In this document: positions 1-64,000 of the stretch, one piece after another
Layout: each line of letters begins with the position of its first letter
Position numbering within the stretch: the stretch's first letter is position 1
NCBI GenBank assembly: GCA_963666935.1
Contig: OY762936.1
Span: 453,354 to 517,353 of the forward strand
Length of the DNA: 64,000 bases
Direction of reading: 5' to 3'
From: Christensenellaceae bacterium
GTDB lineage: Bacteria; Bacillota; Clostridia; Christensenellales; CAG-138
Translations under genes and position numbers: made by a program
The notes under the pieces: generated by a model
Told to the model about the DNA's origin: nothing
Seen by the model: only the letters and a program-made list of their open reading frames with translations
Databases searched by the model: none

Positions 1-11
1 ACACCGCACGG

Positions 12-1085
12 GTGCAGATAGGGGACGAACAACAGGCGCTGATTGATGAAGCTGCAGAGATTATGGCACAAGATGTACGGAGCGGGGATGATGTCAAGCG
101 GTTGCGGGAAATTGAAAGGCTGCTTAAAGATGCAAATGACGAGGAGGCATTGTTGCAGCTGCGAACTGCATTAGAGGACAGAATTCAGGAGTTGATAGAT
201 GAAGAGATTGAGATTACTGCACTAGGCGTTCATGGGGACCACAAGCGGTTGCGGCAACTTTATGCGTGGCGTAGGGATTTAAAGGGCGAGCTGTCATGGA
301 TGCTGCTAATGGGAAAATACGAGGAATTATTGGTGCCAGGGAATGAAGGGCGCAAAGCTTTTGGTAGTGATAATTGGGCAAGATATACTGAACTTGCGTT
401 AAAGGACCAGCTTACAAGTGACGAAAAAAAAGAAGCCAAAGCGGCGCTTAACGCTATTAAGGAAAAATATCCGAATATTAATAATGTTGTTGGGGACCCA
501 TATCAGTATCCGAATGATATCTATAATGCGGCTGTTCTTTTATCATTAAAATCAGTAGGCGATTCACTTTTTGCTGGCTATGCTGAAAACATAGGCCTTG
601 ATTGGATTGGAGATAGATTAAACGATCTCGGAGAACTAAATTCGTCCGATATATTGAGCTTTCAAGAACGTACTGAAGTAGCCAAAAGAGCAAATCCTAC
701 TGCCGCCACAATTGGGGAATGGGGGGGAACTGCTACAGTAACAGTTGCTGTTGGTTGGCTTGTGGGAGCTGCACTTAGTGAGATTCCCGCCTATTTAGCT
801 CTTTCTAAGGGTGCGCAAACTCTTGTTAAGGGTGCAGCTATAACCGCGGCCGTGACAGGGTATCAGAATATTACTGATACGGAAACTAAAGCAGAACATG
901 ACGAGCATGAGCAGCAGAAAAAAGAATTCTATGCAAAGAAGGGGATTGAATACGATCCGAAAGAATATAGTTTTTGGAATCAGTTGACTGATGTGATAAA
1001 CAAATCAATTCTAGAAGGCTTTAAAAGTTTACTTGAAGGCGGCGCTAAAATGGGTGCCGGAAAATTGCTTGATTTACTGGACTGA
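12..1085 (+). CDS. phage structural protein (partial, 5' end outside the window); possibly a baseplate/tail component
   Basis: Long ORF open at the window edge, lying directly upstream of the tail-fibre genes. Coiled-coil N-part and a hydrophobic Gly/Ala-rich segment. I recognise no specific motif. Confidence 0.3.
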   Translation: MQIGDEQQALIDEAAEIMAQDVRSGDDVKRLREIERLLKDANDEEALLQLRTALEDRIQELIDEEIEITALGVHGDHKRLRQLYAWRRDLKGELSWMLLMGKYEELLVPGNEGRKAFGSDNWARYTELALKDQLTSDEKKEAKAALNAIKEKYPNINNVVGDPYQYPNDIYNAAVLLSLKSVGDSLFAGYAENIGLDWIGDRLNDLGELNSSDILSFQERTEVAKRANPTAATIGEWGGTATVTVAVGWLVGAALSEIPAYLALSKGAQTLVKGAAITAAVTGYQNITDTETKAEHDEHEQQKKEFYAKKGIEYDPKEYSFWNQLTDVINKSILEGFKSLLEGGAKMGAGKLLDLLD

Positions 1086-1214
1086 TGAAGTAATTTTTGA
1101 AGCTAACCCGGATAAAACGACTGTGATTTCCTTAATTCGTGCAGTTTTCTACGAGGTGTGACGACCCTACAACATGCAACCTGCCCCTTAACCCACTCTG
1201 CGGACTAATGTGCC

Positions 1215-1250
1215 TGCGCCGGGGTCGCTTGCGACCCCGGCGCTTTTCTG
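1215..1250 (+). terminator. Rho-independent terminator after the first phage gene
   Basis: GC-rich perfect hairpin gcgccggggtcgc-ttgc-gcgaccccggcgc followed by ttttct. Confidence 0.55.
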
Positions 1251-1345
1251 CATAATTTCAAGTCGAAAAAAGCAAGTCGGTATCATTGAACGATTGAAAT
1301 AACAAACCGGAGCCAAATCCCCCTCTTTTGTGAAAGGAGAGCAAA

Positions 1346-2140
1346 ATGTCACTGACAGATAATAAGATAAGTACATGGACCAGCCCAATCGTGGGCGAAG
1401 CAGATCAGCCATCTAGAACGGCCTCAGAAATGAAGGCCGTTTTTGATGCCAACAGTAACGAGTTGAAGACAGCGTTAAACAATCTGATTGATGCGCTTGT
1501 GGCTTCAGGAGGGTCTGCGGAGATAGGTTCTGCTGCATTCTCGGATGTGGAAGCGGGGACGGTACTTTCACAGCTCGAGGCGCTCAGGGAATTACTTGAC
1601 GATAGAGTTGAATCTATCTCCATCGGTACGGTAACCACGGGCGCGGCTGGTTCCTCCGCATCCGTTTCTGTTAGCGGGACAATGCCGCATATTGTGCTGA
1701 GCTTCACCATCCCCAAGGGCGATGCGGGCGATCCTACCGCTCCGCACCACGCACAGCACGCAATCGGCGGGGACGATGCGGTTACTCCGGCGTCTATTGG
1801 AGCAGCAACAGCAGATCACAATCACAATTCAACGTATGCTGCAATCGACCACACACATACAGGAACATACGAACCCGCACGACTTCAATTTACTTCTGTT
1901 GCGGTAGATACGGACGATTTTGCAGCAGATACAACCTATGATGATTATGGATACAAGGCCGACATAACCCTAACGGGCGTTACTGTGTCAATGGTGGCTG
2001 ATGTTGTATTTGATCCTGTCGAAGCTGCAAGCGGTAATTTTGCGGCTGTTGTCTCATGTGGGACGGGGGTCGTAACAATCTATGCGGCAGCTGTTCCAGA
2101 AGAAGATTTCACAATCCCGACGATCATTGTTTGGAGGTAA
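1346..2140 (+). CDS. phage tail fibre protein (short paralog) with a collagen-like KGDAGDP motif
   Basis: RBS aaaggagag precedes the ATG. The N-terminal ~150 aa is about 80% identical to ORF 3805-5358. An IPKGDAGDP collagen-like tripeptide motif is present. The C-terminus is His-rich and divergent. Confidence 0.55.
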   Translation: MSLTDNKISTWTSPIVGEADQPSRTASEMKAVFDANSNELKTALNNLIDALVASGGSAEIGSAAFSDVEAGTVLSQLEALRELLDDRVESISIGTVTTGAAGSSASVSVSGTMPHIVLSFTIPKGDAGDPTAPHHAQHAIGGDDAVTPASIGAATADHNHNSTYAAIDHTHTGTYEPARLQFTSVAVDTDDFAADTTYDDYGYKADITLTGVTVSMVADVVFDPVEAASGNFAAVVSCGTGVVTIYAAAVPEEDFTIPTIIVWR

Positions 2141-2144
2141 TAAA

Positions 2145-3110
2145 ATGGCTATTGGAAAAACAAACTCTGCTGGCGGGAAAAAGAAGCTGCGAACCGAAAT
2201 CATCATGTGGGATCAGAATTGGGTAGCACCAATCACCGGAAACATAAGTGTACGTCTTTTTGGCGGTGGTGGTGGCGGCGGTGGCTACTATACCAATGGG
2301 CATAGTTATTACGGAAGTGGTGGCGGTGGTGGTCATATGGCACACGATACGATCTCCGTAACAAAGGGAGACACCTTTGCGGTCACCATCGGCGCAGGCG
2401 GAGGCGGCGGCGCGGCAAACTTATCCAGCTACGTTGCCGGAACAGGCGGGACAACGTCCTTTTCGACGCTTTTAAGCGCATCGGGTGGATCTGGTGGAAT
2501 TTCCGGTGGTGGTGCTGGTGGTGCTGGTGGAACCGGTGGTGGTGGTGGTGCTGGTGGTTATAACGGCGGATCCGGAGGCGCCGGGTCATATGGCGGCGGC
2601 GGCGGCGGTGGCGATGGCATCGACTACGGCGGAAATGGCGGGAACGGAGGCACATATGGTGGCGGTGGTGGCGGTGGCCGCTACGGAGGCGCTGGCGGCA
2701 CATATGGAGGGAATGGTGGCGCTCCAAACTCTAATGGAGCGAACGGAACCAATACAATCGGACTGGGGCTAGACTACGAGGGTACTGGACTAGGAGCCGC
2801 ATCAAGCGCAACTGGCGGCGGTGGTGGTGGCGGGTATGGAGGTAACGGCGGGTCTACTGGTAATAATAATAATTCCGGCGGCGGCGGAGGCGGATACGGA
2901 GGCAACGGAGGCTCAGGTCCGTATGCCGGTGGAGGCGGTGGCGGCTACGGAGGCGCTGGAGGACACGGCGGTGGTGGCTATGGTCCAAATGGGACTGGTG
3001 GCAGCGGTGGACCTGGAGGAATTGCCGCTGGCGGTGGCGGGAACGGATATATGAATCAACCTGGTTACGCCGGTGGCCAAGGACTCTGCGTTATCCAATA
3101 TTATGACTAG
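2145..3110 (+). CDS. glycine-rich (poly-Gly/GGxGG repeat) phage tail-associated protein
   Basis: RBS precedes the ATG at 2145. The protein is more than 60% Gly, built from GGNGGxYGG-type repeats, with non-Gly N-terminal (WDQNWVAPITG) and C-terminal (LCVIQYYD) caps. It is embedded between the two tail-fibre paralogs. Confidence 0.5.
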   Translation: MAIGKTNSAGGKKKLRTEIIMWDQNWVAPITGNISVRLFGGGGGGGGYYTNGHSYYGSGGGGGHMAHDTISVTKGDTFAVTIGAGGGGGAANLSSYVAGTGGTTSFSTLLSASGGSGGISGGGAGGAGGTGGGGGAGGYNGGSGGAGSYGGGGGGGDGIDYGGNGGNGGTYGGGGGGGRYGGAGGTYGGNGGAPNSNGANGTNTIGLGLDYEGTGLGAASSATGGGGGGGYGGNGGSTGNNNNSGGGGGGYGGNGGSGPYAGGGGGGYGGAGGHGGGGYGPNGTGGSGGPGGIAAGGGGNGYMNQPGYAGGQGLCVIQYYD

Positions 3111-3118
3111 GAGGAATC

Positions 3119-3493
3119 ATGAAAATATTTCAGATATTCGGTGGATTCTGCCACTGGGATGCAACCAGAAAGCATCCCACCCTTGAGTCCACCATCGGTT
3201 ATTATGCGCCAAACATTGTGTTTGTTGAAGCGCCTGATACAGTATGGGAAGGCTGGGGCTATGATGACACACAGGAAGGTGACGCGAGATTCATTCAGCC
3301 GTCGTTGCCAGAGCCGTCACAGTGGACTACGGAAAGCGGCGAACTGCGCCAATGGATGTATGATACATCTACTGGCACATTTTATCTTGCAGATGGCGAC
3401 GGAAAGCCCATCCCGACAGAGGATCTGGCGGCAACTATCGATAACATGCAAGCCGCACTTGCTGAGATGGGCGTTAATCCGGAGGGTACATAA
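3119..3493 (+). CDS. hypothetical phage protein (possible tail-fibre assembly/accessory protein)
   Basis: Strong RBS aggagg lies 6 nt upstream. It is syntenic between the fibre genes. I recognise no domain. Confidence 0.4.
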   Translation: MKIFQIFGGFCHWDATRKHPTLESTIGYYAPNIVFVEAPDTVWEGWGYDDTQEGDARFIQPSLPEPSQWTTESGELRQWMYDTSTGTFYLADGDGKPIPTEDLAATIDNMQAALAEMGVNPEGT

Positions 3494-3804
3494 ATGGGAA
3501 GATGGCTAGAAGAGGTGCAAAGAAATTCCGATCACAGCTTGACGGGGTTCGCTCCCTCAATATCGGATAATCTGAGCGCAGTAAATGCAGCGCCTGATTC
3601 ATTCAAGCCCTGACAAGGTGGATTTGTGCAATGCTGTATCTCTTTCCATGTGGGCGAAGTGAGAACTGAAAACGGTATCCCATACGAATGCATGTAGGCC
3701 CATACCAATCACGAGGGAAAATACCCTTGATTGCAAATGGCATAATATGAGAAAGGCCAAGTGGGGGGATCCATTTCCTCCATTTTCTATGAAAGGAAAA
3801 TAAT

Positions 3805-5358
3805 ATGTCACTGACAGATAATAAGATCAGCACTTGGACGAATCCAATTGGTAACGAAGCGGATCAGCCTCAGCGAACGGCCTCGGAAATGAAGGCCGTT
3901 TTTGATGCCAACAGCAATGAGTTGAAGACCGCGTTAAACGCATTAATTGATGATCTCGTTGGTTCGGAAGGCTCGGCGGAGATCGGCTCGGCGGCTTTGG
4001 ACGATGTTGACGCTGGTACGCTTTATTCGCAGCTTGTTGCATTACGGGAACTGATTGACGAGCGTGTGGAAACCATTTCAATCGGCACGGTAACAACGGG
4101 CGCGGCAGGTTCTTCCGCGTCCGTTTCTGTTTCGGGGACACTTCCCAATCTTGAGTTAAACTTCACCATCCCCAAAGGTGACGCTGGCGACCCTGCGGCG
4201 GCACATGCGGCGCAACATGCATCGGATGGTGATGATCCCGTTTCACCTGCATCGATTGGAGCGCTGGAGGCAGTATCGGCAGATATCGCGCTTTATGTCG
4301 CAACGACAGGAGATGATAGTAATCCCGGAACATCTGGAGAGCCCTTCGCTACCATTCAAAAAGCTATTGATTCTACACCTAGAAACATGAATGGTTATCG
4401 CGCAACTGTCTATATTGCCGCTGGGACGTACACAGAAAATATAACCGTTGCAAATATTTCAGGTGGATCTGTTGGATTGTGCTTGACGGGGAATGTGATA
4501 ATAAATGGATACATTACTGCACTGTATAATGATACTTTGAATATTTATGGTAACAATGGAAATTTCGGAAGAACTCTGACCATAAACGCAAATAGTAGTA
4601 CATCTCCTCTGTACGCACAATATGGTATGATTCAACTCTACCAAACAGTTATCACCAACGTTAATGCAGGCTCGTATTGTACATATGCAGTTTGGGCAAA
4701 GGCTGGTTCCGTTTGCCTTGCGAATTACAATTCAACCACTCCATATTTTATTGTGTCAGGAGGAACTAGTGGTTGTATTTTGGCAAGCCACAATGGTCAA
4801 TTTTCTGCTGATGCCGTATTTACTGTGAGCGATTCTCCAATAGGCTTGCGCGCTGCGGCAGGCATGGTCCTATGCGCCTACACCGTCACTTATACGAGCA
4901 TTGCTACACAAACACGCGAGGACTACGGAGGAATTATTCTCGCAAATAGACGTGGCATTTCTTCAGTTGACTATATCGCCGCAGGCAGTAATGGCAACTT
5001 AACTTTATCAGCTGTAAAATATGCATCCCAGGCACTGAGTGCCTCCGAACAGCTCCAGGCAAGACAAAACATCAACGCCGTTGCTGCTCCAGCCACCGTA
5101 TCTGATACGGGATCCATTACCGTGACGATGGCAGACAACACAGAATACACATACACCGGCGTGACGAGCCTCGCCATTACTGGCGCGGCCGTGAACTGCC
5201 ACGGGTGGATTACCTTCGATTCATCCACTCCTACCGTGACAGACCCCACGGGCTTCTCTGGTGAATCCGGCGACGACATAGCTGACGGCGCGGCTTCCGA
5301 GGTGTGGGAGTTTAACTGCGAAAACGGCTATATCGTGTGGAAGAATTGGGGTGCTTGA
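3805..5358 (+). CDS. phage tail fibre / tailspike with a right-handed beta-helix (pectate-lyase-like) C-terminal domain
   Basis: RBS gaaagga precedes the ATG. It shares the N-terminal module with 1346-2140. The C-terminal part has repetitive N/G/T-rich beta-helix-like segments (TVYIAAGTYTENITVANISGG...). Confidence 0.6.
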   Translation: MSLTDNKISTWTNPIGNEADQPQRTASEMKAVFDANSNELKTALNALIDDLVGSEGSAEIGSAALDDVDAGTLYSQLVALRELIDERVETISIGTVTTGAAGSSASVSVSGTLPNLELNFTIPKGDAGDPAAAHAAQHASDGDDPVSPASIGALEAVSADIALYVATTGDDSNPGTSGEPFATIQKAIDSTPRNMNGYRATVYIAAGTYTENITVANISGGSVGLCLTGNVIINGYITALYNDTLNIYGNNGNFGRTLTINANSSTSPLYAQYGMIQLYQTVITNVNAGSYCTYAVWAKAGSVCLANYNSTTPYFIVSGGTSGCILASHNGQFSADAVFTVSDSPIGLRAAAGMVLCAYTVTYTSIATQTREDYGGIILANRRGISSVDYIAAGSNGNLTLSAVKYASQALSASEQLQARQNINAVAAPATVSDTGSITVTMADNTEYTYTGVTSLAITGAAVNCHGWITFDSSTPTVTDPTGFSGESGDDIADGAASEVWEFNCENGYIVWKNWGA

Positions 5359-5359
5359 T

Positions 5360-6022
5360 ATGAATAGACGAAGGGCCTTACAGCTAGCAACAGCAAATAC
5401 TCCGCGTCCAGCGGGGACGGTTCTGTTGCTCCACGCCAACGATTCAGCGGCAGACGCAACGGGAACATATTCACCTACATGGACAGGCACGGCGGCATAT
5501 GCTACTGGTAAATTTGGAAAAGCGTTTGACGTTTCTAGTGGAAATTATGTTCATGCCGGGACTACAATTGGATTTTCAAACTATCAAAACTTTACAATTG
5601 CGGGATGGTTTAAGTTTAATAATCTTTCCGGATTTGGAGGTATAGCGGCGGGAACCACAACATCTTTCAGGAACTTAACCGGGTATGCATTATATACCTG
5701 CGACACAGCAGTTCAGTTTAGAGTTTACTATTACGAATCAATGCCATTAGGCATATCAGGAGGAACGCTAGTAGTTGGACAATGGCACCACATTGCAGTT
5801 ACGCGAAGCTCTGGAACAATACGGATATTTATTAATGGAATATCCGTAGCGAGCGGTACGCTTAATGATTCTATACTTGGTGGCGTTAATTTTAGGATAG
5901 GAGCCTCGCAGCTAGTGGATAGTTATTACCGCATGGACGGCGTGGTTGATGAGTTTATTGTAGTTAAAAATGCTGCTCTTTGGACTTCCAATTTCACGCC
6001 GCCCACAAAACCCTACGCATAA
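5360..6022 (+). CDS. concanavalin A-like lectin/LamG domain protein (phage)
   Basis: Motifs GQWHHIAVTRSSGTIRIFINGI and VDEFIVVKNAALW are typical of the LamG/ConA-like fold. There is an alternative GTG start at 5351. Confidence 0.5.
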   Translation: MNRRRALQLATANTPRPAGTVLLLHANDSAADATGTYSPTWTGTAAYATGKFGKAFDVSSGNYVHAGTTIGFSNYQNFTIAGWFKFNNLSGFGGIAAGTTTSFRNLTGYALYTCDTAVQFRVYYYESMPLGISGGTLVVGQWHHIAVTRSSGTIRIFINGISVASGTLNDSILGGVNFRIGASQLVDSYYRMDGVVDEFIVVKNAALWTSNFTPPTKPYA

Positions 6023-6031
6023 GGAGGCTGC

Positions 6032-7783
6032 ATGAACCTTACAAACCTAGACACCGCCATGATGCAAGCATTTCACGCCGCAGGGTACACGGGCAAGGGC
6101 GCGTGTATCCACGTCCCCGGCACGATGGCCGCCAACGGCTATGACGATTACCCCCACGATATGTACATGGTGCAGGTTATCCAAAAATGGTGCCCTGACG
6201 CTGTTATCCGTCCCATCGATGTTTTTGAGGACGGAGAGACGGTATGGCGCATCAAACAGGCCATGCGGGATATTGCCGCCTATGCAATCGCACACCCGGA
6301 ATATATGCATTTCGTCAACATGAGTTTCGTGTGGGACGGATATGACGAGGACGCGCACACGCTGTTAAAGGTTCTGCTGGGAAACAATGTCACCGTATTT
6401 GCAGCGGCTGGAAATGATGGCAAAGAGAATCTGCGCTATTATCCATCTCATTATGAGGAACCCATTTGTATTGCGGCGCTGGACAATGATGGGACGAAAG
6501 CCGACTTCTCCACGTGGCATGACGAGATGGACTTTGCCGAATTGGGCGTTGACGCTCCGTGCGTCGACAAGATGGGGAAAGAGGTGTTAATTTCCGGGAC
6601 AAGTATTGCGACGCCGATTTGCCTCGCTAAGGCCGTTTTATTGGCAGAACAGTACAAGGATAGGCACGGCGCAAAGCCAACAGAGCCGCAGATTTATCAG
6701 ATGATGTTCAACGCCGCGCAGGACTTGGGCGCGGCTGGGTATGATTCGTACACAGGCTATGGATTCGTGAATATAAAACTGGAAGAAGGTGTACCAATGT
6801 TTATCCCCATCAAAAATGGCGATAAGGGGGAACGCGTCCTTGAATTGCAGAAAATCCTCAACACGCTTAAGTATGATACGGGAGGGCTTGACAGCGACTT
6901 CGGAAGCAAAACCGAGGCATCCGTTATCTCTTATCAAACAATGAAGGGTTTGCCAACAACAGGCATTGTTGACGAGGCAACATGGAACGCCTTGCTTGTC
7001 GAAAAGCATGAACCTGCTTTTGAACCAACTGGCCTTATGAGGGCCTTTATCCAGTATTTGAACGAGCAGGCGGCCAACCACGGTATTTATGTGTGGGGTG
7101 CACAAGGTCAAACCGGGAAAGAGATTTCGGAGTCGTGGATTAGAAGCCGCGAAACTAGCTCGGCTAAGGCTGATCGTGCCATCGCGTTCTGGAAAAAGCA
7201 AGTGGCCGCAGGATATGGTGATGTGTTGCGCGCGTTTGACTGCTCTGGCCTCGGAATGTACTTCATCGAAAATCTGTATCACTTAAAGAAAAGCGATGCC
7301 AGTGCCAACGGTATGTACGGAATGTGTATTCCCGTCACTCGGTCGAACCTCAGGGCCGGGGATTGGGTTTTCCGCGACACAGACGGCGATTCGGATCAGG
7401 AGCATATCGGGTACGTTGTAGATAACGACCTCAACGTGATCCACGACCGGGGCAGGGATTTTGGCGTGGTGCGCGAGTCCCTGAATCATAACGGAACGGG
7501 ATACTGGAATGGGTACGGGCGGCCTACAATTTTTGAAAGTGTTTCGGAGCCTCCGGTAGAAACGAAACGAAATTTAAAGCTCACAACTCCGTGCATGCGC
7601 GGCGATGATGTCAAGGCCCTGCAAACCGTACTTCAATACTTGGGCTATGATATTGGATCGGCTGGCGCGGATGGAATTTACGGCAAGGATACAGACGATG
7701 CCCTTAAACTCTTGCAAGACAGAGCAACAAAGCTGACCGCAGGTGTGTGTGACGCCGCAATGTGCGCTCTGTTGGGATTGTGA
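6032..7783 (+). CDS. multidomain endolysin-like protein: subtilisin (S8) peptidase, PG-binding domain, NlpC/P60-like Cys hydrolase, PG-binding domain
   Basis: RBS aaggagg precedes the ATG. GTSIATP matches the subtilase catalytic-Ser motif, and AAAGNDG is present. Two LxxxLxxLGY/DG-type peptidoglycan-binding repeats are seen (ERVLELQKILNTLKY and DDVKALQTVLQYLGYDIG). A Cys-containing segment (CSGLGMY) sits between them. Confidence 0.6.
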   Translation: MNLTNLDTAMMQAFHAAGYTGKGACIHVPGTMAANGYDDYPHDMYMVQVIQKWCPDAVIRPIDVFEDGETVWRIKQAMRDIAAYAIAHPEYMHFVNMSFVWDGYDEDAHTLLKVLLGNNVTVFAAAGNDGKENLRYYPSHYEEPICIAALDNDGTKADFSTWHDEMDFAELGVDAPCVDKMGKEVLISGTSIATPICLAKAVLLAEQYKDRHGAKPTEPQIYQMMFNAAQDLGAAGYDSYTGYGFVNIKLEEGVPMFIPIKNGDKGERVLELQKILNTLKYDTGGLDSDFGSKTEASVISYQTMKGLPTTGIVDEATWNALLVEKHEPAFEPTGLMRAFIQYLNEQAANHGIYVWGAQGQTGKEISESWIRSRETSSAKADRAIAFWKKQVAAGYGDVLRAFDCSGLGMYFIENLYHLKKSDASANGMYGMCIPVTRSNLRAGDWVFRDTDGDSDQEHIGYVVDNDLNVIHDRGRDFGVVRESLNHNGTGYWNGYGRPTIFESVSEPPVETKRNLKLTTPCMRGDDVKALQTVLQYLGYDIGSAGADGIYGKDTDDALKLLQDRATKLTAGVCDAAMCALLGL

Positions 7784-7790
7784 GGCGCGT

Positions 7791-8126
7791 ATGGAAACAC
7801 CGTGGGCATTAATAGCTGTTGCGGCACTGAGCATTGTTGGCAATGTAACCATGTGGCTACTCAACAGAAAAACACAACGGGAGGACAGAAAGGTCATTAC
7901 GCTATCACAAATGGCGGAGAAGATTAAAACCATTGAACGCGGTCAAATGGCAATCCTACACGACAGAATTAAGTTTTTGTCCCGATCCTATGTGCGTGAT
8001 GGTGAGCTTTATTATGATGATTATCAAGACCTTGTAGAAATGCACAAAATATACTCTGAACTAGGCGGTACAAATCTTGTGCGGCCAATGGAAGATGTCT
8101 CGAAACTCAAAATGCTTTACAAATAG
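7791..8126 (+). CDS. small membrane protein in the lysis cassette (holin-associated/antiholin candidate)
   Basis: RBS gaggcg precedes the ATG. There is a single N-terminal TM helix followed by a charged coiled region. It lies between the lysin and the holin. Confidence 0.35.
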   Translation: METPWALIAVAALSIVGNVTMWLLNRKTQREDRKVITLSQMAEKIKTIERGQMAILHDRIKFLSRSYVRDGELYYDDYQDLVEMHKIYSELGGTNLVRPMEDVSKLKMLYK

Positions 8127-8135
8127 GAGGATTTT

Positions 8136-8417
8136 ATGGACACCATTACATCTACTTTCTTTTCTTGGGGAACTCTTGCGACTATGGCCGGGGCCGTGGC
8201 CGCTACTGTGGCCATCACGCAGCTTCTAAAGGGCGTGAGCGTCTTTGATAAGATCCCAACGCGCATCTTCGCCTATATCGTGGCTCTGGTGCTGCTCTTG
8301 GCGGCTACCTATTTCACCGGCGATCTATCGATTGAGGCTGGCAGCCTCTGCCTGATTAACGCCGTTGTCGTGGCTCTTGCGGCCAATGGCGCGTATGATG
8401 CAATACCAAAGAAATAA
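8136..8417 (+). CDS. phage holin
   Basis: 93 aa with two or three hydrophobic helices and a charged C-terminus (PKK). RBS aggagg precedes the ATG. It is followed by a terminator. Confidence 0.55.
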   Translation: MDTITSTFFSWGTLATMAGAVAATVAITQLLKGVSVFDKIPTRIFAYIVALVLLLAATYFTGDLSIEAGSLCLINAVVVALAANGAYDAIPKK

Positions 8418-8433
8418 ACCTCACTTAATATTA

Positions 8434-8465
8434 GGGCCGTCCTTCGGGGCGGCTCTTTTTTTATT
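8434..8465 (+). terminator. Rho-independent terminator ending the prophage lysis cassette
   Basis: Hairpin gggccgtccttcggggcggctc followed by a T7 run. Confidence 0.6.
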
Positions 8466-9544
8466 TAATTTGTTGAGAATAAGATGTTATTTTATGATTC
8501 TTTATGATGCTTCTGCTATTTCTAGAAGTTGTTATTTTCGACGTTGTTGAGTATATTATTAGTGGAAACAGGCTGATGAGCTAGGCAGATCGGCAGTCGC
8601 TGCAGCAACACCGTTGTCTGTCGAGGTTGTTTAGGAAACAACTGTCTGGAAAACGGTGTTTTGCTCTGTATTTGCAGGGAGGCTAACATTTGGGGCTATT
8701 TTTTGTTTTGAATGAATACACCCTGATGATGATAGAGTTAACGATGGCGGAAAATGAGCATCCTTTTTTAGCAATTTTTTTATCGCTTTTATAAACGCCT
8801 CTGCATTTAGCAGCGGCATTTTATTTCCCTCTCATTGAGGATAAGTCTGCCATTATTCTATATTCCGAGGGAATTTACACACAAATTAGGGCTTGACTCT
8901 ATTTGTCGGCATTTTTATCAACTCTTCGGCAGTACTGCCGTCAAAAGGTAATATACTTTCGCCAATGCTTGAGGTAACAAGTGCTTTCATTCCGTTTTCA
9001 TCCAGCATAATAGGATTAGAAGGGCGTATTATGCGGTAATCCTTGCTCTAGGTACTTTGGACACAAACAAAGGCCCCATTATAAATCAACGTTCACAAGT
9101 GTTGGATATGTATGGAAAGCAAATATCTAGGCTGTATGGCGCAGGCAACTGTAATGCTTTTTTCACAGAAAATGCATATTGGAGAGCAGGTAGTACAATC
9201 AAGCCGGCTATGACATTTGATTATATAGCCGGATTGAATGCGACATTTAAAACTGTCAAGAAAATTTAGAAAGCTTGTTGTAATTATGTGGAAGGAAGGT
9301 TATCATAAAGTATATAAAGGTTGCACAAACAACTGAATTGAGCATCGGAAACAAAAAGAAAATATCTGGGAATGGTAAAGAAATTCTTCTGAATTGCCCA
9401 ATTAAGATTGAAGGAGCCAATGCAATGCTTGGGATCTAATAAATTTCGAAAAAATATTTATCAGATCCTACTGAAAACTATTCTATACAGATTAGGTGCA
9501 GTGGGGTTTTATAATATAAATATATAACAAACGGAGGGCAACTC

Positions 9545-9970
9545 ATGAAAACAAGATTATTTGGTATGATTATTATCATAGTTATTCTGACAGCATTTAC
9601 CGGATGTGTTACTATTACTAGCAATGATAATCTTATTCCGATTATTTCAAAAACAACTATGGCATTAGAAGTTGATGAAGAGACTTTTGAAGTCATTGTA
9701 GCAAGTGATGTTTTTAAGACTGATACGCCTATTATATACCTTGTGGCACAAGTTGAAGATGCACCCGAAGGGACACAGGTTAGGGCGGAATGGTACTACT
9801 TGGATGAAGAAATTTTTATAGATGATATAACTGTCGAACCGGAGTATCAGAATCAACCGATGCTTTTTTCTTTAGGAAGGCCGGATACCGGATGGCCTAT
9901 AGGTAAATATCAGGCATCCTTGTATTTGAACGAAGAAAAAGCAACTATAGTCTTTTTTACTGTTGAATAA
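9545..9970 (+). CDS. lipoprotein (signal peptide plus lipobox LTAFTGC), low-GC cargo
   Basis: RBS ggaggg precedes the ATG. The N-terminus MKTRLFGMIIIIVILTAFTGC gives a lipobox Cys. The region is AT-rich. Confidence 0.5.
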   Translation: MKTRLFGMIIIIVILTAFTGCVTITSNDNLIPIISKTTMALEVDEETFEVIVASDVFKTDTPIIYLVAQVEDAPEGTQVRAEWYYLDEEIFIDDITVEPEYQNQPMLFSLGRPDTGWPIGKYQASLYLNEEKATIVFFTVE

Positions 9971-10376
9971 TCGGAGCGAGCTGTGAACGACCCAAATAAA
10001 GTTGGATGGATATTACACCTATATTTTACCATCCAAAAAGTGGGGCAACAATGTTGTCGATCTTTACGAATCTTGTCCCGGCGCATCAGGCCAACTTGGC
10101 CCGATGTGCCGATAAAGCGATTCATTGCATTGACATGACGATCGTGCCATGATAAAGCAAACGAAAGAAAGAGTGGTGGGTTGATGTCGGTCATCCTGTA
10201 AGGATTTTGGTTAAACGCATGAGATGAGCAGCTACTCTGCTCTTATTTGTGTTATAAAAAACTGCCTTACAGATTGAACGAGCATCATTTTTTATAATGG
10301 TGTAGATTGTAACACAGTGATATACTGCGCTTTTTTGTTTTCTTTCTATAAGGCAAAATTAGAAAGGAAGAATACC

Positions 10377-11102
10377 ATGTATTCATTTACAAACCAGTTT
10401 ATGTTAAGCGATAAAAATGCAGAGTTCCTCAAAGCCACTATGATGGGGCCAAACGCCATGCGGTTAGCGGAGGAATTGGCGTCGCACCTGAACATCAATG
10501 AGAATATGCGAATCCTTGATCTCGGCTGCGGGTGCGGTCTTTCCACGCTTTTATTAGTGAAAAAATATGGCGCGTCCGTTTTCGCCTCCGATCTCTGGAT
10601 TTCGCCCACTGAAAACTATGAGCGTTTTAAGTCTATTGGGATTGATGATAAGGCTGTTCCTATTTCCGTAGACGCAACCAAAGGCTTGCCTTTTGCAAAC
10701 GGATATTTTGACCTGTTGTTCACTGTGGACGCTTACCATTATTTCGGTGATACGGCGGAAATGCTCCCGTCGCTCATTCCTTTTGTGAAAAAGGGCGGCT
10801 ATATCGCCGTGGCTATTCCCGGCTTAAAATACGAATTCGGGGAAAATATCCCTGATGAAATGAAGCCGTTCTGGATTGATGAGATGGCAAGGACTATACA
10901 CGCCCTTGCTTGGTGGAAAGATTTGTGGAGCGAAGCAGAGAGTATTGAAATCGTAGATATCCGCGAAATGAACTGTTGCAAACAGGCATGGGACGAATGG
11001 CTTACCAGTCCTAATCCCTATGCCGTAAACGATATAAAAATGATGGAGGCTGAGGGCGGAAAGTATTTTAACCTTATTCAGTTGATTGCAAAAGTCATTT
11101 GA
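10377..11102 (+). CDS. class I SAM-dependent methyltransferase (small-molecule type)
   Basis: Motif I ILDLGCGCG is present, with downstream acidic and hydrophobic motifs. RBS aaaggaag precedes the ATG. There are no DNA-MTase DPPY/NPPY motifs. Confidence 0.65.
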   Translation: MYSFTNQFMLSDKNAEFLKATMMGPNAMRLAEELASHLNINENMRILDLGCGCGLSTLLLVKKYGASVFASDLWISPTENYERFKSIGIDDKAVPISVDATKGLPFANGYFDLLFTVDAYHYFGDTAEMLPSLIPFVKKGGYIAVAIPGLKYEFGENIPDEMKPFWIDEMARTIHALAWWKDLWSEAESIEIVDIREMNCCKQAWDEWLTSPNPYAVNDIKMMEAEGGKYFNLIQLIAKVI

Positions 11103-11210
11103 CTATATACTTGCCGTCTTGCCGTTCACATTTACCCCAAAAGGCGAACCCATAAGCATAATGAGAAATTGCGGGGAGCGGAGGCAGATTACCGCCGCTC
11201 CCCGCTGTCG

Positions 11211-11597
11211 TTATAGCGCCACTACCTCCGCAAGCTGTTTGAGCACATCGGATACCCGGTCCCATAGCTCCGCATAATCTTTTTGCAAAGCCGCGATTTC
11301 TAACGGGTACACGCTGTAGGTATTGGCATGGATTGCAACCTGATTCAAGTTAGCGGCACACCTGCGTTGCAGAGAAACAAGCTCCCGGACAGGTGCAAGA
11401 TCGACATTCAGGACGTATCCGTTCAAGGCCATCTTGCGAATGTAGGCACTCATGTTTTGTGTTCCCGCTTCCTCCATGCGGCGCTGGACAGTGTCATACT
11501 CGTCCTGGCTGACCCATACATAAACGGATGAAGTCAACACCTTTTCGGGAATTATCCGGTGCGCTGACTGCGGGGCGGCAATGGCTTTTAACCGCAA
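11211..11597 (-). CDS. mobilisation protein MobC-like (orphan relaxosome accessory protein)
   Basis: Matches the MobC family pattern: an SAYIRKMALNG segment and a LQRRCAANLNQVAIHAN NLNQ-type motif. No relaxase gene is adjacent. Confidence 0.45.
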   Translation of the reverse strand: MRLKAIAAPQSAHRIIPEKVLTSSVYVWVSQDEYDTVQRRMEEAGTQNMSAYIRKMALNGYVLNVDLAPVRELVSLQRRCAANLNQVAIHANTYSVYPLEIAALQKDYAELWDRVSDVLKQLAEVVAL

Positions 11598-12201
11598 GGT
11601 GGAAAAGAGTGGCGTGGTACGGCGGTTTTACCGTTGCAGCCGCTACGCCAACAGCGGGAGCAAATCTTGCTCCATGCACACCATCGACGCGGATACGCTG
11701 GAAAACATCATCTTAGCGGACATCCAGTATTACACTCAGACGGCAATCGGCGACGAAAAGAAACTGTACGACAGGCTTTTATCCTTCTCTGGCCAAGAGT
11801 GTAAAAATAAAAAAGCCGCGCAGGAAAAAGCTCTGCGCGACACGACAAACCGTATTTCGTTCATTCAGGACGCCAGCAAACGGCTGTTCGAGGAAAAAAT
11901 TACGGGCAACGTGCCGGACAGTCTGTTTAAGAATATGCTTTCCGACTATGAGCGCGAGATAAACGAGCCTGAGGAACAGTCTGACAACATCAGGCGGCAG
12001 CTTCAGGATCAGGAAAGCAGCGAGAGCAACGTTCAGAAATGGATGGAACTGATTAGGGAATGCGTTTCCATTGACAGGCTCGACCGGGCCACGGCGTTCC
12101 AGCTTATTGATAACGTGGCCGTGCATGAGCAGACGGATAAAGACGGTCATAAAAGCCAGAGCATTCAGGTTAAATACAATTTTGTGGGATGTTTAAGCTG
12201 A
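11581..12201 (+). pseudogene. C-terminal fragment of a large serine recombinase (zinc-ribbon plus coiled-coil region only; catalytic resolvase domain absent)
   Basis: RFYRCSRYANSGSKSCSMHTIDADTLENIIL resembles the recombinase zinc beta-ribbon, followed by a long coiled coil. There is no upstream in-frame resolvase domain. It overlaps the MobC ORF on the opposite strand. Confidence 0.45.
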
Positions 12202-12227
12202 CCCATCCCAAAATTCTCTATAAAAAG

Positions 12228-12329
12228 CATTATGGGCCGCACCTTACGGCACGGCTCATAATGCAATGGCGGAGAACATGAGTATTTCATTATGAGCCGC
12301 AGGGGGCGCGGCTGAGCGGTCTATCATTT
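12228..12329. repeat. structured element D/E1: inverted repeat hairpin, degenerate tRNA-Ser 3' fragment (tggcggagaa) and conserved 42-bp motif attatgagccgcN6cgcggctgaRcggtYtatcattt
   Basis: Near-identical copy at 27920-27982. It lies 27 bp after the serine-recombinase fragment's stop codon. Confidence 0.5.
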
Positions 12330-13107
12330 ATCAATCCCAAGGTCTTAAAAATAACCATTTATCCTATCCCTATCCCCGATATTACCTGCTCCACAGGAGG
12401 GGCTTACATAGGCGAAATTATCCGAAAAAGACACCGGGAAGCTACAGAAAATCCGTCTATCTATCCATATCATCGTGACGGTCAGAAAGAAGGCCTCACT
12501 GTGCCACGAATGAGCAAAAAGCGGAAGCAGGAATAGGCCTTCTTTCTTAATCACCGCAACCGGATTACATACAACGACCTGTGCCGGAAATGCGTCCATG
12601 GCTGCAAGCAGAGTTTCCGGGCCGTGATTGTGGACTGCACGCGCTATATTTCCAAACGTGCAAAGATGCAGCAGATGTAACCCGCAGCATTAGCGAGTCG
12701 GAATCTGAAAACAGGAAATAGGTTCCCGGCCTTCTTTTTATCTGTCTGATAAAAGTCCTTGACAATTCGCTAAAACGCATGGCGTGATATTAAAAATCTA
12801 TCATGTTTAAGTTCACAGGCCTTTGGAAAAACGCTATTATGAATAGCGAATTATCCGAGCAAAGGCATGCAAAAAAAACAATTGAGAAGAAAGCTCTCGA
12901 ATACTTTTGGTTGGATAATTCCATAACACGAAACTGTGGCTGGTTTTACTGTGGCTATGGGGAAAGTGTAATCGTCCCCACCTGTCATCACGCATTCTGT
13001 CGTTCTGCGCTTCGTATACGCAAAGCTATTATCTGCGCATACCGTCACAATATAGCCCATAAACGCATAGCATATAACGGAAAACATGTTGAAGGAGACA
13101 ACCTGAT

Positions 13108-13653
13108 ATGTATGATAACAGACTGTACCTGCCTCAAACTGTCAGCGTACCAATGTCGCTGTACAAATCGAAGCAAGGTGAATATTTCGACGGCTATGCG
13201 GGAAAACTTCTTTTTACGGGCCCGGACATGAGCGCATGGGCGGGGCTTTTCAACCCGCCTGATTCACGGGTCAACCTGTTCATTAGCTCGTGGGCGGCCA
13301 CAAGTCTGTACAGCAATTTCCGCATTCAGGTATGGTTCAACCCGGTGCTGCCCGGCAGCCCTGACCTATCTGATAGAGTATCGACAACAAATTTCACGCT
13401 GAATCCACAGCCGAAGCCGAAGGTTCAGCTGCTGTATGCTTCCAACGTTAAAGGCAAACCCGAGGGTGGTATGGAGGCATTCTCATTTCGCGGAGGACCG
13501 CAGAACACGATATATGTGCAGGAAAACGGAAAGTTTATCTTCCCACCGGGCGGCTCATTCGCATTGGTTTTGGCGCACAAAGAGGAGCCTGATGCACGGG
13601 CAGAGGGGCGCATTGCCTTCGGTTGGTATGAGGAGCCGGTATGGAATTGTTGA
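13108..13653 (+). CDS. hypothetical protein
   Basis: RBS gaaggaga sits 8 nt upstream of the ATG. The ORF is 181 aa. I recognise no domain. Confidence 0.35.
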   Translation: MYDNRLYLPQTVSVPMSLYKSKQGEYFDGYAGKLLFTGPDMSAWAGLFNPPDSRVNLFISSWAATSLYSNFRIQVWFNPVLPGSPDLSDRVSTTNFTLNPQPKPKVQLLYASNVKGKPEGGMEAFSFRGGPQNTIYVQENGKFIFPPGGSFALVLAHKEEPDARAEGRIAFGWYEEPVWNC

Positions 13654-14122
13654 TGGAGCGGCCGCCATTTTGGGTGCCTTCCGGATCAGTATGAACGCGT
13701 TCGAAGGTCGAAGACCTCCCAGCACGAGCGAAATGCAGCAAAAATCTGTAAGGCATTAGACCAATAGGGTTTATGCCCTTTTATCATTCGGTTCTGTCCA
13801 CGCTTGAGAACACCGAGTCGGTGTTTTTCACGACAATCAATTGGTCTTGTGGAAAGTTATGCTATGCTTATCTGCTTTTCCATTGCAGAAAACGAGTCCG
13901 TTTCAAAAAAGTATGCTTTAAGAACGGATGCTTTTGGGCGTTATAAACTATTGCTACTGAATTTTTATTAATAAGTTAGATTATGCCACCAAATAAGAAT
14001 ATTCGCTATGTGTCAAGTAAACTGGCAAAAGAGATCGCATAAAAAAATGTGCAGAAGAAGCTTGCAGTATTTTATGTTGTTCAAAGCAAAGGGCATAGCA
14101 ATCCCTGAATACTCAGCAGCTT

Positions 14123-14902
14123 GTGTTGATTTACGAACAGGCAAGCAAAGTCATTTTCGCGAGCGACTTCATACCCAGGAACTCTTTAGTCCATGGCATA
14201 CCAGACAAAGCTTATTTGCGATTCAATCCGGCCAGTGTCTGCGCTCTCCCTCGTATAGAAAAGAAGAATATAAAGCCGTTGAATAAAGAACAAAGCGGAG
14301 CCTTCTTAAAGGCTATTAAAGGCTCTCGCTTCGAGACACTATTCACGCTTGACCTATTCACCGGTATGCGTGAAGGTGAAATACTGGGGCTTATGTGGGA
14401 ATGTGTTGATTTTACTAAAGGCACGATTTATATAAAGCAGCAGCTTCAGAGGGAACGCACGAAAAACGGTAAGTATTACTTTGCGCCTTTGAAAAACGAC
14501 AAGTCAAGAACCATTACTCCGGCTCCATGGATAATGAACCTTTTAAAAGAACATAAGAATAAACAAAAAAGCCACCGTCTTGCTGCAGGCGATACCTGGC
14601 AAGACAGCGGCTTAGTGTTCACAGATGAAATTGGCGGTCACTTTGCTATTCCCACGGTGTATAAGCACTTCAAGAACGCAGCGGCTGCAATTGGTTGCCC
14701 TTCAGCACGTTTTCATGACCTCCGGCATAGTTACACTGTCGCTGCAATCCGCTCTGGAGATGATATCAAGACAATTCAAGATAACCTCGGACATGCCACA
14801 GCTTCATTTACTTTAGACATTTACGGTCATGTTACTGATGAAATGAAAAAGGATAGCGCAGACCGCATGGAGGCATATATAAAGAGCGTAATAAACCGGT
14901 AA
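14123..14902 (+). pseudogene. tyrosine recombinase/phage integrase, N-terminally truncated (catalytic domain only)
   Basis: Catalytic-domain motifs are present: FHDLRHSYTVAAIRSG and LGHATASFTLDIYGHV, giving the R..H..R..Y tetrad region. The core-binding N-domain is missing. It is transcribed toward the adjacent tRNA-Ser fragments. Confidence 0.6.
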
Positions 14903-14966
14903 GGAAAAACTTTTATTTTAGAACGCAAAAATGCCCTGAATTCCGCAGAATTCAAGGCTTTTTTGA

Positions 14967-15500
14967 TGGCGGAGAAGGAGGGATTCGATTTCGGCCATCG
15001 GCAGGCCGAGCTTGCACTTCGTACTGCGCTCGTCGCGCCTGGCACGAAATCCCGGCCTCTAAAAACGCTTCACCGGAGCGTTTTCTTAACGTGGCTTCGA
15101 ATCCCACTCAACAACAGGCACAAAAAAAAACCCGTCTTAAAAACGGGCTCTTCTTTGTGGCGGAGAAGGAGGGATTCGAACCCGCATACAGCCATATTTA
15201 TGCGTATTTTTGCGTTATTTACCGTATGGATATTTGGCTAAAAACAGGCTTTTTTTACTTCGCCCGTGTCATTCAATACAACTGATTGATAAGGGGTAAG
15301 GGGTAAAATAAGGGGTAGAAAATGCGCCCTTCAACTAAACTTTTCTGAAGTAGTTTATCTCCCTATTCTTAATTCTTCGTCTGGCCTAATAGCTTCTTGG
15401 TGCAATCTTCTTTGCTTCGTCTATGCTTCAGATTACTTTAGTTCATGCTTTGTTCAATTTAATACTTACTTCCATAGCAGCCCTTTCTATGATGGGAACT
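14967..15500. repeat. 535-bp direct repeat R1 (copy 2 at 21791-22325), containing two tRNA-Ser 3'-end fragments
   Basis: Nearly identical to 21791-22325, with a few substitutions near the ends. Contains tggcggagaaggagggattcga at 14967-14988 and tggcggagaaggagggattcgaaccc at 15158-15183. Also contains a minus-strand terminator (cccgtttttaagacggg plus T9) and a triple aagggg-ta repeat at 15281-15311. ORFs predicted inside are translation artefacts. Confidence 0.8.
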
Positions 15501-15605
15501 ATGACCTGCCAGTTTCTCCATTAAATGCTGACGACGATTTTGTCCAATCTAATTATGGCGTTATTATTTGCGCTAATCTTCATGATGAACGTAGGTTGCT
15601 TTTTA

Positions 15606-17105
15606 TTAAGAAAACACAAATCCGCGCTCTCGAAATAACTTTATACAAGCATCAACCACTTTACCGTCATATTTTACCCCTCGGTGCATAGCAATCTCAT
15701 TGATTGCTGCATCAATACCCAAAGCTGGCCGGTACGGGCGATGTGACATCATTGCTTCAACAACATCTGCGACAGCCAATATCCTACTTTCAGTAATTAT
15801 TTGGTCTGCTTTCAGTTTCTGAGGATAGCCGCTACCATCCAGTCTCTCATGATGCTGATAAATCATCTCGATAATCTGCTGAGGAAAGTCAATTTCTTTG
15901 ACTATTTCATAGCTATATTCAACGTGACCCTGCAATATTTGATATTCCAGGTTGGATATTTTGCCAGGCTTGTTGAGAATGTCAGAAGGGATGTGAACTT
16001 TACCAATATCATGAATAAGCGCGCCAATCGATATATTATATATGACATCATCCGGTAGTTTCATTTCTTTGGCAATCGCACAAGACAATAACGCTACTCT
16101 CTTTTGATGTCCTGCAGTATATGCATCCTTCAGCTCTCCAATTTTTGATATTGTATTGATTGTTTGCTGCAACCTAAGAAGAAGTTTTTCATTTTTCCTC
16201 GCAAGTTCCTCTGACAGCACATGCAGGTTTTGACTTAACTGTGCAAGATTTTCCGCTGCAAGTTTGCGTTCCGAGATATCAATGCAAAAGGCAAGAATGC
16301 AGTTGTCATCAATTTTTGTACCAAAAAGGTCTATCCAATAATCTTTACTATCTTTTTTTCTAACTAAATATTCTGCAGATAAAATTCCTTTGTCTATAAG
16401 TTCATGAAAATCTGCAAGCCCTTTTTCAATTTGATCAGTTGCAAGGAAATCAGCCACAGATAGGCCTAATACCTCTTTCTTTGTACGCCCCATCATCCGG
16501 CATCCCATTTCATTTACATCAATATATCGGCCTAGAGCGTTAGTCACAAAAACTCCGATTGGGGCCTTTTTGATGTAAGATTTGAAGATATCTTCACTTC
16601 TTCTTAACTTGATTTCAAGCTTTTTCCGTTCGCTAATCTCTTGTTTCAGTTCGCTTGTGCGGTGTTCCACCAACAATTCAAGCTGATCTTTTCGATTGCT
16701 GACAAGTATGTTTCTCTCTTTGATTTTTGCCATTGCAATTAATTGTGTTATTAATACCATGTCATCTATTGGTTTGAAAAGAAATGCCTCTGCTCCTGCT
16801 TCAAAAGCTTTTAGCCGGAGTTGCTGGTCGTCTTCTAAGTCAGTAATAAATAACATTGGAGTAAACTGTAGGCTTTGCTCTTTCTTTAAAATCTGACTTA
16901 TTTTCAAACCATCAGCTTTACTCATAGATATATCAAGCAAAATAACATCAGGGTCATGGTCTTTTGCATATTTTATGCATTGTAATATTTTTGAGGTAAT
17001 GTCAATTTTTGCTCCAGGAAGCGCTTTGGAAATAGTTTCCGCCAAACTTTTTGAATTAGTTATACTATCGCCTAGAATTATAATTTTTAGGTTTCTTTCC
17101 TCCAT
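15606..17105 (-). CDS. response regulator with REC, PAS and HD-GYP (c-di-GMP phosphodiesterase) domains
   Basis: REC motif DVILLDISMSKADGLKI is present. The HD-GYP signature HDIGK ... HHERLDGSGYP is present. RBS ggaggaaagaaat precedes the ATG at 17105. Confidence 0.7.
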   Translation of the reverse strand: MEERNLKIIILGDSITNSKSLAETISKALPGAKIDITSKILQCIKYAKDHDPDVILLDISMSKADGLKISQILKKEQSLQFTPMLFITDLEDDQQLRLKAFEAGAEAFLFKPIDDMVLITQLIAMAKIKERNILVSNRKDQLELLVEHRTSELKQEISERKKLEIKLRRSEDIFKSYIKKAPIGVFVTNALGRYIDVNEMGCRMMGRTKKEVLGLSVADFLATDQIEKGLADFHELIDKGILSAEYLVRKKDSKDYWIDLFGTKIDDNCILAFCIDISERKLAAENLAQLSQNLHVLSEELARKNEKLLLRLQQTINTISKIGELKDAYTAGHQKRVALLSCAIAKEMKLPDDVIYNISIGALIHDIGKVHIPSDILNKPGKISNLEYQILQGHVEYSYEIVKEIDFPQQIIEMIYQHHERLDGSGYPQKLKADQIITESRILAVADVVEAMMSHRPYRPALGIDAAINEIAMHRGVKYDGKVVDACIKLFRERGFVFS

Positions 17106-17195
17106 ATTTCTTTCCTCCAATAATATTTTCCATACCAAGGTGTTGCAAATATAACTTATCACGTTAATCCCACCATAAACATTTGAAAAATCACC

Positions 17196-17408
17196 TCAGC
17201 CACAAAACATACGAGCAACATCGAAAGAACAGGCTTCTGGCTGCGCTTCCATCGCATCTGCCATGGTCTTAAGTTCTTCTAAGTTAATCGTTTCACGCTT
17301 CAGCTTTTTACCGAAGGCCTGCGGCGACTGACCTAACCGTCTAGCCAACTCGGAGACACTGATATTCATCTGTTCACATAGCTGTCGTATCATGTCCGAG
17401 GTTTTCAT
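17196..17408 (-). CDS. XRE-family helix-turn-helix transcriptional regulator
   Basis: MIRQLCEQMNISVSELARRLGQSPQAFGKK is a Cro/C1-type HTH. RBS ggaggaactatt precedes the ATG at 17408. It sits directly upstream of, and is co-oriented with, the HD-GYP gene. Confidence 0.6.
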   Translation of the reverse strand: MKTSDMIRQLCEQMNISVSELARRLGQSPQAFGKKLKRETINLEELKTMADAMEAQPEACSFDVARMFCG

Positions 17409-17592
17409 AATAGTTCCTCCATGTATCAATAAAAACATTATAAATCATTTGGCTAAACAATAATAGCGTGGGCGGCCTTCGCGGGGTGGTTTTTCCACCC
17501 CTCCGCAAAGCGATATATATTGGGCTTTTCCCGATGGGCGTTATTTTCCTCGATCTCAATAAATCCATGCGAAACCAGTTCATTTACCACTT

Positions 17593-18676
17593 TTGCGAAC
17601 CCACCACGTTCTCAAGCAAATTGGCGTGGAAGGGTCCGAAGAAGGCTTAACCACAATCGCCAATACCATATCAGACGCGCTTATAATGGGGGATAAGTCT
17701 GCCATCAATCTCTCTACCCCGAACTACATGGCGCAGGGCATAAACGAACAAGAGGCTGCCAGAAAAGCGTATACCGACGCGGTCAACGGTCTGGCTCTTG
17801 ACACTCTCGGCAGTATGGTATCGGACAGCTTTGCGGGTTCTTTTGGTTCGGCACAGGGCAGGACAAACAACACTGCGCAGGACACAACACAGCCAGTTCA
17901 ACAGGATACGCGCCCTGTACAGCCCATTCACCAAGTTCAGCCAGAAGTGGTACAGCCCGTACAGCCCGTTCCACAGACGATACAGCCAATGGAAATCGCG
18001 CAACCGAATATGGCAGCACAATTCATTGAAACCGCGATTGAAACGGATGGAGCCGAAAATACCCCGGCAATGCAAGAAACCATATGGCAATATCCTGGTA
18101 ATGTTGATCGCGGACTGGTAGATTATGTGAAACAGTCTGCCTCTTCCGAATCCAACTCACTAAAACCCTATGAACTCAATACGGTAAGTGATCGGGCCGC
18201 ATCTGATATCAGAAACAAGTTGAACACATACTGAAACGACACGGCCGAAACGGATTGGCAGATCAAAGTATGTCTGACGTTAATAATATCGGTCGGATTC
18301 AGTATGCGCTTGATAATTACGATGCCGTAGAAGACGGCGGCCGAGTCACCGGATATTCAGAAAGAATCCCCGGGAAAGATCAAAACAGAACTGCCAGAAG
18401 CATCAAGTATTCAAGAAAATTGATGGCACTATGTATGTTGTTGAGGCTGTGCCGGATACCACAAAAAAGACAGTCTATGTAGTTTCTGCATACATAAATA
18501 AAAGAGGATCGTCTTCGCTCCCCAGCTCAAATACGGGGGTGATTACCGAAAACGACGAACTGTTTTTTAATCTCAACCTTAGCTGTGTGGATACTTCTGT
18601 GGCACGTACAGGGCGAAAAGGATATATTTGCACTCGCGAAGCGATTCTCCTGTCGGTAGACAAGGAAACCTTTTAA
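17593..18676 (+). pseudogene. frameshifted remnant ORFs, possibly the C-terminal part of a large polyvalent/conjugative-element protein
   Basis: Three overlapping ORFs in different frames (17593-18234, 18255-18482, 18431-18676). There is no proper ATG or RBS. A Q/P-rich linker is present. Confidence 0.25.
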
Positions 18677-18706
18677 TCCACGACCCCGTCCCCACGGTTA
18701 GCTTGT

Positions 18707-21079
18707 TCAGGTTAGTGAAGTGTCAGCCTGTTCCCGCAACAAATCGGCAAACTGTTCCGGCACAATAGGTCTGCTAAAGTGGAACCCCTGCATCTCGTCA
18801 CAGGACTGATCCTTTAGGTAGTTCATTTGTTCTATTGTTTCGACACCTTCGGCCACAACTGTTAAACCTAAGGTTTCACCCATGGCAATGATAGCATGGG
18901 TAATCGCCTTGTCTTCAGCGTTTTCCGGGACATTACGGATAAATGAACGGTCAATCTTTAGCGTATCAATGGGGAAATGCTTGAGCTGGGCAAGAGATGA
19001 GTATCCTGTACCAAAATCATCAATGGCCAGTCGCACTCCTATACTTTTAATTCTAACTAACACATCCATCATTTTCGTAGGGTTAGTCATTATCATGCTT
19101 TCGGTAATTTCCAATTCCAATAGATTTGGTGCCATACCGGAATCGTTTAGAGCGGCTTTTATATCATCTATCAGATTGTTATCTGCAAGTTGTCGTAATG
19201 ACAAATTTACCGCCATACAGACAGCTGGAAGCCCCTGCTTTTGCCATGCAACGTTTTGAGCGCATGCTGTCTTCAATACCCACTTACCAATTGACACTAT
19301 CATTCCTGTTTCTTCAGCCACTGGGATGAATTGCGTGGGAGTCACTGAACCAAGGTGTGGATTTTGCCAGCGAAGGAGTGCTTCCACGCCGGTTATGATG
19401 CCTGTTTTGAAATTCACTTTTGCTTGATAATGTAAAGAAAGCTCATTTCGTTCAAGCGCAAGCCGTAGATTTGTCTCAATAGCCAAACGTCCTGCTGATT
19501 GCAACTGAATATCTTCGGAGTAAAATTGAAAGTTGTTTTTGCCTTCTTCTTTGGCATAATACATAGCCATATCCGCATGTTTCATCAGTAGTTGTTCGTC
19601 TTCGCCATCCTGAGGGTATATGCTTATGCCAATGCTGGCAGTTACTCGGCATTCGTCACCCAGCAGAACTATTGGTTTATAAGTGCTGGCAAGAATATTA
19701 TTAGCTACAAGTTCTAAATCACTCAACTTGTTAAAGTCCTCAATCAAAATAATAAATTCATCTCCACCCTGACGGCTGACAACATCCTCTGCGCGTAGTG
19801 TTTGCTTATATCGCATGGCAATCTCTTGCAGCAGTTGATCTCCTGCCTCGTGACCCTTAGTGTCGTTGATTATCTTGAAACGGTCAAGGTCAATGAAGAA
19901 AACTGCTAATTTCCGTTTGTGACGTTTCGCAGTCTGGATCGAATGGTTAAGAATTTGGGAAAGCATCAATCGGTTGGGCAACCCCGTCAGGCTATCATGT
20001 GTGGCGAGATATTGAATCTTTCCCTCGGCGATTTTATATTCGGTAACATCTTTGGATGCGAGGACAAATCCTATCCGGGTATTATAATTATCGCTGCATT
20101 CGGAAATTGATAGAATTATTGGAATATTCACACCTGCGCTAGAAACCATGAACGTTTCCACATTCCGTATAGGACATGAGTTCAGCAATTCGGAAATGCT
20201 TGTATTGGTTGATTCGCCATCCGAGAGGAAGAGTCTTCCCAGCGGTTCTCCACCCAATTCCTTTTGGGTGTATCCCAGCAGCCTTTGCGTTTCCGGATTA
20301 ATACTTAATATGATTCCTTTTTGATCTGTAAGAATTACAGAATCGATGATTGTCTGAAATAAATTCTCTGCAATTAAAGATGGTGACAGTGTCATTAATT
20401 TATATTTTATAATAGCATATAAAATTCCCAGTTGCCAGATCATCATTCCTGCTGCAATCATATCCGGGATTTCGGCTTTGATGATTATATTTGCACACAC
20501 ATTATACCCCATGGTAAACAAAAAGGAAGTTGCGCCCGAAAAAAATATTATTTTAGTCTGTTTTCGTTCCCTTGTTGAGGTAGCTCTTCTTAGCACAGAA
20601 TAACATAAGTACATGTTTATTGTCCCTAAGATTCCTATGAAAATCATTAAAATCCAATACCATGCTGACGCTGCATTAGCAACTAATCTCCATCCGTATT
20701 GATTATAAATCACATCACTAAAGTATAAATTTTGTTTTATTGCCTGAAATATAAAAATAATTGCGGGCAAATAAAGCACAATGTAAATCCACCATTTTTT
20801 TAAAATGTTATCCTTTTTCGTATATACAAGAAGAAAGTGAAGAGCAAGGCTCGAAAATGTGCAAAATCCAATAGACGCTATCGTATTCCAAATGATACAA
20901 CTGGCTTTATCAGGCATGATTATTGAAACAGCGGTAGCAAACGACCATATAAAAAGACTTAGATTAAGCACAAAATACGTCCTGTTTAATGCTGCTTTTC
21001 TGTCCTTGAAGAGCATAACAACGCCCATAGTAAGATAAATAATACTAAATAAAAACAATAACTGTGAAAAAAAGTTCAT
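18707..21079 (-). CDS. membrane sensor diguanylate cyclase/phosphodiesterase (multi-TM N-domain, PAS, GGDEF, EAL)
   Basis: About 8 N-terminal TM helices. GGDEF motif RQGGDEFIIL is present. EAL motifs EALLRW and DDFGTGYSSL are present. RBS ggag sits 8 nt upstream of the ATG. Confidence 0.75.
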   Translation of the reverse strand: MNFFSQLLFLFSIIYLTMGVVMLFKDRKAALNRTYFVLNLSLFIWSFATAVSIIMPDKASCIIWNTIASIGFCTFSSLALHFLLVYTKKDNILKKWWIYIVLYLPAIIFIFQAIKQNLYFSDVIYNQYGWRLVANAASAWYWILMIFIGILGTINMYLCYSVLRRATSTRERKQTKIIFFSGATSFLFTMGYNVCANIIIKAEIPDMIAAGMMIWQLGILYAIIKYKLMTLSPSLIAENLFQTIIDSVILTDQKGIILSINPETQRLLGYTQKELGGEPLGRLFLSDGESTNTSISELLNSCPIRNVETFMVSSAGVNIPIILSISECSDNYNTRIGFVLASKDVTEYKIAEGKIQYLATHDSLTGLPNRLMLSQILNHSIQTAKRHKRKLAVFFIDLDRFKIINDTKGHEAGDQLLQEIAMRYKQTLRAEDVVSRQGGDEFIILIEDFNKLSDLELVANNILASTYKPIVLLGDECRVTASIGISIYPQDGEDEQLLMKHADMAMYYAKEEGKNNFQFYSEDIQLQSAGRLAIETNLRLALERNELSLHYQAKVNFKTGIITGVEALLRWQNPHLGSVTPTQFIPVAEETGMIVSIGKWVLKTACAQNVAWQKQGLPAVCMAVNLSLRQLADNNLIDDIKAALNDSGMAPNLLELEITESMIMTNPTKMMDVLVRIKSIGVRLAIDDFGTGYSSLAQLKHFPIDTLKIDRSFIRNVPENAEDKAITHAIIAMGETLGLTVVAEGVETIEQMNYLKDQSCDEMQGFHFSRPIVPEQFADLLREQADTSLT

Positions 21080-21203
21080 GGTTTACTCCACTTCTTAATT
21101 AATGCCATATTTCGCTTTGTTAATAAGATATAGAACATTTCCGTTCATGGGTGGATCCGTTAATTTTTACATTGTCTGCTTACCTATTATAATACCACTT
21201 TTG

Positions 21204-21401
21204 CTAATTAAATTCCATAAGTTGTGCTGCAGTGTGGAAAGCGGCGGCAAATGACCAGATGATAAGGCTCAAATTGAGAGTAAAGAAAAGTCTGTTTTGC
21301 ATCGACCGCTTATCCAGAAGAATAACCTTGAATCCCAATAAAACATACAAAACAGAAAGAATCGTCAGTATAAGCGAGAATATATTCATATTGCCTTGCA
21401 T
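21204..21401 (-). pseudogene. 5' fragment paralogous to the N-terminus of the GGDEF-EAL sensor gene
   Basis: The 65-aa ORF aligns with the first ~55 aa of ORF 18707-21079 (FTLNLSLIIWSFAAA vs FVLNLSLFIWSFATA). It is truncated near repeat R2. Confidence 0.4.
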
Positions 21402-21790
21402 GATATACGCATAGCAAGAGCTCGTGTAATCATGCGCTCCTTTCTGTGATTTTTGTTATAGTTAAAATAGTCACTATGGACTGTTAATAGCTTGGCTATT
21501 TGCTATTTTCTGCTTAAACTGGGTTATAATGGCATGCGTCTAATGACTTATTAATTTATTTCATTTCGATAAGGCACATGATATCAAAATTATTCCATAT
21601 TAATATTATACTAGTAATATAAATTAATCAATGTTATTTGTGGCTTTGCATGTCTTCGTGCCTGTGTTAGATATGCCCGGCGCAAACAGCCAGAAAGTCT
21701 AGTATTACAGGCTTTTTGCCCGCAGACGCAACAAATCCCGCCTCTTAACGAAGCGGGATTTATTGTATCAACGATTAGTGATGATATGCT

Positions 21791-22325
21791 TGGCGGAGAA
21801 GGAGGGATTCGATTTCGGCCATCGGCAGGCCGAGCTTGCACTTCGTACTGCGCTCGTCGCGCCTGGCACGAAATCCCGGCCTCTAAAAACGCTTCACCGG
21901 AGCGTTTTCTTAACGTGGCTTCGAATCCCACTCAACAACAGGCACAAAAAAAAACCCGTCTTAAAAACGGGCTCTTCTTTGTGGCGGAGAAGGAGGGATT
22001 CGAACCCGCATACAGCCATATTTATGCGTATTTTTGCGTTATTTACCGTATGGATATTTGGCTAAAAACAGGCTTTTTTCACTTCGTCCGTGTCATTCAG
22101 TATAACTGATTGATAAGGGGTAAGGGGTAAAATAAGGGGTAGAAAATATGCCCCCCAACTAAACTTTTCTGAAGCAGTTTATCTCCCTATTTTTAATTCT
22201 TCGTCTGGCCTAATAACTTCTTGGTGCACTCTTCTTTGCTTCGTCTATGCTTCAGATTACTTTAGTTCATCCTTTGTTCAATTTAATATTTACTTTCAAA
22301 GCAGCTCACTGGTAATGGGAACTAA
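21791..22325. repeat. 535-bp direct repeat R2 (copy of 14967-15500), with tRNA-Ser 3' fragments at 21791-21812 and 21982-22007
   Basis: Nearly identical to R1. Copy offset is about 6824 bp. Confidence 0.8.
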
Positions 22326-22674
22326 AAAAATACTCCGGCTACCGATTAAGACTATGCTTGCACTAAAAGTTACCGAATAAATAATGCCGTCTATAAAAGA
22401 ATGCATCCCAATGCCTACTAACGCGGTTATGCCAAAAGCCAGATCGGGTTGTTTCGTTTTATATTTTATAAATTTATTACTAAAGAACATGAACATAAAA
22501 CCTGCTAAGGCAGCCAGACCCGCGTTGGGATTTTTTTATGGCTTGGGGAAAAGCCATAACTAGAGGAGCGGAAATTAAAACGCCAGCCGCGAAACATATA
22601 AAATGCTCCTTAGCTCTTTCTGCCCAAACTCTATTTCTATAAACAAACAAAATTCCAAGGCTATTTACTATCAT
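22296..22674 (-). pseudogene. ZIP-family (ZupT-like) metal transporter, frameshifted
   Basis: Two adjacent ORFs in different frames. The HSFIDGI motif resembles the ZIP TM4 HSxxEG signature. A T-homopolymer lies at the junction (~22530). Confidence 0.3.
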
Positions 22675-22747
22675 TGCACTTAATGCAAAAGTCGCAATCC
22701 ATGTGAATGTACTAAATGTTGGCCTTTTCTTATCTCCTTTTAACTGG

Positions 22748-23944
22748 TCAATTTTTTAAAGGTGAATTAATTGTTAGGCCAAGTTTTTTAAGCGCTATTT
22801 CAGGAGTCTCTTTATCTGTGACAATTATTTCAATATTTGAGTCAGAAAAAACATAGGCCGGTCCTTTACTGCTAAAGTCTTTTTTGAGTAGGACTAGATC
22901 AACCATATTCCTTACCAGAAATTCTGCTGCTAATATTCCTTTGCTTTTTTCAATTTTACAAAAGGGATTGTCAATAATCTCTGTCTTATTAGAGGCCTTG
23001 TCTCCAGCCTTAAATGTTACAAGCATAAAATATAATGCTTCCCCAAAATGAGCACTGATCGAAGCTTGATCATCTGTCAACGGTATGGCATAAATGATTT
23101 CTTCCTTTTGTAGTGGCTCATAATGGATAAGTATCCGGTCTATGTTCTTGATTTCAACTTTGATATGGTCCTCTATTTTATCTACAAGGTAATGAGCTTT
23201 GTCTAAGTCGTGCGTTTTGATAATTAAACTTGCTTCAATAAACTTAAACCGTCCTGAATTACGGCCTGTTAGGGATTTCAGCTCGATTACTTGAGGTGTA
23301 TCTACAATGATCTTTTCCACCTTGCTAAGTGTTTTATAATCTAAGGAAGCGTCCAAAAGGACTCGGATCCCATCCAGTAATATTTCCAGTCCAGTCTTTG
23401 CAATAAATCCAACAACAATGAAAGCCGCTACCTTATCAAATTGATATCCCAGTATGTTGGCAATTATTGCTGCCAAAACAGCTGTATTGCTTAACACGTC
23501 CGTACGGATATGAGCAGCGTCAGCTAATAACATGGGCGAATTTATTTTTTTCCCAATTTTTTTCTCATATCTGGAAAACCAGAAGGTGATCACCATTGCA
23601 ACGACTACACTAAGTATTGCAAGCCAAGAATTTTGCAGTGTTCCCGAACTTTTTGTCATAACCTCCCGCACAATCTCATAACCCGTGTAGAGGATAATTA
23701 AGGAAATTAAAACAGACATTAAATTTTCAACCTTATAGAGGCCATATGGAAATCTCTTGGTTTTGCGTTTTGCAATCTTCAATCCTACAAAAACAGTTGA
23801 AGATGCAACAAAATCCGCAAAGCTGTGAAATGCTTCAGCTTTTAATGCAATACTGCCAGACGCAGATGCAGCCAAATATTTTACGCCAAATAAAAGAAAA
23901 TTAATAGCCATCGATAGCAGTGCCGTTCTTTCGCTTATCTCCAT
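22748..23944 (-). CDS. cation diffusion facilitator (CDF) transporter fused to a C-terminal NifX/NafY-like (dinitrogenase FeMo-cofactor-binding fold) domain
   Basis: CDF HxxxD motifs are present in two TM helices (HSFADFVAS and AAHIRTDVLSN). C-terminal ISAHFGEALYFMLVTF matches the PF02579-type FG..A..F core. Confidence 0.6.
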   Translation of the reverse strand: MEISERTALLSMAINFLLFGVKYLAASASGSIALKAEAFHSFADFVASSTVFVGLKIAKRKTKRFPYGLYKVENLMSVLISLIILYTGYEIVREVMTKSSGTLQNSWLAILSVVVAMVITFWFSRYEKKIGKKINSPMLLADAAHIRTDVLSNTAVLAAIIANILGYQFDKVAAFIVVGFIAKTGLEILLDGIRVLLDASLDYKTLSKVEKIIVDTPQVIELKSLTGRNSGRFKFIEASLIIKTHDLDKAHYLVDKIEDHIKVEIKNIDRILIHYEPLQKEEIIYAIPLTDDQASISAHFGEALYFMLVTFKAGDKASNKTEIIDNPFCKIEKSKGILAAEFLVRNMVDLVLLKKDFSSKGPAYVFSDSNIEIIVTDKETPEIALKKLGLTINSPLKN

Positions 23945-24247
23945 AAAATCACACCCTTTCAAAAACATTGATTATCTATAAATCATTTTAACCTATAGGT
24001 ATCATATCCCTTATAATTTATCGCAACCACCCCGCTGTCTTTTTTCAGATCATCTAAAATTACATTGATATTGTTACAGCTTCTCGACTTTAGAAATCCT
24101 TCAATTTCGAACTGGTTCATAGGATGACGCTTTATAATGCTCACGATTCTGTAATTTGTCGATCTTTTGCAAGGCCGGCAAAAGGTGTCCCAAAATCCGG
24201 CATTTCGTTTACCTCCTTAATTCTTACTCGCTGTAGACCTTAACCTA

Positions 24248-24922
24248 TTATTTCTTTTCTTTATTAAAGCATAAGAACCAATCAAGGCAATATTTATTTT
24301 CATCTTGGTTTTCCATTCTCTCCTTGGCAACTCCACATGATCCAGGTGTTGGAATAATCGTATCATCTCCCGGCCTCCAGTTGGCTGGTGTGGCAACTGA
24401 ATCTTTATCGGCCTTTTGTAAAGCAAGTATTATTCTCTTGATTTCATCAAAATTACGCCCACAGGATGCCGGGTAGTATAGGATAGTTCGAATAACCGCC
24501 TTTGGGTCGATGACAAATACTGCACGCACTGCCTGAGTGGTAGACTGAGATTGGATCATTCCATATTTATTGGCTACTTCCATTTTGATATCTTCAATTA
24601 AAGGGAATTTCACTTCAACTTTCTCCAGGCCATTCCATTTTAACTCCTGTATCTTTCTGAGCCATGCTATGTGCGCATAAAGTGAGTCTACTGAAAGTCC
24701 GATAAGCTCTGTATTCAATGCTTTGAAGTCTTCTGCCATTGACGCAAAAGTCATAAATTCAGTGGTACAAACTGGTGTAAAATCGGCTGGGTGAGAAAAC
24801 AAGATCACCCATTTACCTTTGAAGTCATCAGGAAAATTGATTGCGCCTTGCGTTGTTACTGCTTTAAACGCTGGCGCCAAGTCCCCAATTAATGGCATTC
24901 TATTTACATTCATTTCTTCCAT
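24248..24922 (-). CDS. 1-Cys peroxiredoxin (Prx6-like, AhpC/TSA family)
   Basis: FTPVCTTE peroxidatic-Cys motif is present. RBS aaggagg sits 8 nt upstream of the ATG at 24922. Confidence 0.75.
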   Translation of the reverse strand: MEEMNVNRMPLIGDLAPAFKAVTTQGAINFPDDFKGKWVILFSHPADFTPVCTTEFMTFASMAEDFKALNTELIGLSVDSLYAHIAWLRKIQELKWNGLEKVEVKFPLIEDIKMEVANKYGMIQSQSTTQAVRAVFVIDPKAVIRTILYYPASCGRNFDEIKRIILALQKADKDSVATPANWRPGDDTIIPTPGSCGVAKERMENQDENKYCLDWFLCFNKEKK

Positions 24923-25042
24923 GATTATTACCTCCTTTAATTTTATAAAAAAATATGGTATTTGCCCAAAAGAGATACATACACCGTTTTCCATTGTTTT
25001 GTCATCTACTAGCATTGCTATTTTTATTAGGTATCCTCCTCC

Positions 25043-25387
25043 TTATCGTATTGTTCTTCTTCCACAACCATGCATCCGCTCAATTTCGTTGTAAAGTTTA
25101 TAATCTCCGCCTTCAATCTTAAGAACGTTCCCATTAACTAAGGACTCGGCGATCTTACTTCGTGCATCCCTGTAAATATTTTGAACAGTAGCACGTGCAA
25201 CCTGCATCTTTTCAGCACATTCTTCCTGAGTCAAACCTTCAAGATCTATAAGGCGGATAGCTTCATACTCTTCAACTGTCATCATAATAATTTCGTTTTC
25301 TATATCTGATCCATTAAGCGGTCCATATAGGTTGCTCTTTGGCAGGCAACATACTTTTCTCCATTTTCTTGGTCTTGACATTACCAA
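25043..25387 (-). CDS. DUF134 (UPF0251) family putative DNA-binding regulator
   Basis: N-terminal [10 protein letters not shown] and a central HTH-like segment [28 protein letters not shown] are present. RBS gaggtg precedes the ATG. Confidence 0.55.
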
Positions 25388-25429
25388 TTCACCTCATTCA
25401 AGCAACATAAGTAACAGGGGTATCCCCTG

Positions 25430-25726
25430 TCACTTATTAACCTCTGGCATATTTTCTAATTGTCTACTAACAATATCTAGCCTTTTTTGAAGTAACTCTT
25501 TTTGCTCTGTAAGAATCTCTTTGTCAGTTAACACAACAGTTTCTCCAGCAAAAGATCTTCCAAATCCTCGTAGGCATCCATAGCCCGCTCCCCGACCTAA
25601 TCCTCTGCCACTTACTCGACCAAATCCAGCGCCATATCCGCCTACATTAGCTCCATTGCAAACTCCTGAGACTCTTCCGCTCATTGCTCCACGACCCATT
25701 GGGCCTGTTCCATCTCTTCCTGGCAT
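25430..25726 (-). CDS. Gly/Arg-rich small protein (DUF5320-like) with C-terminal coiled coil
   Basis: N-terminal MPGRDGTGPMGRG followed by GRG/GYG repeats containing Cys. C-terminal helical KEILTEQKELLQKRLDIVSRQLENM. Confidence 0.45.
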   Translation of the reverse strand: MPGRDGTGPMGRGAMSGRVSGVCNGANVGGYGAGFGRVSGRGLGRGAGYGCLRGFGRSFAGETVVLTDKEILTEQKELLQKRLDIVSRQLENMPEVNK

Positions 25727-25749
25727 AGTATCTTTTCCTTTCGATTTGA

Positions 25750-25986
25750 TTATGTTCTAATCATTGTCGTACCGCATTTTGGGCACTTCATACTTGCACA
25801 AGGTTCCGCACGTAGATGTTTTACTTTTTCACCACAGTTTGGGCATTCACAATAACCTTCTGGACCTGCACTTGCAGGACCTCCCATTTTTCCTCTACCA
25901 GCTGCTGTTCCAGTTTGTCTGCCTATACCGGCACCTCTGCCTGCTCCAGCTGGGCCTGTTCCGTCTCTTCTTAACATATCTACCAC
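25750..25986 (-). CDS. Gly/Arg-rich small protein (DUF5320-like N-terminus) with C-terminal CxxC...CxxC zinc ribbon
   Basis: N-terminal MLRRDGTGPAGAGRGAGIGR. C-terminal CECPNCGEKVKH...CPKCGTTM. RBS aggaggtg precedes the ATG. Confidence 0.45.
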   Translation of the reverse strand: MVDMLRRDGTGPAGAGRGAGIGRQTGTAAGRGKMGGPASAGPEGYCECPNCGEKVKHLRAEPCASMKCPKCGTTMIRT

Positions 25987-26023
25987 CTCCTAATGGTTTT
26001 TGGCATATGCTATTTATAATTTC

Positions 26024-26051
26024 ATTATAGACTGTTTTTGGCATATGTCAA
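26024..26051 (-). promoter_or_regulatory. near-consensus sigma-A promoter (TTGACA-16-TATAAT) for the DUF5320/DUF134/Prx/CDF operon, bracketed by direct-repeat putative operator catatgccaaaaac x2
   Basis: On the minus strand: ggttaTTGACAtatgccaaaaacagtcTATAATgaaattataaatagcatatgccaaaaacc, then RBS aggaggtg and the ATG at 25986. Confidence 0.5.
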
Positions 26052-26244
26052 TAACCGTTTTGGAATAAGCAAAATGAAACAGAGCCGGCACTCAAGGAAT
26101 TATTTCCTCTAGAGACGGCCAGTTTTGTACAGGTGATACTGTATTAAGGACTATTCGTCATTAACTTCTGCGAGCTGTGGCCGCTGATCGATTGTCAGTA
26201 CCACGCCTTCACTCTCTAATGCATATCCGATCAATTGGAAATAG

Positions 26245-26290
26245 CGATTTAACTGCAACAAAGAGCAATTAAAATCTATAAGGAGTATTT
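26245..26290. repeat. 46-bp direct repeat (copy 1) cgatttaactgcaacaaagagcaattaaaatctataaggRgtattt with internal imperfect palindrome TTAACTGC-N8-GCAATTAA
   Basis: Second copy at 27826-27871. The two copies flank the patatin gene. Confidence 0.7.
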
Positions 26291-26479
26291 ACCTTTATTA
26301 AACAAAAAAAAAGACTACCAAACATGGCAATCAAAATATTTTAATGCAAAAATTCAATAGTTTAGCTTAATAATATACCACCAGAAACCAATTCATAATA
26401 ACAATACAACTTTCTACAATAATATTATGAATCTATTTTCGAATTTGCTTTGATAAGCCTCTGCTGATGAACTATCTCT

Positions 26480-27325
26480 TCAATTACTTTTCTTAAATAT
26501 TTTATGGGCTAGCTTTTCCCAGTAGTTCGGAGTCTTTCCTTCGAGAAGTTTTTTAATATCATCAATCATTCCAAGTGCTGCGGCTCTGCCTATGCCAATG
26601 CTTTCTTCCACTTTCGCAAATTCAGTTGGGCCGATTTTACTTGTATCTACCACAATTGTAATATCTGCATCGGTTTTCATTCCACGCATGGCCTCCCATT
26701 GCTGAAGCTCAAAAGAATATATCATAATATCAACGATGTTTTTAGGTGAAGAACGGAGCTCTCCACGGTAACCAACATCTACTGCTATCACAATATCTGC
26801 GCCCATACTGCGCGCTGCATCTACCGGTACCCTTACAAGCACTCCACCGTCTACATAAGTCTTGCCGTCAAATATTACGGGTTCGAACACTCCAGGAAGG
26901 GAGATACTAGCACGAACCGCATCTGTCGTTTTGCCTGAATCAAATATCTTAACCTTACCATCTTCCAAGCAGGCGGATATTGTGGCAAACGGTATTTTCA
27001 TTTCATCTATATTGCTATCGCCAGTCAATGCAGTGATAATGGTATCTATATTATTACCTTTTATAAGACCAATGCGCGGCAGAGTAACATCAATAAGTTT
27101 TCCGTATCCATTGCTGAAGGTATCGGACACAATGGTATGTATTTCTTCAGATGAAATGCCGCTTGCGAACATGCAGCCTATTACAGCGCCCATACTGCAT
27201 CCGGCAATAAAGTCTATAGGCACACCATGTTCTTCCAATACCTCCAACACACCTATATGAGTCAGTCCTCTGGCAGCACCTGCTCCAAGAGCCAATCCGA
27301 TTTTAACTTTCTTATTCATTTTCAT
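26480..27325 (-). CDS. patatin-like phospholipase
   Basis: GxGxxG oxyanion motif (LALGAGAARG), GxSxG nucleophile motif (GCSMGAVIG) and a downstream DGG Asp motif are present. Confidence 0.75.
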   Translation of the reverse strand: MKMNKKVKIGLALGAGAARGLTHIGVLEVLEEHGVPIDFIAGCSMGAVIGCMFASGISSEEIHTIVSDTFSNGYGKLIDVTLPRIGLIKGNNIDTIITALTGDSNIDEMKIPFATISACLEDGKVKIFDSGKTTDAVRASISLPGVFEPVIFDGKTYVDGGVLVRVPVDAARSMGADIVIAVDVGYRGELRSSPKNIVDIMIYSFELQQWEAMRGMKTDADITIVVDTSKIGPTEFAKVEESIGIGRAAALGMIDDIKKLLEGKTPNYWEKLAHKIFKKSN

Positions 27326-27825
27326 TCGCTCCTGTTGCTTTATTTATTACAATTCATTCAAAAAATTATTGCAAGATAAAGTGCTAATAAGCATTGAATT
27401 ATTATCCTTATCGCTTGAATTAAATTTTCGAGTTCTTCCGGTGTGCAAGTAAAAACGTTCAAGAAAACATATTAACCAAAAATATTTCTCCTGACTGCTC
27501 ATGCTTGGGAATATATCGAAACCCGCATTGTATCCGGTCTATTAAGATTCGTATAATATGTATAACCTGTTACAGTGTGTTCCTTTAATATAATATTTAA
27601 AGGTATATGGTTGGAATTGTCAAATTTGGCTCTTATCTACAGGCAAGATAGTTGCAATGCCTGGAGAGAATACGAGCGGCCGGTAGGGTTCTGCTACGGA
27701 TAGCCCGGGGATATTTAATAACCCTAGTATCAATATTTCTATCCTTAGGAGAACCTTAATGCGATAACACATGATAAAGAAAAAACCGCAGACAGCGATG
27801 CTAATCACACTATTGCCTGCGGTTA

Positions 27826-27871
27826 ACGATTTAACTGCAACAAAGAGCAATTAAAATCTATAAGGGGTATT
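27826..27871. repeat. 46-bp direct repeat (copy 2) of 26245-26290
   Basis: Identical except for one substitution. Confidence 0.7.
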
Positions 27872-27919
27872 TTAACAAAGAAAAAAAGCCAGTTTTCCCA
27901 GATAAACAGGCTTTTCTTG

Positions 27920-27982
27920 TGGTGGAGAAGGAGGGATTATCATTATGAGCCGCAAAGAGCGCGGCTGAACGGTTTATCATTT
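27920..27982. repeat. element C/E2: tRNA-Ser 3'-end fragment (tggtggagaaggagggatt) fused to conserved motif attatgagccgcaaagagcgcggctgaacggtttatcattt
   Basis: Copy of the arrangement at 12267-12329. The discriminator base differs (A vs G). Confidence 0.6.
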
Positions 27983-28294
27983 GCCAACCCCACGATCTGC
28001 ATTATTGCTGCCGAAAACGTCGCACGGTAAACAAGAACCGGGCGGCGTTTTTTTATGATAGTAACCCAACGCATAATAAGCATGATGTTATTGTGGTTGG
28101 CTGCATACGCCGGCACAATAGATACCGCGAATGTGGCCCTGCGCTCTACACAATCATGTTTGGATTTTCCTAATTACAAATGCGTGCAACAATAGTCGAC
28201 TACTGTTTACGGACATCTGTCAACCTGACAATAAAAGACTTTAATTTTGCTTAATGCCAGACTGCCCGAAAAGTGCTCCGGCCGTATTAACACA

Positions 28295-28305
28295 CCCCCC
28301 CCCCC
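28295..28305. repeat. homopolymeric C11 tract followed by an extended -10 (TGgTATAAAT) about 230 bp upstream of the FG-GAP/C11 gene pair
   Basis: cacaCCCCCCCCCCCgcaaag ... gagtaTGgTATAAATaa. Confidence 0.5.
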
Positions 28306-28575
28306 GCAAAGTACTGGGCAGGAGAGTATGGTATAAATAATAAGAATATTTACAATTGCCGCTGCAATCAATCGGCTGGCACCATCGAAAGTATAATGCT
28401 AAGTTCATGCAAATATTAATTCAATTAAATGAAATGTATGCATATTGAAAGTACAGGAATCCGCTATTGCTGAACATATACCAACTTTTTCGGGAAGCCA
28501 GTTGTATATGGATGTAACTGGAATGTAAAAGCCTGAATATTATAAAGGGTGTGAGTCTATTGAGGAGGGGAAATT

Positions 28576-29631
28576 ATGAATGCATCTTTTGCTCCGGCTG
28601 TGTTTTATGGCACCGATCGCGGTCCCTACGGAATCGTTGTTGCTGATTTCACCGGCACGGGCGTTATAGATTTGGCCACGGCATGTAACCAAAATGATAG
28701 TGTGGCGGTATTACTTGGGAATGGCAACGGTACATTTAAAACGATGGTGACGTACGCTGTTGGAAGCAATCCCACCGCTGTCACTGCGGCTGATTTTAAT
28801 GGGGACGGCAATATGGATTTGGCTGTAACAGATTCAAACGGCGGTGATATTGCGGTTCTTTTCGGTAACGGTGATGGTACTTTTGGATCTGCTCATGCCT
28901 TGTCGGCGACCTCGAACCCGCTCAGTATCGTATCGGCCGACTTTAGGAATAACGGCAATATGGATCTGGCCATAGTCGATGCGGGCGCCTCCGTAGTAGG
29001 CGTCCTGCTTGGCAACGGCAATGGTACTTTTGCGGCAATGACACTTTATCCAATAAGTGCTGTGGGCGTTGGAATCATAGCTGCTGATTTTAACGGCAAC
29101 GGCAAAATGGACTTGGCGGTAACCTGTGATGATGGGCAGGTTAGAATCTTGCTTGGAAACGGTAACGGCACGTTTATGGATGCAGTAGCTTACCCCGCGG
29201 GCAATGACGTTGTATATGCCACTGCCGCCGACTTTGACAACGATGGTAAAATGGATCTTGCCGTAACAAATATGAGTACCAATAAAGTTGCGATCCTGCT
29301 TGGGAATGGCGATGGTACTTTTCGAAGCCCAACATTTTTCGATGCCGGATTTTATCCATGCGGCATCGTGTCCGCAGATTTTAACGGAGAAGGTAAAATG
29401 GATCTGGCAGTAACAAATATAGGCGATAACCGTGTCGCAATTTTGCTTGGAAACGGCGACGGTACGTTCCAGAGCTGTCAATTTTATAATGCAAACGACT
29501 ATCCGGCCAATATTGTAACGGAAGACTTTAACAGGGACGGTAAAAAAGACTTGGCCGTGATTGGTTTCTATTCCAATAATGTCGGAGTATTCATCAACAC
29601 AACGCCGGTTCGCGGCCTGCCTTCTTTATAG
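28576..29631 (+). CDS. FG-GAP/VCBS repeat 7-bladed beta-propeller protein, no signal peptide (predicted cytoplasmic)
   Basis: Seven repeats of the pattern ADFNGDGxMDLAVT...LLGNGNGTF. RBS ggagg precedes the ATG. The N-terminus is not hydrophobic. Confidence 0.7.
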   Translation: MNASFAPAVFYGTDRGPYGIVVADFTGTGVIDLATACNQNDSVAVLLGNGNGTFKTMVTYAVGSNPTAVTAADFNGDGNMDLAVTDSNGGDIAVLFGNGDGTFGSAHALSATSNPLSIVSADFRNNGNMDLAIVDAGASVVGVLLGNGNGTFAAMTLYPISAVGVGIIAADFNGNGKMDLAVTCDDGQVRILLGNGNGTFMDAVAYPAGNDVVYATAADFDNDGKMDLAVTNMSTNKVAILLGNGDGTFRSPTFFDAGFYPCGIVSADFNGEGKMDLAVTNIGDNRVAILLGNGDGTFQSCQFYNANDYPANIVTEDFNRDGKKDLAVIGFYSNNVGVFINTTPVRGLPSL

Positions 29632-29724
29632 AGGAGGGCATTACTTAAAGTTATTTTAATCGTTCAGCCGGGTTTTATAGAATAACTTACTATCACTAAG
29701 GAGCGATTAAAAGGAGCGATTAAA

Positions 29725-30918
29725 TTGAGTATGCGGCAGAGAGCCGACTGGACGATTTTAATTTATGCTGACGGCAACAACGATCTCGAACCTGAAATGC
29801 AGCGGGTTTTGCATGATGCAGAAACGGTTGGATCAAATTTAAATGTGAACGTGGCGATACAAATTGGCAGAGCGGAATTTGAGCTTGTGAAGCTTATAAG
29901 GCCTGGCGCTAATTTGAAAGATGATCATAGTTGGAGCGGCGTCAGGCGCTATTTTGTTACCCAAGGCGATTCCGAATTGGTTGAAAGCCTGAATAAAGCC
30001 AATATGGCAGATCCCAGGCAGCTTTATCAGTTTGTTAAATGGGGTATTCTGTCTTATCCGGCGGAAAGATACATGCTGGTATTAAGCGGCCATAGTTATC
30101 ACTGCGTTGGCATGATAACCGATTACAGCGAGAATGCCCCCTGTATAATGGGACTTCCGGAAATGGTTAACGCCATCAATATGGCCGCAAACGAAACGGA
30201 CAAGAAAATCGATGTTCTCGTGATAGACGCTTGTTACTCCAATTCGTTAGAGCTCCTTTATGAATTTGGTATGGATGAAAATCATGCGGTTCAAAATGTC
30301 ATTACCTATATTGTTAACGGGCCGATAGAGGGGTTGCCCTATAATCACGTCATTAACTTGGTGCAGGCAAATTGTATTGAAGATACTGAGGTGCTAATCA
30401 AAAATCTCATACAAAATCTATCGCATAATTTAGTTTCCTTTAGAATAGACCATAAGGCGCTTCTGCAAATCAAGCAGTTATTTAGTGATAAATCTGCCGA
30501 GTGCATTTCAAAAAACGCGGGTGATGCCATGCTGGATCATCAAACACTGGTTATGGAACAAAGGCGTATCATTCAGTTCATATCCAGCCGGGCACTGCCT
30601 ATTTATATTTATTATTATAAACAAAGTGATAACAACCAATTAATTATGGTAAAAGGCGGTATCGGCAGTCGTTTCAAAATAGAGGAAAATTACTACCGGT
30701 TGGGATTTGCGCAGAATAATTGTTGGACCCGCTTGCTAAACGATAAACCGGTCGATTTCGATAAGGTAAATGCCATGCAAAAAGAAAGTATGCAGCCGCT
30801 GGAAATGAGTCCTCAGGAAGTATACGAGAGTATTGCTATCATTAAACCAGGTCTGGAGCAAGCACAAATCAGTGATATCTTAAATAGGCTTTATCAGCAT
30901 AAGAATTGGCTTTTATGA
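29725..30918 (+). CDS. clostripain-like cysteine peptidase (MEROPS C11, clan CD), no signal peptide
   Basis: WTILIYADGNNDLE N-terminal block is present. His (LSGHSYHC) and Cys (LVIDACYSNS) catalytic-dyad blocks are in C11 order. TTG start at 29725 or ATG at 29731. A tandem 13-mer aaggagcgattaa x2 precedes the start. Confidence 0.7.
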   Translation: MSMRQRADWTILIYADGNNDLEPEMQRVLHDAETVGSNLNVNVAIQIGRAEFELVKLIRPGANLKDDHSWSGVRRYFVTQGDSELVESLNKANMADPRQLYQFVKWGILSYPAERYMLVLSGHSYHCVGMITDYSENAPCIMGLPEMVNAINMAANETDKKIDVLVIDACYSNSLELLYEFGMDENHAVQNVITYIVNGPIEGLPYNHVINLVQANCIEDTEVLIKNLIQNLSHNLVSFRIDHKALLQIKQLFSDKSAECISKNAGDAMLDHQTLVMEQRRIIQFISSRALPIYIYYYKQSDNNQLIMVKGGIGSRFKIEENYYRLGFAQNNCWTRLLNDKPVDFDKVNAMQKESMQPLEMSPQEVYESIAIIKPGLEQAQISDILNRLYQHKNWLL

Positions 30919-31055
30919 TCAGCAGACGGTAACGGAGCTCATGAATAATCCCGGCCGCTAAAACGCTCTACCGTAGCGTTTTTTAACGCGGCTTTGAATC
31001 CCGCCATATAAATAAGTTGCCAAAACAAAGGGCACCCTATGGGTGCCCTTTGTTT

Positions 31056-31148
31056 TGGCGGAGAAGGAGGGATTCGAACCCTCGCGCCAGTTACCCCAGC
31101 CTACTCCCTTAGCAGGGGAGCCCCTTACAGCCACTTGGGTACTTCTCC
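31056..31148 (-). tRNA. tRNA-Ser (anticodon GCU)
   Basis: Reverse complement ggagaagtacccaagtggctgtaaggggctcccctGCTaagggag...gcgagggttcgaatccctccttctccgcca. It has a long variable arm and a 7-bp acceptor stem with G73 and encoded CCA. It is followed by hairpin terminator gggcaccctatgggtgccc. Confidence 0.85.
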
Positions 31149-31181
31149 ACAAAACTGTATCACAAAGTAAAAATGTATCGT

Positions 31182-31270
31182 TGGCGGAGAGAGAGGGATT
31201 CGAACCCCCGGTGCCTTGCGGCATCACTGGTTTTCAAGACCAGCTCCATAAACCACTCGGACATCTCTCC
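31182..31270 (-). tRNA. tRNA-Ser (anticodon UGA)
   Basis: Reverse complement ggagagatgtccgagtggtttatggagctggtctTGAaaaccag...ggggttcgaatccctctctctccgcca. Confidence 0.85.
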
Positions 31271-31390
31271 TTAATGAGCCTTTGTATTATAGCAAAGTCA
31301 AGGAGCCGGTGTCAATATGGTTGTGTTTTGTTTTGCGTTGTATTAGAATATTTATGTAGACAAATCAGCTAATTTTCGTGGAGGTAAGAT

Positions 31391-32611
31391 ATGGGCATCA
31401 TTAAAGCGCTCGCGGGGGCAATCGGCGGTGGGTTTGCGGATCAGTGGCTTGAAGTTCTGGAACCAAACGACATGTCGGATACGACGGTCTTTACCCAGGG
31501 CGTCACCGTACGCAAGGACGATCGGCGCAGCTCCAATACAAAAGGAACGGCGGATACTGTTTCCAACGGCTCCATCATCCACGTCTACGACAACCAGTTC
31601 ATGATGCTGGTAGACGGTGGCAAAGTGGTGGATTACACTGCGGAGCCCGGTTATTACAAAGTGGATGATTCTTCGCTGCCGTCTTTGTTTAACGGCCAGT
31701 TCGGGGATACGCTCAAAGAGGCGTTCGCAAGAATTAAATTCGGCGGCGTGCCCAGCAGCGCCCAGAAGGCGTTTTACATCAACCTTCAGGAGATTAAGGG
31801 CATCAAGTTCGGCACCCGCAATCCAATCAACTACTTCGATTGTTTTTACAATTCCGAGCTGTTTTTGAGGGCACACGGAACCTATTCCCTCAAAATCACG
31901 GATCCTATTAAATTCTATCAGGAAGCGGTGCCCAGGAATGCGGAGCGGGTGGACATCGTAGATATTAATGAGCAGTACATGGCGGAGTTTTTAGAGGCGC
32001 TGCAGTCTGCCATCAACCAGATGAGCGCGGAAGGAACCCGCATTTCCTTTGTCACCGGCAAGGCCCGGGAACTGGGCAAATATATGTCCCAAACGCTGGA
32101 TGAAGATTGGAAGCAGATGCGCGGCATGGAAGTCCAGTCCGTTGGCATCGCCAGCATCTCCTACGACGAGGAGTCCCAGAAGCTCATCAATATGCGCAAC
32201 CAGGGCGCAATGCTGGGGGATCCCAACGTGCGCGAAGGCTATGTGCAGGGTTCTATCGCCCGGGGCATGGAAGCGGCGGGCAGCAATAGCAGTGGCGCGG
32301 CGGCGGCGTTTATGGGCGTGGGCATCGGCATGCAGGCCACCGGCGGTGCGGCCACGGCCTTTTCTCAGAGCAATCAGGCTCAAATGCAGCAGCAGGCGCA
32401 GCAGCCTGCGCAGCCGCCAATGCAGGCGGCCGTGGTGCAGCAAGTTGGCGGGTGGACTTGCGCCTGTGGAAGCGTAAATTCCGCCAATGCAAAGTTCTGT
32501 CCCCAGTGCGGCGGGAAAAAGCCAGAGGGCGGTGGCTTCTGCTCTCAGTGTGGCGCCAAAACTTCACCCGACGCCAAATTCTGCCCCGAATGCGGAAACA
32601 AACTGAACTGA
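31391..32611 (+). CDS. SPFH/band-7-like (Band_7_1, virion-core-protein-like) domain protein with Q-rich linker and three C-terminal CxxC zinc ribbons
   Basis: N-terminal MGIIKALAGAIGGGFADQW is typical of the family. C-terminal CACGSVNSANAKFCPQCG...CSQCGAKTSPDAKFCPECG. Confidence 0.55.
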   Translation: MGIIKALAGAIGGGFADQWLEVLEPNDMSDTTVFTQGVTVRKDDRRSSNTKGTADTVSNGSIIHVYDNQFMMLVDGGKVVDYTAEPGYYKVDDSSLPSLFNGQFGDTLKEAFARIKFGGVPSSAQKAFYINLQEIKGIKFGTRNPINYFDCFYNSELFLRAHGTYSLKITDPIKFYQEAVPRNAERVDIVDINEQYMAEFLEALQSAINQMSAEGTRISFVTGKARELGKYMSQTLDEDWKQMRGMEVQSVGIASISYDEESQKLINMRNQGAMLGDPNVREGYVQGSIARGMEAAGSNSSGAAAAFMGVGIGMQATGGAATAFSQSNQAQMQQQAQQPAQPPMQAAVVQQVGGWTCACGSVNSANAKFCPQCGGKKPEGGGFCSQCGAKTSPDAKFCPECGNKLN

Positions 32612-32675
32612 ACGAATCAGGGAGGGCTGCCGCGTTTTGCGGCGGCCCTTTCTTACTAGTAGATGGGAGGAGCGC

Positions 32676-33734
32676 ATGTCAGTTATAACCTATAAATGCC
32701 CCCGCTGCGATGCGGAGCTGATTTTCCGCCCCAAGACGGGCGATTTTGGCTGCGAATACTGCGGCGCGGCCTATACGGAGGCACAGCTTCAAGAAATCGC
32801 GCAAAAGCAGGGCATCAATCAGCAGGAAGAAGCGCAGAAACCAGAACCCGCTCCGGCGGAGCTGGAACACACTGTTGTGTTTAGCTGTCCCAGCTGCGGC
32901 GCGGAAGTGGTGACGGATGATACCACGGCGGCAACCTTTTGCTTCTATTGCCACAACCCGGTTATCATGAAGGGGCGGCTGTCCGGGGCGTTCAAGCCGG
33001 ATCAGGTCATCCCTTTTTCCGTTTCCAAAGACGAGGTCAAAGGGCGGCTCCTGAAGTGGTGCAAGAAAAAGAAGTTTATTAAAGAGGATTTCTGCAGCGA
33101 AATGCAGATGGAAAAGCTTTCGGGGGTCTACTTCCCCTTCTGGGTGGTGGATGCGGATTCTCATGTGCAATATTCCGCAGAGGGCACCGTCCTTCGGGTC
33201 TGGCGCGTGGGGGATATCGAGTATACCGAAACCAGCAAATATGCGCTGGAGCGGGAAGGCGATGTGGACTTAAACGAAATTACCGTCAAGGCCATCAGCC
33301 GGGATGATGTGAAGCTGCTTGCTGGGCTGTATCCCTATGACATGAGCGCCCGCAAGGAATTCAACATGGGGTATCTCTCCGGTTTTCTGGCGGAAAAGCG
33401 CAATGTGGAAAAAGCGGCCGCCACGCCGGAGGTTAAGGGCATCATTCAAAACGCATCGGAGTGCATGATCCGGGATACCACGTCCGGTTATGGCACAGTC
33501 GTCACCAAGCGGCTGCATGTGGCGGATAAGAAACAGGATTGGAAGTATTTGCTCATGCCTGCATGGACCATGACCTATCAGTACCGGGGCGAAATGTTTT
33601 ACTTCGCCATGAACGGGCAAACGGGTCAGGTTGCCGGGCGGGTTCCCGTGAGCGGCAAGAAGCTCTTATGGCTGTTCTTGGGACTGTTTGCGGCGGTAAC
33701 ACTGATTGGGCTGGCAGTGGGGTGGTTTGTATGA
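32676..33734 (+). CDS. zinc-ribbon protein with C-terminal TM anchor (YdjG-like partner of SPFH/TPM proteins)
   Basis: RBS gggaggag precedes the ATG at 32676. N-terminal zinc ribbons YKCPRCDAE..CEYCG and FSCPSCGAE..CFYC are present. There is a C-terminal hydrophobic helix. Confidence 0.45.
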   Translation: MSVITYKCPRCDAELIFRPKTGDFGCEYCGAAYTEAQLQEIAQKQGINQQEEAQKPEPAPAELEHTVVFSCPSCGAEVVTDDTTAATFCFYCHNPVIMKGRLSGAFKPDQVIPFSVSKDEVKGRLLKWCKKKKFIKEDFCSEMQMEKLSGVYFPFWVVDADSHVQYSAEGTVLRVWRVGDIEYTETSKYALEREGDVDLNEITVKAISRDDVKLLAGLYPYDMSARKEFNMGYLSGFLAEKRNVEKAAATPEVKGIIQNASECMIRDTTSGYGTVVTKRLHVADKKQDWKYLLMPAWTMTYQYRGEMFYFAMNGQTGQVAGRVPVSGKKLLWLFLGLFAAVTLIGLAVGWFV

Positions 33735-34573
33735 GAAAAAAGATTTTAATGCTTTTTATGGTGGCGGTGCTGACGGTTTGTTCGTCGGCGCTGGCGCTGG
33801 GCAACCGGGTATTTGACGACGCGGATCTGTTCACTTCTCAAGAGGAAGCGGAAATTCAGGCCCGAATCGAGGAAATCTGCGCCGACGGCAAAACGGATAT
33901 CGCGGTGCATACCGCCGACCACGGCATATCCGATACCCAGAGCTATGCGGACAATTACTATGAGGCGGGCGGCTTCGGCGTGGGCGACCACCATACCGGC
34001 GCATTGTTCCTCGTCGATATGCAAAACCGCATCACCTACATCTCTACCGAAGGTGATATGATCGACATCATCGACGACCAGCGTGAAGAGGCGATTTTCG
34101 ACGCGCAGGCCGATTATCTGGCCGATGGGGATTACGCGGGCGCAATTATGAAGGCGCTGGATTTGACACAGAAGTATCTTCAAGAGGGTGTCGCAGAGGG
34201 TTTCTATGCCTATGATGAGAAAACGGGCGAAAGACTGTCTCCTGAAGCGTACGGCAGTACCCGCACGGAATACCAAAAACCTCGCGGCCTCTCGCTGACG
34301 GAAATCGCGATCAGTCTGGCGGTGGGTCTGCTGGTGGGAGGCGTCACGGTGCTTGCCATTCGCGGCAGCTATAAAAAGCCCTTTAAGGAAGTTCCGTATG
34401 CTTTCCGGGAGAAGGGGCGGTTAAGCCTCTCCCGTCACGAGTCCCGTCTTACAAACAAATTTGTCACCACTCGACGCATTCCGAAAAACCAAAACAGCGG
34501 CGGCGGTCACAGCGGCGGGGTACATACCTCTTCCGGCGGCCGTTCCCACGGCGGCGGTGGCCGAGGATTCTGA
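33731..34573 (+). CDS. TPM-domain (TLP18.3/Psb32/MOLO-1-like) protein with signal peptide, TM helix and Gly-rich C-tail
   Basis: ATGA overlap with the upstream gene. Signal peptide, then NRVFDDADLFTSQEEAEIQARIEE (TPM N-terminus), a TM helix and GGGHSGG...GGGGRGF. Confidence 0.6.
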   Translation: MRKKILMLFMVAVLTVCSSALALGNRVFDDADLFTSQEEAEIQARIEEICADGKTDIAVHTADHGISDTQSYADNYYEAGGFGVGDHHTGALFLVDMQNRITYISTEGDMIDIIDDQREEAIFDAQADYLADGDYAGAIMKALDLTQKYLQEGVAEGFYAYDEKTGERLSPEAYGSTRTEYQKPRGLSLTEIAISLAVGLLVGGVTVLAIRGSYKKPFKEVPYAFREKGRLSLSRHESRLTNKFVTTRRIPKNQNSGGGHSGGVHTSSGGRSHGGGGRGF

Positions 34574-34619
34574 CAATACAAAAAAGGCTCTGTTTACACA
34601 GGGCCTTTTTGCATGTCTT

Positions 34620-35315
34620 TTATCTTCTTGAACTTCTTGCGATAAAGAAAAGCCGCAAAAAGCTCACCAGCGCTGCCAACACCGCCACCACGTAGGTCAT
34701 GGCCGCGGCCCGAAGCACCCGCTTTGCACCGGTCTCCTCTTCGGGGGCGATATAGTCGCCGGCTTCCAGCAACGCAATGGCCCGCCGGGAAGCGTTAAGC
34801 TCTACCGGCAGCGTAATTACCTGAAAAACCAGTATGCCAAGGAACAGCCAAACACCGATCATGGCCAGATCATAAGAACCCATCAGTGCGCCCAGTATGG
34901 TAATGACTGGTGCTGCATAAGAGCCGAAAGAAGCCGCGGGCAATATCACGTTGCGGATCCGGATGGGGATGTACCCCTCTTCGTACTGCATCACGTGGCC
35001 GATCTCATGGGCAGCTACTGCCAAGGCAGCGACGGAGGAGTTGTTGAAAACCGCTTCGGAAAGCCCCACTGTATTTGATCTGGGGTCGTAATGGTCGGTG
35101 AGCTTGCCGCGCACAGGTGTAACCTGCACGCTGCTGTTGTTGGCTTGAAGCATCCGCGTGGCCATCTCGCTGGCAGGCATACCCGAACGGGAGGGCTCTT
35201 TTGAATACTTGTTGTAAGCCCTGCCGACGCCCGCCTGGGCTACAATTCCCAGCACAAAGACCGCCAGAATCAAGAGAAGCAGCGTGTCGTTTAAACCGTA
35301 AAAATATAAGGGCAT
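34620..35315 (-). CDS. YugP-like membrane zinc metallopeptidase
   Basis: HEIGH zinc motif and N-/C-terminal TM helices are present. RBS aggagg precedes the ATG. Confidence 0.6.
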   Translation of the reverse strand: MPLYFYGLNDTLLLLILAVFVLGIVAQAGVGRAYNKYSKEPSRSGMPASEMATRMLQANNSSVQVTPVRGKLTDHYDPRSNTVGLSEAVFNNSSVAALAVAAHEIGHVMQYEEGYIPIRIRNVILPAASFGSYAAPVITILGALMGSYDLAMIGVWLFLGILVFQVITLPVELNASRRAIALLEAGDYIAPEEETGAKRVLRAAAMTYVVAVLAALVSFLRLFFIARSSRR

Positions 35316-35426
35316 AATAACACCTCCTGTTCAGTATTATAACAAAAAAATGATGCACCAGCCGCGCAAAAACCATTTTTTCACAAAAAAACCGCCATCG
35401 TATCGCAATGGCGGTTGGGGGTTGCT

Positions 35427-36170
35427 TTATTCGGCGTCTGTGGGGGAAACGTCCGTAGGGGAAGCATCATCCAAAGCCGGGCGGCATACTACCACCACGC
35501 GTTCGTTGGATGTTCCTGCGCTGCTGTTCCAGTCCCCGTGGCAGGTGATTAGGGTCATGCGCACGTCATCAAGGTCGTAGGCCATCACCCAGTCCGGCAC
35601 GTCGTCGATGGTGATGAGGTCCACGGTGTCCACAAAGAAGGACATGGTGCTGCCGTCGGCGTACTCGATGACAATCTCTTCTCCGTGGGTGAGATCTGAC
35701 AATATGGAGAATACTCCCGCAACCTTTTTCCAGCGCACGTGCCCGTTGATGATGGCGTTGCCCTCCTCGCCGGGGGAGGCGCTGTCGGTGAGCCAAGCGG
35801 CCACCTTTTCGGAATCTATGGTGCCCATGGCGTAGGTGGGATTCCCGTCTTTGTCCGTGATCGTGTCGCCTTTTTTATCCGTCTGGGTTACTACGCCCAC
35901 GGTTTCGATGGGGCAGCTGATCTCCCGGTCCACGAAGTACATCCTCACAGGAACCTTCTTCACGTAGGGCGTGGGAGAGGGGGTGGGCGCAGCCGTGGCG
36001 ACCGTGTCCAACGTGGGCGCGGGTGTGATGGTAACGGTGGGCGGCGCAACATACTTGTCCGGGATGAACACATACTGGCGTATGATAATGATGGCACCCG
36101 CTATAAAAAGCACCGCGCTAAGGGAGAGTAGTGCAATATTAAACAGCTTGCTTTTGTTCATTTTCTTCAT
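35427..36170 (-). CDS. sortase family transpeptidase
   Basis: N-terminal TM anchor. Catalytic His (INGHV), TLITC Cys motif and downstream Arg are present. Confidence 0.6.
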   Translation of the reverse strand: MKKMNKSKLFNIALLSLSAVLFIAGAIIIIRQYVFIPDKYVAPPTVTITPAPTLDTVATAAPTPSPTPYVKKVPVRMYFVDREISCPIETVGVVTQTDKKGDTITDKDGNPTYAMGTIDSEKVAAWLTDSASPGEEGNAIINGHVRWKKVAGVFSILSDLTHGEEIVIEYADGSTMSFFVDTVDLITIDDVPDWVMAYDLDDVRMTLITCHGDWNSSAGTSNERVVVVCRPALDDASPTDVSPTDAE

Positions 36171-36272
36171 AGCGCGATTATATCATTGTTTTTCAGCTGC
36201 AACAAGTTAACATTTTTTGATGTTTATGTTATAATGATGATTCGAAAAAAATCAGGCGAAGCGGAGAACTGT

Positions 36273-37967
36273 ATGGAACAAAAGCAAGCGCTGGCGGCAG
36301 CCATTTCACAAAAGACCGGGATGAATCAGTCGGAGATTCTGGACTGGATCGAAATCCCCCCCAATCCAGACCTGGGCGATTATGCGTTTCCCTGCTTTCG
36401 TCTGGCAAAAGCCCTGCGCAAAGCGCCGCCTGTCATTGCGGCAGAGCTGAAAGAATCCGTGGCCCTTCCCGCGGGCATTTGCCGCGCGGAGGTTACGGGC
36501 GGTTATCTGAATTTTTTTGAGGATAAGTCCTCCTTTGCGGAGGGGATTCTCAATAAAATCCTCTCCGAAGGGGAAAAATACGGAAGCGGCAGCCTGGGCG
36601 GCGGCCGTAACGTATGTATTGACTATTCGTCCATCAATATCGCAAAGCCCTTCCATATCGGGCACCTTTCCAGCACCGCCATCGGCAACTCCCTCTATCG
36701 GATCTACGGTTTTTTGGGCTATACTCCCGTGGGCATCAACCATCTGGGGGACTGGGGAACCCAGTTCGGCAAGATGATCGTGGCGTACAAAATGTGGGGA
36801 AATCAGGCGCTGGTGGAAAAGGAGTCCGTCCGGGGTCTGGTGAAGCTGTATGTCCGCTTTCATGACGAGGCGGAAACCCATCCGGAACTCAACGACGAAG
36901 CCCGTGCCTGGTTCCGCAAAATCGAGCTTGGTGACCCGGAGGCGCTTGCGCTTTTTAACTGGTTTAAAGAAATTACCATGAAGGAAGTTTTCAATGTTTA
37001 CGACCTTCTGGGCGTGAAGTTCGACAGCTATGCCGGCGAGAGCTTTTATGAAGATAAAATGGCGCCCGTGGTGGAGAAGATGCGCGAAAAGGGCATTCTA
37101 AAAGAAGATCAAGGGGCGCAGATCGTAGATCTGTCGGAGTACGATATGCCACCGTGCATCATATTGCGCAGCGATGGTGCCACCCTGTACGCCACAAGGG
37201 ATGTGGCAACGGCCATCTACCGGAAGAATACCTACGATTTTGCCAAGTCTCTCTACGTAGTGGCCTACCAGCAGAACCTGCATTTCCGTCAGCTTTTCAA
37301 GGTGCTGGAGCTGATGGGTTATGATTGGGTCAAGGATTGCGAGCATGTGAATTTCGGCATGGTTTCCATGGAGGAGGGCACCCTTTCCACCCGCCATGGC
37401 AACGTGGTTTACCTTGAGGATGTATTGAAGGCTGCCATGGAAAAGACGCTGGAGATCATCAAAGAGAAAAGCCCCGATCTAGAAAATAAGGAAGACGCGG
37501 CAAAAGCTGTGGGCGTGGGCGCGGTGATCTGGGGCGTGCTTTATAACAGCCGCATCAAGGATATCACCTTTTCTTGGTCCAAGGCGCTCAACTTCGATGG
37601 CGAAACCGGCCCCTATGTCCAGTATACCCATGCCCGCTGCTGCAGCGTGCTGAAAAAGGCGGGCGGGTATGATAGATCCCTCGTGGACGCATCTCTCTTA
37701 ACGGACGCCGCCTCTATGGCTGTGATCAAGGCTATGGGCGGCTTCCCGGAGGCGGTGCGCGCGGCGGCGGAGAAGAACGAGCCCTATCTGGTTGCCCGGG
37801 CCGTCATGGATGTGGCGAGCACAACCAACAAATTCTACTATGACAACCGTATCATGGACGATGATCCGGCTGTGCGCAGTGCCAGGCTGGCGCTGACGGA
37901 CGCGGCCCGGACCGTGATCAAAACAGGCCTGTACCTTTTGGGGCTGCAGGCGCCGGAACGGATGTAG
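36273..37967 (+). CDS. argS: arginine--tRNA ligase
   Basis: Class I HIGH motif (PFHIGHLSS) is present, along with N-terminal Arg_tRNA_synt_N features and a C-terminal DALR-like domain ending ...ERM. Confidence 0.85.
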   Translation: MEQKQALAAAISQKTGMNQSEILDWIEIPPNPDLGDYAFPCFRLAKALRKAPPVIAAELKESVALPAGICRAEVTGGYLNFFEDKSSFAEGILNKILSEGEKYGSGSLGGGRNVCIDYSSINIAKPFHIGHLSSTAIGNSLYRIYGFLGYTPVGINHLGDWGTQFGKMIVAYKMWGNQALVEKESVRGLVKLYVRFHDEAETHPELNDEARAWFRKIELGDPEALALFNWFKEITMKEVFNVYDLLGVKFDSYAGESFYEDKMAPVVEKMREKGILKEDQGAQIVDLSEYDMPPCIILRSDGATLYATRDVATAIYRKNTYDFAKSLYVVAYQQNLHFRQLFKVLELMGYDWVKDCEHVNFGMVSMEEGTLSTRHGNVVYLEDVLKAAMEKTLEIIKEKSPDLENKEDAAKAVGVGAVIWGVLYNSRIKDITFSWSKALNFDGETGPYVQYTHARCCSVLKKAGGYDRSLVDASLLTDAASMAVIKAMGGFPEAVRAAAEKNEPYLVARAVMDVASTTNKFYYDNRIMDDDPAVRSARLALTDAARTVIKTGLYLLGLQAPERM

Positions 37968-38017
37968 TTTCAATTACAAGCGAGATGCAATCATAAACGA
38001 TATGGAGGAAAAAGAAC

Positions 38018-39286
38018 ATGTTGGACATTAAGCGGATCCGACAGAACCCAGAGGCGCTCAAAGAAGCCATGCGCAAACGCCGCAACAAGGGCGCGGACGT
38101 GAGCGCGCTCTTAGAGTTGGACGCGGTCCGCAGGCAGGTGATGCAGAAGGCGGAAACGCTCAAGGCGCGCCGAAACGAGGTTTCGGCCAAAATCCCCCAA
38201 ATGAAGAAGGCAGGGGAGGATACGGTTGCCCTCATGGCAGAGATGAAAGAAATCGCCAATCAGATCAAAGAACTGGACGACCGGCTCGCCGTCATGGATG
38301 CGGAGCTGGAATCCATGCTCATGAATATCCCCAACATTCCCCATGAGAGCGTACCTGAGGGAAAGGACGATACTGATAATGAGGAAATCCGCCGGTGGGG
38401 TGATCCTGCGCAATTCGGCTTTGCGCCAAAGGCCCATTGGGAAATCGGCGAGAACCTAAATATTTTGGATTTTGCCGCGGCGGGCAAGATCACCGGCGCG
38501 CGCTTTACCGTGTATCGGGGGCTGGGCTCCCGGCTGGAGCGTTCCATTATCAATTACTTTTTGGACACCCATGCCCAAAATGGTTATACGGAAATATTTC
38601 CTCCCTATATGGTGAACCGGGCTTCCATGACCGGTACGGGCCAGCTCCCCAAGTTTGAGGATGACGCCTTCAAGGTGGCCGGAACGGATTATTTCCTGAT
38701 CCCCACTGCCGAGGTTCCCGTCACCAATATGCTTCGGGGCGATATCGTGGGAGGTGATCTGCTGCCCATCAAGTACTGTGCCTACAGCGCGTGTTTTCGC
38801 AGTGAGGCAGGCAGCGCCGGCCGGGATACCCGGGGCCTTATCCGCCAGCACCAGTTTAACAAGGTGGAGCTTGTGAAGTTCAGCAAGCCCGAAGATTCCT
38901 ATGCGGAGTTGGAGCAGCTCACAAACGACGCGGAACGGGTGCTTCAGGGGTTGGGCCTGCCCTACCGGGTGGTGAACCTCTCTACCGGAGACCTTGGCTT
39001 TAGCAGCGCCAAAACTTACGATATTGAGGTTTGGATGCCCAGCTACAACCGCTATGTGGAAATCAGCTCCTGCTCCAACTTTGAGGACTTCCAAGCGCGT
39101 CGGGCGCAGATCCGGTTCCGCCGGGAAAAGGGCGGCAAGGCTGAACTGGTCCATACCCTCAACGGCAGTGGCGTAGCTGTGGGCCGTACTGTGGCCGCAA
39201 TCCTGGAAAACTGCCAGCAAGCCGACGGTAGCGTTAAAGTTCCGGAGGCGCTTGTGAAGTACATGGGCTGCGAGGTCATTCGGTAG
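38018..39286 (+). CDS. serS: serine--tRNA ligase
   Basis: N-terminal [12 protein letters not shown] plus coiled-coil arm. Class II motifs are present ([30 protein letters not shown]). Confidence 0.9.
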
Positions 39287-39446
39287 TACCGATCACGGAC
39301 TTAATGGAACCCAACCTGGTTCGCTTCAGGTCTGCTTCAAGCGCTGCTGAATTCGCAAAGCACGCTGAATCGGCATACACGCCGGTTGCGGGAAGTGGGA
39401 TATCCATGATATAATTTTGTAATCTGATTGAAGGGGAGTTAGAAAG

Positions 39447-39467
39447 ATGCGCAATTTTTCCTGCTGA
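39447..39467 (+). other. candidate 6-aa leader peptide uORF (MRNFSC) upstream of the ABC-F gene
   Basis: RBS gaaggggag sits 7 nt upstream. ATG CGC AAT TTT TCC TGC TGA. Confidence 0.25.
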
Positions 39468-39611
39468 TTTACAGGGCATAGCGATGCTGTGCAGGCGTTA
39501 TTTTCACGCCGCCGGTTTTGTTGTGCCATCGCAGGAAAGTTGAAACATCTTTTGCTCATCCGGGATCCTCTTTGTACCGTTCTTGTGTGGTACGAAAGCT
39601 GTGTCGTTATG

Positions 39612-39650
39612 GGCTGCGGGAATTAACTTTCTTGCAGCCTTTTCTTTTTT
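39612..39650 (+). terminator. intrinsic terminator/attenuator hairpin in the ABC-F 5' leader
   Basis: ggctgc-gggaattaactttctt-gcagcc followed by ttttctttttt. It lies immediately upstream of RBS gcaggagg and the ATG at 39673. Confidence 0.45.
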
Positions 39651-39672
39651 GCACGCAGGAGGATACGAGAAT

Positions 39673-41163
39673 ATGTCGTTGATCAATATCACAAATCTTA
39701 CTTTTGCATATGAAGGCAGCTACGATAACATATTTGAAAATATCAATTTTCAAATCGACACGGATTGGAAGCTGGGTTTTACGGGGCGAAATGGTCGGGG
39801 AAAAACTACGCTTTTGAACCTGCTGATGGGGAAATACGCCTATGAGGGCAGTATTTTAGCCAGCGTTTCCTTTGAGTATTTTCCCTATGCGGTCAAAGAT
39901 CCCGAGGCGGATACGCTGGAAGTCGTGAACTCAATTCTCGCAGATTATGAGCAATGGCGGCTGCACAAAGAGATGAACCTGCTTGACGTTCCCGCCGACG
40001 TGCTTTTCCGCCCCTTCTCCACTTTGTCCAATGGGGAACAGACGAAGGTGCTTTTGGCCGTCCTCTTCCTGAAGGGGAACAGCTTTCTTTTGATTGACGA
40101 ACCCACAAACCACTTGGACATGGAGGCCCGAAGGATTGTGGGCGACTACCTGAACGCCAAAAAGGGATTCATCCTTGTTTCCCATGACCGGGAGTTTTTG
40201 GACCGCTGCGTCGATCACATTTTTTCCATCAATAAAACCAACATTGAGGTGAAAAAAGGCAACTTCTCCTCATGGTGGCATAACAAAAAACTTCAGGACG
40301 GCTTTGAGATGGCGGAAAATGAGAGGCTGAAAAAGGACATCAGAAGGCTGGAGGAAGCGGCGAAGCAGACATCCCGATGGTCCGATCAGATGGAAAAAAC
40401 GAAAAAGGGAACGAAAATTTCTGGGCTTAGGCCCGACCGGGGCCATCTCGGACACAAGGCGGCCAAGATGATGCAGCGCTCCAAAAGCATGGAGGGCAGG
40501 CTGCAGGCTGCCATGGATCAAAAATCAAATCTGCTCAAAAACATTGAGGTGGGCGAAACACTCAAAATTCATCCCCTAGCCTATCATGCAGATACGCTTT
40601 TTCGCCTGGAAGATGTTTCCGTTTTCTATGGTGGCAGAACGGTCTGCTGGAATGTCAGCTTTGTGATTCAGGCCGGGGATCGGATTGCGTTATGCGGGGA
40701 AAATGGGACCGGTAAGACCAGCCTCCTTAAACTCATTTGCGGCGAGGAAATTCCCTTCAAGGGTGCGCTAAAAAAGGGAAGTGGGCTAAAGATTTCCTAT
40801 GTTCCCCAGGACACTTCGTACTTGATGGGCAATCTGACCGATTTTGCAAGGGAAGGCAACATTGATGAAAGCTTGTTTAAGACGATCCTTCGAAAATTTG
40901 ATTTTCCCCGAGTTCAATTCGAAAAAGATATGCGGGATTTCAGCGCCGGGCAAAAGAAAAAGGCCCTGGTTGCCAGAAGCCTTTGCGAACAGGCCCATCT
41001 GTATGTCTGGGACGAACCGCTCAATTATGTGGACGTCATCTCTCGGATGCAGATTGAGGAGCTTTTAAAAGAATTTGCGCCGACGGTTCTTTTTGTGGAA
41101 CACGACAGCGCATTTTCCAGCCATATTGCCACAAAAACCGTGGAATTGCAGCTTGCCGATTAA
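39673..41163 (+). CDS. ABC-F family ATPase (two tandem ABC domains, no TMD), possibly antibiotic-resistance (ARE, Lsa/Sal/VmlR-like) type
   Basis: Walker A motifs GRNGRGKTT and GENGTGKTS are present. Signature motifs LSNGEQ and FSAGQKKK are present. Walker B motifs LLIDEPTNHLD and YVWDEPLNYVD are present. A charged inter-domain linker is present. A leader attenuator lies upstream. Confidence 0.8.
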   Translation: MSLINITNLTFAYEGSYDNIFENINFQIDTDWKLGFTGRNGRGKTTLLNLLMGKYAYEGSILASVSFEYFPYAVKDPEADTLEVVNSILADYEQWRLHKEMNLLDVPADVLFRPFSTLSNGEQTKVLLAVLFLKGNSFLLIDEPTNHLDMEARRIVGDYLNAKKGFILVSHDREFLDRCVDHIFSINKTNIEVKKGNFSSWWHNKKLQDGFEMAENERLKKDIRRLEEAAKQTSRWSDQMEKTKKGTKISGLRPDRGHLGHKAAKMMQRSKSMEGRLQAAMDQKSNLLKNIEVGETLKIHPLAYHADTLFRLEDVSVFYGGRTVCWNVSFVIQAGDRIALCGENGTGKTSLLKLICGEEIPFKGALKKGSGLKISYVPQDTSYLMGNLTDFAREGNIDESLFKTILRKFDFPRVQFEKDMRDFSAGQKKKALVARSLCEQAHLYVWDEPLNYVDVISRMQIEELLKEFAPTVLFVEHDSAFSSHIATKTVELQLAD

Positions 41164-41195
41164 AATTCTCAAGGGGCGTAAAAAGCCGCTTCGAT

Positions 41196-42131
41196 TTATC
41201 TGCGACGTCCGCCCCCCGAGGATAGGTCGTATGCTGCTATGCACAAATCGCCGCAGACCACTGCGTTTTGCAAGGCATTGGCCACCGCGTTCACCATTCC
41301 GGCGGAAGAGAATGTAGCCCCGGATACAGCATCGACTTGCAAGGACTGGTCTGAAATAATGGTATCTAAGATGGATTTTGCGTAGCTGAAATACTGCGGC
41401 GTTTCATTTTCGCTCAGCACGGAAATTCCTGTCACCTGCCCGCCCAAAACGGTGACGGATACCATGATGTTGCCGTTATAGCCGGTCGCAGAGCCTTCAT
41501 ACGTTCCATCTTTGAGCTGCGCGCCGGAAAATAGGGCCGTGGCTTGTTCGATCACGCCGGAAAGCTGGCCTTGGTCCGATGGTGCCGGGGTTGCAGGCGC
41601 GGGAGTGGTAACCGGAGGGGTGGTGCTGCCCGCATCGGAAGGAGGCATCGAAGCGGCTGCGCTGAATTTTTCCGGAACCTCGATGACCACAAGCTGGGTT
41701 TCGTCGGCCGCACTTTTCGGAAAGAGCTGATTATCTATTTGAATGCCTACATCAAGAAGATGAATGGCCAGCAGGCCGATCATAACCACCGTAAGCACGC
41801 GGTGTACGGGCATCCATGTTTTTTTGAATTTTTTGCGCAGCAGATAGTAGCTTGCCGCCAGCAGAATCGCAACGGCAAAACAGGCGGTGCCCCAGTTCCA
41901 TGTAAAAAGCACCGGCGCAATCATGGCATCCAATATGTTGACGGATGCAAAATTGCCCGCCAGAATACCATGCAAAAGTCCGGTTAAAATCAGCAGCTTT
42001 CCGGAGGGAATATGGTGCTTTGAAAAAAAACGGTTCAGCTTTTTGATTTTGCTGATCCTCGCAATGTACTTCAAAGCTGTAATGGCGGTGAAAACCACCG
42101 CAAGCCAGGCCAATATTTGGCTAAGCAGCAT
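41196..42131 (-). CDS. membrane protein with N-terminal multi-TM (His-containing) domain and C-terminal extracytoplasmic FMN-binding domain
   Basis: FMN_bind motif VDAVSGATFSSAG is present. There are 4-5 N-terminal TM helices and a Pro/Thr-rich linker. Confidence 0.55.
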   Translation of the reverse strand: MLLSQILAWLAVVFTAITALKYIARISKIKKLNRFFSKHHIPSGKLLILTGLLHGILAGNFASVNILDAMIAPVLFTWNWGTACFAVAILLAASYYLLRKKFKKTWMPVHRVLTVVMIGLLAIHLLDVGIQIDNQLFPKSAADETQLVVIEVPEKFSAAASMPPSDAGSTTPPVTTPAPATPAPSDQGQLSGVIEQATALFSGAQLKDGTYEGSATGYNGNIMVSVTVLGGQVTGISVLSENETPQYFSYAKSILDTIISDQSLQVDAVSGATFSSAGMVNAVANALQNAVVCGDLCIAAYDLSSGGGRRR

Positions 42132-42367
42132 ATGCGATCTCCAGTTCCATGTTATTTGATATAGAAAATGATAGCATTAAAAGATGGTTTGATTTAGGCA
42201 TGGATGCAACAATATTTCTGAACTTATTCTTAAAAACACACAAAAAGTACACAAATAATTGGACGGGCCCGCTTTTTGGCCGCCAGGCAAAAAGGACAAA
42301 TAGCCTTCACTGTATAGGAGGCCAAGCTATGGCCCGGGCGGGAAGAGGCGTTTAATGGTGTTTATAA

Positions 42368-43192
42368 TCAGCTTGATTTGGAGGCGGTAATTTCAAACTG
42401 GGAGGCGGCTTTGGAAACATAGTACGGAGTCCAAACGGAATCCTTGGCAGAATCTTCGATCTGTTTCCCGCTGCAGCTGAGCGAAATTCCCTCGGGCGTG
42501 TTGAGGATAATCCGAAAGTCCGAAATAGGTGCGTAGTTTAAATCCGTGCTGGTGGCGTCCAGCACCCAGCCGTTTTCATAATAGGCGGCGATGGGAAAGG
42601 CGCAGGGAAGCAGGGCGGTTTTCTTATCCGCAAAGCCGAAATCCTCGGATTTCGGAATGGCGACGGTAAATTGGATGAGGAGCAGACAGGCTTCACCCGT
42701 GCGCAGCTCGTTGATCAGGGGCACGTTGAGAATGTCACCCGCTTCGCCGGTGATGGTGTAGTAGTTGACATAGCTATTTAATGCTACGCGCTGGATGGTC
42801 ATGCAGCCAGGAGACGCTGTGTTGGGGTAGAGGTGAAGACGGATGGCGTAAAGGGTATCGGGAGAGGTGTTCAGGTAATGCAGTTCCAGCGTTCCCACTA
42901 GTACCCGGCTTTCCCAGTCCAGATCTAGCCGTGCCTTGTAAAGGCTGCGGGTAAGCGGGCTTGTACGCACGGCAGCGGTGGGAATGGGAGAAGCAACGGT
43001 GGGCGCGGAAGAAGCATTAGGTGCGGAGGGAGCGTTGGGTGCGGCCGTTGCTGTGGGAAGCGGAGTCTGCCCGGCGGGCTGCGCTTCGCCGCCGCGGTTC
43101 CAAAAAATAAGAACCAGCGCCAGCCCCGTCACAACGATAGCCAGCACAGGAAGGATCCACATTCGTTTTCTACGCGGAACGCTCTTTTTCAT
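42368..43192 (-). CDS. hypothetical membrane-anchored protein with Ala/Pro-rich linker
   Basis: RBS agaggtg precedes the ATG. N-terminal TM anchor. I recognise no domain. Confidence 0.4.
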   Translation of the reverse strand: MKKSVPRRKRMWILPVLAIVVTGLALVLIFWNRGGEAQPAGQTPLPTATAAPNAPSAPNASSAPTVASPIPTAAVRTSPLTRSLYKARLDLDWESRVLVGTLELHYLNTSPDTLYAIRLHLYPNTASPGCMTIQRVALNSYVNYYTITGEAGDILNVPLINELRTGEACLLLIQFTVAIPKSEDFGFADKKTALLPCAFPIAAYYENGWVLDATSTDLNYAPISDFRIILNTPEGISLSCSGKQIEDSAKDSVWTPYYVSKAASQFEITASKSS

Positions 43193-43507
43193 TGTGCACC
43201 TCTTTTGCTATTATAACATAATTTAGCTGCCCGGATATCCTCGAAATGCGGCCGGTTACATGCAAAAGCCCACAGAACGAGGCGAAGCCCAGAAAGCGGA
43301 GCGGACCTGCGCCGCAGGGTTTCAAGCGATTTCAGACAGAGGAGGGCGGCATCCCGGCGCGATTCCAATCGGCGACAACATAGAAAGCGCCAGATCCTGC
43401 CGCCTAGGCGGATTGGGATTATTTGTGGGCAGCCAGCCGCTATATATTGCTGAACTTTTAAACGTTGTATGATATACTAAAAATAAGATTATGAGTGGGG
43501 TTTGAAT

Positions 43508-44695
43508 ATGCTCAGGTGCAGTTTTTCCAGTGATTCCGCGATGATGAACGTGACGCCGGTTCAAAATATTTTCATCATTGAATACATGCCCAAAGCGCCG
43601 GACGACTATGTGAAGGTATACCTTTACGGGCTGATGCAGTGCTGCTGCCGCGCGATGGAAGGGGCGGATATAGAGTTTGCGCTGGGGCTGAGTGGGCAGA
43701 AAATCGTGGAGGCCATGCTCTACTGGCAGCAGCAGGGACTTTTGGCCATACGCTCGGACGACCCCTTGGAAGTGGAATATAAAAATATTGCGGCGGCGGT
43801 GCCCGTGGGCGGCGGCGTGCGCAGATATGGCGAACTGGTAAAGGCTTTACAGGACGTGGTGGGAACCCGGGTTTTGACCCCCGCGGAGTTGAACAAGATA
43901 TACGACTGGATTGAGATTTTCGGCTTTGAAGAAGCTGCGGCAGTTCTGCTGATCAAGCACTGCGTGGAGAAAAATGGCGTTCGCGTTAAGATCCAGTATA
44001 TGGACAAAACGGCGAAATCCTGGGCGGATGCGGGCATTCTCACCGCCACGGACGCCGAGGCACACCTTGCCGCGCAAAGCGAGCGGCGCAACGGCGCCCA
44101 GGGAATTCTCAGGCGCTGGCGCAAAAACCGCAGCGCTACGCAGGACGAGATGGAGCTTTACAGAAAATGGACGGAGGAATGGTGCATGACCGGCGAGGAG
44201 ATCCTTGCGGCCTGTCCCGCCATGACAGCGGCGGAAAAGCCCTCCTTCGCCTATCTTAACAGCATATTAGAAAACGCGCGGCTTACCGGCACGGTAAAAG
44301 AGTACATCAGCGCCCAGGATGCCATCGCCGAACTGGCACGCCAGGTCTTTTTGCGGGCGGGACTCAAAAAGAATCCCACTTCCGCGCAAAAGGAGCAGGT
44401 GGAGATCTGGTCTCGGGCATGGCATATGGATGCGGAGCTCATTTTGCTGGCGGCAGATTACGCGGCGGATTCCTCGACCCCATTTGCGGAGATCCGCAGG
44501 CTACTAACAGAGTGGCACGAAAAGGGCGTTCGCGGCGTGGCGGCGGCTCGGCGGGAATATGAGAGCGGAAAAGCGCAAAAGCGTCACCGGGGCGCGCAGG
44601 TCTCCCACTCCATGGATTACCCACAGCGCAAGTATACGGCGGATGACCTCAAGCACATTGGAATTAAACTATTGGATGAGGAGGACGAAGGATGA
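43508..44695 (+). CDS. DnaD-domain replication initiation/primosome protein (DnaD/DnaB-like)
   Basis: Two DnaD-like repeats are present (LTPAELNKIYDWIEIFGFEEAAAVLLIKHCVEKN and EEILAACPAMTAAEKPSFAYLNSILENA). It is coupled by ATGA overlap to a DnaI-like gene. Confidence 0.65.
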   Translation: MLRCSFSSDSAMMNVTPVQNIFIIEYMPKAPDDYVKVYLYGLMQCCCRAMEGADIEFALGLSGQKIVEAMLYWQQQGLLAIRSDDPLEVEYKNIAAAVPVGGGVRRYGELVKALQDVVGTRVLTPAELNKIYDWIEIFGFEEAAAVLLIKHCVEKNGVRVKIQYMDKTAKSWADAGILTATDAEAHLAAQSERRNGAQGILRRWRKNRSATQDEMELYRKWTEEWCMTGEEILAACPAMTAAEKPSFAYLNSILENARLTGTVKEYISAQDAIAELARQVFLRAGLKKNPTSAQKEQVEIWSRAWHMDAELILLAADYAADSSTPFAEIRRLLTEWHEKGVRGVAAARREYESGKAQKRHRGAQVSHSMDYPQRKYTADDLKHIGIKLLDEEDEG

Positions 44696-45621
44696 AAATC
44701 CCCGCCGAACTTCTTTACGAATACAGGGAAATCAGGGCGCAGGCGCTGGCGGAATGCGAAGAGCGCACCCGGGCCGCCTATGCTGCCATTCCCCGACTGA
44801 AAGAGATTGCAGACATCCGAACACAGTCGGCGTTTGATTTGGGTAAGGCGCTTTTTGGCGCCCAAGAGCCGGAGCGGATTCAAAAAGAAACACAAGCGGT
44901 CATCGACGCGCTGAACAAAGAGGAAGCGGAAGTTCTATTGCATTATGGTATGCCGGCGGATTATCTAAAACCTTGCTTCCGTTGCGCCAAGTGCGAGGAT
45001 ACGGGGTATGTGGGCAAGGTGCAGCGCAGCATTTGCTCCTGCATGCGCCAGCGGGTCATGCAGCTTAAATATGCGGACTCCCGGATCAACGACTTGGAGC
45101 GGTTTGAGACGTTCCGCACGGATATTTTCTCTGACGAAAAGCAGCGCAAGGCTACGATGATGGGCCGGGATATCTGCCAGCAGTACGCGGAAGCGTTCCC
45201 CATGGCTCGGGGACTGCTGCTTATGGGCGGAACCGGGCTGGGTAAATCCTTCCTGCTCAACGCTGTGGCGCACCGGGTGTCGGCCCGCGGATATGGAGTG
45301 CTGAAAATGACCGCCTACGGCCTGATCAGCGAAGTCATGGCCTCCTTTAAGCGGGGCGGCGAGCTGCCGGATTTTTTAGAGCCTGACCTGTTGGTCATTG
45401 ACGATTTGGGCGCGGAGCCCATGATCAGCAACGTGACCCGGGAGCAGATGCTGGCGATATTAAGCGAGCGCCAGAGTGCGGGCAAGCCCACGGCCATGGC
45501 CACCAACCTTTCCGTGGAGGCGCTGCAGAACTATGGGGAACGGTTTTTTTCAAGATTGGTTGCACCCCGCAACACATTTGTGATCCAACTCACGGGGAAA
45601 GACTTGCGAATCGAATTATAA
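44692..45621 (+). CDS. DnaI/DnaC-like helicase loader (AAA+ ATPase)
   Basis: N-terminal zinc-binding CFRCAKCEDTGYV. Walker A GGTGLGKSFL. Walker B LLVIDDLG. Confidence 0.7.
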   Translation: MKIPAELLYEYREIRAQALAECEERTRAAYAAIPRLKEIADIRTQSAFDLGKALFGAQEPERIQKETQAVIDALNKEEAEVLLHYGMPADYLKPCFRCAKCEDTGYVGKVQRSICSCMRQRVMQLKYADSRINDLERFETFRTDIFSDEKQRKATMMGRDICQQYAEAFPMARGLLLMGGTGLGKSFLLNAVAHRVSARGYGVLKMTAYGLISEVMASFKRGGELPDFLEPDLLVIDDLGAEPMISNVTREQMLAILSERQSAGKPTAMATNLSVEALQNYGERFFSRLVAPRNTFVIQLTGKDLRIEL

Positions 45622-45657
45622 CTGCCGCCGGGAGAGCCCCGGCCGTTCGGAGGAAAC

Positions 45658-46191
45658 ATGCGTCTATTTATCGCCATTGCGCTGCCCAAATCCTTTCAGG
45701 AGGAGGTAGGTCGCATACAAAAAGAGCTTAAGCAGGTCAGCTGCGGCGGCAGTTTTGTGCCCGCCGGGAATTTTCACATTACCCTGCACTTCATTGGCGA
45801 AAGCAAGGATCTGGCGGAGGCCGTGAACGCAATGCGTCAGGCGGTGCGAGGCATCCGCAGCTTTACACTTCACCTTGGAAAATACGATAGCTTCCCCCGG
45901 GGCAAGCGCTGCACCTCGCTGCTCCTTGTTCAGGGAGAGCTGGAGGAGCTGAATACCCTATACGAATCCCTGCAGAGCGCTTTGGCGGACCATGGCTTCT
46001 CCCGGGAACACAAGCACTTCACCCCGCATATCACCTTGGGGCGCAACGTGGAGCACGACGAGCTGGCCGGCGCGGAGCTTTTAAGACTTTCCCCAAACGC
46101 CTCCATGACCGTGCAGGCGATCACGCTCTTTGAGAGCACCCGGATAAGCGGGCGCATCGTTTATACGCCCATTCATACAGAGAGGTTTTGA
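45658..46191 (+). CDS. thpR: RNA 2',3'-cyclic phosphodiesterase (ThpR/LigT, 2H family)
   Basis: Two HxT/S motifs are present: FHITLHFIG and TPHITLGR. Confidence 0.75.
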   Translation: MRLFIAIALPKSFQEEVGRIQKELKQVSCGGSFVPAGNFHITLHFIGESKDLAEAVNAMRQAVRGIRSFTLHLGKYDSFPRGKRCTSLLLVQGELEELNTLYESLQSALADHGFSREHKHFTPHITLGRNVEHDELAGAELLRLSPNASMTVQAITLFESTRISGRIVYTPIHTERF

Positions 46192-46196
46192 CGACT

Positions 46197-49100
46197 ATGA
46201 CCAGCGTGACCTTCGTTCTGGGGAGAGCCGGCTCGGGAAAGAGCCGATTCCTATACGACCGGGTGCGCGAATTGCTTTCCCCGGGTGATTCCGTGGCGCT
46301 GATTGTGCCGGAACAATTTACCTTTGAGACCGAACGTGCCCTTTCCGAAAAACTGGGAGGGCTGATGAACGTTTCGGTCTATTCTTTTGCCTCGCTGGCT
46401 CGCCGGGTCATGAAGGAGCAAGGGGATCAGAGAACCTTCCTCTCCCGGGAAGGCCGGCGCATCCTCATCCGAAAGGTGGCGGAGGAATCCGCTTCGGAAC
46501 TCTCCGTATTTAAAAAGGTATGCGAGCGGCCGGGCTTTTCCGGTAAGTGCGACGAGTTCTTTACCCTTTGCAAACGGTTTGAAGTTTCACCCCTTCAGCT
46601 TGAAGAGGCCGCAAAGCAGACGCAAGATGATTTCCTGCGACACAAGCTTTTTGAACTGGCCATGCTCTATGGCCGCGCGGAGGATGCCCTGACCAACCGT
46701 TACACGGACAGCGAGGACGCCTATTGTGCCCTAAAAGCCGCGCTGCCCGGCTCTTTTTTGGCAAATACCCATGTTTTGCTGGACGGATTTGAGATGCTCA
46801 CCGAGCAGATCTATGGCATTATCGAGGCGCTGATGGACACGGTGCCGACCCTTTGCATTTCCTTCCGCATGCCGGGGGACGCCTGCCGGGACAAGGCTGT
46901 GTTTACAGGAGAGGCGAAGGCATATGAGCGGCTGTATGAAGCCGCGAAAAAGCGGGGATGCAGCACACAGCGCGTGGTGTTTCCCAAAGAGGGCTACCCG
47001 CCCCGCCACACAAGCCCCGCCTTGGCTCATTTGGAGCACGAGGCATTTGCCTATCCCTTTACCACTTACACCGGCGAGGAACCCATGGATTCCATTGCCC
47101 TGTTTGCGGCCACGGACATCGCGGCAGAGGCGGAGGCAGCCGGAGAGGCGGTGCTTCGCATGGCGAAGCGCATGCGCTATCGGGACATTGCGGTGATCCT
47201 GACCCAGGAGGCCTATCTCGTCCCTGTGGCCCGGGCGTTTCGCGCCCGCAATATTCCCTTCTTCACCGATGCGGCGCACAAGCTTTCGGATTATTCCCTG
47301 CCCCGGCTGCTGCTTTGTGCCCTACGGTGCATTCAGAAGAACTATCCAGCCCAGGAGATCATGGCCATAATCCGCACCAGCTTTGCCGGTGTGGAGCCGG
47401 AAGAGGGAGACCTATTTGAAAATTATATCATGGCCTACGGCATCCGCGGCTCCGCCTTTACCCGCCCCTTTGTGAAGGGAGAAATCCCGGCCTGCGCCGA
47501 ATCGGTTCGGGAGACGATTATGGAGCCACTGCTGTGCCTCAAGGAAAACCTTGCGGCGGGGCAGACGGTGGCCGAAAAGGCCGAGGCGGTCTTTGCATAC
47601 ATGGAAGCGCTGCAGGTATTTGACCGGTTGGCTGCGCTAACGGAGACACTGCAGGCGCAAGGCCGGCGGGAGCTCATGGAAGAAAACGCCCAGGTTTATA
47701 GCACAATATTAATGGCGCTGGATCAGATGCACGCCATTATGGGCGGCATGAAGATCAGCAACCGCCGCTTTTCGGCGATTTTGGAAGAGGGGTTCGACGC
47801 TTACGAGATCAACGCCATCCCTGCCACCGCGGATCAGGTATTGCTGGGCAATGCGGACCGAACCCGGGCGGGGAATATCAAAGCCATGTTTGTGCTGGGG
47901 GCCAACGAGGGGAGCTTCCCCGCGTACAGCCCCGACGACGGGATGATCGACGACCGGGAGCTGGAAAAGCTGGGAGAGCTGGGCATCAACCGCTGGGAGA
48001 ACAGCCGGGAGCGGGCGGCTTCCCGACTGATGAACGTATACCGTACCATCACAAAGCCATCGGAATTTCTCTATATGTCCTACACCATGAGTGCCGGGTC
48101 CGACGCGGCACTACCCGCGGCGACGGCGGACCGCATCCGGGAGCTGTTCCCCAAACTTCAGGTCAGGACGAATCTGGAGCCGCTGGAACCGGAATCTCCC
48201 CGGGAAGGTCTGCAGATGCTCATTGAGCACCTGCGGGAATACGCGGATACCGGAATTTCCCATCCGGAGCTTCCGGCACTGTACGCTTGGTGTGCCCATA
48301 GCGGTTTTGCCGGGGAGCTCACAAAAATCCGCTCCGCCCTCTATTACCGCAGCTCGCCTGCGCCCTTTGGAAAGGAGCTGGCACAAAAGCTCTACGGCGG
48401 CTCCCTTTCGGGCAGCGCAACAAGGCTGGAGGCCTACAACGCCTGCCCCTTCCGGCACTTTGCCTGTTATGGCCTAGGCGCGCTGCCCCGGCGGGAATTC
48501 AAGGAGCGGCGGGCGGACGAGGGCGCCTTCTGCCACCAGGCGCTGGAGCGCTTTGTGGCCCAAGCGTTGGGGGAGGGGATTTTGAACCTTTCCGAAGACG
48601 GCTGTGCGCGTATTTTAAACGAGATCATACCGCCCCTGATGGCGGAGCACAACGGCGGCATTTTTTTGGAGACCGCCCGGGGCCGGGCTTCCTGCAGGCG
48701 GCTGGTGCGGGCCATTCATGCCACAGCCCTAGCCATCGTGAAGCAGGCCCAGTCCAGCGGGTTTATTCCCAAGCGCACGGAGGTGCGCTTTGGCCCAGGC
48801 GGGGACTATCCAGCCATCGTATTGCCCTTGGGCAACGGCAGAACCTACTGTCTCAGCGGCCGCATTGACCGCATCGACGGCTGTGTCATCGACGGAACCG
48901 AGTACTTCCGGGTAGTGGATTACAAGACAGGCAATGCTGCATTTAATTATACGAAGCTATTTTTTGGGCTGCGGCTGCAGCTCCCCCTGTACGTGACCGC
49001 CATCTGTGCGGCGGAGGATACGCTGAAGGCTTCCGGCATGTACTATATGCCGGTCTATGATCCGGCGACAGACGAAGACGAAAAAAACCTGCAAGACCGC

Positions 49101-49487
49101 CTCGTGGCCGCGTTTCGGCTCAAGGGCCTGACATTGCGCGACGAAAAGGTGGTACGAGCTACCGCGGGGGTTGACCCACAGAATCCCATCATCCCCACCG
49201 GCGGTTCCGCCGCAGGGATGCTGAACCAACAGGAGCTGGATTTCGTTATGGATTTCGTCAAGGAAAAGGCCTCCGAAACACTGGAGGACATCTTCGCGGG
49301 GGAGGCGGCCGCGCTTCCCGCACGATTGAGCGACAGGACGAATTCCTGCAGTTACTGCGATTACAAGAGCCTCTGCGCCTTTGATTCCAAGTTTTTGGGC
49401 TGCGACTACCGCAGTCTGAGCAATGTGGACCGCAAGGCGTTCTTTGAGGGCCTGGGCAAGGAGGACGGCCATGAATTGGACGGATAG
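46197..49487 (+). CDS. addB: ATP-dependent helicase/nuclease AddAB subunit B
   Basis: N-terminal Walker A-like GRAGSGKS. C-terminal nuclease domain with Fe-S cysteines (CPFRHF ... CSYCDYKSLC). It lies directly upstream of and overlaps addA. Confidence 0.8.
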   Translation: MTSVTFVLGRAGSGKSRFLYDRVRELLSPGDSVALIVPEQFTFETERALSEKLGGLMNVSVYSFASLARRVMKEQGDQRTFLSREGRRILIRKVAEESASELSVFKKVCERPGFSGKCDEFFTLCKRFEVSPLQLEEAAKQTQDDFLRHKLFELAMLYGRAEDALTNRYTDSEDAYCALKAALPGSFLANTHVLLDGFEMLTEQIYGIIEALMDTVPTLCISFRMPGDACRDKAVFTGEAKAYERLYEAAKKRGCSTQRVVFPKEGYPPRHTSPALAHLEHEAFAYPFTTYTGEEPMDSIALFAATDIAAEAEAAGEAVLRMAKRMRYRDIAVILTQEAYLVPVARAFRARNIPFFTDAAHKLSDYSLPRLLLCALRCIQKNYPAQEIMAIIRTSFAGVEPEEGDLFENYIMAYGIRGSAFTRPFVKGEIPACAESVRETIMEPLLCLKENLAAGQTVAEKAEAVFAYMEALQVFDRLAALTETLQAQGRRELMEENAQVYSTILMALDQMHAIMGGMKISNRRFSAILEEGFDAYEINAIPATADQVLLGNADRTRAGNIKAMFVLGANEGSFPAYSPDDGMIDDRELEKLGELGINRWENSRERAASRLMNVYRTITKPSEFLYMSYTMSAGSDAALPAATADRIRELFPKLQVRTNLEPLEPESPREGLQMLIEHLREYADTGISHPELPALYAWCAHSGFAGELTKIRSALYYRSSPAPFGKELAQKLYGGSLSGSATRLEAYNACPFRHFACYGLGALPRREFKERRADEGAFCHQALERFVAQALGEGILNLSEDGCARILNEIIPPLMAEHNGGIFLETARGRASCRRLVRAIHATALAIVKQAQSSGFIPKRTEVRFGPGGDYPAIVLPLGNGRTYCLSGRIDRIDGCVIDGTEYFRVVDYKTGNAAFNYTKLFFGLRLQLPLYVTAICAAEDTLKASGMYYMPVYDPATDEDEKNLQDRLVAAFRLKGLTLRDEKVVRATAGVDPQNPIIPTGGSAAGMLNQQELDFVMDFVKEKASETLEDIFAGEAAALPARLSDRTNSCSYCDYKSLCAFDSKFLGCDYRSLSNVDRKAFFEGLGKEDGHELDG

Positions 49488-52400
49488 CCAGAGGAAAGCC
49501 ATTGATCATGGCGGCAACCTGCTGGTGGCCGCCGCTGCGGGTAGCGGCAAAACCGCCGTGCTCACCGAGCGCGTAGCTCGGCTGATTCAAAACGGTGCGC
49601 AGGTGGAAGACTTTTTGGTGGTCACCTTTACCCGCGCTGCCGCAGCAGAAATGAAAAAGCGCATCGCCGCCCGGCTTTTTGTCCTTGCGCAGAGCCAGAA
49701 TGGGGAGGATGCGACGCGGCTCAACGCGGCGGCCGCGGGGATCGGAAGCGCCAACATATCCACCATCGACGCCTTCTGCACCCACGTTTTGCGCCGCCAC
49801 TTCCACGCAGCGGGGCTGGATCCCGCCTTCCGTGCCGCCGATGAAACCGAATCCACAGCCCTAAGGCAGGACGTCATGGACGAGCTGTTGGAACAGAAAT
49901 ACGCTTCCGAAGGGTTTGTGAAGCTTACCGACCTCTTTGGAAAAGAGAAAAATTTCATTGAAAGCGCGTTTCGCCTCTATGATTTCCTATGCGCCCAACC
50001 CGAACCGCTGCCATGGCTGGAACGGGCGGCACAGGCATATGAGAGAGAAGAGGCAGAGCTGGCCGAATCCCCCGCCGTGCGGGAAATTACACAGGGTGCA
50101 CAGCGCGCCCTGCGCGCAAAGCTGGACGTGCTGCACTTTGAGCGGGACTGCATCGCCGGAGCGTTTCCATCCGTGGCCGCTATACTGGACGAGACGATGA
50201 TGCGGCTGGGAGCGCTGCTTTTGCCCTGCGGCTATGCCGGTTACGGGGCAATGCTTCAAAGCGCGGACTTTCCGCGCCTGATCTGGCCCCGGGGTACGGA
50301 GGAGAGCATTAAGGATGGGACAAAGAATGCCTGGAGCGGCGTCAAAGATATCGTCAAAAAGCAGCGCAGAACTTTTTCGACCCCCCTTTCCCAGCGGGCG
50401 GCCCAGCTTCAAACCCTTGCGCCCTTCATACAGGAACTATATTCATTTATCAAAGACTTTTTTGCGCTGTATGCGGAGCGCAAGCGGCAGGAGGGGGTCA
50501 TCGACTATTCCGATATGGAACACATGACCCTTTCGTTGCTGAAGGATCCGGCCGTTGCCAGAGAATACCGGGAGAAATTCAAGTATATCTTTGTGGACGA
50601 ATATCAGGATTCCAACCCCGTGCAGGAATGCCTGATTAACGCCATCAAGCGCCCGGACAACCTGTTTCTGGTGGGGGACGTGAAGCAATCCATCTATCGC
50701 TTCCGCATGGCAGAGCCCGGCCTGTTCTTGGAGAAGTATCAAACCTTTCGGGGTGAAACCGGCGTGCGGGTGGACCTTTCTTCCAACTTCCGCAGCACCG
50801 GCGCTGTGATCGACGCGGTCAACGCCATATTTTCCAACATCATGCAGGGAGAGACGGGAGAAATTGCCTACGACGAGGACGCCCGGCTCATTCCCGGCCG
50901 GGAAGCCGCCGGAAAAACGGAACTGCACATTTTGCAGCGCGCAGGCTTTGACGACGACGCGGAGCCCCTTATGGCCGCCGAGGCGGAAGCCCGGTATGCC
51001 GCAGAGCGGATTCACCAGCTTGTGGGCACGGATTATACCGACCCCAAGACTGGGGAAATTAGAAAGCTGCGCTACGGCGATATCGTCATCCTCCACAGCG
51101 CGCCCAAGCCCGTATCCGAGCTGTGGCTCATGACGCTGGCGCAAAACGGCGTGCCCGCCTACGCGGAAACCAGCGGTGGCTACTTTGAGGCCGTGGAAGT
51201 GCAGATCTTCTTAAACTTACTGCGGGTCATCGACAACCGCAGGCAGGACATTCCGCTCTTGAGCGTTTTAAGGAGCCCCATTGGAGGCTTTTCCACGGAG
51301 GAGCTGATTGCTCTGGGCACGGAGTACCGATCCGAAACTTACTTTGACGCGCTGAAAAAGGCGGCCCAAACATCCGGACAGCTGGGCGAGAAAGCAGCGG
51401 AATTGCTTTACAGGCTGGATCGCTGGCGCGCGGACGCCGCGCTATACGGCCTTGCGGAATTTCTCGGAATGTTGTTGGAGGAAACCGGCTACAGTCGTTT
51501 TGTTTCCGCGTTGCCGGGCGGCTCATCCCGCAAGGGAAATCTGGAGGCGTTGCTGCACAGCGCCGAGATCCATGCAAAGAACGGCCGTGGGCTGGACGGA
51601 TATCTGCGCTTTATGGACCGGGTGAAGGAAACCGACACCGGGCGCATGGGCATTGCCCAGACCGGCAGCGCCAACGTGGTGCGGCTGATCTCCATTCACA
51701 GAAGCAAGGGGTTGGAATTCCCCATTGTGTTCCTGGCCGGATTGAGCAAGCAGTTCAATGCCGCCGACCGATCCGCCGATCTGATTTTTGATGCCGAACT
51801 GGGCGTGGGCTTTCGACCCGTGTGGCAGAACACCCGCATGGATACCCTGTTCCATCAGGCCATCGCAAGCCGCGGCTGGCGTATGAGCGTAGCTGAGCAA
51901 ATGCGGGTGCTGTATGTGGGGATGACCCGCGCGGCGGAGCAGCTGATTCTGCTATGCGCGGTAAAAGATATCGGAGCGTCTGTAAAAAAATATCGGGCCC
52001 CCCTTACGCCGGCTCGGTGCGCCGATGCCACATGTTTTGCTGACTGGGTGCTGGGCACCCTGATGCACAGGCCGGACGGAAACCCACTGCGGGAGGCCGC
52101 GGGGCTGTTGCCTCTGCCGGGAGTGCCGCAGGTGGAAGTGGTATTTCATGAAAACCCGGCGGCGCAGTCGGCCAAAGGGGCCCCGGACGAGGAGATGTTC
52201 TCCCGATTCATTCGGCAGGCCGAAGGGGTGGATTGCGCCGCGTATTGCGAACGATTCCGCTGGCAGTACCCCCATGAAGAGGATACGCGTATCCCGTCCA
52301 AGCTGGGTGTTTCGGAGCTTTTGGGCAACCCGCCCGAGGCCGTTCGGTATCCCAAGTTCCTTCGGGGAAGCCGGCCGCTCACCGTTACGGACATCGGTGG

Positions 52401-52893
52401 TGCCGTCCATGCGCTCATGGAGCACATTTCGCTTATACCCCACGACGCCGACTCCGTGGCGGCGGAGATTGCCGGTTTGACAGCTTCGGGTATTCTCACG
52501 GAAGCGCAGGCGGCCGCTATTTCCATCCCGGCCGTGGTGGCCTTTTTCAGGACGGATTTGGGCCGACGGCTGATTGCTTCCGAGCGGGCAGAGCGGGAGT
52601 TGGCCTTCCACCACCCCGTGGCTGCCGACGCACTTATCGGAGCGGGCAGCTCCGAAACCATCCTTTTGCAGGGGATCATCGATTGCTGCTTTCTTGACGG
52701 TGGGCAGTGGGTGCTGCTGGACTACAAGACGGATTACGTTCCGGAGGGCAGGGGGTACGAGGTGGCCATGCGCCATCAGAAACAGCTGCTGCTTTACGCA
52801 AACGCCCTGTGTGCCTTAAGCGGAATTCCCGTAAAGGAAATGTTCGTGTATCTCTTTAAAACCGGGGAATGTATTTCCATTCCCGTGGGATAA
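49471..52893 (+). CDS. addA: ATP-dependent helicase/nuclease AddAB subunit A (UvrD-like helicase plus PD-(D/E)xK nuclease)
   Basis: Walker A AAAGSGKT. UvrD motifs FVDEYQDSNPVQ and FLVGDVKQSIYRFR are present. C-terminal nuclease motif LLQGIIDCCF...VLLDYKTD. Confidence 0.85.
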   Translation: MNWTDSQRKAIDHGGNLLVAAAAGSGKTAVLTERVARLIQNGAQVEDFLVVTFTRAAAAEMKKRIAARLFVLAQSQNGEDATRLNAAAAGIGSANISTIDAFCTHVLRRHFHAAGLDPAFRAADETESTALRQDVMDELLEQKYASEGFVKLTDLFGKEKNFIESAFRLYDFLCAQPEPLPWLERAAQAYEREEAELAESPAVREITQGAQRALRAKLDVLHFERDCIAGAFPSVAAILDETMMRLGALLLPCGYAGYGAMLQSADFPRLIWPRGTEESIKDGTKNAWSGVKDIVKKQRRTFSTPLSQRAAQLQTLAPFIQELYSFIKDFFALYAERKRQEGVIDYSDMEHMTLSLLKDPAVAREYREKFKYIFVDEYQDSNPVQECLINAIKRPDNLFLVGDVKQSIYRFRMAEPGLFLEKYQTFRGETGVRVDLSSNFRSTGAVIDAVNAIFSNIMQGETGEIAYDEDARLIPGREAAGKTELHILQRAGFDDDAEPLMAAEAEARYAAERIHQLVGTDYTDPKTGEIRKLRYGDIVILHSAPKPVSELWLMTLAQNGVPAYAETSGGYFEAVEVQIFLNLLRVIDNRRQDIPLLSVLRSPIGGFSTEELIALGTEYRSETYFDALKKAAQTSGQLGEKAAELLYRLDRWRADAALYGLAEFLGMLLEETGYSRFVSALPGGSSRKGNLEALLHSAEIHAKNGRGLDGYLRFMDRVKETDTGRMGIAQTGSANVVRLISIHRSKGLEFPIVFLAGLSKQFNAADRSADLIFDAELGVGFRPVWQNTRMDTLFHQAIASRGWRMSVAEQMRVLYVGMTRAAEQLILLCAVKDIGASVKKYRAPLTPARCADATCFADWVLGTLMHRPDGNPLREAAGLLPLPGVPQVEVVFHENPAAQSAKGAPDEEMFSRFIRQAEGVDCAAYCERFRWQYPHEEDTRIPSKLGVSELLGNPPEAVRYPKFLRGSRPLTVTDIGGAVHALMEHISLIPHDADSVAAEIAGLTASGILTEAQAAAISIPAVVAFFRTDLGRRLIASERAERELAFHHPVAADALIGAGSSETILLQGIIDCCFLDGGQWVLLDYKTDYVPEGRGYEVAMRHQKQLLLYANALCALSGIPVKEMFVYLFKTGECISIPVG

Positions 52894-52896
52894 AAA

Positions 52897-52925
52897 AAGC
52901 AGGCTACGGCCTGCTTTTTTTATTT
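52897..52925. terminator. bidirectional Rho-independent terminator between addA and the M23 peptidase gene
   Basis: aaaaaaagcaggctacggcctgcttttttta. Confidence 0.7.
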
Positions 52926-52927
52926 GG

Positions 52928-53680
52928 TTAATCTTCGATGATAAAAATGTAGTCAAGGGGGTTTTGCACCGCTTCGTCTTTATAGACTTCAAAGTGTAGG
53001 TGCGCGCCCTCGCCGCATTCGGCTATTGCGGTATCACCCACACAGCCGATGACATCCCCGGCGTTTACCTTGCGGCCTTCTTTTACCGGTGGCTCTTCCT
53101 TCAGGTTGGCGTAAACGGTCTTCAGCCCGTTTCTATGCAGGATCACCACGGTGACGCCCAAACAGTCATCGGTGTAGATCTGATCCACTGTTCCGTTCCA
53201 CACGGTTTGTACTTCCGTACCCTTGGCAGAAGCGATATCCACGCCCGCGTGGGTCATCCACTGGTTGAGCGTCTTAGAATAAATCAGCTCATTGACCGCA
53301 TAGCCCCACTGTACTGCGCCGCGCACTGGCGCGGAAGCTTTTTCCCGGGTAGGTGTTTTACTGGCCTTTGGGGTGGCTTGGGCAGTGATTTCCGGCAGAG
53401 GCGTCATAGACGGCGAGGGTGTAACATCTGGCTCTTTGTCTTTGGCCGTGGCTTCCTGCAAAGTTTCGCCTTCGGAGTGGGATACGCTTTCCGCTTCCGG
53501 GCTTTGCTGTGGCGTTTGCTGCACCTGAGCCTCCGACGTATCTTCGCCGGCGGGCCCATAGGCCAGCGCCACTGCGATGCCTACCATGGCGATACAGACC
53601 ATCAGCACCACATACAGGCCCTTATCTTTTAAGAAAGCGGCTATTTTTTCTTTTACATTTTTGAATTTATTCTCTTCCAA
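52928..53680 (-). CDS. M23 family metallopeptidase (membrane-anchored, LytM-like)
   Basis: HAGVDIAS (HxxxD) and GAHLHFEV (HxH) motifs are present. N-terminal TM helix. TTG start with RBS gaggtga. Confidence 0.65.
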   Translation of the reverse strand: MEENKFKNVKEKIAAFLKDKGLYVVLMVCIAMVGIAVALAYGPAGEDTSEAQVQQTPQQSPEAESVSHSEGETLQEATAKDKEPDVTPSPSMTPLPEITAQATPKASKTPTREKASAPVRGAVQWGYAVNELIYSKTLNQWMTHAGVDIASAKGTEVQTVWNGTVDQIYTDDCLGVTVVILHRNGLKTVYANLKEEPPVKEGRKVNAGDVIGCVGDTAIAECGEGAHLHFEVYKDEAVQNPLDYIFIIED

Positions 53681-53792
53681 GTATCATCACCTCATGGATA
53701 GTATTGCCATGCGTACCCGAATGTTATACTTTTTCCCGTTTATATGCTATAATCCATTTTGGGCCGGGATGTTGGCCCGGATAGGAGAGGCT

Positions 53793-54797
53793 ATGAAAAA
53801 ATGCACCGTAGGCGGCCAGGCGGTCATGGAGGGCGTCATGATGAAGTCCCCCACCGGCATCGCTATGGCTGTGCGCGATGGCTCCGGCCAAATCGTACTT
53901 GACTATCAGTCCTTTGCGTCCAAGGCGAAAAAGGGATCTTTCTTAGGATGGCCGATTATCCGCGGCGTTGTGGTTTTTGTGGAATCCCTTACTACGGGGA
54001 TGTCCACCCTCACCAAATCTGCGGAGATGTTTGGGGAGGAAATTGACGAGGAACCCTCCAAATTTGAGCTTTGGCTGGCAAAGACCTTTAACAAATCCGT
54101 GGAAAAAGTGATCGTGGGTATTGCGGTGGTCATGGCCATTGCCCTGTCCATCGGCCTGTTTTTCCTGCTGCCGCAGCTCATCAGCTCGTTGATTTTCAGG
54201 AGCGTTGAGGCTTCGGGAATTGTGAAAAGCCTCACCGAAGGGGTGACGCGGCTTCTCGTCTTTTTGGGCTACATTCTGTTTTGCGCACAGATCAAGGACA
54301 TCCGCCGGGTGTTTATGTACCACGGGGCGGAACATAAGACCATCGCCTGTTATGAGGCGGAGGCAGAGTTGACCCCCGCAAACGCCATGAAATATAGCCG
54401 CCTACACCCCCGTTGCGGCACCAACTACCTCTTCTTGGTGATGGCAGTGGCCATTGTGTTCTTTGCAGCCATCGGCTGGCAGGGCAGTTTTCTTGTGCGC
54501 TTTGCCACTCGTTTGGTTTTTCTGCCTGTAGTGGCGGGTCTGAGTTATGAGGTGCTGCGCCTTGCCGCCAAGTACGATAACGTGCTGACCAAAATCATCC
54601 GCGCGCCCGGTATGGGGCTGCAGAAGATCACCACCAAGGAACCCACGCAGGATATGCTGGAAGTGGCAATCGCTTCTTTTAATCTGGCCATGATGAGCGA
54701 TGAAGAGGCTCGCCTTACGGTGAAGAAACAGCAGGAGGAGCGCACACAGGGCGAAACGGATGCGGATGCGCAGAAAGATCCGGACGCGGAGGCATAA
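53793..54797 (+). CDS. DUF1385 (YqhQ-like) membrane protein
   Basis: N-terminal MKKCTVGGQAVMEGVMMKSP is characteristic of YqhQ. Several TM helices. RBS aggagagg precedes the ATG. Confidence 0.55.
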   Translation: MKKCTVGGQAVMEGVMMKSPTGIAMAVRDGSGQIVLDYQSFASKAKKGSFLGWPIIRGVVVFVESLTTGMSTLTKSAEMFGEEIDEEPSKFELWLAKTFNKSVEKVIVGIAVVMAIALSIGLFFLLPQLISSLIFRSVEASGIVKSLTEGVTRLLVFLGYILFCAQIKDIRRVFMYHGAEHKTIACYEAEAELTPANAMKYSRLHPRCGTNYLFLVMAVAIVFFAAIGWQGSFLVRFATRLVFLPVVAGLSYEVLRLAAKYDNVLTKIIRAPGMGLQKITTKEPTQDMLEVAIASFNLAMMSDEEARLTVKKQQEERTQGETDADAQKDPDAEA

Positions 54798-55609
54798 TGA
54801 ATTATCTGGAAGCGCTGCGGGATACGGCGAAGCGGCTTGCGCCAGCCGCAGGGGAAGAGGCGGCTCGGGAGGCCGGCCTGCTTTTGCGCCATGCGGCTAA
54901 TCTTCCACAAGGCGGCCCGGGGCCGCATATGTTTGAATTATTTCCCAAGCAATATTTGGGGGATCTGAACGCTATGATTTCCCGCCGCCTTGCGGGAGAG
55001 CCCGTTCAATATATTTTAGGGGAATGGGAGTTTATGGGCCTGCCCTTTTTTACTCGACCCTGCGCGCTGATCCCCCGGCAGGATACGGAAACCCTGGCGG
55101 AATGCGCTCTGGCCCGCGGGAAAAAGGGTGAAAGGGTGCTGGATCTTTGCTGCGGCACGGGCTGCATTGGCATCAGCTTGGCAAGGCTGGGAGGATTTGA
55201 GGTAGACCTTGCGGACATCAGCCTTCCCTGCGTAGAATTGGCAAAGGAAAATGCGGCGAAAAACGGCGTTGCGGTGCGAGTCATCCAAAGCGATCTGTTT
55301 AAAAACGTTTCTGACAGATACCATATGATCTGCAGCAACCCGCCCTATATCCCCACGGGAGAGCTATCGAAATTGCAGCAAGAAGTGCGCTTTGAACCTG
55401 CGCTGGCACTGGACGGCGGGGACGACGGCCTCTCCTTCTACCGCCGCATGCGGGAGGAATACAAGAACCATCTTTTGCCTGGTGGCATGTTGCTGCTGGA
55501 AGTGGGCTTCGACCAGGCCCATCATGTGGCACAACTTTTCTTGGGCGGAGAAATCATAAAGGATATTTGCGGCGCCCAGCGCGTCGTCATTATAAAAGAT
55601 CAGGGGTAA
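54797..55609 (+). CDS. prmC: release-factor glutamine N5-methyltransferase
   Basis: NPPY motif (CSNPPYIP) and SAM-binding VLDLCCGTGCIG are present. It is adjacent to prfA. Confidence 0.8.
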   Translation: MNYLEALRDTAKRLAPAAGEEAAREAGLLLRHAANLPQGGPGPHMFELFPKQYLGDLNAMISRRLAGEPVQYILGEWEFMGLPFFTRPCALIPRQDTETLAECALARGKKGERVLDLCCGTGCIGISLARLGGFEVDLADISLPCVELAKENAAKNGVAVRVIQSDLFKNVSDRYHMICSNPPYIPTGELSKLQQEVRFEPALALDGGDDGLSFYRRMREEYKNHLLPGGMLLLEVGFDQAHHVAQLFLGGEIIKDICGAQRVVIIKDQG

Positions 55610-55612
55610 TCT

Positions 55613-56689
55613 ATGCTCAACAAACTGCAAGGGTTCAAAGCTCGCTATGAAGAACTAACAAGAAAACTTTCTCAGCCCGACGCCATGGAGGATCAGGCGG
55701 CTTGGCGGGAGATGGCGAAAGAACACGCCCAGCTGGAAGAGATTGTGGTGGTTTTTGATGAATACAACGACGCGGCGGCGGCGGCGAAGGACTGCAAAGT
55801 CATGCTGGAAGAGCGACTGGAGCCCGAAATGCGGGAGATGGTGCATGCGGAGCTTTGCGAGCTGGCGCAAAAGCAGGAAGAGCGCCTGGACCGGCTTAAG
55901 ATCATGCTGCTTCCCAAGGACCCCAACGACGACAAGAACGTGATCATCGAGATCCGCGCCGGAACCGGAGGCGAAGAGGCGTCCCTGTTTGGCGCTGACC
56001 TTTTGCGCATGTACCAGCGCTATGCGGAGCGCCACGGCTTTAAGACGGAATTCCTCAACGAGAACATGACGGAGAAGGGCGGCGTGAAAGAGGTGGCCCT
56101 TTCCCTTTCAGGCAAGGGCGCCTATTCACGATTAAAGTTTGAAAGCGGCGTGCACCGGGTGCAGCGGGTGCCCGAAACCGAATCCCAGGGCCGCATCCAC
56201 ACCAGCGCGGCTACCGTGGCGGTATTGCCGGAGGCGGAGGACGTGGAGGTGGAAATCGACCCTAAGGACCTGCAGATCGACACTTACCGCAGCGGCGGCG
56301 CGGGCGGTCAGCATGTAAACAAGACCGAAAGCGCCATCCGCATCACCCATCTTCCCACCGGCCTAGTGGTGCAGTGCCAAGATGAACGCAGCCAGTATAA
56401 AAATAAAGACAAGGCTATGCGGGTGCTCAAGAGCCGACTCTTTGACCTTTATCAGTCCCAACAGGCGGGCGCGGAGGCGTCTGTTCGCAAGGGTATGGTG
56501 GGCAGCGGAGACCGAAGCGAACGAATCCGCACCTATAACTTTCCTCAGGGCCGGGTTTCCGACCATCGGATCAACATGACTCTTTACCGCCTGGAGAGCT
56601 TTTTGGACGGAGATATGGACGAGATCATCGACGGGCTGATCCTGGCCGAGCGCGCAGCCCAGCTCACAGGGGAATCGGAGGGGAAATGA
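55613..56689 (+). CDS. prfA: peptide chain release factor 1
   Basis: GGQ motif [24 protein letters not shown] and PET tripeptide (RF1-type PxT) are present. Confidence 0.9.
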
Positions 56690-57720
56690 AGACCCAATAC
56701 TTTAACGCTATTAACCAGAAAGAAAATGGCACCCGCCTGGCCGGTTCGGTGATCCGCGGCGGCGGCTTGGTAGCGTTCCCCACCGAAACTGTATATGGTC
56801 TGGGCGCTAACGGTCTGGACGAAGAGGCGGTGCGCCGCATCTTTGAGGCCAAGGGCAGACCCTGCGACAATCCCTTGATTTTGCATATTGCCAAGAAAAG
56901 CGATGTGAAACCCCTTTGGACTAAGGTGCCGGATATGGCCCATATTCTGATGGACACCTTCTGGCCGGGGCCTTTGACATTGATTTTTAACCGCAGTTCC
57001 ATCATTCCGGACGTGGTCGCCGCGGGCCTGGACACCGTTGCTGTACGCATGCCCGACAACAAGACGGCACTGAATTTAATTCGGGCGGCAGGGGTGCCCA
57101 TCGCGGCCCCCAGCGCCAACCTGTCTGGCAAGCCCAGCCCCACCACGGCGGCGCACGTACGGCAGGATATGGACGGGAAGGTCGACATGGTGCTGGACGG
57201 TGGACCCTGCCGGATCGGTGTGGAGTCCACGGTGCTTTCACTATGCAAAACGCCCACAATCTTGCGGCCCGGCGGCGTTACCAAGGAGATGCTGGAAGCT
57301 ATCATTGGTCCCGTGGAGCTGGCACCTTCTATCCTCGCGCCCTTAAAGGAAGGGGAGACCGTCCTATCTCCGGGTGTGAAATACCGCCATTACGCGCCGG
57401 ACGCGCAAGTGGTCATCGCCACAGGCTCGCCCCGGGCTGCCGCTGCTAAAATCATAGGGACCTACGATGCTCGGGAGCGGGAAGGGAAGCGGTGCGTGAT
57501 TTTTGCCAGTACGCAGGCCCAAGCCTTTTATCGGGGCTACAGGTGTGTTATAATAGGCGACAGAAACCATCCGTCTACCATGTGCGCCAATTTGTTCGCC
57601 CTGCTCAGAGAATACGGTGGGGATGTAGACGTAATTTTTTCCGAAACGCTGCCCGATTCGGATATGGGGTTGGCATACATGAACCGACTGCTGCGGGCAG
57701 CGGGATTTCAAACCATATGA
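56686..57720 (+). CDS. tsaC: L-threonylcarbamoyladenylate synthase (Sua5/YwlC type, YrdC plus Sua5 domains)
   Basis: YrdC-domain motifs [17 protein letters not shown] and [13 protein letters not shown] are present, with a C-terminal Sua5 domain. Confidence 0.8.
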
Positions 57721-58157
57721 CGCATGTTTTGTTTGTTTGCACGGGCAATACCTGCCGTAGCCCTATGGCGGAAATGCTGTTCAATGATATGGCGCTTCGG
57801 CGTGGCATTGGCGCGCTGGCCTGCTCTGCCGGGATCCGCGCGCTTGGGGGCATGTCCATTTCACAAAATGCAAAAATAGCGCTACAGGAGCAGGGGATCG
57901 ACGCTTCGGAGCATGCTGCCCGTCAACTCACGCCACAGCTTGTCAACACTGCGGATCGGATTTTCTGTATGAGCGCAGCCCATGCGAGTGCTGTGAAGGC
58001 CATTGCACCGACAAAGGATGTGCGCGTGCTGGGCGATGACGGTATTCCCGACCCTTACGGGTTACCGCTGCATAATTACGAAGACACGCTGGAAAGTATA
58101 AAAGAAGCGATTGCAGACATTTTAGATACCATAGAAAAAGAGGATAAAACACCATGA
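57717..58157 (+). CDS. low-molecular-weight protein tyrosine/arginine phosphatase (YwlE-like)
   Basis: CX5R P-loop VLFVCTGNTCRSPMAE and DPYG motif are present. Confidence 0.75.
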   Translation: MTHVLFVCTGNTCRSPMAEMLFNDMALRRGIGALACSAGIRALGGMSISQNAKIALQEQGIDASEHAARQLTPQLVNTADRIFCMSAAHASAVKAIAPTKDVRVLGDDGIPDPYGLPLHNYEDTLESIKEAIADILDTIEKEDKTP

Positions 58158-58597
58158 AAATTGCCATTGCGTGCGATCACGGCGGATACGAATACAAGCG
58201 ACTGCTGGTTCCTTTTATGAAAGGAATGGGCCATGAAGTGACAGACATGGGCTGCGATGGCCCGGAGAGCGTGGATTATCCGGATTTCGGCATTGCCTGC
58301 GCGCAGGCCGTGGTCCAAGGGAAAGCGGAGAAGGGCATCCTGATTTGCGGTACCGGCATCGGAATGTCCATTGCGGCGAACAAGGTGCGGGACATCCGCT
58401 GCGCGCTTTGCACAGATCCGCTGATGGCGCGGCTCTCCCGAGAGCACAACAATGCCAACATGCTAGCCATAGGCGGCAGGATCATTGGCATCGAAATGGC
58501 CAAGGAAATTATTTCCGTATGGCTCAAGACCGAATTCGCTGGCGGTCGGCACCAGCGGCGCGTGGACAAGATCAGCGCATACGAAGGGGAAAACTAA
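58154..58597 (+). CDS. rpiB: ribose-5-phosphate isomerase B
   Basis: MKIAIACDHGGYEYK and CGTGIGMSIAANK motifs are present. Confidence 0.8.
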   Translation: MKIAIACDHGGYEYKRLLVPFMKGMGHEVTDMGCDGPESVDYPDFGIACAQAVVQGKAEKGILICGTGIGMSIAANKVRDIRCALCTDPLMARLSREHNNANMLAIGGRIIGIEMAKEIISVWLKTEFAGGRHQRRVDKISAYEGEN

Positions 58598-58627
58598 AAA
58601 AATTTATACATTCCAAAGGAGATTCGC

Positions 58628-59257
58628 ATGGGTAAACTGACAGTCATCGATCATCCACTGGTGCAGCACAAACTTTCGCTGCTCCGGGATGAAAACACGG
58701 GAACAAGGGATTTTCGCGCGTTGGTTGAGGAGCTGGCAATTCTGCTCGCATATGAGGCAACCCGCGACCTGACTTTGCAGGACACCACCGTGACGACGCC
58801 CGTTGCCGTTGCGCACACGAAGGTCATCGCCGGCAAGAAACTGGCCGTCATCCCCATCCTCCGGGCGGGCCTTGGCATGGTGGACGGCATCATGAGCCTC
58901 ATTCCTGCCGCTAAAATAGGGCATATTGGCCTTTACCGCGACCCCGAAACCCTGAATCCGATAGATTATTATTATAAGCTTCCTTCGGATATTGTCGACA
59001 GGGACATCCTCATTATTGATCCAATGCTGGCCACAGGCGGCAGTGCCATTGCCAGTATTGACATTATTAAGCGCGCCGGCTGCAAGAATATCAAGCTGCT
59101 CAATTTGATCGCTGCGCCCGAAGGAATCAAGGCCGTACAGGAAGCGCATCCCGACGTGGATATTTATGTGACGCATGTGGATGACTATCTCAATGATCAC
59201 GGTTACATCGTGCCCGGTCTCGGAGATGCCGGTGACAGGCTTTTTGGAACGAAGTAA
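58628..59257 (+). CDS. upp: uracil phosphoribosyltransferase
   Basis: N-terminal [16 protein letters not shown] and PRPP-binding [13 protein letters not shown] are present. Confidence 0.9.
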
Positions 59258-59457
59258 CAACAAACCTTGACAAAACCAGATAATATTTTGTTTATTTGTT
59301 AAATTGTGCAATTCCTATTGCCCAATTTAATAACTTACGATAAAATAACTAATTGGGTCCCCGGATATGGTGACTTTTTTGAATCTATGGGGAGCCCCTT
59401 CTAAATTCCAATCATTTTGCTCAAGTAATTTGAAGTTTTAATACGGAAGGAGGTTGT

Positions 59458-59772
59458 ATGGTGCCATCCATCATCGAACAGGTAACCCAAGCGGAAGCAG
59501 AAGCTGCCTCTATTAAAAAGGACGCGCAGGTAAAAGCCCGTGAAGCGGTCGCTCAGGCCAATGCGCAGGCGCGTGAGGCCGTAGAGAAGGCCAAGGAGCT
59601 GGGACGGGATAAGATCCGCGCCGCCTCAGAAGCCGCGGAAGCGGAAGGGCGCGATGCCGCTGAAAAAATTCGCAACGAAAATGCGAAAAAGGCGGACGCT
59701 CAGTGCGAAGCCGCTGCCGAAAAGCTGCCCAAAGCGGTTGATTACATTCTCGAAAGGATTGTAAAAGTATGA
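59458..59772 (+). CDS. V/A-type ATP synthase peripheral-stalk subunit G/H (NtpF-like)
   Basis: 104-aa Ala/Glu/Lys-rich coiled coil. It is the first gene of the ntp-like operon. RBS gaaggagg precedes the ATG. Confidence 0.5.
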   Translation: MVPSIIEQVTQAEAEAASIKKDAQVKAREAVAQANAQAREAVEKAKELGRDKIRAASEAAEAEGRDAAEKIRNENAKKADAQCEAAAEKLPKAVDYILERIVKV

Positions 59773-61700
59773 TCGTACCCATGAAACGACTCACCCTGAT
59801 CGGCCTTACTGCCGATGAGGAGCGCGTGCTCAGTACGCTGCAGTCCCTCTCTGCGGTACAGATCCTATCTAAGGGGGCAGGTGGATTCGATGAGTCCAAG
59901 CTTGCCAAGCTGGAAAACCGGGTACAGCGTTTGGACAACGCGCAGTCCGTGCTGAAACCCTTTGCACAAAAGGCGAAACTTGGGCCTAAGCCCGTTTTCA
60001 GCGTTGAACAGCTTAACCAGGATCTGCCCGCGTCCATGGATCTGTGCGCTCGGGTGGAAGAGCTGGACCACCGGCTTAGTACGTTGCGCAGCGATGTGGA
60101 CAAGCGGAATACCCTGATCCTGACCCTGACGCCCTGGTCGGAAATGAATGTCGGCATCGAGGAGATCGTGGCCACGGAATCTGCGCGCTATATTACCGGC
60201 GTGCTGGCGACAGAGCATATCTCCGCCTTGGAAGAGGTGGGGGCAGTGGTTGAGGCTTATGGCGGCGAAAGGGAAAAGTGTGTGCTGATCGCCTGCCATT
60301 TTCACCGGCTGCAGCAAATCACCGCGCTACTCAGAACGATGCCATTTCAAGAATTCAATTTTCCCGCCCTGCGGGGCACACCCAGAGAGAACATCGATTC
60401 TCTGACAAAGGAAATCGAAGATCTGAAAAAAGAAGAAGCGAGCCTCACTGCCGAGCTTTCGGAACTGGGCAAGCAGCGGGATGAACTTTGCCGCGCACTG
60501 GATGCGGCCGTTATCGAGCGCGACCGGGAAGCCAGCAGGGCGTCGTTGGGCGTCACAACCTCCACTTTCATTCTGGATGGCTGGATCCGCAGCGACGAAG
60601 AGGAAAAGATTCGTAAAACTCTGGATTCCATTACAGATACCTATTATATGGACTGCAGCGACCCGCAGGAGGGCGATGTGGTGCCCACTGTACTCAAAAA
60701 TTCCAAACTGGTGGCACCCTATGAGGCCGTCACGAATTTATACTCCCTCCCCGCGGCTCACGGCGTTGACGCAACCCCCTTGATGATGCCCTTCTATTTT
60801 GTCTTTTTCGGTATGATGCTGTCCGATACCGGATACGGAATCGTATTGGCTTTAGGCACTTATCTCTTCTTAAAACTCCTTAAGCCCCAAGGTATGATGG
60901 CTTCGCTGGCGAAGGTGCTCTTTATGGGAGGCCTTTCCACCATGGTCATGGGATTGTTAATCGGCACATTCTTCGGCGTGTCCTGGCCCGTAATTTTTGC
61001 AGGAACGGCCTTGGCGAACGTGTTTCCGTTTATCGATCCTGCCAATGATCCAATCACCATGCTTGCGTTATGTGCAGGGCTGGGGTTGGTTCATATGTAC
61101 TTCGCGGTACTGATTGCAACGTGGGAGTGTATCAGGAGAGGCGATTGGATGGCTGCCATTATTGACAACCTGTGCTGGCTGTTCATCATCACGGGCCTGC
61201 TAATGCTGGCGGCCCCCATGCTCGGCATGCCCGAGATCCTAGCAACGGTGGGTAAGTGGATAGCAATTGTGGCTGCGTCGGCTGTGTTCCTGTTCGCCGG
61301 ACGTTCCAGCAAGAGCATTCCGGGCCGGCTGATGGGCGGCGCGGGCAAGCTTTATAATGTCACTTCTTGGCTGGGAGACGTACTCTCTTATGCGCGTATC
61401 TTCGCGCTGGGTCTCTCCACTGGCGTCATCGGTCTGGTGCTCAATACTCTGTGCTGGGATATGCTCTATGCATCCTTCAAGGGCAGCATGGTGCTCACCG
61501 TCATCGGGTTTGTCATCGTCTTGGCACTTTCTATCGCATTGCACCTGTTTATGTTGGCCATCAGCACCCTTGGATGCTTTGTGCATACGGCGAGACTGCA
61601 GTACGTGGAGTTCTTCAGCAAGTTCTATGAGGCCGGGGGAAAGCGCTTCATGCCGCTCCGGTACAATGCCAAGCACGTTAACGTGGCAGGTGAGCAATGA
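59769..61700 (+). CDS. ntpI: V/A-type ATP synthase subunit I (a subunit)
   Basis: Soluble N-terminal half plus a C-terminal 7-8 TM domain with a conserved Arg region (YARIFALGLS). Confidence 0.8.
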   Translation: MIVPMKRLTLIGLTADEERVLSTLQSLSAVQILSKGAGGFDESKLAKLENRVQRLDNAQSVLKPFAQKAKLGPKPVFSVEQLNQDLPASMDLCARVEELDHRLSTLRSDVDKRNTLILTLTPWSEMNVGIEEIVATESARYITGVLATEHISALEEVGAVVEAYGGEREKCVLIACHFHRLQQITALLRTMPFQEFNFPALRGTPRENIDSLTKEIEDLKKEEASLTAELSELGKQRDELCRALDAAVIERDREASRASLGVTTSTFILDGWIRSDEEEKIRKTLDSITDTYYMDCSDPQEGDVVPTVLKNSKLVAPYEAVTNLYSLPAAHGVDATPLMMPFYFVFFGMMLSDTGYGIVLALGTYLFLKLLKPQGMMASLAKVLFMGGLSTMVMGLLIGTFFGVSWPVIFAGTALANVFPFIDPANDPITMLALCAGLGLVHMYFAVLIATWECIRRGDWMAAIIDNLCWLFIITGLLMLAAPMLGMPEILATVGKWIAIVAASAVFLFAGRSSKSIPGRLMGGAGKLYNVTSWLGDVLSYARIFALGLSTGVIGLVLNTLCWDMLYASFKGSMVLTVIGFVIVLALSIALHLFMLAISTLGCFVHTARLQYVEFFSKFYEAGGKRFMPLRYNAKHVNVAGEQ

Positions 61701-61750
61701 ATTGTGCGGCAGAGCCGCTTACTATAAGAACAAAAATTTTAAACAAATAA

Positions 61751-62257
<507 letters not shown>

Positions 62258-62276
62258 TCAGATTGAGGAGCGGATT

Positions 62277-62879
62277 ATGGCAAACGATTTGAATAACGCG
62301 GCCAAGCTCACCGGACGCATCCTAGACGATGCGCGCCGTGTGGCTGAGAATGCCGCGAAACAGGCTAAGACTGAAGCAGCAAAGGTCAAAGAGCTTGCCG
62401 ATCACGATGTTTTGGAAGTAACGGCGGAGTTTGACGCCCGAGCAAAGCGCGCGGCGGAAGAGATTCTGGAACGCAGCCGCACCAACGCGGAGCTGGATTC
62501 CCGCAAATACATCCTCGCGGCTAAGCGTAAGGTGATCGATAAGGCGTTTGTAGACGCCTACGACGCCCTTGACCGGCTGGAGGCGAGCAAACGGGACGAG
62601 CTGTTTGCGGCCGTAGCGATTTCTTATACGCAGGGTGGCGAAACCCTGCTTCCCGCGTCGGCGGATGCGCAGCGGGCAAACGCCCTCTTAGACCGCATCA
62701 ACAAGGCGCTTAAGGGAAACGGAAAAGAGGAAATCGCCATTGGAAAAACTTCCGAACAGATCGGCGGTGGATTTTTGCTCATTGGCAAAGGGTATGAAAT
62801 AAATTGTTCCTTCGAGGCGATGCTGCGCGACGTTCGCGAAGCAGAAGAGAGCAATGTAGCAAAGATCCTGTTCGAATAG
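62277..62879 (+). CDS. V/A-type ATP synthase subunit E
   Basis: N-terminal coiled coil (Ala/Glu/Lys/Arg rich) about 200 aa long, in operon position. Confidence 0.6.
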   Translation: MANDLNNAAKLTGRILDDARRVAENAAKQAKTEAAKVKELADHDVLEVTAEFDARAKRAAEEILERSRTNAELDSRKYILAAKRKVIDKAFVDAYDALDRLEASKRDELFAAVAISYTQGGETLLPASADAQRANALLDRINKALKGNGKEEIAIGKTSEQIGGGFLLIGKGYEINCSFEAMLRDVREAEESNVAKILFE

Positions 62880-62895
62880 AGAGGTAGCAGAAGAT

Positions 62896-63870
62896 ATGCC
62901 ACAGAACAGTGCCTATTACGGCATAACGCGGATACGCTGCCATGAGAAAAACCTCATTGGCCGGGACAAGATGCAGCGGCTCATCGACGGCAGCGTCGAA
63001 GAAGCCGTGCGGCTTCTGGTCGACGCGGGCTACGGCGGAATTCCGGACGCCACGGTGGAAGATGCTGATCGCCTCATCACTTCTGAACTGGGCAACACCT
63101 ATGCGTTGATTCGCGAAGTATCTTTTGACAGCGCTACCACGGACCTTTTTCTCATGAAGGCGGATGTACACAACATCAAGATGCTCATGAAGCATAAGCT
63201 TGCCGACAGCGGGGAGCCCCTGCTCATACGGGGCGGCCTGTATTCTCAGGAAGCTTTGATGAAGTTTGTCGCGGGGGATTTCAGGGATCTACCCGAAGAA
63301 TTCCGGGAAGCGCTTGCTGTACTGGAACAGAACATTCAATCTTCGCTAGAACCCGCTACAATTTCCATACTGCTGGACAAGGCGTATGTGAAATATGCGC
63401 TGCGCACCGCCAAAGGATTTGCGGCTTCCTACTTCCGGACCCAGGCCGATTATGACAATGTCATCGCCATGCTGCGGATTCGGGGCATGGGCGGCGGCGT
63501 GGAAAAGCTCAAGGCAGCGCTGCTTCCACAAGGAGATATTCCGGCGAGCCGGTTGATTCAGGCGCTGGACCTTCCTGTGGACGGCATGGCTAAGCTAATT
63601 GCCACTGGACCTGCCAGAGAAGGTATCCTTCGCGGGCTGGACGCCATCCAAAAGGGCGCCGAAATTTCCGTGATGGAGCGGGAGAGGGACAACTGCCTAA
63701 TCTCCTTTGCTAATGCCGGAAAGCTTCGGGATAATTCCATTGCCCCCGTAGTAGGCTACCTGCTGGCACGGGAGCAGGAGGCGAAGTGCATTCGCATTAT
63801 CCTGACCGCCAAGCGAAACGGCCTGCCCGATAGTGTCATAACAGAAAGGCTGCGTGAGTTGTATGGCTGA
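62896..63870 (+). CDS. V/A-type ATP synthase subunit C (d subunit)
   Basis: 324-aa helical protein in the syntenic position between E and F. Confidence 0.55.
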   Translation: MPQNSAYYGITRIRCHEKNLIGRDKMQRLIDGSVEEAVRLLVDAGYGGIPDATVEDADRLITSELGNTYALIREVSFDSATTDLFLMKADVHNIKMLMKHKLADSGEPLLIRGGLYSQEALMKFVAGDFRDLPEEFREALAVLEQNIQSSLEPATISILLDKAYVKYALRTAKGFAASYFRTQADYDNVIAMLRIRGMGGGVEKLKAALLPQGDIPASRLIQALDLPVDGMAKLIATGPAREGILRGLDAIQKGAEISVMERERDNCLISFANAGKLRDNSIAPVVGYLLAREQEAKCIRIILTAKRNGLPDSVITERLRELYG

Positions 63871-64000
63871 AAAAAAAGCTGATATTGCAATCATCGGCGA
63901 CCGCGATTCCGTACTGCTTGCGAAAGCCGTGGGGCTTAGGGTTTTTGCCGAGACCGATCCAGAGAAGGCCTGCCATCGCATTTATACGCTGGCAAAAGAA
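63863..64000 (+). CDS. V/A-type ATP synthase subunit F (partial, continues beyond the window)
   Basis: MAEKKADIAIIGDRDSVLLAKAVGLRVF matches the subunit F N-terminus. It overlaps the stop of the preceding gene. Confidence 0.6.
   Translation, partial: MAEKKADIAIIGDRDSVLLAKAVGLRVFAETDPEKACHRIYTLAKE

What the first reader, a model, noticed from the sequence alone, without database searches (positions are those of the whole stretch)
22748..26060. Uncharacterised operon: DUF5320-like Gly/Arg-rich proteins (one with zinc ribbon), DUF134 regulator, 1-Cys peroxiredoxin, small ORFs, CDF transporter fused to a NifX/NafY-like cofactor-binding domain
All genes are on the minus strand behind a near-consensus promoter (26024-26051), with catatgccaaaaac direct repeats placed like an operator. 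DUF134 and DUF5320 are uncharacterised families. Fusing a CDF metal exporter to a FeMo-cofactor-binding-fold domain suggests handling of a metal-cluster or metal-chelate cargo, and the peroxiredoxin links it to oxidative stress. The RGG/GYG-rich small proteins with Cys and a zinc ribbon are unusual. This may be a coherent metal/redox homeostasis system of unknown mechanism carried as island cargo.
Basis: partly seen in the sequence, partly recalled or inferred. Interest (0 to 1): 0.65.

Follow-up and report, generated by a model that had tools for sequence, protein, structure and literature searches.

The report
Eroded NifX-linked metal operon, conserved operator
This is a real single-promoter operon, but it is the cut-down remnant of a gene cluster that many anaerobes carry, probably for handling iron-sulfur or other metal-sulfide species; its promoter holds a palindromic operator conserved across many Firmicutes, which points to the unstudied DUF134 protein as the repressor.

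Summary
A perfect TTGACA-16-TATAAT promoter (26051-26024, minus strand) drives ORF1, ORF2, DUF134, a peroxiredoxin and a CDF transporter fused to a NifX-like domain. The exact 14-mer repeat is real.

Three points change the reading.

1. The operon is a deletion derivative. Relatives carry about 6.2 kb more between DUF134 and the CDF gene: NifX, two MinD/ferredoxin ATPases, an MBL hydrolase, Mrp, NifX, NifU, a small ferritin-like protein and a radical-SAM enzyme. This is an ORP-like cluster. A NifX stump, a dead ZIP-like gene and a 3'-truncated DUF134 are also present.

2. The "direct repeat" is two copies of a palindrome, TTGACATATGyCAA. One overlaps the -35 box and the other lies 38 bp downstream. 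The same layout precedes ZnR, DUF5320, DUF134, NifX and CDF-NifX genes in many Firmicutes. The DUF134 core folds like sigma region 4.

3. ORF1 is not a DUF5320 protein. It belongs to an unannotated Cys6-His family. Both small-protein types occur elsewhere fused to NifX-like domains, which resembles the thioferrate-storage protein IssA.

Function remains inferred. The peroxiredoxin is an occasional neighbour, not a core member.

The parts
26024..26051 (-). Sigma-70-type promoter, TTGACA-16-TATAAT, 12 of 12 matches
   Evidence: Only two such sites occur in the window, against 0.04 expected.
26034..26051 (-). Operator copy 1, TTGACATATGCCAAAAAC. The palindromic core TTGACATATGCCAA contains the -35 hexamer.
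   Evidence: The PWM score is 27.5 bits, and the same element sits at the same position in many Firmicutes loci.
25996..26013 (-). Operator copy 2, ATAGCATATGCCAAAAAC. It lies 38 bp downstream of copy 1, between the -10 box and the ribosome-binding site.
   Evidence: The 38-39 bp spacing recurs in L005, L007, L009, L010, L012, L013, L016, L020, L025, L030 and L032, and in Peptoclostridium.
25750..25977 (-). ORF1, 75 aa. It has an N-terminal MLRRDGTGP motif, a Gly/Arg-rich stretch (pI 11.8), then CxCPxCG-x5-H-x5-C-x4-CPxCG (six Cys and one His). It belongs to an unannotated 'ZnR' family.
   Evidence: A profile search finds 2017 representative clusters. The invariant residues are C43, C45, C48, H54, C60 and C65.
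25430..25726 (-). ORF2, 98 aa, DUF5320. It has the same N-terminal motif, a cationic Gly/Arg/aromatic region (residues 1-60: 21 Gly, 8 Arg, pI 11.5) and an acidic C-terminal region that is helical or coiled-coil by analogy to the fused relatives.
25043..25381 (-). DUF134 (UPF0251) DNA-binding protein, 112 aa, with a sigma-region-4-like helix-turn-helix core. Its C-terminus is truncated and lacks the CxxC...C part that relatives conserve.
24945..25027 (-). Stump of a NifX-like gene, about 27 codons. The start codon ATG has become ATA.
   Evidence: The homology with L007, L086 and L088 ends here.
24248..24922 (-). Peroxiredoxin of the Prx6 subfamily, with a C-terminal CxxxxxxC pair as in the Aeropyrum and Pyrococcus enzymes.
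   Evidence: Orthologues at 80-82% identity lie next to CDF-NifX in L024 and L030.
24141..24203 (-). Stump (20 codons, MPDFGTPFAGLAKDRQITES) of the 102-aa ferritin-like (Rubrerythrin/EncFtn-like) gene.
23982..24147 (-). Stump (last ~53 codons) of the radical-SAM gene that precedes the CDF gene in relatives.
22748..23944 (-). YiiP-like CDF transporter. [quoted passage not shown]
22296..22725 (-). ZIP-like pseudogene. The start codon is lost (ATG to AGG), there is a frameshift in an A-run, and the 3' end is diverged or truncated.
21791..22090 (.). 300-nt repeat, 99% identical to 14967-15266. It contains tRNA-like fragments and a 30-nt match to the site beside the integrase of the related island in L088. 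It marks the island boundary.

Best explanation
The locus is an eroded copy of a gene cluster that is widespread in anaerobes. The cluster combines NifX-like domain proteins, MinD/ferredoxin and Mrp ATPases, small Gly/Arg-rich proteins and a CDF-NifX transporter, and resembles the ORP cluster of Desulfovibrio. Here it sits on a low-GC island next to tRNA-Ser.

What the data show:
- One strong promoter drives ORF1 (Cys6-His 'ZnR'), ORF2 (DUF5320), DUF134, a peroxiredoxin and CDF-NifX.
- About 6.2 kb of the ancestral cluster has been lost, leaving three gene stumps.
- The promoter carries two copies of the palindrome TTGACATATGyCAA, in a layout conserved in front of genes of this set in many Firmicutes.

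What is inferred:
- DUF134 has a core that folds like sigma region 4, the domain that reads -35 elements. I propose it binds as a dimer to this palindrome, which is two inverted -35-like hexamers. This would block RNA polymerase at the -35 box and at about +10, and would autoregulate the operon.
- The conserved cysteines of DUF134 (CC near the N-terminus, one in the HTH region, CxxC...C at the C-terminus) probably hold a metal or an Fe-S cluster that sets its activity. This would parallel the Fe-S redox sensor OrpR, which controls the orp operons in Desulfovibrio. The copy in this window has lost part of that motif and may be signal-blind.
- The two small cationic proteins are predicted partners of NifX-like domains. 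In this window the only such domain left is the one on the CDF. Together they would rebuild in trans the architecture seen fused in other phyla (NifX + GMGRG-type tail + coiled coil, and NifX + ZnR). That architecture resembles IssA, whose cationic Gly-rich tail binds anionic iron sulfide.
- The CDF most likely exports Fe2+ or Zn2+, with the NifX-like domain acting as a cytoplasmic binding or sensing site for an Fe-S or metal-sulfide species.
For: Deletion derivative:
- blastn of the window against L086 gives two blocks. Window 26061-24945 matches L086 1637-2782 at 86%, and window 24147-22351 matches L086 8939-10739 at 82%.
- L007 gives the same picture.
- L086 and L087 carry the full cluster: DUF5320, DUF134, NifX, two MinD/Fer4 genes, MBL, ParA/Mrp, NifX, NifU, a ferritin-like gene, radical SAM, CDF-NifX and a ZIP-like gene.

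Operator:
- The same layout is found in front of ZnR, DUF5320, DUF134, NifX, CDF-NifX, ZnuA, flavin-reductase, radical-SAM and MBL genes.
- In 72 loci not used to build the matrix (1.04 Mb) there are 32 hits of at least 20 bits, against 0-1 in shuffled sequence. Seventeen of the 32 fall in upstream windows that make up 3.6% of the sequence.
- Nineteen of 20 loci with DUF134 carry the operator, against 6 of 60 loci without it.
- The layout is also present in the cultured Peptoclostridium acidaminophilum.

Cysteines: conservation and the loss in the window copy are shown.

Partner inference:
- NifX::DUF5320 and NifX::ZnR fusions lie next to CDF-NifX genes.
- The ZnR module is also fused to NifX together with PDZ or rhodanese domains, or to an Fe-S domain.
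- Among 80 species genomes with CDF-NifX, 33 have a ZnR ORF in the fetched locus and 20 have one within 1 kb. Nearly all are on the same strand.

IssA analogy and regulator precedent:
- The NifX-like domain's best solved relative is MTH1175, E 9e-6, which PMC5524996 calls IssA-type.
- Tail composition is compared and PMC5524996.
- OrpR precedent: PMC8359166. ORP and Mrp precedent: PMC6345978.

CDF: YiiP-like fold. HD-HD residues are invariant in 26 homologues.
Against: - Nothing here is experimental.
- The DUF134-operator association is confounded by phylogeny. Both are largely confined to Firmicutes in this sample, and 6 loci have the operator without a DUF134 gene within 10 kb.
- The N- and C-terminal Cys regions of the DUF134 model have pLDDT below 50, so no metal site is modelled.
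- The IssA resemblance rests on domain family and amino-acid composition, not on alignable tail sequence.
- An HD-HD transport site is most typical of zinc transporters, so the transported ion may have nothing to do with Fe-S species.
- In this window the regulator is truncated and most partner genes are gone, so the remaining genes may be misregulated or non-functional.
Confidence: 0.6

Rival explanations
1. One reading: the five genes as now arranged, peroxiredoxin included, form a purpose-built metal/redox homeostasis unit that moves a metal-cluster or FeMo-cofactor-like cargo through the CDF.
For: - All the genes share one promoter.
- The same peroxiredoxin type lies next to CDF-NifX in L024 and L030.
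- prxU lies near the cluster in Peptoclostridium.
Against: - The DUF134-peroxiredoxin junction lies inside a NifX stump, and the peroxiredoxin-CDF interval is made of two gene stumps. The order is therefore a deletion or replacement product.
- A peroxiredoxin lies within 10 kb in only 3 of 35 fully flanked loci.
- CDF transporters move single cations through an HD-HD site, not clusters.
- There are no nif genes nearby, and the NifX-like domain is MTH1175-type.
Confidence: 0.15
2. The conserved palindrome is bound by a regulator other than DUF134. Candidates are the ZnR or DUF5320 protein itself (Arg/Gly-rich and a zinc ribbon, both common in nucleic-acid binders) or a factor encoded elsewhere, such as a Fur-family, Rrf2-family or ArsR-family protein. 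DUF134 would then do something else.
For: - Six loci have strong operators but no DUF134 within 10 kb.
- Fur-family, HxlR and ArsR genes lie in some neighbourhoods.
- ZnR or DUF5320 is the first gene behind the operator in most loci.
Against: - DUF134 is the only DNA-binding family that recurs in these clusters.
- DUF134 genes often have the operator in front of them, which fits autoregulation.
- A sigma-4-like HTH matches an operator built from -35-like hexamers.
- The motif differs from the known Fur, Zur, PerR and Rex boxes (my own knowledge).
Confidence: 0.2
3. The system handles molybdenum or tungsten thiometallates (as in the orange protein's Mo-Cu-S cluster) or zinc alone, rather than iron-sulfur species.
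For: - Orp8, the orange protein, is a NifX-like protein that holds a Mo-Cu-S cluster (PMC6345978).
- An FmdE-like gene lies in L007, and an ABC transporter with a PF13531 binding protein lies in L086.
- ZnuA genes carry the operator, ZIP-like genes follow the CDF, and the HD-HD site is typical of zinc CDFs.
Against: - FeoAB follows the CDF in L003 and L007.
- NifU, Mrp, ferredoxin, rubrerythrin and ferritin-like neighbours point to iron and Fe-S.
- MrpORP and the Orp3/4 proteins are Fe-S proteins (PMC6345978).
- A rhodanese-ZnR-NifX fusion points to sulfur transfer.
Confidence: 0.15
4. In this genome the operon is decaying island cargo with no remaining coordinated function.
For: - There are five lesions in 4 kb: a 6.2-kb deletion, three stumps counted as one event, a truncated DUF134, and a ZIP-like gene with three defects.
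- The surroundings are mosaic, with repeats and integrase fragments.
Against: - ORF1, ORF2, the peroxiredoxin and CDF-NifX are full length and keep all family-invariant residues.
- ORF1 is intact here although it is a pseudogene in L007 and L086.
- The promoter and both operators are intact.
Confidence: 0.2

Closest known systems
ORP (orange protein) gene cluster and complex of Desulfovibrio vulgaris (Orp3/4 MinD-ferredoxin ATPases, Orp5, Orp8 NifX-like, Orp9 = MrpORP), regulated by OrpR
   Same: - Full-length relatives of this operon (L005, L007, L086, L088) carry the same building blocks: NifX-like proteins, two MinD/Fer4 ATPases, and an Mrp/NBP35 protein with or without a NifX-like domain.
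- It is specific to anaerobes.
- Its regulator senses through an Fe-S cluster (PMC8359166).
   Different: - In the window all the ATPase genes and free-standing NifX genes are deleted.
- Regulation here uses a sigma-70 promoter with a palindromic operator and a DUF134 gene, not sigma-54 with OrpR.
- The CDF-NifX, DUF5320 and ZnR genes are not part of the described ORP complex.
IssA, the thioferrate iron-sulfur storage protein of Pyrococcus furiosus (PMC5524996)
   Same: - It combines an IPR003731 (NifX-like) domain with a cationic, Gly-rich, aromatic-containing, disordered tail that has a single Cys.
- The CDF's NifX-like domain is closest to MTH1175, which that paper calls IssA-type.
- ORF2 residues 1-60 (21 Gly, 8 Arg, 5 aromatic, 2 Cys, pI 11.5) resemble the tail in composition.
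- NifX + GMGRG-repeat + coiled-coil fusions lie next to CDF-NifX genes.
   Different: - Here the domain and the 'tail' are on separate polypeptides, and the domain is tethered to a membrane transporter.
- The tail sequences are not alignable with IssA as that paper describes it.
- DUF5320 adds a conserved N-terminal DGTGP motif and a C-terminal coiled coil.
- Thioferrate binding is untested.
YiiP/FieF-type cation diffusion facilitators (also MamB/MamM, MntE)
   Same: - It has six TM helices, a ZT_dimer cytoplasmic domain and a YiiP-like fold (Foldseek E 2e-15, 26% identity).
- TIGR01297 scores 170 bits, and the best NCBIfam subfamily match is MamB, below its cutoff.
   Different: - It has an extra C-terminal NifX-like domain of about 115 aa, present in all 120 best homologues and in 397 species genomes.
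- The transport site is HD-HD, not the DD-HD of YiiP.
- I found no study of this fusion in the literature searched.
Sigma-70 region 4 / ECF sigma-4 domains that read the -35 element
   Same: - The operator half-site is the -35 consensus TTGACA.
   Different: - DUF134 is only 112-130 aa, lacks regions 2 and 3, and so cannot be a sigma factor.
- It has an N-terminal RPRKWRK arm and Cys motifs.
- Its predicted target is a palindrome, which implies a dimeric repressor.
Archaeal-type Prx6-subfamily peroxiredoxins (Aeropyrum pernix, Pyrococcus horikoshii; PDB 2CV4, 3W6G, 5OVQ)
   Same: - phmmer E-values run from 5e-67 to 7.5e-52 for these entries.
- The peroxidatic FTPVCTTE motif and the C-terminal CxxxxxxC pair are conserved.
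   Different: None of note. This is an ordinary member of the subfamily. The label '1-Cys' describes the Pfam C-terminal domain, not necessarily the mechanism.

Membership tests
CDF transporters (TIGR01297 / PF01545) | HMM match above the curated cutoff, with the six-helix membrane domain | tested here: met
   TIGR01297 scores 169.8 bits against a cutoff of 82.35, and PF01545 has E 2e-41. The AF2 model has six long helices.
CDF transporters (TIGR01297 / PF01545) | Tetrahedral transport site on TM2 and TM5, plus the cytoplasmic dimerisation domain | tested here: met
   H40, D44, H145 and D149 are invariant in 26 homologues. PF16916 has E 1e-11. The fold is YiiP-like.
NifX / NafY / NifB-C (FeMo-cofactor carriers proper) | Membership of the NifX or NafY clade and a nif gene context | tested here: not met
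   Only the generic PF02579 domain is matched (30.9 bits). The best solved relative is MTH1175, E 9e-6, and NafY is not matched. No nif genes were seen in the window or in the loci whose gene tables I read.
IssA-type thioferrate storage proteins | IPR003731 domain of the IssA/MTH1175 clade | tested here: inconclusive
   The closest PDB relative is MTH1175.
IssA-type thioferrate storage proteins | Cationic Gly-rich tail on the same polypeptide | tested here: not met
   The CDF ends about 10 residues after the domain. The Gly/Arg-rich parts are on the separate proteins ORF1 and ORF2. Fused versions exist in other phyla.
IssA-type thioferrate storage proteins | Binds iron sulfide (thioferrate) and forms nanoparticles | not testable with these tools
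   This needs anaerobic biochemistry.
ORP cluster (Desulfovibrio) | Two MinD/ferredoxin ATPases, an Mrp/NBP35 protein and free-standing NifX-like proteins | tested here: not met
   They are absent from the window, where only a NifX stump remains at 24945-25027. They are present in the relatives L005, L007, L086 and L088.
ORP cluster (Desulfovibrio) | Sigma-54 promoter and the OrpR activator | tested here: not met
   The window has a sigma-70 consensus promoter. No EBP gene is adjacent. DUF134 is there instead.
DUF134 / UPF0251 (PF02001) | HMM match above cutoff | tested here: met
   76.2 bits against a cutoff of 27.
DUF134 / UPF0251 (PF02001) | Conserved Cys set of the short subfamily (C11, C12, C55, C106, CxxC...C) | tested here: not met
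   The window protein ends ...HGCGRRTIR. The Cys of the 'CRR' motif, conserved in at least 90% of relatives, and the following Cys are missing. The DNA comparison indicates a 3' deletion of about 25 nt.
DUF5320 (PF17253) | HMM match above cutoff | tested here: met
   This row is for ORF2: 79.9 bits against a cutoff of 27, covering the full profile. ORF1 has its own row.
DUF5320 (PF17253), ORF1 | HMM match above cutoff | tested here: not met
   ORF1 has no PF17253 hit at E up to 0.1. Only 2 of 61 homologue clusters carry a precomputed PF17253 hit. It shares the N-terminal DGTGP motif only.
Sigma factors (sigma-70 family) | Region 4 fold | tested here: met
   [not shown]
Sigma factors (sigma-70 family) | Region 2 (core binding and -10 recognition) | tested here: not met
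   The protein is 112 aa. Only region-4 Pfam models match, over residues 31-77.
Integrative genomic island | Integrase, flanking direct repeats and tRNA, deviant composition, and the same cargo on islands elsewhere | tested here: inconclusive
   - There is a 300-nt 99% repeat pair and an adjacent integrase ORF.
- tRNA-Ser genes lie at 31056-31270.
- GC is 37-41% here against 52-60% to the right of 32 kb.
- L088 and L089 carry the cluster beside an integrase, an excisionase and a relaxase.
- The exact island limits in the window are not resolved.

The most novel reading that the evidence does not exclude
DUF134 is a new class of small transcription factor: a free-standing sigma-region-4 domain that dimerises on an inverted pair of -35 hexamers and is switched by a Cys-bound Fe-S cluster or metal. 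It would control a Firmicutes regulon in which DUF5320 and Cys6-His 'ZnR' proteins act with NifX-like domains as a split, IssA-like iron-sulfide binding system. That system would be physically coupled to a CDF exporter, giving anaerobic bacteria a membrane-linked route for storing or disposing of iron sulfide.
Probability: 0.25. Interest if true: 0.8.

Novelty: new variant of a known kind. Interest (0 to 1): 0.55.

Why it matters
Four widespread protein families of anaerobes have no assigned function and almost no literature: DUF134, DUF5320, the unannotated Cys6-His 'ZnR' family (about 2000 representative clusters), and the CDF-NifX fusion (at least 397 species).

This locus, read together with its relatives, gives each of them a concrete and testable role:
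- a defined operator sequence and promoter layout for DUF134;
- domain-fusion evidence that the two small proteins work with NifX-like domains;
- a link from the ORP and IssA work in Desulfovibrio and Pyrococcus to Firmicutes and to a membrane transporter.

How anaerobes store, traffic and detoxify iron and sulfide is still an open question (PMC8351635).

The copy in this window is degraded, so its value is as a pointer. Parasporobacterium paucivorans, Dehalobacter restrictus, Sporomusa ovata or Peptoclostridium acidaminophilum would be better systems to study.

Tried and rejected
- Exact-sequence look-ups of the window's CDF and DUF134 proteins, and of P0001, found no contig on record. The best species-level relative is only 79% identical.
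- Literature searches for DUF134, DUF5320, UPF0251, PF02001, PF17253, COG1342 and the operator sequence gave nothing relevant. Prefix matching produced false hits such as DUF1343 and DUF1345. The paper on the small Fe-S protein of the ORP operon (PMID 27240719) is not held, so I could not test whether Orp5 belongs to the ZnR family.
- The jackhmmer search seeded with ORF1 picked up whole fusion proteins. I re-validated hits by motif. My first regular expression was wrong and found nothing; the corrected one was used.
- The two ZIP-like fragments give no Pfam hit on their own. I identified them through the 169-aa L086 orthologue.
- A PWM hit at 28206 (19.8 bits) has no -10 box or gene behind it, so I dropped it as chance.
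- There is no match in the phage collection. Among plasmids the only informative hit is the Peptoclostridium megaplasmid.
- No solved structure is a sequence relative of DUF134 or DUF5320.
- The Foldseek search with the whole CDF model returned only CDF structures and says nothing about how the NifX-like domain docks.

Full report
**Anatomy.** The minus strand between 26051 and 22748 carries a perfect sigma-70 promoter, TTGACA-16-TATAAT. It is one of two such sites in the window, against 0.04 expected. Five intact ORFs with good ribosome-binding sites follow.
- ORF1 (75 aa) has no Pfam family above cutoff.
- ORF2 (98 aa) is DUF5320, E 3e-22.
- The third gene is DUF134, E 3e-21, and also matches Sigma70_r4 models.
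- The fourth is a Prx6-subfamily peroxiredoxin (PRK13189, 326 bits).
- The last is a CDF transporter with ZT_dimer and a C-terminal PF02579 NifX-like domain, 30.9 bits against a cutoff of 26.3.

**The operon is a deletion derivative.** The CDF-NifX fusion is a large, well conserved family. All 120 best homologues have the three domains, and 397 species-level genomes encode it, in Clostridia, Negativicutes, Desulfobacterota, Chloroflexota, Archaeoglobi and others.

The closest relatives show what the window has lost. In L086 and L087 the gene order is DUF5320, DUF134, NifX, two MinD/ferredoxin ATPases, MBL hydrolase, ParA/Mrp, NifX, NifU, a 102-aa ferritin-like protein, radical SAM, CDF-NifX and a ZIP-like gene. 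Parasporobacterium paucivorans (L007) is similar.

blastn aligns the window to L086 in two blocks: 26061-24945 with L086 1637-2782 (86%), and 24147-22351 with L086 8939-10739 (82%) (the same holds for L007). About 6.2 kb is thus replaced in the window by 0.8 kb that holds the peroxiredoxin.

The stumps and other lesions are:
- the first ~27 codons of NifX, at 24945-25027;
- the first 20 codons of the ferritin-like gene, at 24141-24203, which match nine loci;
- the last ~53 codons of the radical-SAM gene, at 23982-24147.
- the ZIP-like gene downstream of the CDF, which is dead through start-codon loss, a frameshift and a diverged 3' end;
- the DUF134 protein, which ends ...HGCGRRTIR where relatives have ...GCGRCRRNRCG. 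It has lost a Cys conserved in at least 90% of 35 homologues through a 3' deletion of about 25 nt.

**Island context.**
- The segment has 37-41% GC, against 52-60% to the right of 32 kb.
- It is bounded by a 300-nt, 99% identical repeat (21791-22090 and 14967-15266) that contains tRNA-like fragments.
- It lies near an integrase ORF and a tRNA-Ser pair.
- In L088 and L089 the same cluster (DUF134 92% identical, promoter nearly identical) sits beside an integrase, an excisionase and a relaxase. A 30-nt stretch next to that integrase matches the window's repeat.

'Island cargo' is therefore plausible, but the exact limits in the window are unresolved.

**The operator.** I aligned the regions upstream of ORF1-type genes from other genomes. 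They share the same architecture: TTGACATATGCCC(A/G)TAA over the -35 box, a -10 box 16-17 nt later, and a second copy such as ATGACATATGTCAAAAAC before the ribosome-binding site. The core is a palindrome, TTGACATATGTCAA, made of two inverted -35-like hexamers.

A matrix built from 13 sites finds such elements, usually in pairs 38-39 bp apart, in front of many gene types. These are ZnR, DUF5320, DUF134, NifX-like and CDF-NifX genes, and also ZnuA, flavin-reductase, radical-SAM and MBL genes.

In 72 loci not used for training (1.04 Mb) there are 32 hits of at least 20 bits, against 0-1 in shuffled sequence. Seventeen of them lie in the 3.6% of sequence just upstream of family genes. Nineteen of 20 loci that encode DUF134 have the element, against 6 of 60 that do not. 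That contrast is partly phylogenetic. The cultured Peptoclostridium acidaminophilum shows the same layout before its ZnR and DUF134 genes.

A region-4-like HTH facing an operator made of -35 hexamers is a coherent picture. I infer a dimeric autorepressor that competes with the housekeeping sigma factor.

The short DUF134 subfamily conserves C11, C12, C55, C106 and a CxxC...C tail, and a second subfamily has a C-terminal zinc ribbon instead. In Desulfovibrio the orp operons are controlled by OrpR through a redox-sensitive [4Fe-4S] cluster, and OrpR is confined to delta-Proteobacteria (PMC8359166). By analogy I propose that DUF134 is the Firmicutes counterpart and senses through its cysteines. 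This step is inference only.

**The small proteins.** ORF1 defines a family with an N-terminal MPxxDGTGP motif, a Gly/Arg stretch and an invariant C-x-C-P-x-C ... H ... C ... C-P-x-C module. A profile search finds 2017 representative clusters, 441 of them at E up to 1e-10. Almost all are unannotated.

The ORF1-type module occurs in several fused forms:
- fused to NifX-like domains, in L036-L041;
- in giant PDZ-ZnR(n)-NifX proteins;
- fused to rhodanese and NifX;
- fused to an Fe-S domain;
- fused to a 2x[4Fe-4S] ferredoxin in Dehalobacter.

DUF5320 likewise occurs fused after a NifX-like domain, as NifX + (GMGRG)n + coiled coil, directly beside CDF-NifX genes in Desulfobacterota, Chloroflexota, Poribacteria and an archaeon.

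Among 80 species loci, 33 have a ZnR ORF and 20 have it within 1 kb of the CDF gene. In 35 fully flanked loci, DUF5320 is present in 16, DUF134 in 11, further NifX genes in 19 and a peroxiredoxin in 3. Nearly all are on the CDF strand. The genes retained in the window (ZnR, DUF5320, DUF134, CDF-NifX) are thus the recurrent companions of the transporter.

**Comparison with what is known.** The NifX-like domain is closest to MTH1175 (E 9e-6). The IssA study uses MTH1175 as its IssA-type model. IssA pairs this domain with a cationic, Gly-rich, aromatic tail that is proposed to wrap anionic thioferrate, and the authors note uncharacterised mesophilic 'IssX' homologues with Gly-rich tails (PMC5524996).

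ORF2 residues 1-60 (21 Gly, 8 Arg, 5 aromatic, pI 11.5) and ORF1 residues 1-40 (13 Gly, 5 Arg, pI 11.8) have that character. MrpORP and the ORP complex provide the Fe-S context for the ATPases found in the relatives (PMC6345978).

The CDF is YiiP-like with an invariant HD-HD site. Its neighbours include FeoAB, ZIP-like, ZnuABC and Fur-family genes. Iron or zinc is therefore the likely substrate, and the data do not discriminate between them.

**Verdict.** However, the particular gene order, the peroxiredoxin link and the FeMo-cofactor idea are not supported.

The locus is a degraded member of an ORP/IssA-related cluster. What is new is what the comparison reveals: a conserved operator and promoter layout, a sigma-4-like fold for DUF134, an unannotated Cys6-His family, and fusion evidence that ties both small proteins to NifX-like domains. 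I found none of this in the searchable literature. All functional statements remain inferences until they are tested biochemically.

Noticed in passing
window 14967-15266 and 21791-22090: A 300-nt direct repeat, 99% identical, contains tRNA-like fragments. It brackets a 6.5-kb segment that encodes a response-regulator/HD-GYP protein (15606-17162) and a GGDEF-EAL protein (18707-21079). An integrase ORF (14123-14902) ends just left of the first copy. This looks like tandem island insertions at a tRNA-Ser site.
   Followed up: partly
window 31056-31315: Two tRNA-Ser genes (anticodons gct and tga) sit behind the only other perfect TTGACA-N18-TATAAT promoter in the window (31286-31315). GC content jumps from about 40-45% to 52-60% just to the right of them.
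   Followed up: partly
window 26242-26290 and 27824-27872: A 49-nt repeat, 96% identical, flanks the patatin-like phospholipase gene (26480-27325) immediately upstream of the operon's promoter. This suggests that the patatin gene was inserted or duplicated as a cassette.
   Followed up: no
window 25415-25429: A GC-rich hairpin, CAGGGG-ATA-CCCCTG, lies right after the ORF2 stop codon and before DUF134. It could be a partial terminator or attenuator that lowers regulator expression relative to the two small proteins. L007 has no obvious equivalent hairpin at this position.
   Followed up: no
window 28576-29631: A 351-aa protein is built from 147-nt periodic repeats (FG-GAP/VCBS-like 'ADFNGDGKMDLAV' units). 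A 397-aa ORF follows it at 29725-30918.
   Followed up: no
window 12267-12345 and 27920-27998: A 79-nt repeat, 77% identical, begins with a tRNA 3'-end-like sequence (TGGCGGAGAA...). It may be a further att-site relic.
   Followed up: no
window 28295-28305: A homopolymer run of 11 G on the minus strand lies in an intergenic region. A weak operator-like site at 28189-28206 (19.8 bits) is nearby, with no gene behind it.
   Followed up: partly
L007 252-398 and L086 ~1720-1950: The ORF1-type ZnR gene is a pseudogene in both close relatives (in-frame stop, Cys codons lost), while the window's copy is intact. Different genes of the cluster have decayed in different lineages.
   Followed up: partly
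P0303, P0304, P0310 (772-1430 aa), P0313 (600 aa): Giant proteins combine two PDZ domains, 3-5 copies of the Cys6-His module and 1-3 NifX-like domains. Another protein has a rhodanese-ZnR-NifX architecture. None is annotated.
   Followed up: partly
L001/L017 (Dehalobacter) 9240-9662: The ZnR module is fused to a 2x[4Fe-4S] ferredoxin directly downstream of CDF-NifX. The neighbourhood also holds ZnuABC, a Fur-family gene, ARMT1-like, CGGC-domain and NifX-NifU fusion genes, several of them behind the same operator.
   Followed up: partly
L090 (Peptoclostridium acidaminophilum megaplasmid) 13828-14550: The selenoprotein peroxiredoxin gene prxU and an Mrp/NBP35 gene lie a few kb from the ZnR-DUF5320-radical SAM-DUF134-MBL-Fur cluster. 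This is another loose association between a peroxiredoxin and this gene set.
   Followed up: no

Follow-up and report, generated by a model that had tools for sequence, protein, structure and literature searches.

Elements that are bounded by att sites and lack an integrase of their own (cis-mobilizable elements, CIMEs) are known to form by tandem accretion and decay, a documented route in the ICESt1/ICESt3 family (PMC5704250). They are bounded by direct repeats, carry neither integrase nor transfer genes, and sit within stacks of decayed elements at the 3' end of a tRNA gene, with repeated att fragments between the layers (PMC5704250). A comparable mosaic is described for the ssrA islands of Dehalococcoides, where cargo segments accumulate as site-specific integration recurs at the 3' end of one small RNA gene (PMC3146451). 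Other small modules are also framed by short sites. In dif modules (IMEX), one or a few genes lie between sites with inverted arms and a central spacer, with no recombinase inside; pdif sites are 28 bp long (11-6-11) and usually face in opposite orientations around the module. An integron cassette consists of one gene and, downstream of it on the coding strand, the attC site, an imperfect palindrome of 57-141 bp that has an extra-helical base and R''/L''/L'/R' boxes; intI, attI and an array of cassettes accompany it. Finally, REP/BIME and MITE-like repeats are short imperfect palindromes found in intergenic DNA right after terminators.

The stretch of DNA analysed here (the window, 64 kb) contains a gene for a patatin-like phospholipase between two copies of a 49-bp direct repeat. 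The locus shares with CIMEs its direct repeats at both ends, the absence of integration and transfer genes inside, and a place at a tRNA 3' end among stacked, decayed elements, several of them separated by repeated att fragments. It differs from them in that the surrounding layers use a tRNA-derived att sequence other than the 49-mer, which is likewise not the att site of any identifiable integrase or target gene, and no cognate integrase was identified; moreover, the patatin module comprises a single gene and is very small, at 1.5 kb. The Dehalococcoides islands (PMC3146451) resemble the tRNA-Ser hotspot around the module and not the 49-bp repeat itself. Despite its general likeness to a dif module, with one gene between short sites that have inverted arms and a central spacer, the repeat has an 8-bp spacer, imperfect arms, identity over the full 49 bp, and a palindrome that is not beyond chance. 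The likeness to an integron cassette includes the palindrome after the gene with its extra-helical base and a GTTAAAT motif (GTTRRRY-like) at the 3' arm of the 49-mer on the minus strand. Here, however, the palindrome is only 31 nt long, its 5' arm departs from RYYYAAC, intI, attI and a cassette array are all lacking, and the patatin gene has terminators of its own and a long leader. The only tyrosine recombinase of the window scores 46 bits against the integron integrase model, for which the cut-off is 265. The resemblance to REP/BIME and MITE-like repeats lies in the short imperfect palindrome placed right after terminators, but there are just two copies in the 64-kb window, adjacent to one another, and no family members in relatives or public collections.

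The two copies of the repeat are identical at 47 of 49 positions and begin 1582 nt apart. A perfect core of 38 nt (26246-26283 and 27828-27865) leaves the two mismatches near the edges only, and the identity ends abruptly on the left. The core gave 0 matches in 100 shuffles of the window, and a 49-nt repeat of this kind is far beyond chance. No further copy is present in the 64-kb window on either strand, even when up to 17 mismatches in 49 positions are allowed. The sequence-only reading had described 46-bp direct repeats 1581 bp apart; these are real and lie where it put them, but the repeat is in fact 49 nt long with a spacing of 1582 nt. That reading was right that only the patatin gene and its flanks are enclosed, since the sole ORF inside is 26480-27319 and the rest of the interval is non-coding. 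Its distances of about 260 and 500 bp upstream of the two genes also agree with those that we measured. From copy 1 it is 256 nt downstream to the first ORF of the DUF5320 operon and 191 nt to the operon's -35 element (a spacer of 190 nt). Copy 2 precedes the patatin ATG by 505 nt, and a strong terminator and 465 nt separate it from the gene. At both copies, the T-run of a minus-strand terminator is 6-13 nt away, and both should lie in gaps that are barely transcribed. The flanks of the repeats have no other homology, and nothing else is duplicated between or around the copies; an A-run beside each copy is marginally similar, with a 7-nt indel (p ~0.03). The coordinates of the features are collected in Table 1.

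Table 1. Positions of the features in and around the patatin module, numbered from the first letter of the window
Feature	Positions	Strand	Remarks
Repeat copy 1	26242..26290	.	49 nt; 12 nt past the patatin terminator on the minus (gene) strand
Repeat copy 2	27824..27872	.	49 nt; flanked on both sides by minus-strand terminators
Imperfect palindrome	26246..26276 (copy 1); same sequence at 27828-27858 (copy 2)	-	11-bp stem, 8-nt loop
Patatin-like phospholipase, RssA-like	26480..27319	-	279 aa; G-x-G-x-x-R, GCSMG and DGG motifs intact
Predicted intrinsic terminator of patatin	26303..26332	-	8-bp stem + T9; immediately inside copy 1
Non-coding stretch upstream of patatin	27320..27779	-	~460 nt
Predicted strong terminator	27780..27823	-	11-bp G+C-rich stem + T6; immediately inside copy 2
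Predicted sigma-70-type promoter of the DUF5320/DUF134 operon	26024..26051	-	perfect TTGACA-16-TATAAT
tRNA-Ser 3'-end fragment	21982..22007	-	26 nt; left boundary of integrase-less segment 22008-27919
Terminator hairpin of displaced tRNA-Ser 3' end	27881..27918	-	homologous to what lies downstream of the tRNA fragments at 15123-15176 and 21947-22000
Displaced tRNA-Ser 3'-end fragment TGGTGGAGAAGGAGGGATT	27920..27938	-	island junction, 47 nt from copy 2
Sequence 83% identical to 12287-12345 (end of large-serine-recombinase element)	27940..27998	.	
Intact tRNA-Ser(gct), integration target	31056..31148	-	synteny with L008, the closest available relative, begins exactly at its 3' end

The patatin protein retains the glycine-rich loop, the GCSMG nucleophile elbow and the aspartate of the DGG motif. 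Its best match among curated models is RssA, at 153 bits against an equivalog cut-off of 272. The match to the CBASS lipase model reaches 25.8 bits, where the cut-off is 200, and the best PADLOC phospholipase model gives 31 bits. PADLOC returned no match for the two downstream neighbours (an FG-GAP protein and a C11 peptidase) or for the tyrosine recombinase of the window, and Pfam scans of the genes around patatin found no defence-type domain. Patatin effectors of anti-phage systems (CBASS CapV and similar) pass a family cut-off and have a signal-generating partner, and neither is found here. With RssA as the far better match and no defence domains in the surrounding genes, the hint in the sequence-only reading at an anti-phage role is not supported.

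The DNA between the repeats is predicted to be one self-contained transcription unit, with a terminator placed just within each repeat; the terminator inside copy 2 would insulate the unit from upstream transcription. The non-coding stretch between this terminator and the patatin gene has no match in Rfam or Pfam and no homology to the flanks of the patatin relatives. Neither a recombinase nor a recognisable relic of one is present in the module, including its 460-nt leader, and Pfam is blank in the other reading frames as well.

The closest homologues of the patatin, at loci L002, L003 and L010, share 86, 77 and 72% amino acid identity with it. At all three, DNA alignment to the window is confined to the patatin coding sequence, and the neighbouring genes differ. 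L003 and L010 have a conserved pairing of patatin with a PAS-GGDEF-HD protein that the window lacks, and in L003 a large serine recombinase abuts another tRNA-Ser gene 4.6 kb away. A search for repeats around patatin in these relatives found promoter-like similarities in L002 and nothing else. Because the homology stops at the coding sequence and the neighbours differ, the patatin of the window looks like a relocated or acquired gene. The genomes with the two closest patatins are not among the best 120 relatives of two flanking genes; there is a weak hint in these comparisons that patatin and the flanking genes have separate histories.

The setting of the module is, on the sequence evidence, a proven multi-layer integration hotspot, or graveyard. 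L008, whose SPFH (Band 7) protein is 94% identical to the product of window gene 31391-32611, is collinear with the window from 31055, the 3' end of tRNA-Ser(gct), rightwards. To the left of the tRNA it has a different element, with a relaxase, MobC and a large serine recombinase that abuts the tRNA. In the window, six fragments of the tRNA-Ser 3' end occur (12267, 14967, 15158, 21790, 21982 and 27920), along with a duplicated junction block of 535 nt (14967-15501 and 21791-22324, 95.7% identical), a truncated large serine recombinase (11524-12276) that is 91.6% identical to its counterpart in L008, and a short tyrosine recombinase at 14123-14902. The segment 22008-27919, which comprises the DUF5320 operon and the patatin module, has tRNA fragments at both ends and no recombinase. 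Copy 2 of the repeat is at the extreme right end of this segment, 8 nt from the terminator of the displaced tRNA.

A frame of 45 codons (26288-26154) crosses copy 1, and in an alignment with L012 its stop coincides with that of a large serine recombinase, so that copy 1 might lie in a recombinase pseudogene. In that locus the recombinase is intact and lies upstream of the same operon; remnants are found at that place in L014, L015 and L005. Against a profile of the recombinase C termini of these relatives, the frame scores E=35, rank 24 of 1834 window ORFs, and the last ~10 nt alone look homologous. Pfam is blank for it, and a search of the full library gave spurious repetitive matches only.

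The operon downstream of copy 1 encodes, in order, a Zn-ribbon/DUF5320 protein, a DUF5320 protein, a DUF134 protein at 25043-25387, a peroxiredoxin and a CDF-NifX protein. Its promoter has two boxes of the TGACATATGCCA type, one at 26050-26039 that overlaps the -35 element and one at 26012-26001, 38 nt downstream and past the -10 element. With the DUF134 protein as query, 80 loci were recovered from metagenomes, and the double TGACATATGYCA box is kept in ~20 distinct ones, before DUF5320/DUF134 genes, often as the perfect palindrome TGACATATGTCA. The DUF134 regulators are an uncharacterised family, and we regard this well-conserved double box as the real operator candidate for them. The four loci most similar to the window (~85% nucleotide identity) are homologous to it from 24945 to 26061-26156, and the homology ends ~85 nt short of copy 1; the sequence further upstream differs in each of the four.

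The 49-mer is absent from all 91 related loci that we compared (617 kb), a set that takes in four loci with promoter regions ~85% identical to that of the operon and four patatin loci; it is thus absent at the patatin loci of relatives as well. Public collections were searched with the repeat arms as a pattern with a free spacer. This pattern had no match in metagenome contigs, and two patterns of this type had none in viral contigs. The collection of genome contigs gave one chance-level match, within a coding region of an unrelated AT-rich MAG, and the plasmid and phage collections gave nothing relevant. Rfam has no family for the repeat, either at gathering cut-offs or at E<=5. The 49-mer matches no known att site, is not derived from the tRNA and is unrelated to the tRNA-Ser fragments of the neighbouring layers.

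On the minus strand, the stem of the palindrome within the repeat has one bulged T and one G.T pair. The two half-sites agree only in part, with TTAACTGC matching the reverse complement of GCAATTAA at 6 of 8 positions. Folded as RNA, the minus-strand hairpin has a predicted energy of -9.6/-10.2 kcal/mol in the two copies (z -2.6/-3.3), and the plus strand of copy 1 has a z of -0.4; as single-stranded DNA the hairpin reaches merely -3.6 kcal/mol. Among shuffled 49-mers of the same composition, 73% contain an inverted repeat with 8-nt arms (<=2 mismatches) and 12% contain one with 10-nt arms. Because shuffled sequences equal it at these rates, the palindrome is not beyond chance and deserves little weight. 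An inverted repeat is thus present in both copies, as had been described, but it is imperfect and weaker than that description. We rejected a promoter within the 49-mer: inspection of both strands by eye revealed no acceptable -35/-10 pair, and the promoter scan lists none.

Several explanations of the repeat pair have to be weighed against one another. The one put first by the sequence-only reading, that one dimeric transcription factor uses the 49-mer as its operator and thereby controls both patatin and the DUF5320 operon, appears highly improbable to us. It can appeal to the inverted repeat with an 8-bp spacer and to the placement of both copies upstream of minus-strand genes; however, the dyad symmetry is no better than chance, and neither copy is within or next to the promoter it would control. 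Copy 1 is 191 nt from a perfect -35 element whose promoter has its own double box, shared by ~20 loci, and copy 2 is cut off from patatin by the strong terminator and 465 nt. The 49-mer is not conserved upstream of orthologous genes, with 0 of the 91 loci containing it, neither close relatives with ~85% identical promoter regions nor the patatin relatives. The copies are identical across the spacer and 20 nt of flank as well, which suggests a duplication and not selection on half-sites. The repeats probably have no regulatory role, and the shared regulator does not survive these comparisons. The asymmetry of the hairpin could instead suggest an RNA stem-loop on the minus strand, read when transcription passes the terminators and acting in processing, in stability or as a back-up pause. 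The better minus-strand folding, owed to a G.U pair, and the same post-terminator position in both copies are in keeping with this; against it, the strand asymmetry depends on that one base pair, the hairpin has no T-run of its own and would lie in stretches expected to be barely transcribed, no relative conserves it, and Rfam is blank even at the relaxed threshold. We consider such an RNA element quite improbable. It is also improbable that the copies descend from an older duplicated unit of terminator plus 49-mer, with gene conversion maintaining their similarity as the intervening DNA was exchanged, and with no insertion at the repeat. The marginally similar A-runs would fit this history, but the identity breaks off sharply at its left edge, the flanks have no other homology, and the copies are the only duplicated sequence in and around the interval.

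The main rival to an insertion scar is a dispersed element of the REP/BIME or MITE type, of which the 49-mer would be a member that inserts independently after intrinsic terminators; its copies would then flank patatin through coincidence or local spread. Both copies lie 6-13 nt past a minus-strand T-run, after one transcription unit has ended and before the next promoter, a placement that a small mobile repeat which seeks terminators would explain more naturally than a scar does. The imperfect hairpin with its bulged base, stabler on one strand, is of the expected kind, and two copies per 64 kb would be compatible with several tens in a genome of at least 2.4 Mb. On the other hand, the window has two copies only, which occupy neighbouring intergenic gaps and face the same way, an arrangement with a random chance of ~0.02-0.03 given ~60 gaps, and it has no diverged copies. 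None was found in the 617 kb of relatives or in the metagenome and viral collections, and the single match in the genome collection is at chance level. The subset of window ORFs that was scanned includes no RAYT (REP-associated transposase) and no IS200-type gene. On balance we hold this origin to be unlikely. The target-site duplication of a transposon has a fixed short length of 2-15 bp, and we rejected this origin because 49 bp is too long, the edges are fuzzy, there are no terminal inverted repeats longer than 3 nt and there is no transposase. We also rejected a DGR, as there is no reverse transcriptase, and a CRISPR locus, as there is no array.

The reading that fits best is the one that had been offered as an alternative, namely that the repeats delimit a small cassette: a lone gene unit insulated by terminators lies between the copies, and its arrival by insertion would account for them. 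We tentatively interpret the repeats as a recombination or insertion scar, similar to attL and attR, around a 1.53-kb patatin module that would be a CIME-like relic, and we put the probability of this a little below one half. The module would begin with the terminator and continue through ~460 nt of non-coding DNA to the patatin gene and the terminator of that gene. Its target would have been the right-hand end of the older, integrase-less segment 22008-27919, in the stack of elements at tRNA-Ser(gct). A circular intermediate of 1.58 kb that shared the ~49-bp sequence with this target could have recombined there, either through a site-specific recombinase supplied in trans or through homologous (Campbell-type) recombination. 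The module may have since lost a recombinase of its own, or it may never have had one. The arrival by insertion, the circular intermediate, and continuing loss or amplification via the repeats are steps that we infer.

An identical core with mismatches at its edges fits related attP and attB sequences, or a crossover driven by homology, and the abrupt left boundary together with the complete inserted unit fits an insertion. We also count in favour of the scar the position of copy 2 beside the displaced tRNA terminator at the end of the segment, as well as the restriction of homology to the coding sequence in the patatin relatives. Against it we count the lack of a recombinase or relic in the module, the fact that the 49-mer is not tRNA-derived and matches no known att site, and its length, as 49 bp is short for efficient RecA-dependent insertion. 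A more specific version, in which the 49-bp sites are of the lox/dif type, with imperfect arms of ~11 bp and an asymmetric 8-bp spacer, and a self-contained, recombinase-less single-gene cassette is excised and put back by a chromosomal tyrosine recombinase in trans, has in our estimation a small chance of being correct. Whatever their origin, 49-bp direct repeats 1.5 kb apart could allow the occasional loss or tandem amplification of patatin.

If sites of the lox/dif type were indeed at work, the module would be the equivalent in a Firmicute of integron cassettes or dif modules, with a patatin lipase as its cargo. The results of this analysis that can be put to further use are rather the conserved candidate operator associated with DUF134 and the tRNA-Ser hotspot with its layers; a patatin gene bounded by repeats is fairly ordinary in a mosaic island. 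Should the scar reading be true, it would represent small and typical island biology, a lipase gene dropped into a tRNA-Ser hotspot, which would open no new question and would bear on how accessory genes move in uncultured Desulfotomaculaceae-like Firmicutes.

The promoter of the minus-strand DUF5320/DUF134 operon contains a 12-bp palindrome, TGACATATG(C/T)CA, in duplicate: the first copy overlaps the -35 element and the second follows the -10. The copies are spaced 38 nt apart both in the window and in its closest relatives, and the same two-palindrome arrangement is found in about 20 distinct metagenomic loci (L005, L012-L015, L021, L023-L029, L037, L041, L063, L068, L069, L078, L089 and L091 of the related loci retrieved). 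The double palindrome is a strong candidate for the operator of the uncharacterised DUF134 helix-turn-helix protein, which probably uses it for autoregulation. In the literature searched, we found no published description of a DUF134-associated palindrome.

In several relatives, the DNA upstream of this operon also carries the end of a large serine recombinase gene, 70-190 nt from the promoter. Because an intact recombinase (L012) or remnants of one (L005, L014, L015) end there, a single recombinase family may use this DNA repeatedly as its attachment site. The window's own truncated large serine recombinase retains only the DUF4368 and Zn-ribbon part, which shares 91.6% identity with its intact counterpart beside tRNA-Ser in L008, the closest available relative. 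After this truncated gene comes an attP-like junction in which inverted arms, ATTATG(G/A)GCCG...CGGCTCATAAT, flank TGGCGGAGAA; the far-arm sequence occurs a second time at 27940-27998. The 3' end of tRNA-Ser(gct) is the exact break point of synteny between the window and L008, and the region forms a multi-layer integration hotspot with displaced tRNA fragments and a duplicated junction block.

Coordinates of features in the window and, where a locus number is given, in related loci
Feature	Position	Strand	Remark
Palindrome, two copies	26050-26039; 26012-26001	minus	DUF5320/DUF134 operon promoter
Truncated recombinase and adjoining junction	11524-12345
Recombinase upstream of DUF5320 operon	L012 1673-3256		intact
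Recombinase remnants upstream of DUF5320 operon	L014 449-700; L015 1146-1397; L005 1331-1528
Integration hotspot at tRNA-Ser(gct)	12267-31148		multi-layer
Displaced tRNA 3'-end fragments	12267; 14967; 15158; 21790; 21982; 27920		n = 6
Duplicated junction block	14967-15501; 21791-22324		535 nt; 95.7%
ZIP-like short ORFs, two	22296-22674	minus
Zn-ribbon/DUF5320-like first operon gene	25750-25974; L005 about 1720-1960
FG-GAP repeat gene	28576-29631

Downstream of the CDF-NifX gene in the window lie two short ORFs that resemble fragments of a disrupted metal transporter of the ZIP family; in the related loci L005 and L006, an intact Zip gene follows the CDF gene. The operon's first gene in these two loci contains an early in-frame TAG (ATG TCA AGA TAG) and may be a pseudogene. 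Separately, the 660 nt of non-coding DNA upstream of the FG-GAP repeat gene contain a run of 11 C (28296-28306). This run could be a tract for phase variation by slipped-strand mispairing, or else a homopolymer error of long-read sequencing.

The nearest homologue in the window of the gene that accompanies patatin in relatives (15606-17162) lacks the GGDEF part and sits 9 kb from the patatin gene, in a different island layer. Since patatin is paired in those relatives with a PAS-GGDEF-HD gene of c-di-GMP turnover (L003 10001-12906; L010 7942-10830), there are hints that the clade of the window's patatin is functionally tied to c-di-GMP signalling.

What the first reader, a model, noticed from the sequence alone, without database searches (positions are those of the whole stretch)
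28576..30918. Cytoplasmic FG-GAP beta-propeller plus clostripain-like (C11, clan CD) cysteine protease pair in the island abutting tRNA-Ser: candidate undescribed conflict/cell-death module
Two co-oriented genes separated by 93 bp. Both lack signal peptides, whereas characterised FG-GAP proteins and C11 peptidases are normally secreted. C11 belongs to clan CD with caspases and metacaspases. Pairing a repeat-propeller sensor with a clan-CD protease mirrors apoptosome-like and CHAT/metacaspase bacterial conflict systems. The pair sits in a low-GC island inserted directly at the tRNA-Ser 3' end, which is a typical defence-island location. A variable poly-C tract lies upstream. I know of no described defence system with this FG-GAP plus C11 architecture.
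Basis: partly seen in the sequence, partly recalled or inferred. Interest (0 to 1): 0.78.

Follow-up and report, generated by a model that had tools for sequence, protein, structure and literature searches.

The report
Spore-surface cargo with dedicated C11 protease
The two genes are real and work together. They look less like a phage-defence module than an undescribed pairing: a clostripain-like protease encoded next to a client protein that carries a short C-terminal "P-x-R-G-I-x-F" tag, probably made late in sporulation to build the spore surface.

Summary
Gene 28576-29631 encodes a 7-bladed FG-GAP propeller. Gene 29725-30918 encodes a C11 (clostripain-fold) cysteine peptidase with invariant His123, Asp168 and Cys170. 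Neither can carry a signal peptide. Both lie beside tRNA-Ser in a region full of tRNA-derived repeats.

The defence reading is not supported. There are no PADLOC, phage or plasmid hits, no conserved sensor and no defence neighbourhood.

Comparison of about 30 non-redundant loci showed something else. The gene next to this C11 subfamily encodes proteins of unrelated folds: FG-GAP, RCC1 or SBBP propellers, ice-binding-like beta-helices, DUF11 repeats and small Cys-rich proteins. All lack signal peptides. In 26 of 30 loci the neighbour ends in a short tail, P-x-R-G-[I/L/F]-x-[F/L]. One protein fuses the protease to a tail-bearing domain.

Arg at P1 matches the Arg-specific S1 pocket of C11 enzymes. 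Cargo genes are preceded by sigma-K-type promoters (15/26 versus 14/422 controls). All named hosts are Bacillota, several of them known endospore formers.

Best reading: a cargo plus dedicated tail-processing protease module, possibly a transpeptidase, expressed in the mother cell for the spore coat or exosporium. Cleavage and spore localisation are inferred, not shown.

The parts
27920..27938 (+). Degenerate copy of the tRNA-Ser 3' end (TGGTGGAGAAGGAGGGATT, 1 mismatch). It is the att-like distal boundary of the tRNA-proximal islet that holds the pair.
   Evidence: expected 0.01 chance matches
28295..28305 (+). Poly-C(11) tract in non-coding DNA, outside the segment shared with relative L001. 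Role unknown.
28517..28544 (+). Sigma-K-type promoter candidate: -35 AC (28517-28518, within GTAACT), 17-nt spacer, -10 AATATTATA (28536-28544). It lies 31 nt upstream of the start codon.
   Evidence: Conserved in L001. The same pattern occurs upstream of 15/26 cargo genes versus 14/422 control upstream regions, Fisher p = 1e-13. Consensus taken from PMC3789822.
28576..29631 (+). Cargo gene: 351-aa seven-bladed FG-GAP/VCBS beta-propeller without a signal peptide.
29596..29628 (+). Codons for the disordered C-terminal tail N341-L351 (NTTPVR|GLPSL). The predicted scissile bond follows Arg346 (codon 29611-29613), before Gly347.
   Evidence: pLDDT falls from 98 to 69 and 46 over the last 11 residues. 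Family-wide tail motif.
29632..29724 (+). 93-nt intergenic spacer with an RBS. No sigma-70 promoter or terminator was detected, so the pair is probably co-transcribed.
29725..30918 (+). C11 (clostripain-fold) cysteine peptidase without a signal peptide, 397 aa. His123 is at codon 30091-30093, Asp168 at 30226-30228 and Cys170 at 30232-30234.
30960..30984 (+). Terminator-like hairpin (AAAACGCU...AGCGUUUU) followed by a U run, downstream of the protease gene.
   Evidence: This is a sequence reading only; the folding energy is not exceptional.
31056..31148 (-). tRNA-Ser(GCT). Its 3' end abuts the islet.
31182..31270 (-). tRNA-Ser(TGA).

Best explanation
The pair is a two-gene "cargo plus dedicated tail-processing protease" module.

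The cargo is a signal-peptide-less seven-bladed FG-GAP propeller. It ends in a flexible tail carrying the family-wide motif P-x-R-G-hydrophobic-x-hydrophobic; here the tail is TPVR|GLPSL. The neighbour is a cytoplasmically made, Arg-specific clan-CD C11 cysteine peptidase. It recognises this tail and cleaves after the Arg. The outcome is either simple removal of the last 4-25 residues, or transfer of the new Arg carboxyl to an amine acceptor.

The cargo gene has a sigma-K-type promoter. The module is therefore most likely expressed in the mother cell late in sporulation, and the processed cargo becomes part of the spore coat or exosporium.

Shown:
- the gene association;
- the shared tail on unrelated folds;
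- the intact catalytic His/Cys and the S1 Asp;
- the absence of signal peptides;
- the promoter-motif enrichment;
- a natural protease-cargo fusion.

Inferred:
- cleavage at Arg-Gly;
- sporulation timing;
- spore-surface destination;
- any transpeptidation.
For: (1) Among 30 non-redundant loci with a full-length member of this C11 subfamily, 24 have a neighbour within 3.5 kb whose last residues contain RG[ILMFV]. Two more were added by hand, giving 26/30. At gene level the rate is 28/172 near the protease versus 1/64 farther away.

(2) The tail-bearing neighbours have unrelated folds. They include FG-GAP, RCC1 and DUF7948+SBBP propellers, Ice_binding alone or with 5 DUF11 repeats, DUF11 alone, and several Pfam-less small Cys-rich proteins.

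(3) Positions not used to select the tails are also conserved. P3 is Pro in 22/32, P2' is Ile in 24/32 and P4' is F/L/I in 29/32. Only 4-25 residues follow the Arg.

(4) The tail is disordered in the AF2 model.

(5) His123, Asp168 and Cys170 are invariant in 79 sequences. D-A-C aligns with the D-A-C of clostripain. C11 enzymes cleave strictly after Arg (PMC12445089).

(6) P0412, a real gene in an NCBI genome, fuses the protease to a roughly 180-aa domain ending in ...PPPPRGVIL.

(7) The pattern AC-N16/17-[C/A]ATAnnnTA is found upstream of 15/26 cargo genes versus 14/422 controls, p = 1e-13. Shuffled sequences give a mean of 1.0 and a maximum of 5. It matches the sigma-K consensus, and the sigma-K regulon comprises coat proteins, BclA and YabG (PMC3789822).

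(8) No cargo has a signal-peptide-like hydrophobic segment.

(9) All named hosts are Bacillota, including Caminicella sporogenes, Clostridium polyendosporum, Hathewaya histolytica, Pelosinus and Peptococcaceae. Neighbours include a spore germination permease, a GerM-like protein, spore photoproduct lyase and glycosyltransferases. One family member is fused to a GT4 glycosyltransferase.

(10) DUF11-repeat proteins are known components of spore appendages and exosporium anchors (PMC5749712, PMC12357932).
Against: - No biochemical or expression data exist for any member.
- The promoter is only a sequence match. In the window its -10 begins with A rather than C.
- The protease genes themselves rarely have the motif (4/42).
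- The window's host is an uncultured Clostridia bacterium. Its nearest named SerS relatives are "Clostridia" and "Christensenellaceae" MAGs at 84%, so its ability to sporulate is unknown. The window contains no sporulation gene.
- The window's tail (RGLPSL) is the shortest and least canonical, with Ser at P4'.
- Four of 30 loci show no tail-bearing neighbour, though one of those is a 3.6-kb contig.
- The tail could be a docking or inhibitory element rather than a cleavage site.
Confidence: 0.55

Rival explanations
1. The same cargo-protease relationship holds, with tail recognition and cleavage after Arg, but it is unrelated to sporulation. It would be a vegetative cytoplasmic maturation or quality-control system. 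Alternatively it could be part of a non-classical export route in which the tail acts as an export or assembly signal.
For: The tail-protease association and the fusion protein are independent of the sporulation inference. The host's sporulation status is unknown. The protease genes mostly lack the sigma-K-like motif. No conserved sporulation gene is linked.
Against: The sigma-K-type motif is enriched about 17-fold upstream of cargo genes. The family appears only in Bacillota lineages that include classic spore formers. The cargo types (DUF11 repeats, Cys-rich small proteins, glycosyltransferase linkage) resemble spore-surface proteins. No exporter gene is conserved nearby.
Confidence: 0.22
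2. The pair is an anti-phage or cell-death module in which the propeller senses an invader and releases the caspase-like C11 protease to kill the cell. A variant of this view has the RG tail acting as a pseudo-substrate that keeps the protease inactive.
For: The protease belongs to clan CD, like caspases and CHAT proteases. SAVED-CHAT and caspases appear among weak structural matches. Both proteins are cytoplasmic. The pair lies in a tRNA-linked region of integrated elements. In Caminicella the module borders a variable block holding type III CRISPR or RM genes. A tail lying in the active site could in principle be inhibitory.
Against: There is no PADLOC match and no phage, viral or plasmid copies. 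About 30 neighbourhoods show no recurrent defence genes. The "sensor" is replaced by unrelated folds with nothing in common but the tail. Promoters are sigma-K-type. The pair is shared with a relative on the conserved side of the island. In Caminicella the module stays while the defence block changes.
Confidence: 0.07
3. The two genes are ordinary neighbours. One would be a secreted digestive clostripain-like protease and the other a secreted adhesin-like FG-GAP protein, with start codons or export signals mis-called.
For: Characterised C11 peptidases and most FG-GAP proteins are secreted. The top FG-GAP sequence matches are long extracellular repeat proteins.
Against: No upstream in-frame start is possible for either ORF. 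The whole subfamily starts at the first beta-strand. The pairing is conserved across unrelated genomic contexts. The tail motif and the fusion protein show a specific link.
Confidence: 0.02

Closest known systems
Clostripain, PmC11 and thetapain (MEROPS family C11, clan CD)
   Same: Same fold (Foldseek E about 1e-14). Same His...(Asp-x-)Cys catalytic arrangement and same S1 Asp, hence Arg specificity.
   Different: All characterised members are secreted or periplasmic broad-acting endopeptidases, and most are activated by self-cleavage in the loop after the His. This subfamily has no signal peptide and no invariant basic residue between His123 and Cys170. It has a distinct helical C-terminal half that Pfam does not cover, shares only 10-16% identity with the full-length solved C11 structures in the fold alignment, and has a dedicated neighbouring client.
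YabG, the sporulation-specific clan-CD cysteine protease of Bacillus and Clostridioides
   Same: A signal-peptide-less clan-CD protease made in the mother cell under sigma-K. It processes spore coat proteins at specific sites (PMC12445089, PMC3789822).
   Different: It belongs to a different family: the window protein hits only PF03415. YabG has many substrates, cleaves internal sites, and is not encoded next to a tagged client.
Sortase/LPXTG, exosortase/PEP-CTERM and PorU/T9SS C-terminal domain systems
   Same: A short conserved C-terminal signal is shared by otherwise unrelated cargo proteins. A dedicated cysteine protease or transpeptidase accompanies them and is often encoded next to the cargo.
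   Different: Those cargos have N-terminal signal peptides. Their signals include a transmembrane helix or an 80-aa domain, and the enzymes act outside the cytoplasmic membrane. Here the tail has 4-25 residues after the cut, no TM segment and no signal peptide, and the enzyme is a C11.
Asparaginyl endopeptidase ligases (butelase-1, OaAEP1, VyPAL2; family C13, clan CD)
   Same: Clan-CD enzymes that recognise a P1 residue followed by a small residue and then a hydrophobic one (N|GL, N|HV). They release a short C-terminal tail while forming a new peptide bond. R|G-I/L has the same architecture. They also appear as weaker structural matches.
   Different: P1 is Asn or Asp rather than Arg. They are plant vacuolar enzymes. 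Ligase activity for the present family is speculation.
CHAT, metacaspase and caspase-like proteases of bacterial defence systems (e.g. SAVED-CHAT, Craspase)
   Same: Cytoplasmic clan-CD proteases genetically coupled to a partner protein.
   Different: Those partners are nucleotide or RNA sensors conserved across the family, and the systems sit in defence islands and match PADLOC models. None of this applies here.

Membership tests
MEROPS C11 / Pfam Peptidase_C11 (clostripain family) | HMM match above the curated threshold | tested here: met
   PF03415 at 46.2 bits against a cutoff of 25.8, covering residues 87-217 only. TIGR02806 clostripain equivalog scores 27.5 against a cutoff of 550, so it is not an ortholog of clostripain itself.
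MEROPS C11 / Pfam Peptidase_C11 (clostripain family) | Caspase-like alpha/beta fold closest to solved C11 structures | tested here: met
   AF2 pLDDT 91.3. Top hits are 9cip, 6mzo, 6n9j and 6nag at E 6e-15 to 9e-13, TM about 0.55.
MEROPS C11 / Pfam Peptidase_C11 (clostripain family) | Catalytic His-Gly ... Ala-Cys dyad and an Asp two residues before Cys (Arg-specific S1) | tested here: met
   H123, D168 and C170 are invariant in 79 sequences. The window has His-Ser and Asp-Ala-Cys; the family consensus is GHG ... D-T/A-C. The segment aligns with the FDAC of clostripain. The motif is taken from PMC12445089.
MEROPS C11 / Pfam Peptidase_C11 (clostripain family) | Secretion signal and zymogen self-cleavage at a basic residue after the catalytic His, as in characterised members | tested here: not met
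   No signal peptide is possible. No invariant Lys or Arg lies between H123 and C170 in alignment A1. Self-cleavage itself is not testable here.
FG-GAP/VCBS seven-bladed beta-propeller | Repeated FG-GAP units forming a closed 7-blade propeller with Asp-rich Ca-binding-type loops | tested here: met
   FG-GAP_3 at 4.5e-59. There are 7 direct DNA repeats of 147 nt. The AF2 model has 28 strands, consistent with 7 blades of 4, at pLDDT 96.9. DFNGDGxxD-type loops occur in each blade.
Known anti-phage defence systems (PADLOC-DB v2) | Match of either protein to a defence-system model | tested here: not met
   0 families for both proteins at E <= 0.1.
Known anti-phage defence systems (PADLOC-DB v2) | Recurrent location among defence or mobile genes; presence on phages or plasmids | tested here: not met
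   The neighbour census of 109 genes from 23 loci shows no dominant defence family. No viral, phage or plasmid relatives were found. Only Caminicella borders a variable CRISPR/RM block.
C-terminal sorting-signal systems (sortase, exosortase, PorU type) | Short conserved C-terminal motif shared by unrelated cargo proteins and co-occurring with one dedicated cysteine protease | tested here: met
   The P-x-R-G-I-x-F/L tail is present in 26/30 loci on at least 6 different folds. A fusion protein, P0412, was also found.
C-terminal sorting-signal systems (sortase, exosortase, PorU type) | Cargo has an N-terminal signal peptide, and the signal includes a TM helix with a basic cluster (or a T9SS CTD). 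The enzyme is homologous to sortase, exosortase or C25. | tested here: not met
   There are no signal peptides. Tails are 4-25 residues without a TM segment. The enzyme is a C11. It works like these systems but is not a member.
Sigma-K regulon / spore coat-exosporium proteins | Sigma-K-type promoter (-35 AC, 16-17 nt spacer, -10 CATAnnnTA) upstream of the gene | tested here: met
   In the window the motif lies at 28517-28544, with A in place of C at the first -10 base. Enrichment is 15/26 versus 14/422, p = 1e-13. This is a sequence match only.
Sigma-K regulon / spore coat-exosporium proteins | Sporulation-dependent expression and physical presence in the spore coat or exosporium | not testable with these tools
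   No expression or proteome data exist for any host. The host of the window is uncultured.
YabG (Peptidase_U57) sporulation protease | Sequence membership | tested here: not met
   The Pfam scan returns only PF03415 for the window protein.

The most novel reading that the evidence does not exclude
The C11-like enzyme may be an intracellular, Arg-specific "sortase-like" transpeptidase of the sporulating mother cell. It would cleave the P-x-R|G-I-x-F tail and covalently join the new Arg carboxyl of diverse beta-rich cargo proteins to an amine on the spore coat or exosporium, or to the next subunit to polymerise a fibre. That would be a new covalent assembly chemistry for spore surfaces and a ready-made Arg-directed protein ligase with a 7-residue tag.
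Probability: 0.2. Interest if true: 0.9.

Novelty: new variant of a known kind. Interest (0 to 1): 0.72.

Why it matters
Dedicated C-terminal-tag and protease systems (sortase, exosortase, PorU) have each opened a field and supplied tools. None is known that works inside the cytoplasm or mother cell, uses a C11 enzyme, or uses an Arg-Gly tag.

If the reading is right, it would:
- define a new recognisable class of spore-surface proteins in poorly studied Clostridia and Negativicutes, predictable from a 7-residue tail;
- give C11 peptidases a first non-secreted physiological role with a known substrate;
- explain how unrelated propellers, beta-helices and Ig-like repeats are recruited to one structure;
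- offer a candidate Arg-specific processing or ligation enzyme with a short tag for protein engineering.

It also cautions against reading "clan-CD protease plus repeat protein in a tRNA island" as defence.

Tried and rejected
- **FG-GAP homologue search.** It was swamped by longer repeat proteins and said nothing about orthologues or partners.
- **Single-sequence genome scan.** It gave only 5 loci. The alignment-based metagenome scan was needed.
- **Sigma-70 promoter scan.** It found nothing upstream of the cargo gene. Rfam found only the two tRNAs.
- **Search for a conserved third gene.** All-vs-all neighbour clustering and a Pfam census of 109 neighbours found none. The most frequent family was GT2 glycosyltransferase, at 4/109.
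- **Sigma-K-like motif upstream of the protease genes.** It occurs in 4/42, about 10% against a 3% background (14/422), so it is not claimed. Eyeballed sigma-E-type -10 boxes there were not tested statistically.
- **Upstream region of the fusion gene in L094.** It has a CATATCATA box, but the AC lies at a 14-nt spacing, so it was not counted.
- **Defence reading.** PADLOC, viral contigs, and phages and plasmids were all negative.
- **Secretion reading.** It is rejected from ORF boundaries and N-termini.
- **Literature searches.** Searches linking clostripain or C11 to spore coat, sorting signals, sporulation or sigK, and DUF3494 to spores, found no description of this system.
- **Resources not available.** The afdb50 fold library was unavailable. 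The window's own protease is not in the gene-position index, so the host contig beyond the window could not be read.
- **Another RG-containing C-terminus.** The response regulator at 15606-17162 ends in ...RERGFVFS. This was judged a chance match: it has no Pro at P3 and is unrelated to the module.
Full report
**1. What is in the window**

Two co-oriented ORFs lie at 28576-29631 (351 aa) and 29725-30918 (397 aa, TTG start behind an AAGGAG ribosome-binding site). They are 93 nt apart.

The first protein is an FG-GAP/VCBS repeat protein (Pfam FG-GAP_3, 4.5e-59). Its DNA holds seven 147-nt direct repeats. AlphaFold2 gives a seven-bladed propeller at pLDDT 96.9. Confidence collapses only over the last 11 residues, NTTPVRGLPSL.

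The second protein matches Peptidase_C11 above threshold, but only over residues 87-217. Its AF2 model (pLDDT 91.3, pTM 0.93) is closest to clostripain (9cip) and to the Bacteroidales C11 enzymes (6mzo, 6n9j, 6nag) at E about 1e-14. Legumain-type ligases, caspases and SAVED-CHAT follow far behind.

His123, Asp168 and Cys170 are invariant in 79 homologues. The D-A-C segment aligns with the D-A-C of clostripain. C11 enzymes cleave strictly after Arg (PMC12445089).

Both ORFs begin at the first start codon after an in-frame stop, and both N-termini run directly into the fold. About 100 full-length 50%-identity representatives of the protease subfamily all begin within roughly ten residues of profile position 1. 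The absence of signal peptides is therefore real and family-wide.

**2. The island**

tRNA-Ser(GCT) (31056-31148) and tRNA-Ser(TGA) (31182-31270) lie on the minus strand just right of the pair. GC is 0.41-0.45 over the pair and 0.54-0.60 further right.

The 19-nt 3' end of tRNA-Ser recurs at 14967, 15158, 21791, 21982 and, with one mismatch, at 27920. The chance expectation is 0.01 matches. These copies delimit tandem islets:
- one holds a tyrosine recombinase (14123-14902);
- one holds c-di-GMP signalling genes, flanked by 99%-identical 300-nt repeats;
- one holds a cation-efflux protein, a peroxiredoxin and a patatin-like protein;
- the tRNA-proximal one (27938-31056) holds the pair.

Further left lie prophage-like tail and lysis genes and a serine-recombinase fragment.

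A relative with a 92%-identical protease (L001) has the same pair next to the same tRNAs. It has no extra tRNA-derived repeats and an unrelated left flank, and synteny starts at window position 28434. The pair is thus older than the variable islets.

The 100 nt between the protease stop and the tRNA are 73% identical to the right ends of two other islets. Together with the low GC, this suggests the pair itself once arrived as islet cargo. None of this bears on function.

**3. The defence idea fails its tests**

Neither protein matches a PADLOC model. No relative is found in viral contigs, phage genomes or, apart from distant generic C11s, plasmids.

Gene neighbourhoods of homologues differ from genome to genome. 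They contain peptidoglycan hydrolases, a spore germination permease, a GerM-like protein, sugar-nucleotide enzymes, glycosyltransferases and metabolic genes. A Pfam census of 109 neighbours from 23 loci found no recurrent family. The most frequent was GT2, at 4/109.

Only in Caminicella does the module border a variable block. That block holds type III CRISPR in one strain and RM plus IS21 in another, and there the module stays constant while the block changes.

**4. What the comparison revealed**

The FG-GAP partner is found only with the closest protease relatives (at least 52% identity) and once, divergently transcribed, at 40%. Elsewhere the adjacent gene encodes:
- an RCC1 propeller;
- a DUF7948+SBBP propeller;
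- an ice-binding-like beta-helix, alone or followed by five DUF11 repeats;
- a single DUF11 domain;
- small Cys-rich proteins or Ig-like proteins without a Pfam match.

These proteins have one thing in common. A few residues before the stop codon they carry Arg-Gly followed by a hydrophobic residue. Examples:

| Locus | Tail |
|---|---|
| window | TPVR\|GLPSL |
| L002 | PAVR\|GISFFNMEAIT |
| L016 | ELQR\|GISLW |
| Pelosinus | IPQR\|GIPLW |
| Caminicella | TPIR\|GIAFK |
| L019 (RCC1) | VPTR\|GICFEATELAFYSLQK |
| Hathewaya | RPCR\|GIYVL |
| L013 | APER\|GIRFDF |
| L029 | PRYR\|GFDFF |

Of 30 non-redundant loci, 24 have such a neighbour within 3.5 kb by an automatic gene set. Two more were seen by hand, one truncated at a contig end and one masked by an ORF overlap. 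One of the four negatives is a 3.6-kb contig. At gene level the motif occurs in 28/172 genes near the protease and 1/64 farther away.

Positions that played no part in the selection are also conserved. P3 is Pro in 22/32, P2' is Ile in 24/32 and P4' is Phe, Leu or Ile in 29/32. Only 4-25 residues (median 6) follow the Arg.

None of the cargo proteins has a signal-peptide-like hydrophobic N-terminus.

One natural protein, P0412, is a real gene on a 2-Mb NCBI contig. It fuses the protease domain to a roughly 180-residue domain ending in ...PPPPRGVIL. Another, P0394, fuses the protease to a GT4 glycosyltransferase.

A conserved short C-terminal tag on unrelated proteins, always next to one cysteine protease whose S1 pocket fits the tag's invariant residue, is the signature of a dedicated processing or sorting system. 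The partner is a client, not a sensor.

**5. When and where it probably acts**

No sigma-70 promoter precedes the cargo gene. Aligning and inspecting the upstream regions showed a recurring GTAACA-like box, 16-17 nt of spacer, and (C/A)ATAnnnTA.

The pattern AC-N16/17-[C/A]ATAnnnTA occurs within 150 nt upstream of 15/26 cargo genes. It occurs in 14/422 other upstream regions from the same loci (Fisher p = 1e-13). The strict CATA form gives 7/26 versus 7/422. Shuffled sequences give a mean of 1.0 and never more than 5.

In the window it lies at 28517-28544, 31 nt before the start codon, inside the segment conserved with L001.

This is the sigma-K consensus: -35 AC and -10 CATATAAT-like. The -10 is shared with sigma-E, which has ATA at -35. 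It was mapped experimentally in C. difficile, where the sigma-K regulon comprises coat proteins, BclA exosporium glycoproteins and the clan-CD protease YabG (PMC3789822).

Coat and exosporium proteins are made in the mother-cell cytoplasm and need no signal peptide. That removes the anomaly which prompted the finding.

Three further points fit this reading:
- All named carriers are Bacillota, several of them classic spore formers: Caminicella sporogenes, Clostridium polyendosporum, C. muellerianum, Hathewaya histolytica, Pelosinus, Sedimentibacter, Peptococcaceae and Thermacetogeniaceae.
- DUF11-repeat proteins are documented parts of spore appendages and exosporium anchors (PMC5749712, PMC12357932).
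- Glycosyltransferase linkage recalls exosporium glycoproteins.

The protease genes themselves rarely carry the motif (4/42). In the window the 93-nt spacer has no terminator, so co-transcription is likely.

**6. Mechanism, with its status**

Shown: the association, the tag, the disordered tail, the intact active site, the absence of export signals, the fusion and the promoter-motif enrichment.

Inferred:
- the protease binds the tail with Arg346 in the S1 pocket formed by Asp168, and Cys170 attacks the Arg346-Gly347 bond;
- this happens in the mother cell late in sporulation;
- the trimmed propeller is incorporated into the coat or exosporium.

The strong conservation on the prime side (Gly, Ile, x, Phe/Leu) is unusual for a simple trimming protease. 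It recalls the N|GL and N|HV tails of clan-CD asparaginyl ligases and the LPXT|G of sortases. Clostripain is known, from my own recollection of the enzymology literature, to catalyse acyl transfer to amines efficiently. Transpeptidation onto a coat component or the next subunit is therefore a live possibility at about 0.2, but it is untested.

**7. Caveats**

- No member has been studied experimentally.
- The promoter is a pattern match. The window's -10 starts with A.
- The host is an uncultured Clostridia bacterium on a 2.44-Mb contig. Its SerS is 84% identical to "Clostridia" and "Christensenellaceae" MAG proteins. Its sporulation ability is unknown, and the window holds no sporulation gene.
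- The window's tail is the least canonical of the set.
- A vegetative or export-related role for the same cargo-protease pair remains possible (0.22). A pseudo-substrate or defence role is unlikely (0.07).

**8. Comparison with known systems and novelty**

By fold and active site the enzyme belongs to family C11. It fails the secretion and zymogen features of all characterised members and is not an orthologue of clostripain (TIGR02806 at 27.5 bits against a cutoff of 550).

It works like YabG, a mother-cell clan-CD coat protease, and like sortase, exosortase and PorU systems with their dedicated C-terminal tags. It is a member of none of these.

I found no paper or curated HMM describing a C11-linked C-terminal tag or a sporulation role for C11.

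I rate it a new variant of a known kind, namely dedicated tag-and-protease maturation systems. Interest is 0.72. It is unexpected for protease, sporulation and protein-sorting specialists, and it is directly testable with two purified proteins.

Noticed in passing
window 14967-14985, 15158-15176, 21791-21809, 21982-22000, 27920-27938 (and a degenerate copy at 12267-12345): Five extra copies of the tRNA-Ser 3'-end 19-mer (expected 0.01) partition about 19 kb left of the tRNAs into tandem islets. A tyrosine recombinase gene lies at 14123-14902. The close relative L001 has none of these copies. The arrangement looks like serial integration at, or next to, tRNA-Ser.
   Followed up: partly
window 14967-15266 and 21791-22090: Two 300-nt direct repeats, 99% identical, each contain two tRNA-end copies. 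They flank a 6.8-kb segment encoding c-di-GMP signalling proteins: a response regulator-PAS-HD_5 protein at 15606-17162 (-) and a 7TM-PAS-GGDEF-EAL protein at 18707-21079 (-). This may be a recently integrated, still excisable unit.
   Followed up: partly
window 30950-31056 versus 15048-15147 and 21872-21971: The spacer between the protease stop codon and the tRNA, including its terminator-like hairpin, is about 73% identical to the DNA just left of two of the tRNA-end repeats. The islet ends therefore carry a diverged copy of this junction. That hints the pair itself arrived on an element of the same family.
   Followed up: partly
window 1-8000 and 11581-12201: Prophage-like genes: a Gly_rich_2 protein, a Laminin_G_3 protein, and a 583-aa protein combining Peptidase_S8, two PG_binding_1 domains and NlpC/P60. 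A truncated large serine recombinase (Zn_ribbon_recom + DUF4368) is also present.
   Followed up: partly
window 13047-13074 (+) before the DUF6143 gene at 13108-13653; window 27578-27552 (-) about 225 nt before the patatin-like gene at 26480-27325 (-); 1-Cys peroxiredoxin at 24248-25015 (-): Further sigma-K-like promoter matches sit in front of other islet genes. Patatin-like lipases and peroxiredoxins are known coat enzymes in model spore formers (CotE in C. difficile per PMC3789822; CotR in B. subtilis from memory). The islets may carry several spore-surface genes.
   Followed up: no
window 28295-28305: This is the only homopolymeric C tract of at least 9 nt in the window (11 C). It lies in the 500 nt of non-coding DNA between the tRNA-end repeat and the start of synteny with L001. 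Whether it varies in length is unknown.
   Followed up: partly
P0394 (757 aa) and P0412 (615 aa; L094 6001-7848): Natural fusions of the protease subfamily exist. One is fused to a GT4-type glycosyltransferase. The other is fused to a domain without a Pfam match that ends in the PPPPRGVIL tail.
   Followed up: partly
L004 7483-7920, L038 8616-9116, L042 8597-9064: A family of small cargo proteins (145-166 aa, 6 Cys, no Pfam match above threshold) shares an N-terminal ...C-N-x-D/N-G-T-Q-T/I-W motif as well as the RG tail. It would merit its own family definition.
   Followed up: no
window 25430-25726 (-) and 25750-25986 (-): Two adjacent small Gly/Arg-rich ORFs share an N-terminal R-D-G-T-G-P motif and a 28-nt DNA repeat (25700-25727 and 25951-25978). 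Their function was not examined.
   Followed up: no

Follow-up and report, generated by a model that had tools for sequence, protein, structure and literature searches.

A probable ribosome-mediated transcription attenuator in the leader of a chromosomal Lsa-like ABC-F gene

Attenuation that depends on a short upstream open reading frame (uORF) has been described for vmlR, vga(A), lmo0919, msrD, lmrC, cplR, are5sc and rppA (PMC10201436; PMC12421871; PMC8601186). The architecture of vmlR from B. subtilis, an ARE2 gene, has been established experimentally by Takada et al. 2022. Its uORF lies in an anti-antiterminator, a middle hairpin sits at the apex of the antiterminator, a terminator is present and the Shine-Dalgarno (SD) sequence is sequestered (PMC9226507). 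The vmlR uORF encodes MIN. A toeprint was obtained at its start codon, and experiments showed that the SD and AUG of the uORF are both required (PMC9226507). Obana et al. 2023 established uORF-dependent induction of cplR in C. difficile (PMC10201436). In Bacillus thuringiensis the LRR attenuator of rppA is induced by retapamulin, virginiamycin M, chloramphenicol and other compounds (Cai et al., PMC8601186). A 2026 metagenome study found that predicted upstream terminators are frequent ahead of ribosomal-protection genes (PMC13613805). For LsaA, we found only a predicted MAGN uORF in the searchable literature (PMC10201436; PMC12421871; PMC8601186).

We examined a locus of this kind in a stretch of 64,000 nucleotides, which we call the window. 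An Lsa-like (ARE3) gene for ribosomal protection lies on the + strand at 39673-41163, as do all of the leader elements described below. We argue with good confidence that the region ahead of it is a ribosome-mediated transcription attenuator controlling an Lsa-type ARE ABC-F gene. An earlier note had proposed ribosome-mediated attenuation of an ARE ABC-F gene here. The proposal is supported in silico by a uORF, a terminator, a mutually exclusive antiterminator, covariation and the class of the protein. The switch is of a known type, the ribosome-mediated attenuation of vmlR and cplR. What is new is that it is a conserved and recognisable element of most Lsa-family genes examined, lsa(E) included.

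The gene, which we call lsa, is monocistronic. Upstream are argS (36186-37967) and serS (38018-39286), and a 386-nt spacer separates serS from lsa. The next gene after lsa encodes an FMN-binding membrane protein (41196-42131) and is convergent to it. The window lsa gene is chromosomal, and the order argS-serS-lsa is kept in its relatives. It must be noted that the mechanical list of open reading frames runs the ABC-F frame upstream to a TTG at 39583, across the terminator. We place the start at the ATG at 39673, because the homologues all start with MSLINI and because an AGGAGG Shine-Dalgarno sequence (39657-39662) lies 10 nt 5' of this ATG.

Profile models and alignments make the window ABC-F an antibiotic-resistance protein of the Lsa clade and not a housekeeping protein. 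PF00005 occurs twice in its 496 aa, with Walker A motifs GRNGRGKT and GENGTGKT and Walker B motifs LLIDEPTNHLD and YVWDEPLNYVD. We recognise an ARE ABC-F by two ABC domains with a linker, the lack of a membrane domain and a score above the cut-off of NF000355, the NCBIfam model for ribosomal-protection ABC-F proteins. The window protein has this domain layout and scores 473.7 bits against that model, above the cut-off of 380. The best subfamily model by far is Lsa. The next is Sal at 232 bits, and Vga, Msr, CplR and OptrA are also far below. The score with the NCBIfam Lsa model (NF000167, ABCF_Lsa_all) is 738.9 bits, 11 bits under the curated cut-off of 750. We therefore call the protein Lsa-like and a member of the Lsa clade rather than a curated Lsa. 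The housekeeping set that we considered was EttA, Uup, YbiT and YheS. The cut-offs of the housekeeping models are missed widely (176 against 599 bits for EttA, 188 against 900 for Uup, 231 against 762 for PRK15064), so the protein groups with the AREs, as the earlier note had expected, and not with EttA or Uup.

Alignments agree with this placement. The plasmid-borne Lsa(E) is 63% identical to the window protein over 494 aa with no gaps. Among solved structures the best match is 7nhk, the ribosome-bound Lsa(A) of E. faecalis (E = 3e-123), with residues 1-492 aligned. The gaps in that alignment are all small: one in NBD1, one after NBD1, one of 3 residues in the linker and one in NBD2. Our test for the Lsa subfamily was colinear similarity over the full length, including the inter-domain linker (ARD), and both Lsa(E) and Lsa(A) show it. 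Database relatives at 68-70% identity carry the name Lsa family ribosomal protection proteins.

The earlier note gave this gene a leader of 380 bp, which is the whole of the serS-lsa spacer. The transcribed leader is better put at about 250 nt, because conservation in close relatives starts only at a -35 box at 39386. These relatives are three metagenome contigs (L001-L003) with the same argS-serS-lsa-FMN_bind context and proteins 79-86% identical to that of the window. Upstream of the -35 box their spacers no longer align with the window. The stretch from 39290 to 39371 is variable or missing in relatives; L001 lacks it, and in L002 a tandem-repeat array of 460 bp interrupts its place. The promoter at 39386-39415 consists of a -35 box TTGCGG (39386-39391) and an extended -10 box TGaTATAAT (39407-39415), with 15 nt from the -35 box to the TG extension. 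Both boxes are kept in L001-L003. In the wider family, a -10 box with 5 or more of the 6 positions matched lies 8-32 nt 5' of the uORF SD in 55 of 70 leaders, and 32 of these 55 have the TGn extension. A generic promoter scan did not call the promoter at 39386-39415. Transcription probably starts near 39422, to judge from the position of these boxes. The leader RNA has a minimum free energy of -99.1 kcal/mol, with a z-score of -5.1 against shuffled versions.

The uORF was predicted correctly in the earlier note. It occupies 39447-39467 and reads ATG CGC AAT TTT TCC TGC TGA, which encodes MRNFSC and a stop. Its SD, GAAGGGGAG, is at 39430-39438, and the GGAG core (39435-39438) is followed by the ATG after 8 nt. 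This GGAG, part of the lower stem of the anti-antiterminator, is conserved to at least 90% in an alignment of 62 leaders. An SD-led start codon is found in essentially all of 71 full leaders, 7-10 nt (11 in one) 5' of UUUCUUGC. The start codon is kept in two different registers, 8-13 nt after GGAG, which points to selection for initiation. The peptide is another matter. In 29 of the 71 leaders the uORF is a bare ATG-stop. Most others have 5-7 codons (the overall range is 1-7), and the peptides include Mxx[F/L/I]SC, MDISC, MDSFLA and others. One leader (L046) encodes an identical MRNFSC, and close relatives have MRKFSC.

We considered a meaning of MRNFSC at the level of the peptide and rejected it. 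The codons for FSC are also an RNA strand, UUUCYUGC, which pairs with a downstream segment, and this strand is kept even if the open reading frame is ATG-TAA or runs in another frame (MDSFLA). To judge from the comparison of leaders, sensing probably does not depend on the peptide MRNFSC. With the start codon kept and the peptide variable, selection acts on initiation at this position, in line with drugs that halt the ribosome on the start codon or directly after it.

The intrinsic terminator is at 39611-39650. Its stem (39611-39640) has 12 bp closed by a 6-nt loop, UUAACU, and is followed by the U-tract TTTCTTTTTT at 39641-39650. Six of the pairs are G-C and the rest are A-U and G-U. The hairpin and U-tract reported in the earlier note are thus real, while its 6-bp stem falls short of the 12 bp found. 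Its distance of about 15 nt to the ABC-F ribosome-binding site also needs correction: the U-tract ends 6 nt before AGGAGG. A simple terminator scan is not significant alone, with 6 sites against 4.3 expected from shuffles. Around the terminator is a flanking helix (39599-39658), in which CUGUGU (39599-39604) pairs with ACGCAG (39653-39658) and which adjoins the lsa SD. Further upstream is an anti-SD, AUCCUC (39565-39570), that is predicted in the minimum-energy structure to pair with GAGGAU (39659-39664) in the lsa ribosome-binding site. The UAUCCU/AGGAUA pairing is kept in most leaders. The lsa SD is predicted to be paired, with a P(unpaired) of 0.03 in the window.

In the minimum-energy fold of the leader, segment 1 pairs with segment 2 and encloses an apical hairpin, and SL-2 and the terminator come next. 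Segment 1 (39433-39466) is the 5' strand of the anti-antiterminator helix and contains the uORF SD, the start codon and UUUUCCUGC. The SD and start codon of the uORF are buried in this fully folded OFF structure. The apical hairpin of SL-1 and then a conserved U-run, GGUUUUGUUG (39514-39523), make up 39475-39527 in the same fold. Segment 2 (39530-39561) is the switch strand, GCAGGAAAGUUGA..UCUU..GCUCAUCC, which pairs with either segment 1 or the terminator. The SL-2 hairpin (39571-39596), again from the minimum-energy structure, is at the apex of the antiterminator. The sequence of the apical hairpin varies, and the TTTT(G/A)TT run is invariant or nearly so. By analogy with vmlR (PMC9226507), the hairpin and the UUUU(G/A)UU run may make a pause site for RNA polymerase, which would let a ribosome load before segment 2 is made. 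A perfect NusG pause motif, TTNTTT, is not present in the window, and GGTTTTGTTG is an imperfect match there.

The earlier note asked whether folding would give mutually exclusive antiterminator and terminator structures. An antiterminator is found, and it is the minimum-energy structure when the uORF arm is unavailable. Positions 39531-39559 of segment 2 are complementary to 39609-39635 of the terminator. The pairings are GCAGGAAAGUUGA (39531-39543) with UUAACUUUCUUGC (39623-39635) of the loop and 3' arm, UCUU with GGGA of the 5' arm, and GCUCAU with AUGGGC at the 5' flank. If segment 1 is removed, the antiterminator is the minimum-energy structure in the window at -36.4 kcal/mol, against -35.3 kcal/mol for a forced terminator. 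The two are nearly isoenergetic, being 1.1 kcal/mol apart. Removing segment 1 altogether is a clearer test than masking a 30-nt ribosome footprint. With only the footprint masked, the terminator is still the minimum-energy structure in the window and in L001, and not in L002 and L003. In these last two the antiterminator becomes the minimum-energy structure when the uORF is masked. Two other leaders, L010 and L005, favour the terminator by 2-2.6 kcal/mol. Since these energy margins are small or adverse, the ON/OFF decision must be kinetic, as in other attenuators. In a nascent RNA that ends before the terminator 3' arm, segment 2 already pairs with the 5' flank. The antiterminator can therefore nucleate first.

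Base-pair changes across the 62 aligned leaders support both structures. For the OFF structure, taken as the anti-antiterminator, the terminator and the flanking helix, 85% of alignment cells are paired, against 47-53% in slid controls. It has 25 pairs with double changes, and 0 of 500 shuffles were as high. The ON structure is paired in 87% of cells (40-59% in slid controls) and has 12 double-change pairs. Much of the antiterminator helix is invariant and few of its columns covary, so its statistical support is thinner than that of the terminator. The terminator is paired in 99.7% of cells and 5 of its 12 pairs are double-changed, one of them being GC in 35 leaders and AU in 26. The flanking helix is paired in 88.7% of cells and covaries as CUGUA/UACAG, CCGUG/CACGG and CUGUG/CGCAG. 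RNAalifold independently predicts the UCUUGC:GCAAGA core between segments 1 and 2 as well as the terminator.

The loop of the terminator is also conserved, and it changes in step with the 3' end of segment 2 (GAUAU/GUAUC in L034, for example), which a hairpin alone would not require. In L002 and L003, a synonymous change of TCC to TCT in the uORF is matched by GCAGGAAAG to GCAAGAAAG downstream, which is a compensatory C to U and G to A. SL-2 is replaced in these two by a different sequence, and that sequence also forms a hairpin. The sequence elements, both structures, the conservation, the covariation and the protein class are thus established in silico. The leader has a conserved SD-led uORF, a terminator before the gene, an exclusive antiterminator and an anti-antiterminator that overlaps the uORF, and these are the in silico marks of an attenuator.

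Scanning genomes yielded 80 loci of the Lsa family (63-70% identity) in Paenibacillus, Brevibacillus, Cohnella, Sporomusaceae, Clostridia and others. Most of these have the same terminator at -60 to -30 and an SD-led uORF near -205 to -240. A profile made from the 62 aligned leaders matches upstream of lsa in 73 of 86 sources; the other 13 Lsa-family loci lack the leader. In the 64-kb window the profile has one match only, at 39432-39649 (E = 1e-31). A pattern scan that is independent of the protein and uses the three complementary segments gave 120 metagenome matches. In 108 of them the match is followed after 20-180 nt by the start of an lsa homologue. Three are chance matches, and in 4 the sequence is too short for a decision. 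The terminator is 140-180 nt from the gene in lsa(E) and at 27 of these 108 loci.

The leader is also present before plasmid lsa(E) and before an lsa on a plasmid of Clostridium tagluense. A blastn search of plasmids with the window leader gave no match. The profile shows that these two plasmid leaders are homologous to it, so the window leader is too divergent for blastn. We find serS upstream only in L001-L003 and in one further locus (L080). This implies that the leader belongs to lsa and travels with it. We found no prior description of a shared Lsa leader in the searchable literature, though one may exist elsewhere.

These data can be read in ways other than transcription attenuation by a ribosome. 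The best of these is that control is mainly translational. The lsa SD would be sequestered by the anti-SD (39565-39570) and the flanking helix, with the terminator playing a minor part. The predicted pairing of the lsa SD, with conserved UAUCCU and CUGUA elements as its partners, is in line with this. There is also a precedent in cplR, where the uORF is reported to be essential but premature termination is not (PMC10201436). However, folding with the uORF masked predicts no opening of the SD. Across 64 leaders its mean P(unpaired) is 0.19 OFF and 0.18 ON, so the ON state is not predicted to free it. Conservation and covariation in the leader are both strongest in the terminator stem and U-tract. 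A terminator that lies 140-180 nt away from the gene has no means of sequestering the SD, and yet it is kept. We consider mainly translational control improbable. A second, translational layer that acts through the anti-SD on top of attenuation is possible in this structural model.

It is still less probable that the leader is a riboswitch-like attenuator that binds a ligand or a protein, with a uORF that is untranslated or whose translation is irrelevant to switching. Points in its favour are the length of the leader, its high degree of structure, its conserved sequence, the burial of the uORF SD and start codon in the OFF fold and the lack of conservation in the uORF peptide. But no Rfam family matches the leader even at E <= 10, where 39200-39750 gives only chance-level hits to MicA, a snoRNA and SSRC8_2, all with E > 3. 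At the Rfam gathering score the whole 64-kb window gives two tRNAs only. Each conserved block can be assigned to the SD or start codon of the uORF, to one of the three mutually complementary segments, to a U-run or to the lsa SD. Sequence and length both vary in the apical regions, where a binding pocket would potentially be. A uORF that is irrelevant would not be expected to retain its start codon in two registers 8-13 nt after GGAG, and translation of the uORF is needed in homologous systems (PMC9226507, PMC10201436).

The weakest alternative, that the hairpin at 39611-39650 is the serS terminator, the uORF is a chance occurrence and the ABC-F gene is constitutive from an unrecognised promoter, can draw on the lack of any other terminator-like site between the end of serS (39286) and the hairpin, on the frequency of short SD-led open reading frames by chance and on a terminator scan that is not enriched overall over shuffles, but it is scarcely credible. 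The extended -10 promoter that follows serS and precedes the uORF is conserved, and the interval from the U-tract (39650) to the SD (39657) is too short to hold another. The leader accompanies lsa at loci without serS upstream and on plasmids, L002 and L003 have separate serS terminators further upstream, and an SD and start codon are kept in nearly all 71 leaders.

We return to ribosome-mediated attenuation as the preferred reading. For its working steps we infer the transcription start, termination, ribosome stalling, induction and the inducing drugs. The promoter at 39386-39415 would give a leader of about 250 nt, from which the SD and the 6-codon uORF would emerge first. Without drug, a ribosome would translate the uORF and depart. 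Segment 1 would then pair with segment 2 in a long anti-antiterminator hairpin, the 12-bp terminator would form, and transcription would end 6 nt before the lsa SD. With a PTC drug (a lincosamide, streptogramin A or a pleuromutilin) the ribosome would be arrested at or just after the uORF start and would cover segment 1. Segment 2 would be free, and its first partners would be the terminator 5' flank (GCUCAU:AUGGGC) and 5' arm (UCUU:GGGA). The pairing would then extend to the loop and 3' arm (GCAGGAAAGUUGA:UUAACUUUCUUGC) and place SL-2 at the apex. With the terminator blocked, RNA polymerase would read into lsa.

One can go further and regard these leaders as a single ancient riboregulator family, conserved in sequence and without an Rfam model. 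This 'Lsa leader' would occur before chromosomal lsa genes of Clostridia, Negativicutes and Bacilli, before plasmid lsa(E) and before some cfr-family genes, and would be a peptide-independent sensor that needs only an initiating ribosome. We put this forward tentatively, as a proposal that falls a little short of an even chance. If it is true, the Lsa leader is a portable sensor of PTC inhibitors that serves two unrelated resistance mechanisms. The uORF is AUG-stop in about 40% of the leaders, and such variants argue against the need for a specific nascent peptide in sensing. As a separate observation, a few metagenome contigs have the same leader directly before cfr-family 23S rRNA methyltransferase genes.

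For the genome at hand, the sequence suggests that intrinsic resistance to lincosamides, streptogramin A and pleuromutilins is encoded on the chromosome and is probably inducible. Since the same leader stands before most Lsa-family genes examined, among them the clinically spreading lsa(E), a common RNA switch probably makes these genes inducible by drugs. The leader is conserved enough to be found with a simple profile or pattern and might serve to pick out inducible resistance genes in metagenomic data. The leader could also help to predict which new PTC-targeting drugs trigger resistance and which do not.

It is worth setting this leader against the known systems. The likeness to vmlR is one of architecture. 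Both have their own promoter, a leader of about 220-250 nt and a very short SD-led uORF in the first stem-loop. In both a middle hairpin becomes the apex of the antiterminator, the terminator is just before the gene and the SD of the gene is paired. Both are proposed to sense drugs that stall initiating ribosomes. They differ in the protein, which is VmlR (ARE2) in one case and Lsa (ARE3) in the other, and in the uORF, which has 3 codons (MIN) in vmlR and 6 (MRNFSC) in the window. The uORF SD is single-stranded in vmlR and inside a helix in the window leader, and the perfect NusG TTNTTT pause motif is missing from the window. By description the rppA leader is alike: it too precedes a ribosomal-protection ABC-F gene and switches between terminator and antiterminator in a ribosome-dependent way (PMC8601186).

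With cplR and LsaA the locus shares the setting of a Firmicutes ARE ABC-F gene with a short uORF (MR[I/M] in cplR, predicted MAGN in LsaA), a terminator and an anti-SD, and probably the same drug classes (PLSA). However, cplR belongs to the ARE1 subfamily. For E. faecalis LsaA, the uORF4u-predicted consensus from relatives of at least 80% identity is MAGN, whereas the leaders described here have Mxx[F/L/I]SC or ATG-stop (PMC10201436). The lsa(E) of E. faecium Aus0085 p3 (CP006623.1), a plasmid gene for resistance to lincosamides, pleuromutilins and streptogramin A, has a uORF encoding MYNFSC, the segment 2 GCAAGAAAGUU and the terminator GAGCCGUAAGAA..CUUUCUUGCGGCUU. Its terminator is separated from the gene by about 150 nt more than in the window. 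It is also carried on mobile elements and followed by lnu(B), while the window gene is chromosomal.

A cfr-family gene lies 250-350 nt 3' of lsa in several Paenibacillus genomes (L019, L022, L025, L045 and L058, at about 4736-5850) and metagenome contigs (L146, L162, L188 and L195). These genes were found using tblastn and have 54-73% identity to the Cfr of metagenome contig L169. Such a pairing puts target protection and target methylation side by side for the same drug classes. Locus L113 has the order leader, decayed lsa, decayed cfr-like gene.

There are also 3 metagenome contigs where a gene for a Cfr-family 23S rRNA A2503-C8 methyltransferase replaces lsa directly downstream of the leader. 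They are L143 (6814-8330), L169 (on the reverse strand of the stored locus; match at 3987-4135 after reorientation) and L204 (match at 11396-11544 after reorientation). The leader in these contigs has an ATG-TAA uORF, segment 2 (the proposed switch strand) and the terminator. The Cfr-family gene behind it scores 610.8 bits against TIGR04432, where the cut-off is 550. This arrangement may have originated by the loss of lsa from an lsa-cfr tandem.

Start-stop uORFs (ATG-TAA, ATG-TAG or ATG-TGA) are present in 29 of the 71 full leaders, 11-12 nt past GGAG and at about -205 to -226 from lsa (L004, L008, L012-L014, L017-L019, L028, L033, L035, L036, L038, L040 and others). The leaders that have them come for the most part from Paenibacillus, Cohnella and Brevibacillus. 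A GTG-TAG uORF is found in L052 and L059.

No copy of the leader was detected within 3 kb upstream of 13 Lsa-family loci (~64-67% identity; L023, L024, L030, L031, L037, L041, L047, L064, L067, L071, L073, L074 and L078). Most of these are also missing a terminator-like site before the gene.

In the window, the mechanical ORF list starts the ABC-F ORF at TTG 39583. This gives 526 aa, and the added stretch (39583-39672) runs through the terminator and U-tract. Automatic annotation could mis-call the ABC-F start. Across the whole window (1-64000), Rfam at the gathering threshold calls two tRNAs and nothing else. Neither argS nor serS has a T-box leader call in front of it. The site listed with these observations is 31059-31270 (-). 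Close relatives L002 and L003 each have a clear serS terminator, whereas the window has no terminator-like site between serS and the lsa leader. L002 has a tandem-repeat array inserted between its serS terminator and the lsa promoter (1659-2122; period ~46/93 nt, 5-10 copies, 66-76% matches). The array is called as an ORF of 248 aa, for which Pfam gives no match, and the window has no array of this kind. In L003 the promoter, the uORF (here MRKISC) and the apical hairpin occur a second time at 2046-2196, as a partial tandem copy directly 5' of the complete leader. Either the duplication is genuine or two strains were joined into a chimera during assembly.

The leader is retained at plasmid lsa(E) in E. 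faecium Aus0085 (plasmid p3, CP006623.1; L084 250-700), with the uORF MYNFSC and the terminator GAGCCGTAAGAA...CTTTCTTGCGGCTT. Here ~150 nt of additional sequence separates the terminator from the gene. Among the 108 metagenome loci where lsa follows the leader, 27 share this spacing, with 140-180 nt between terminator and gene.
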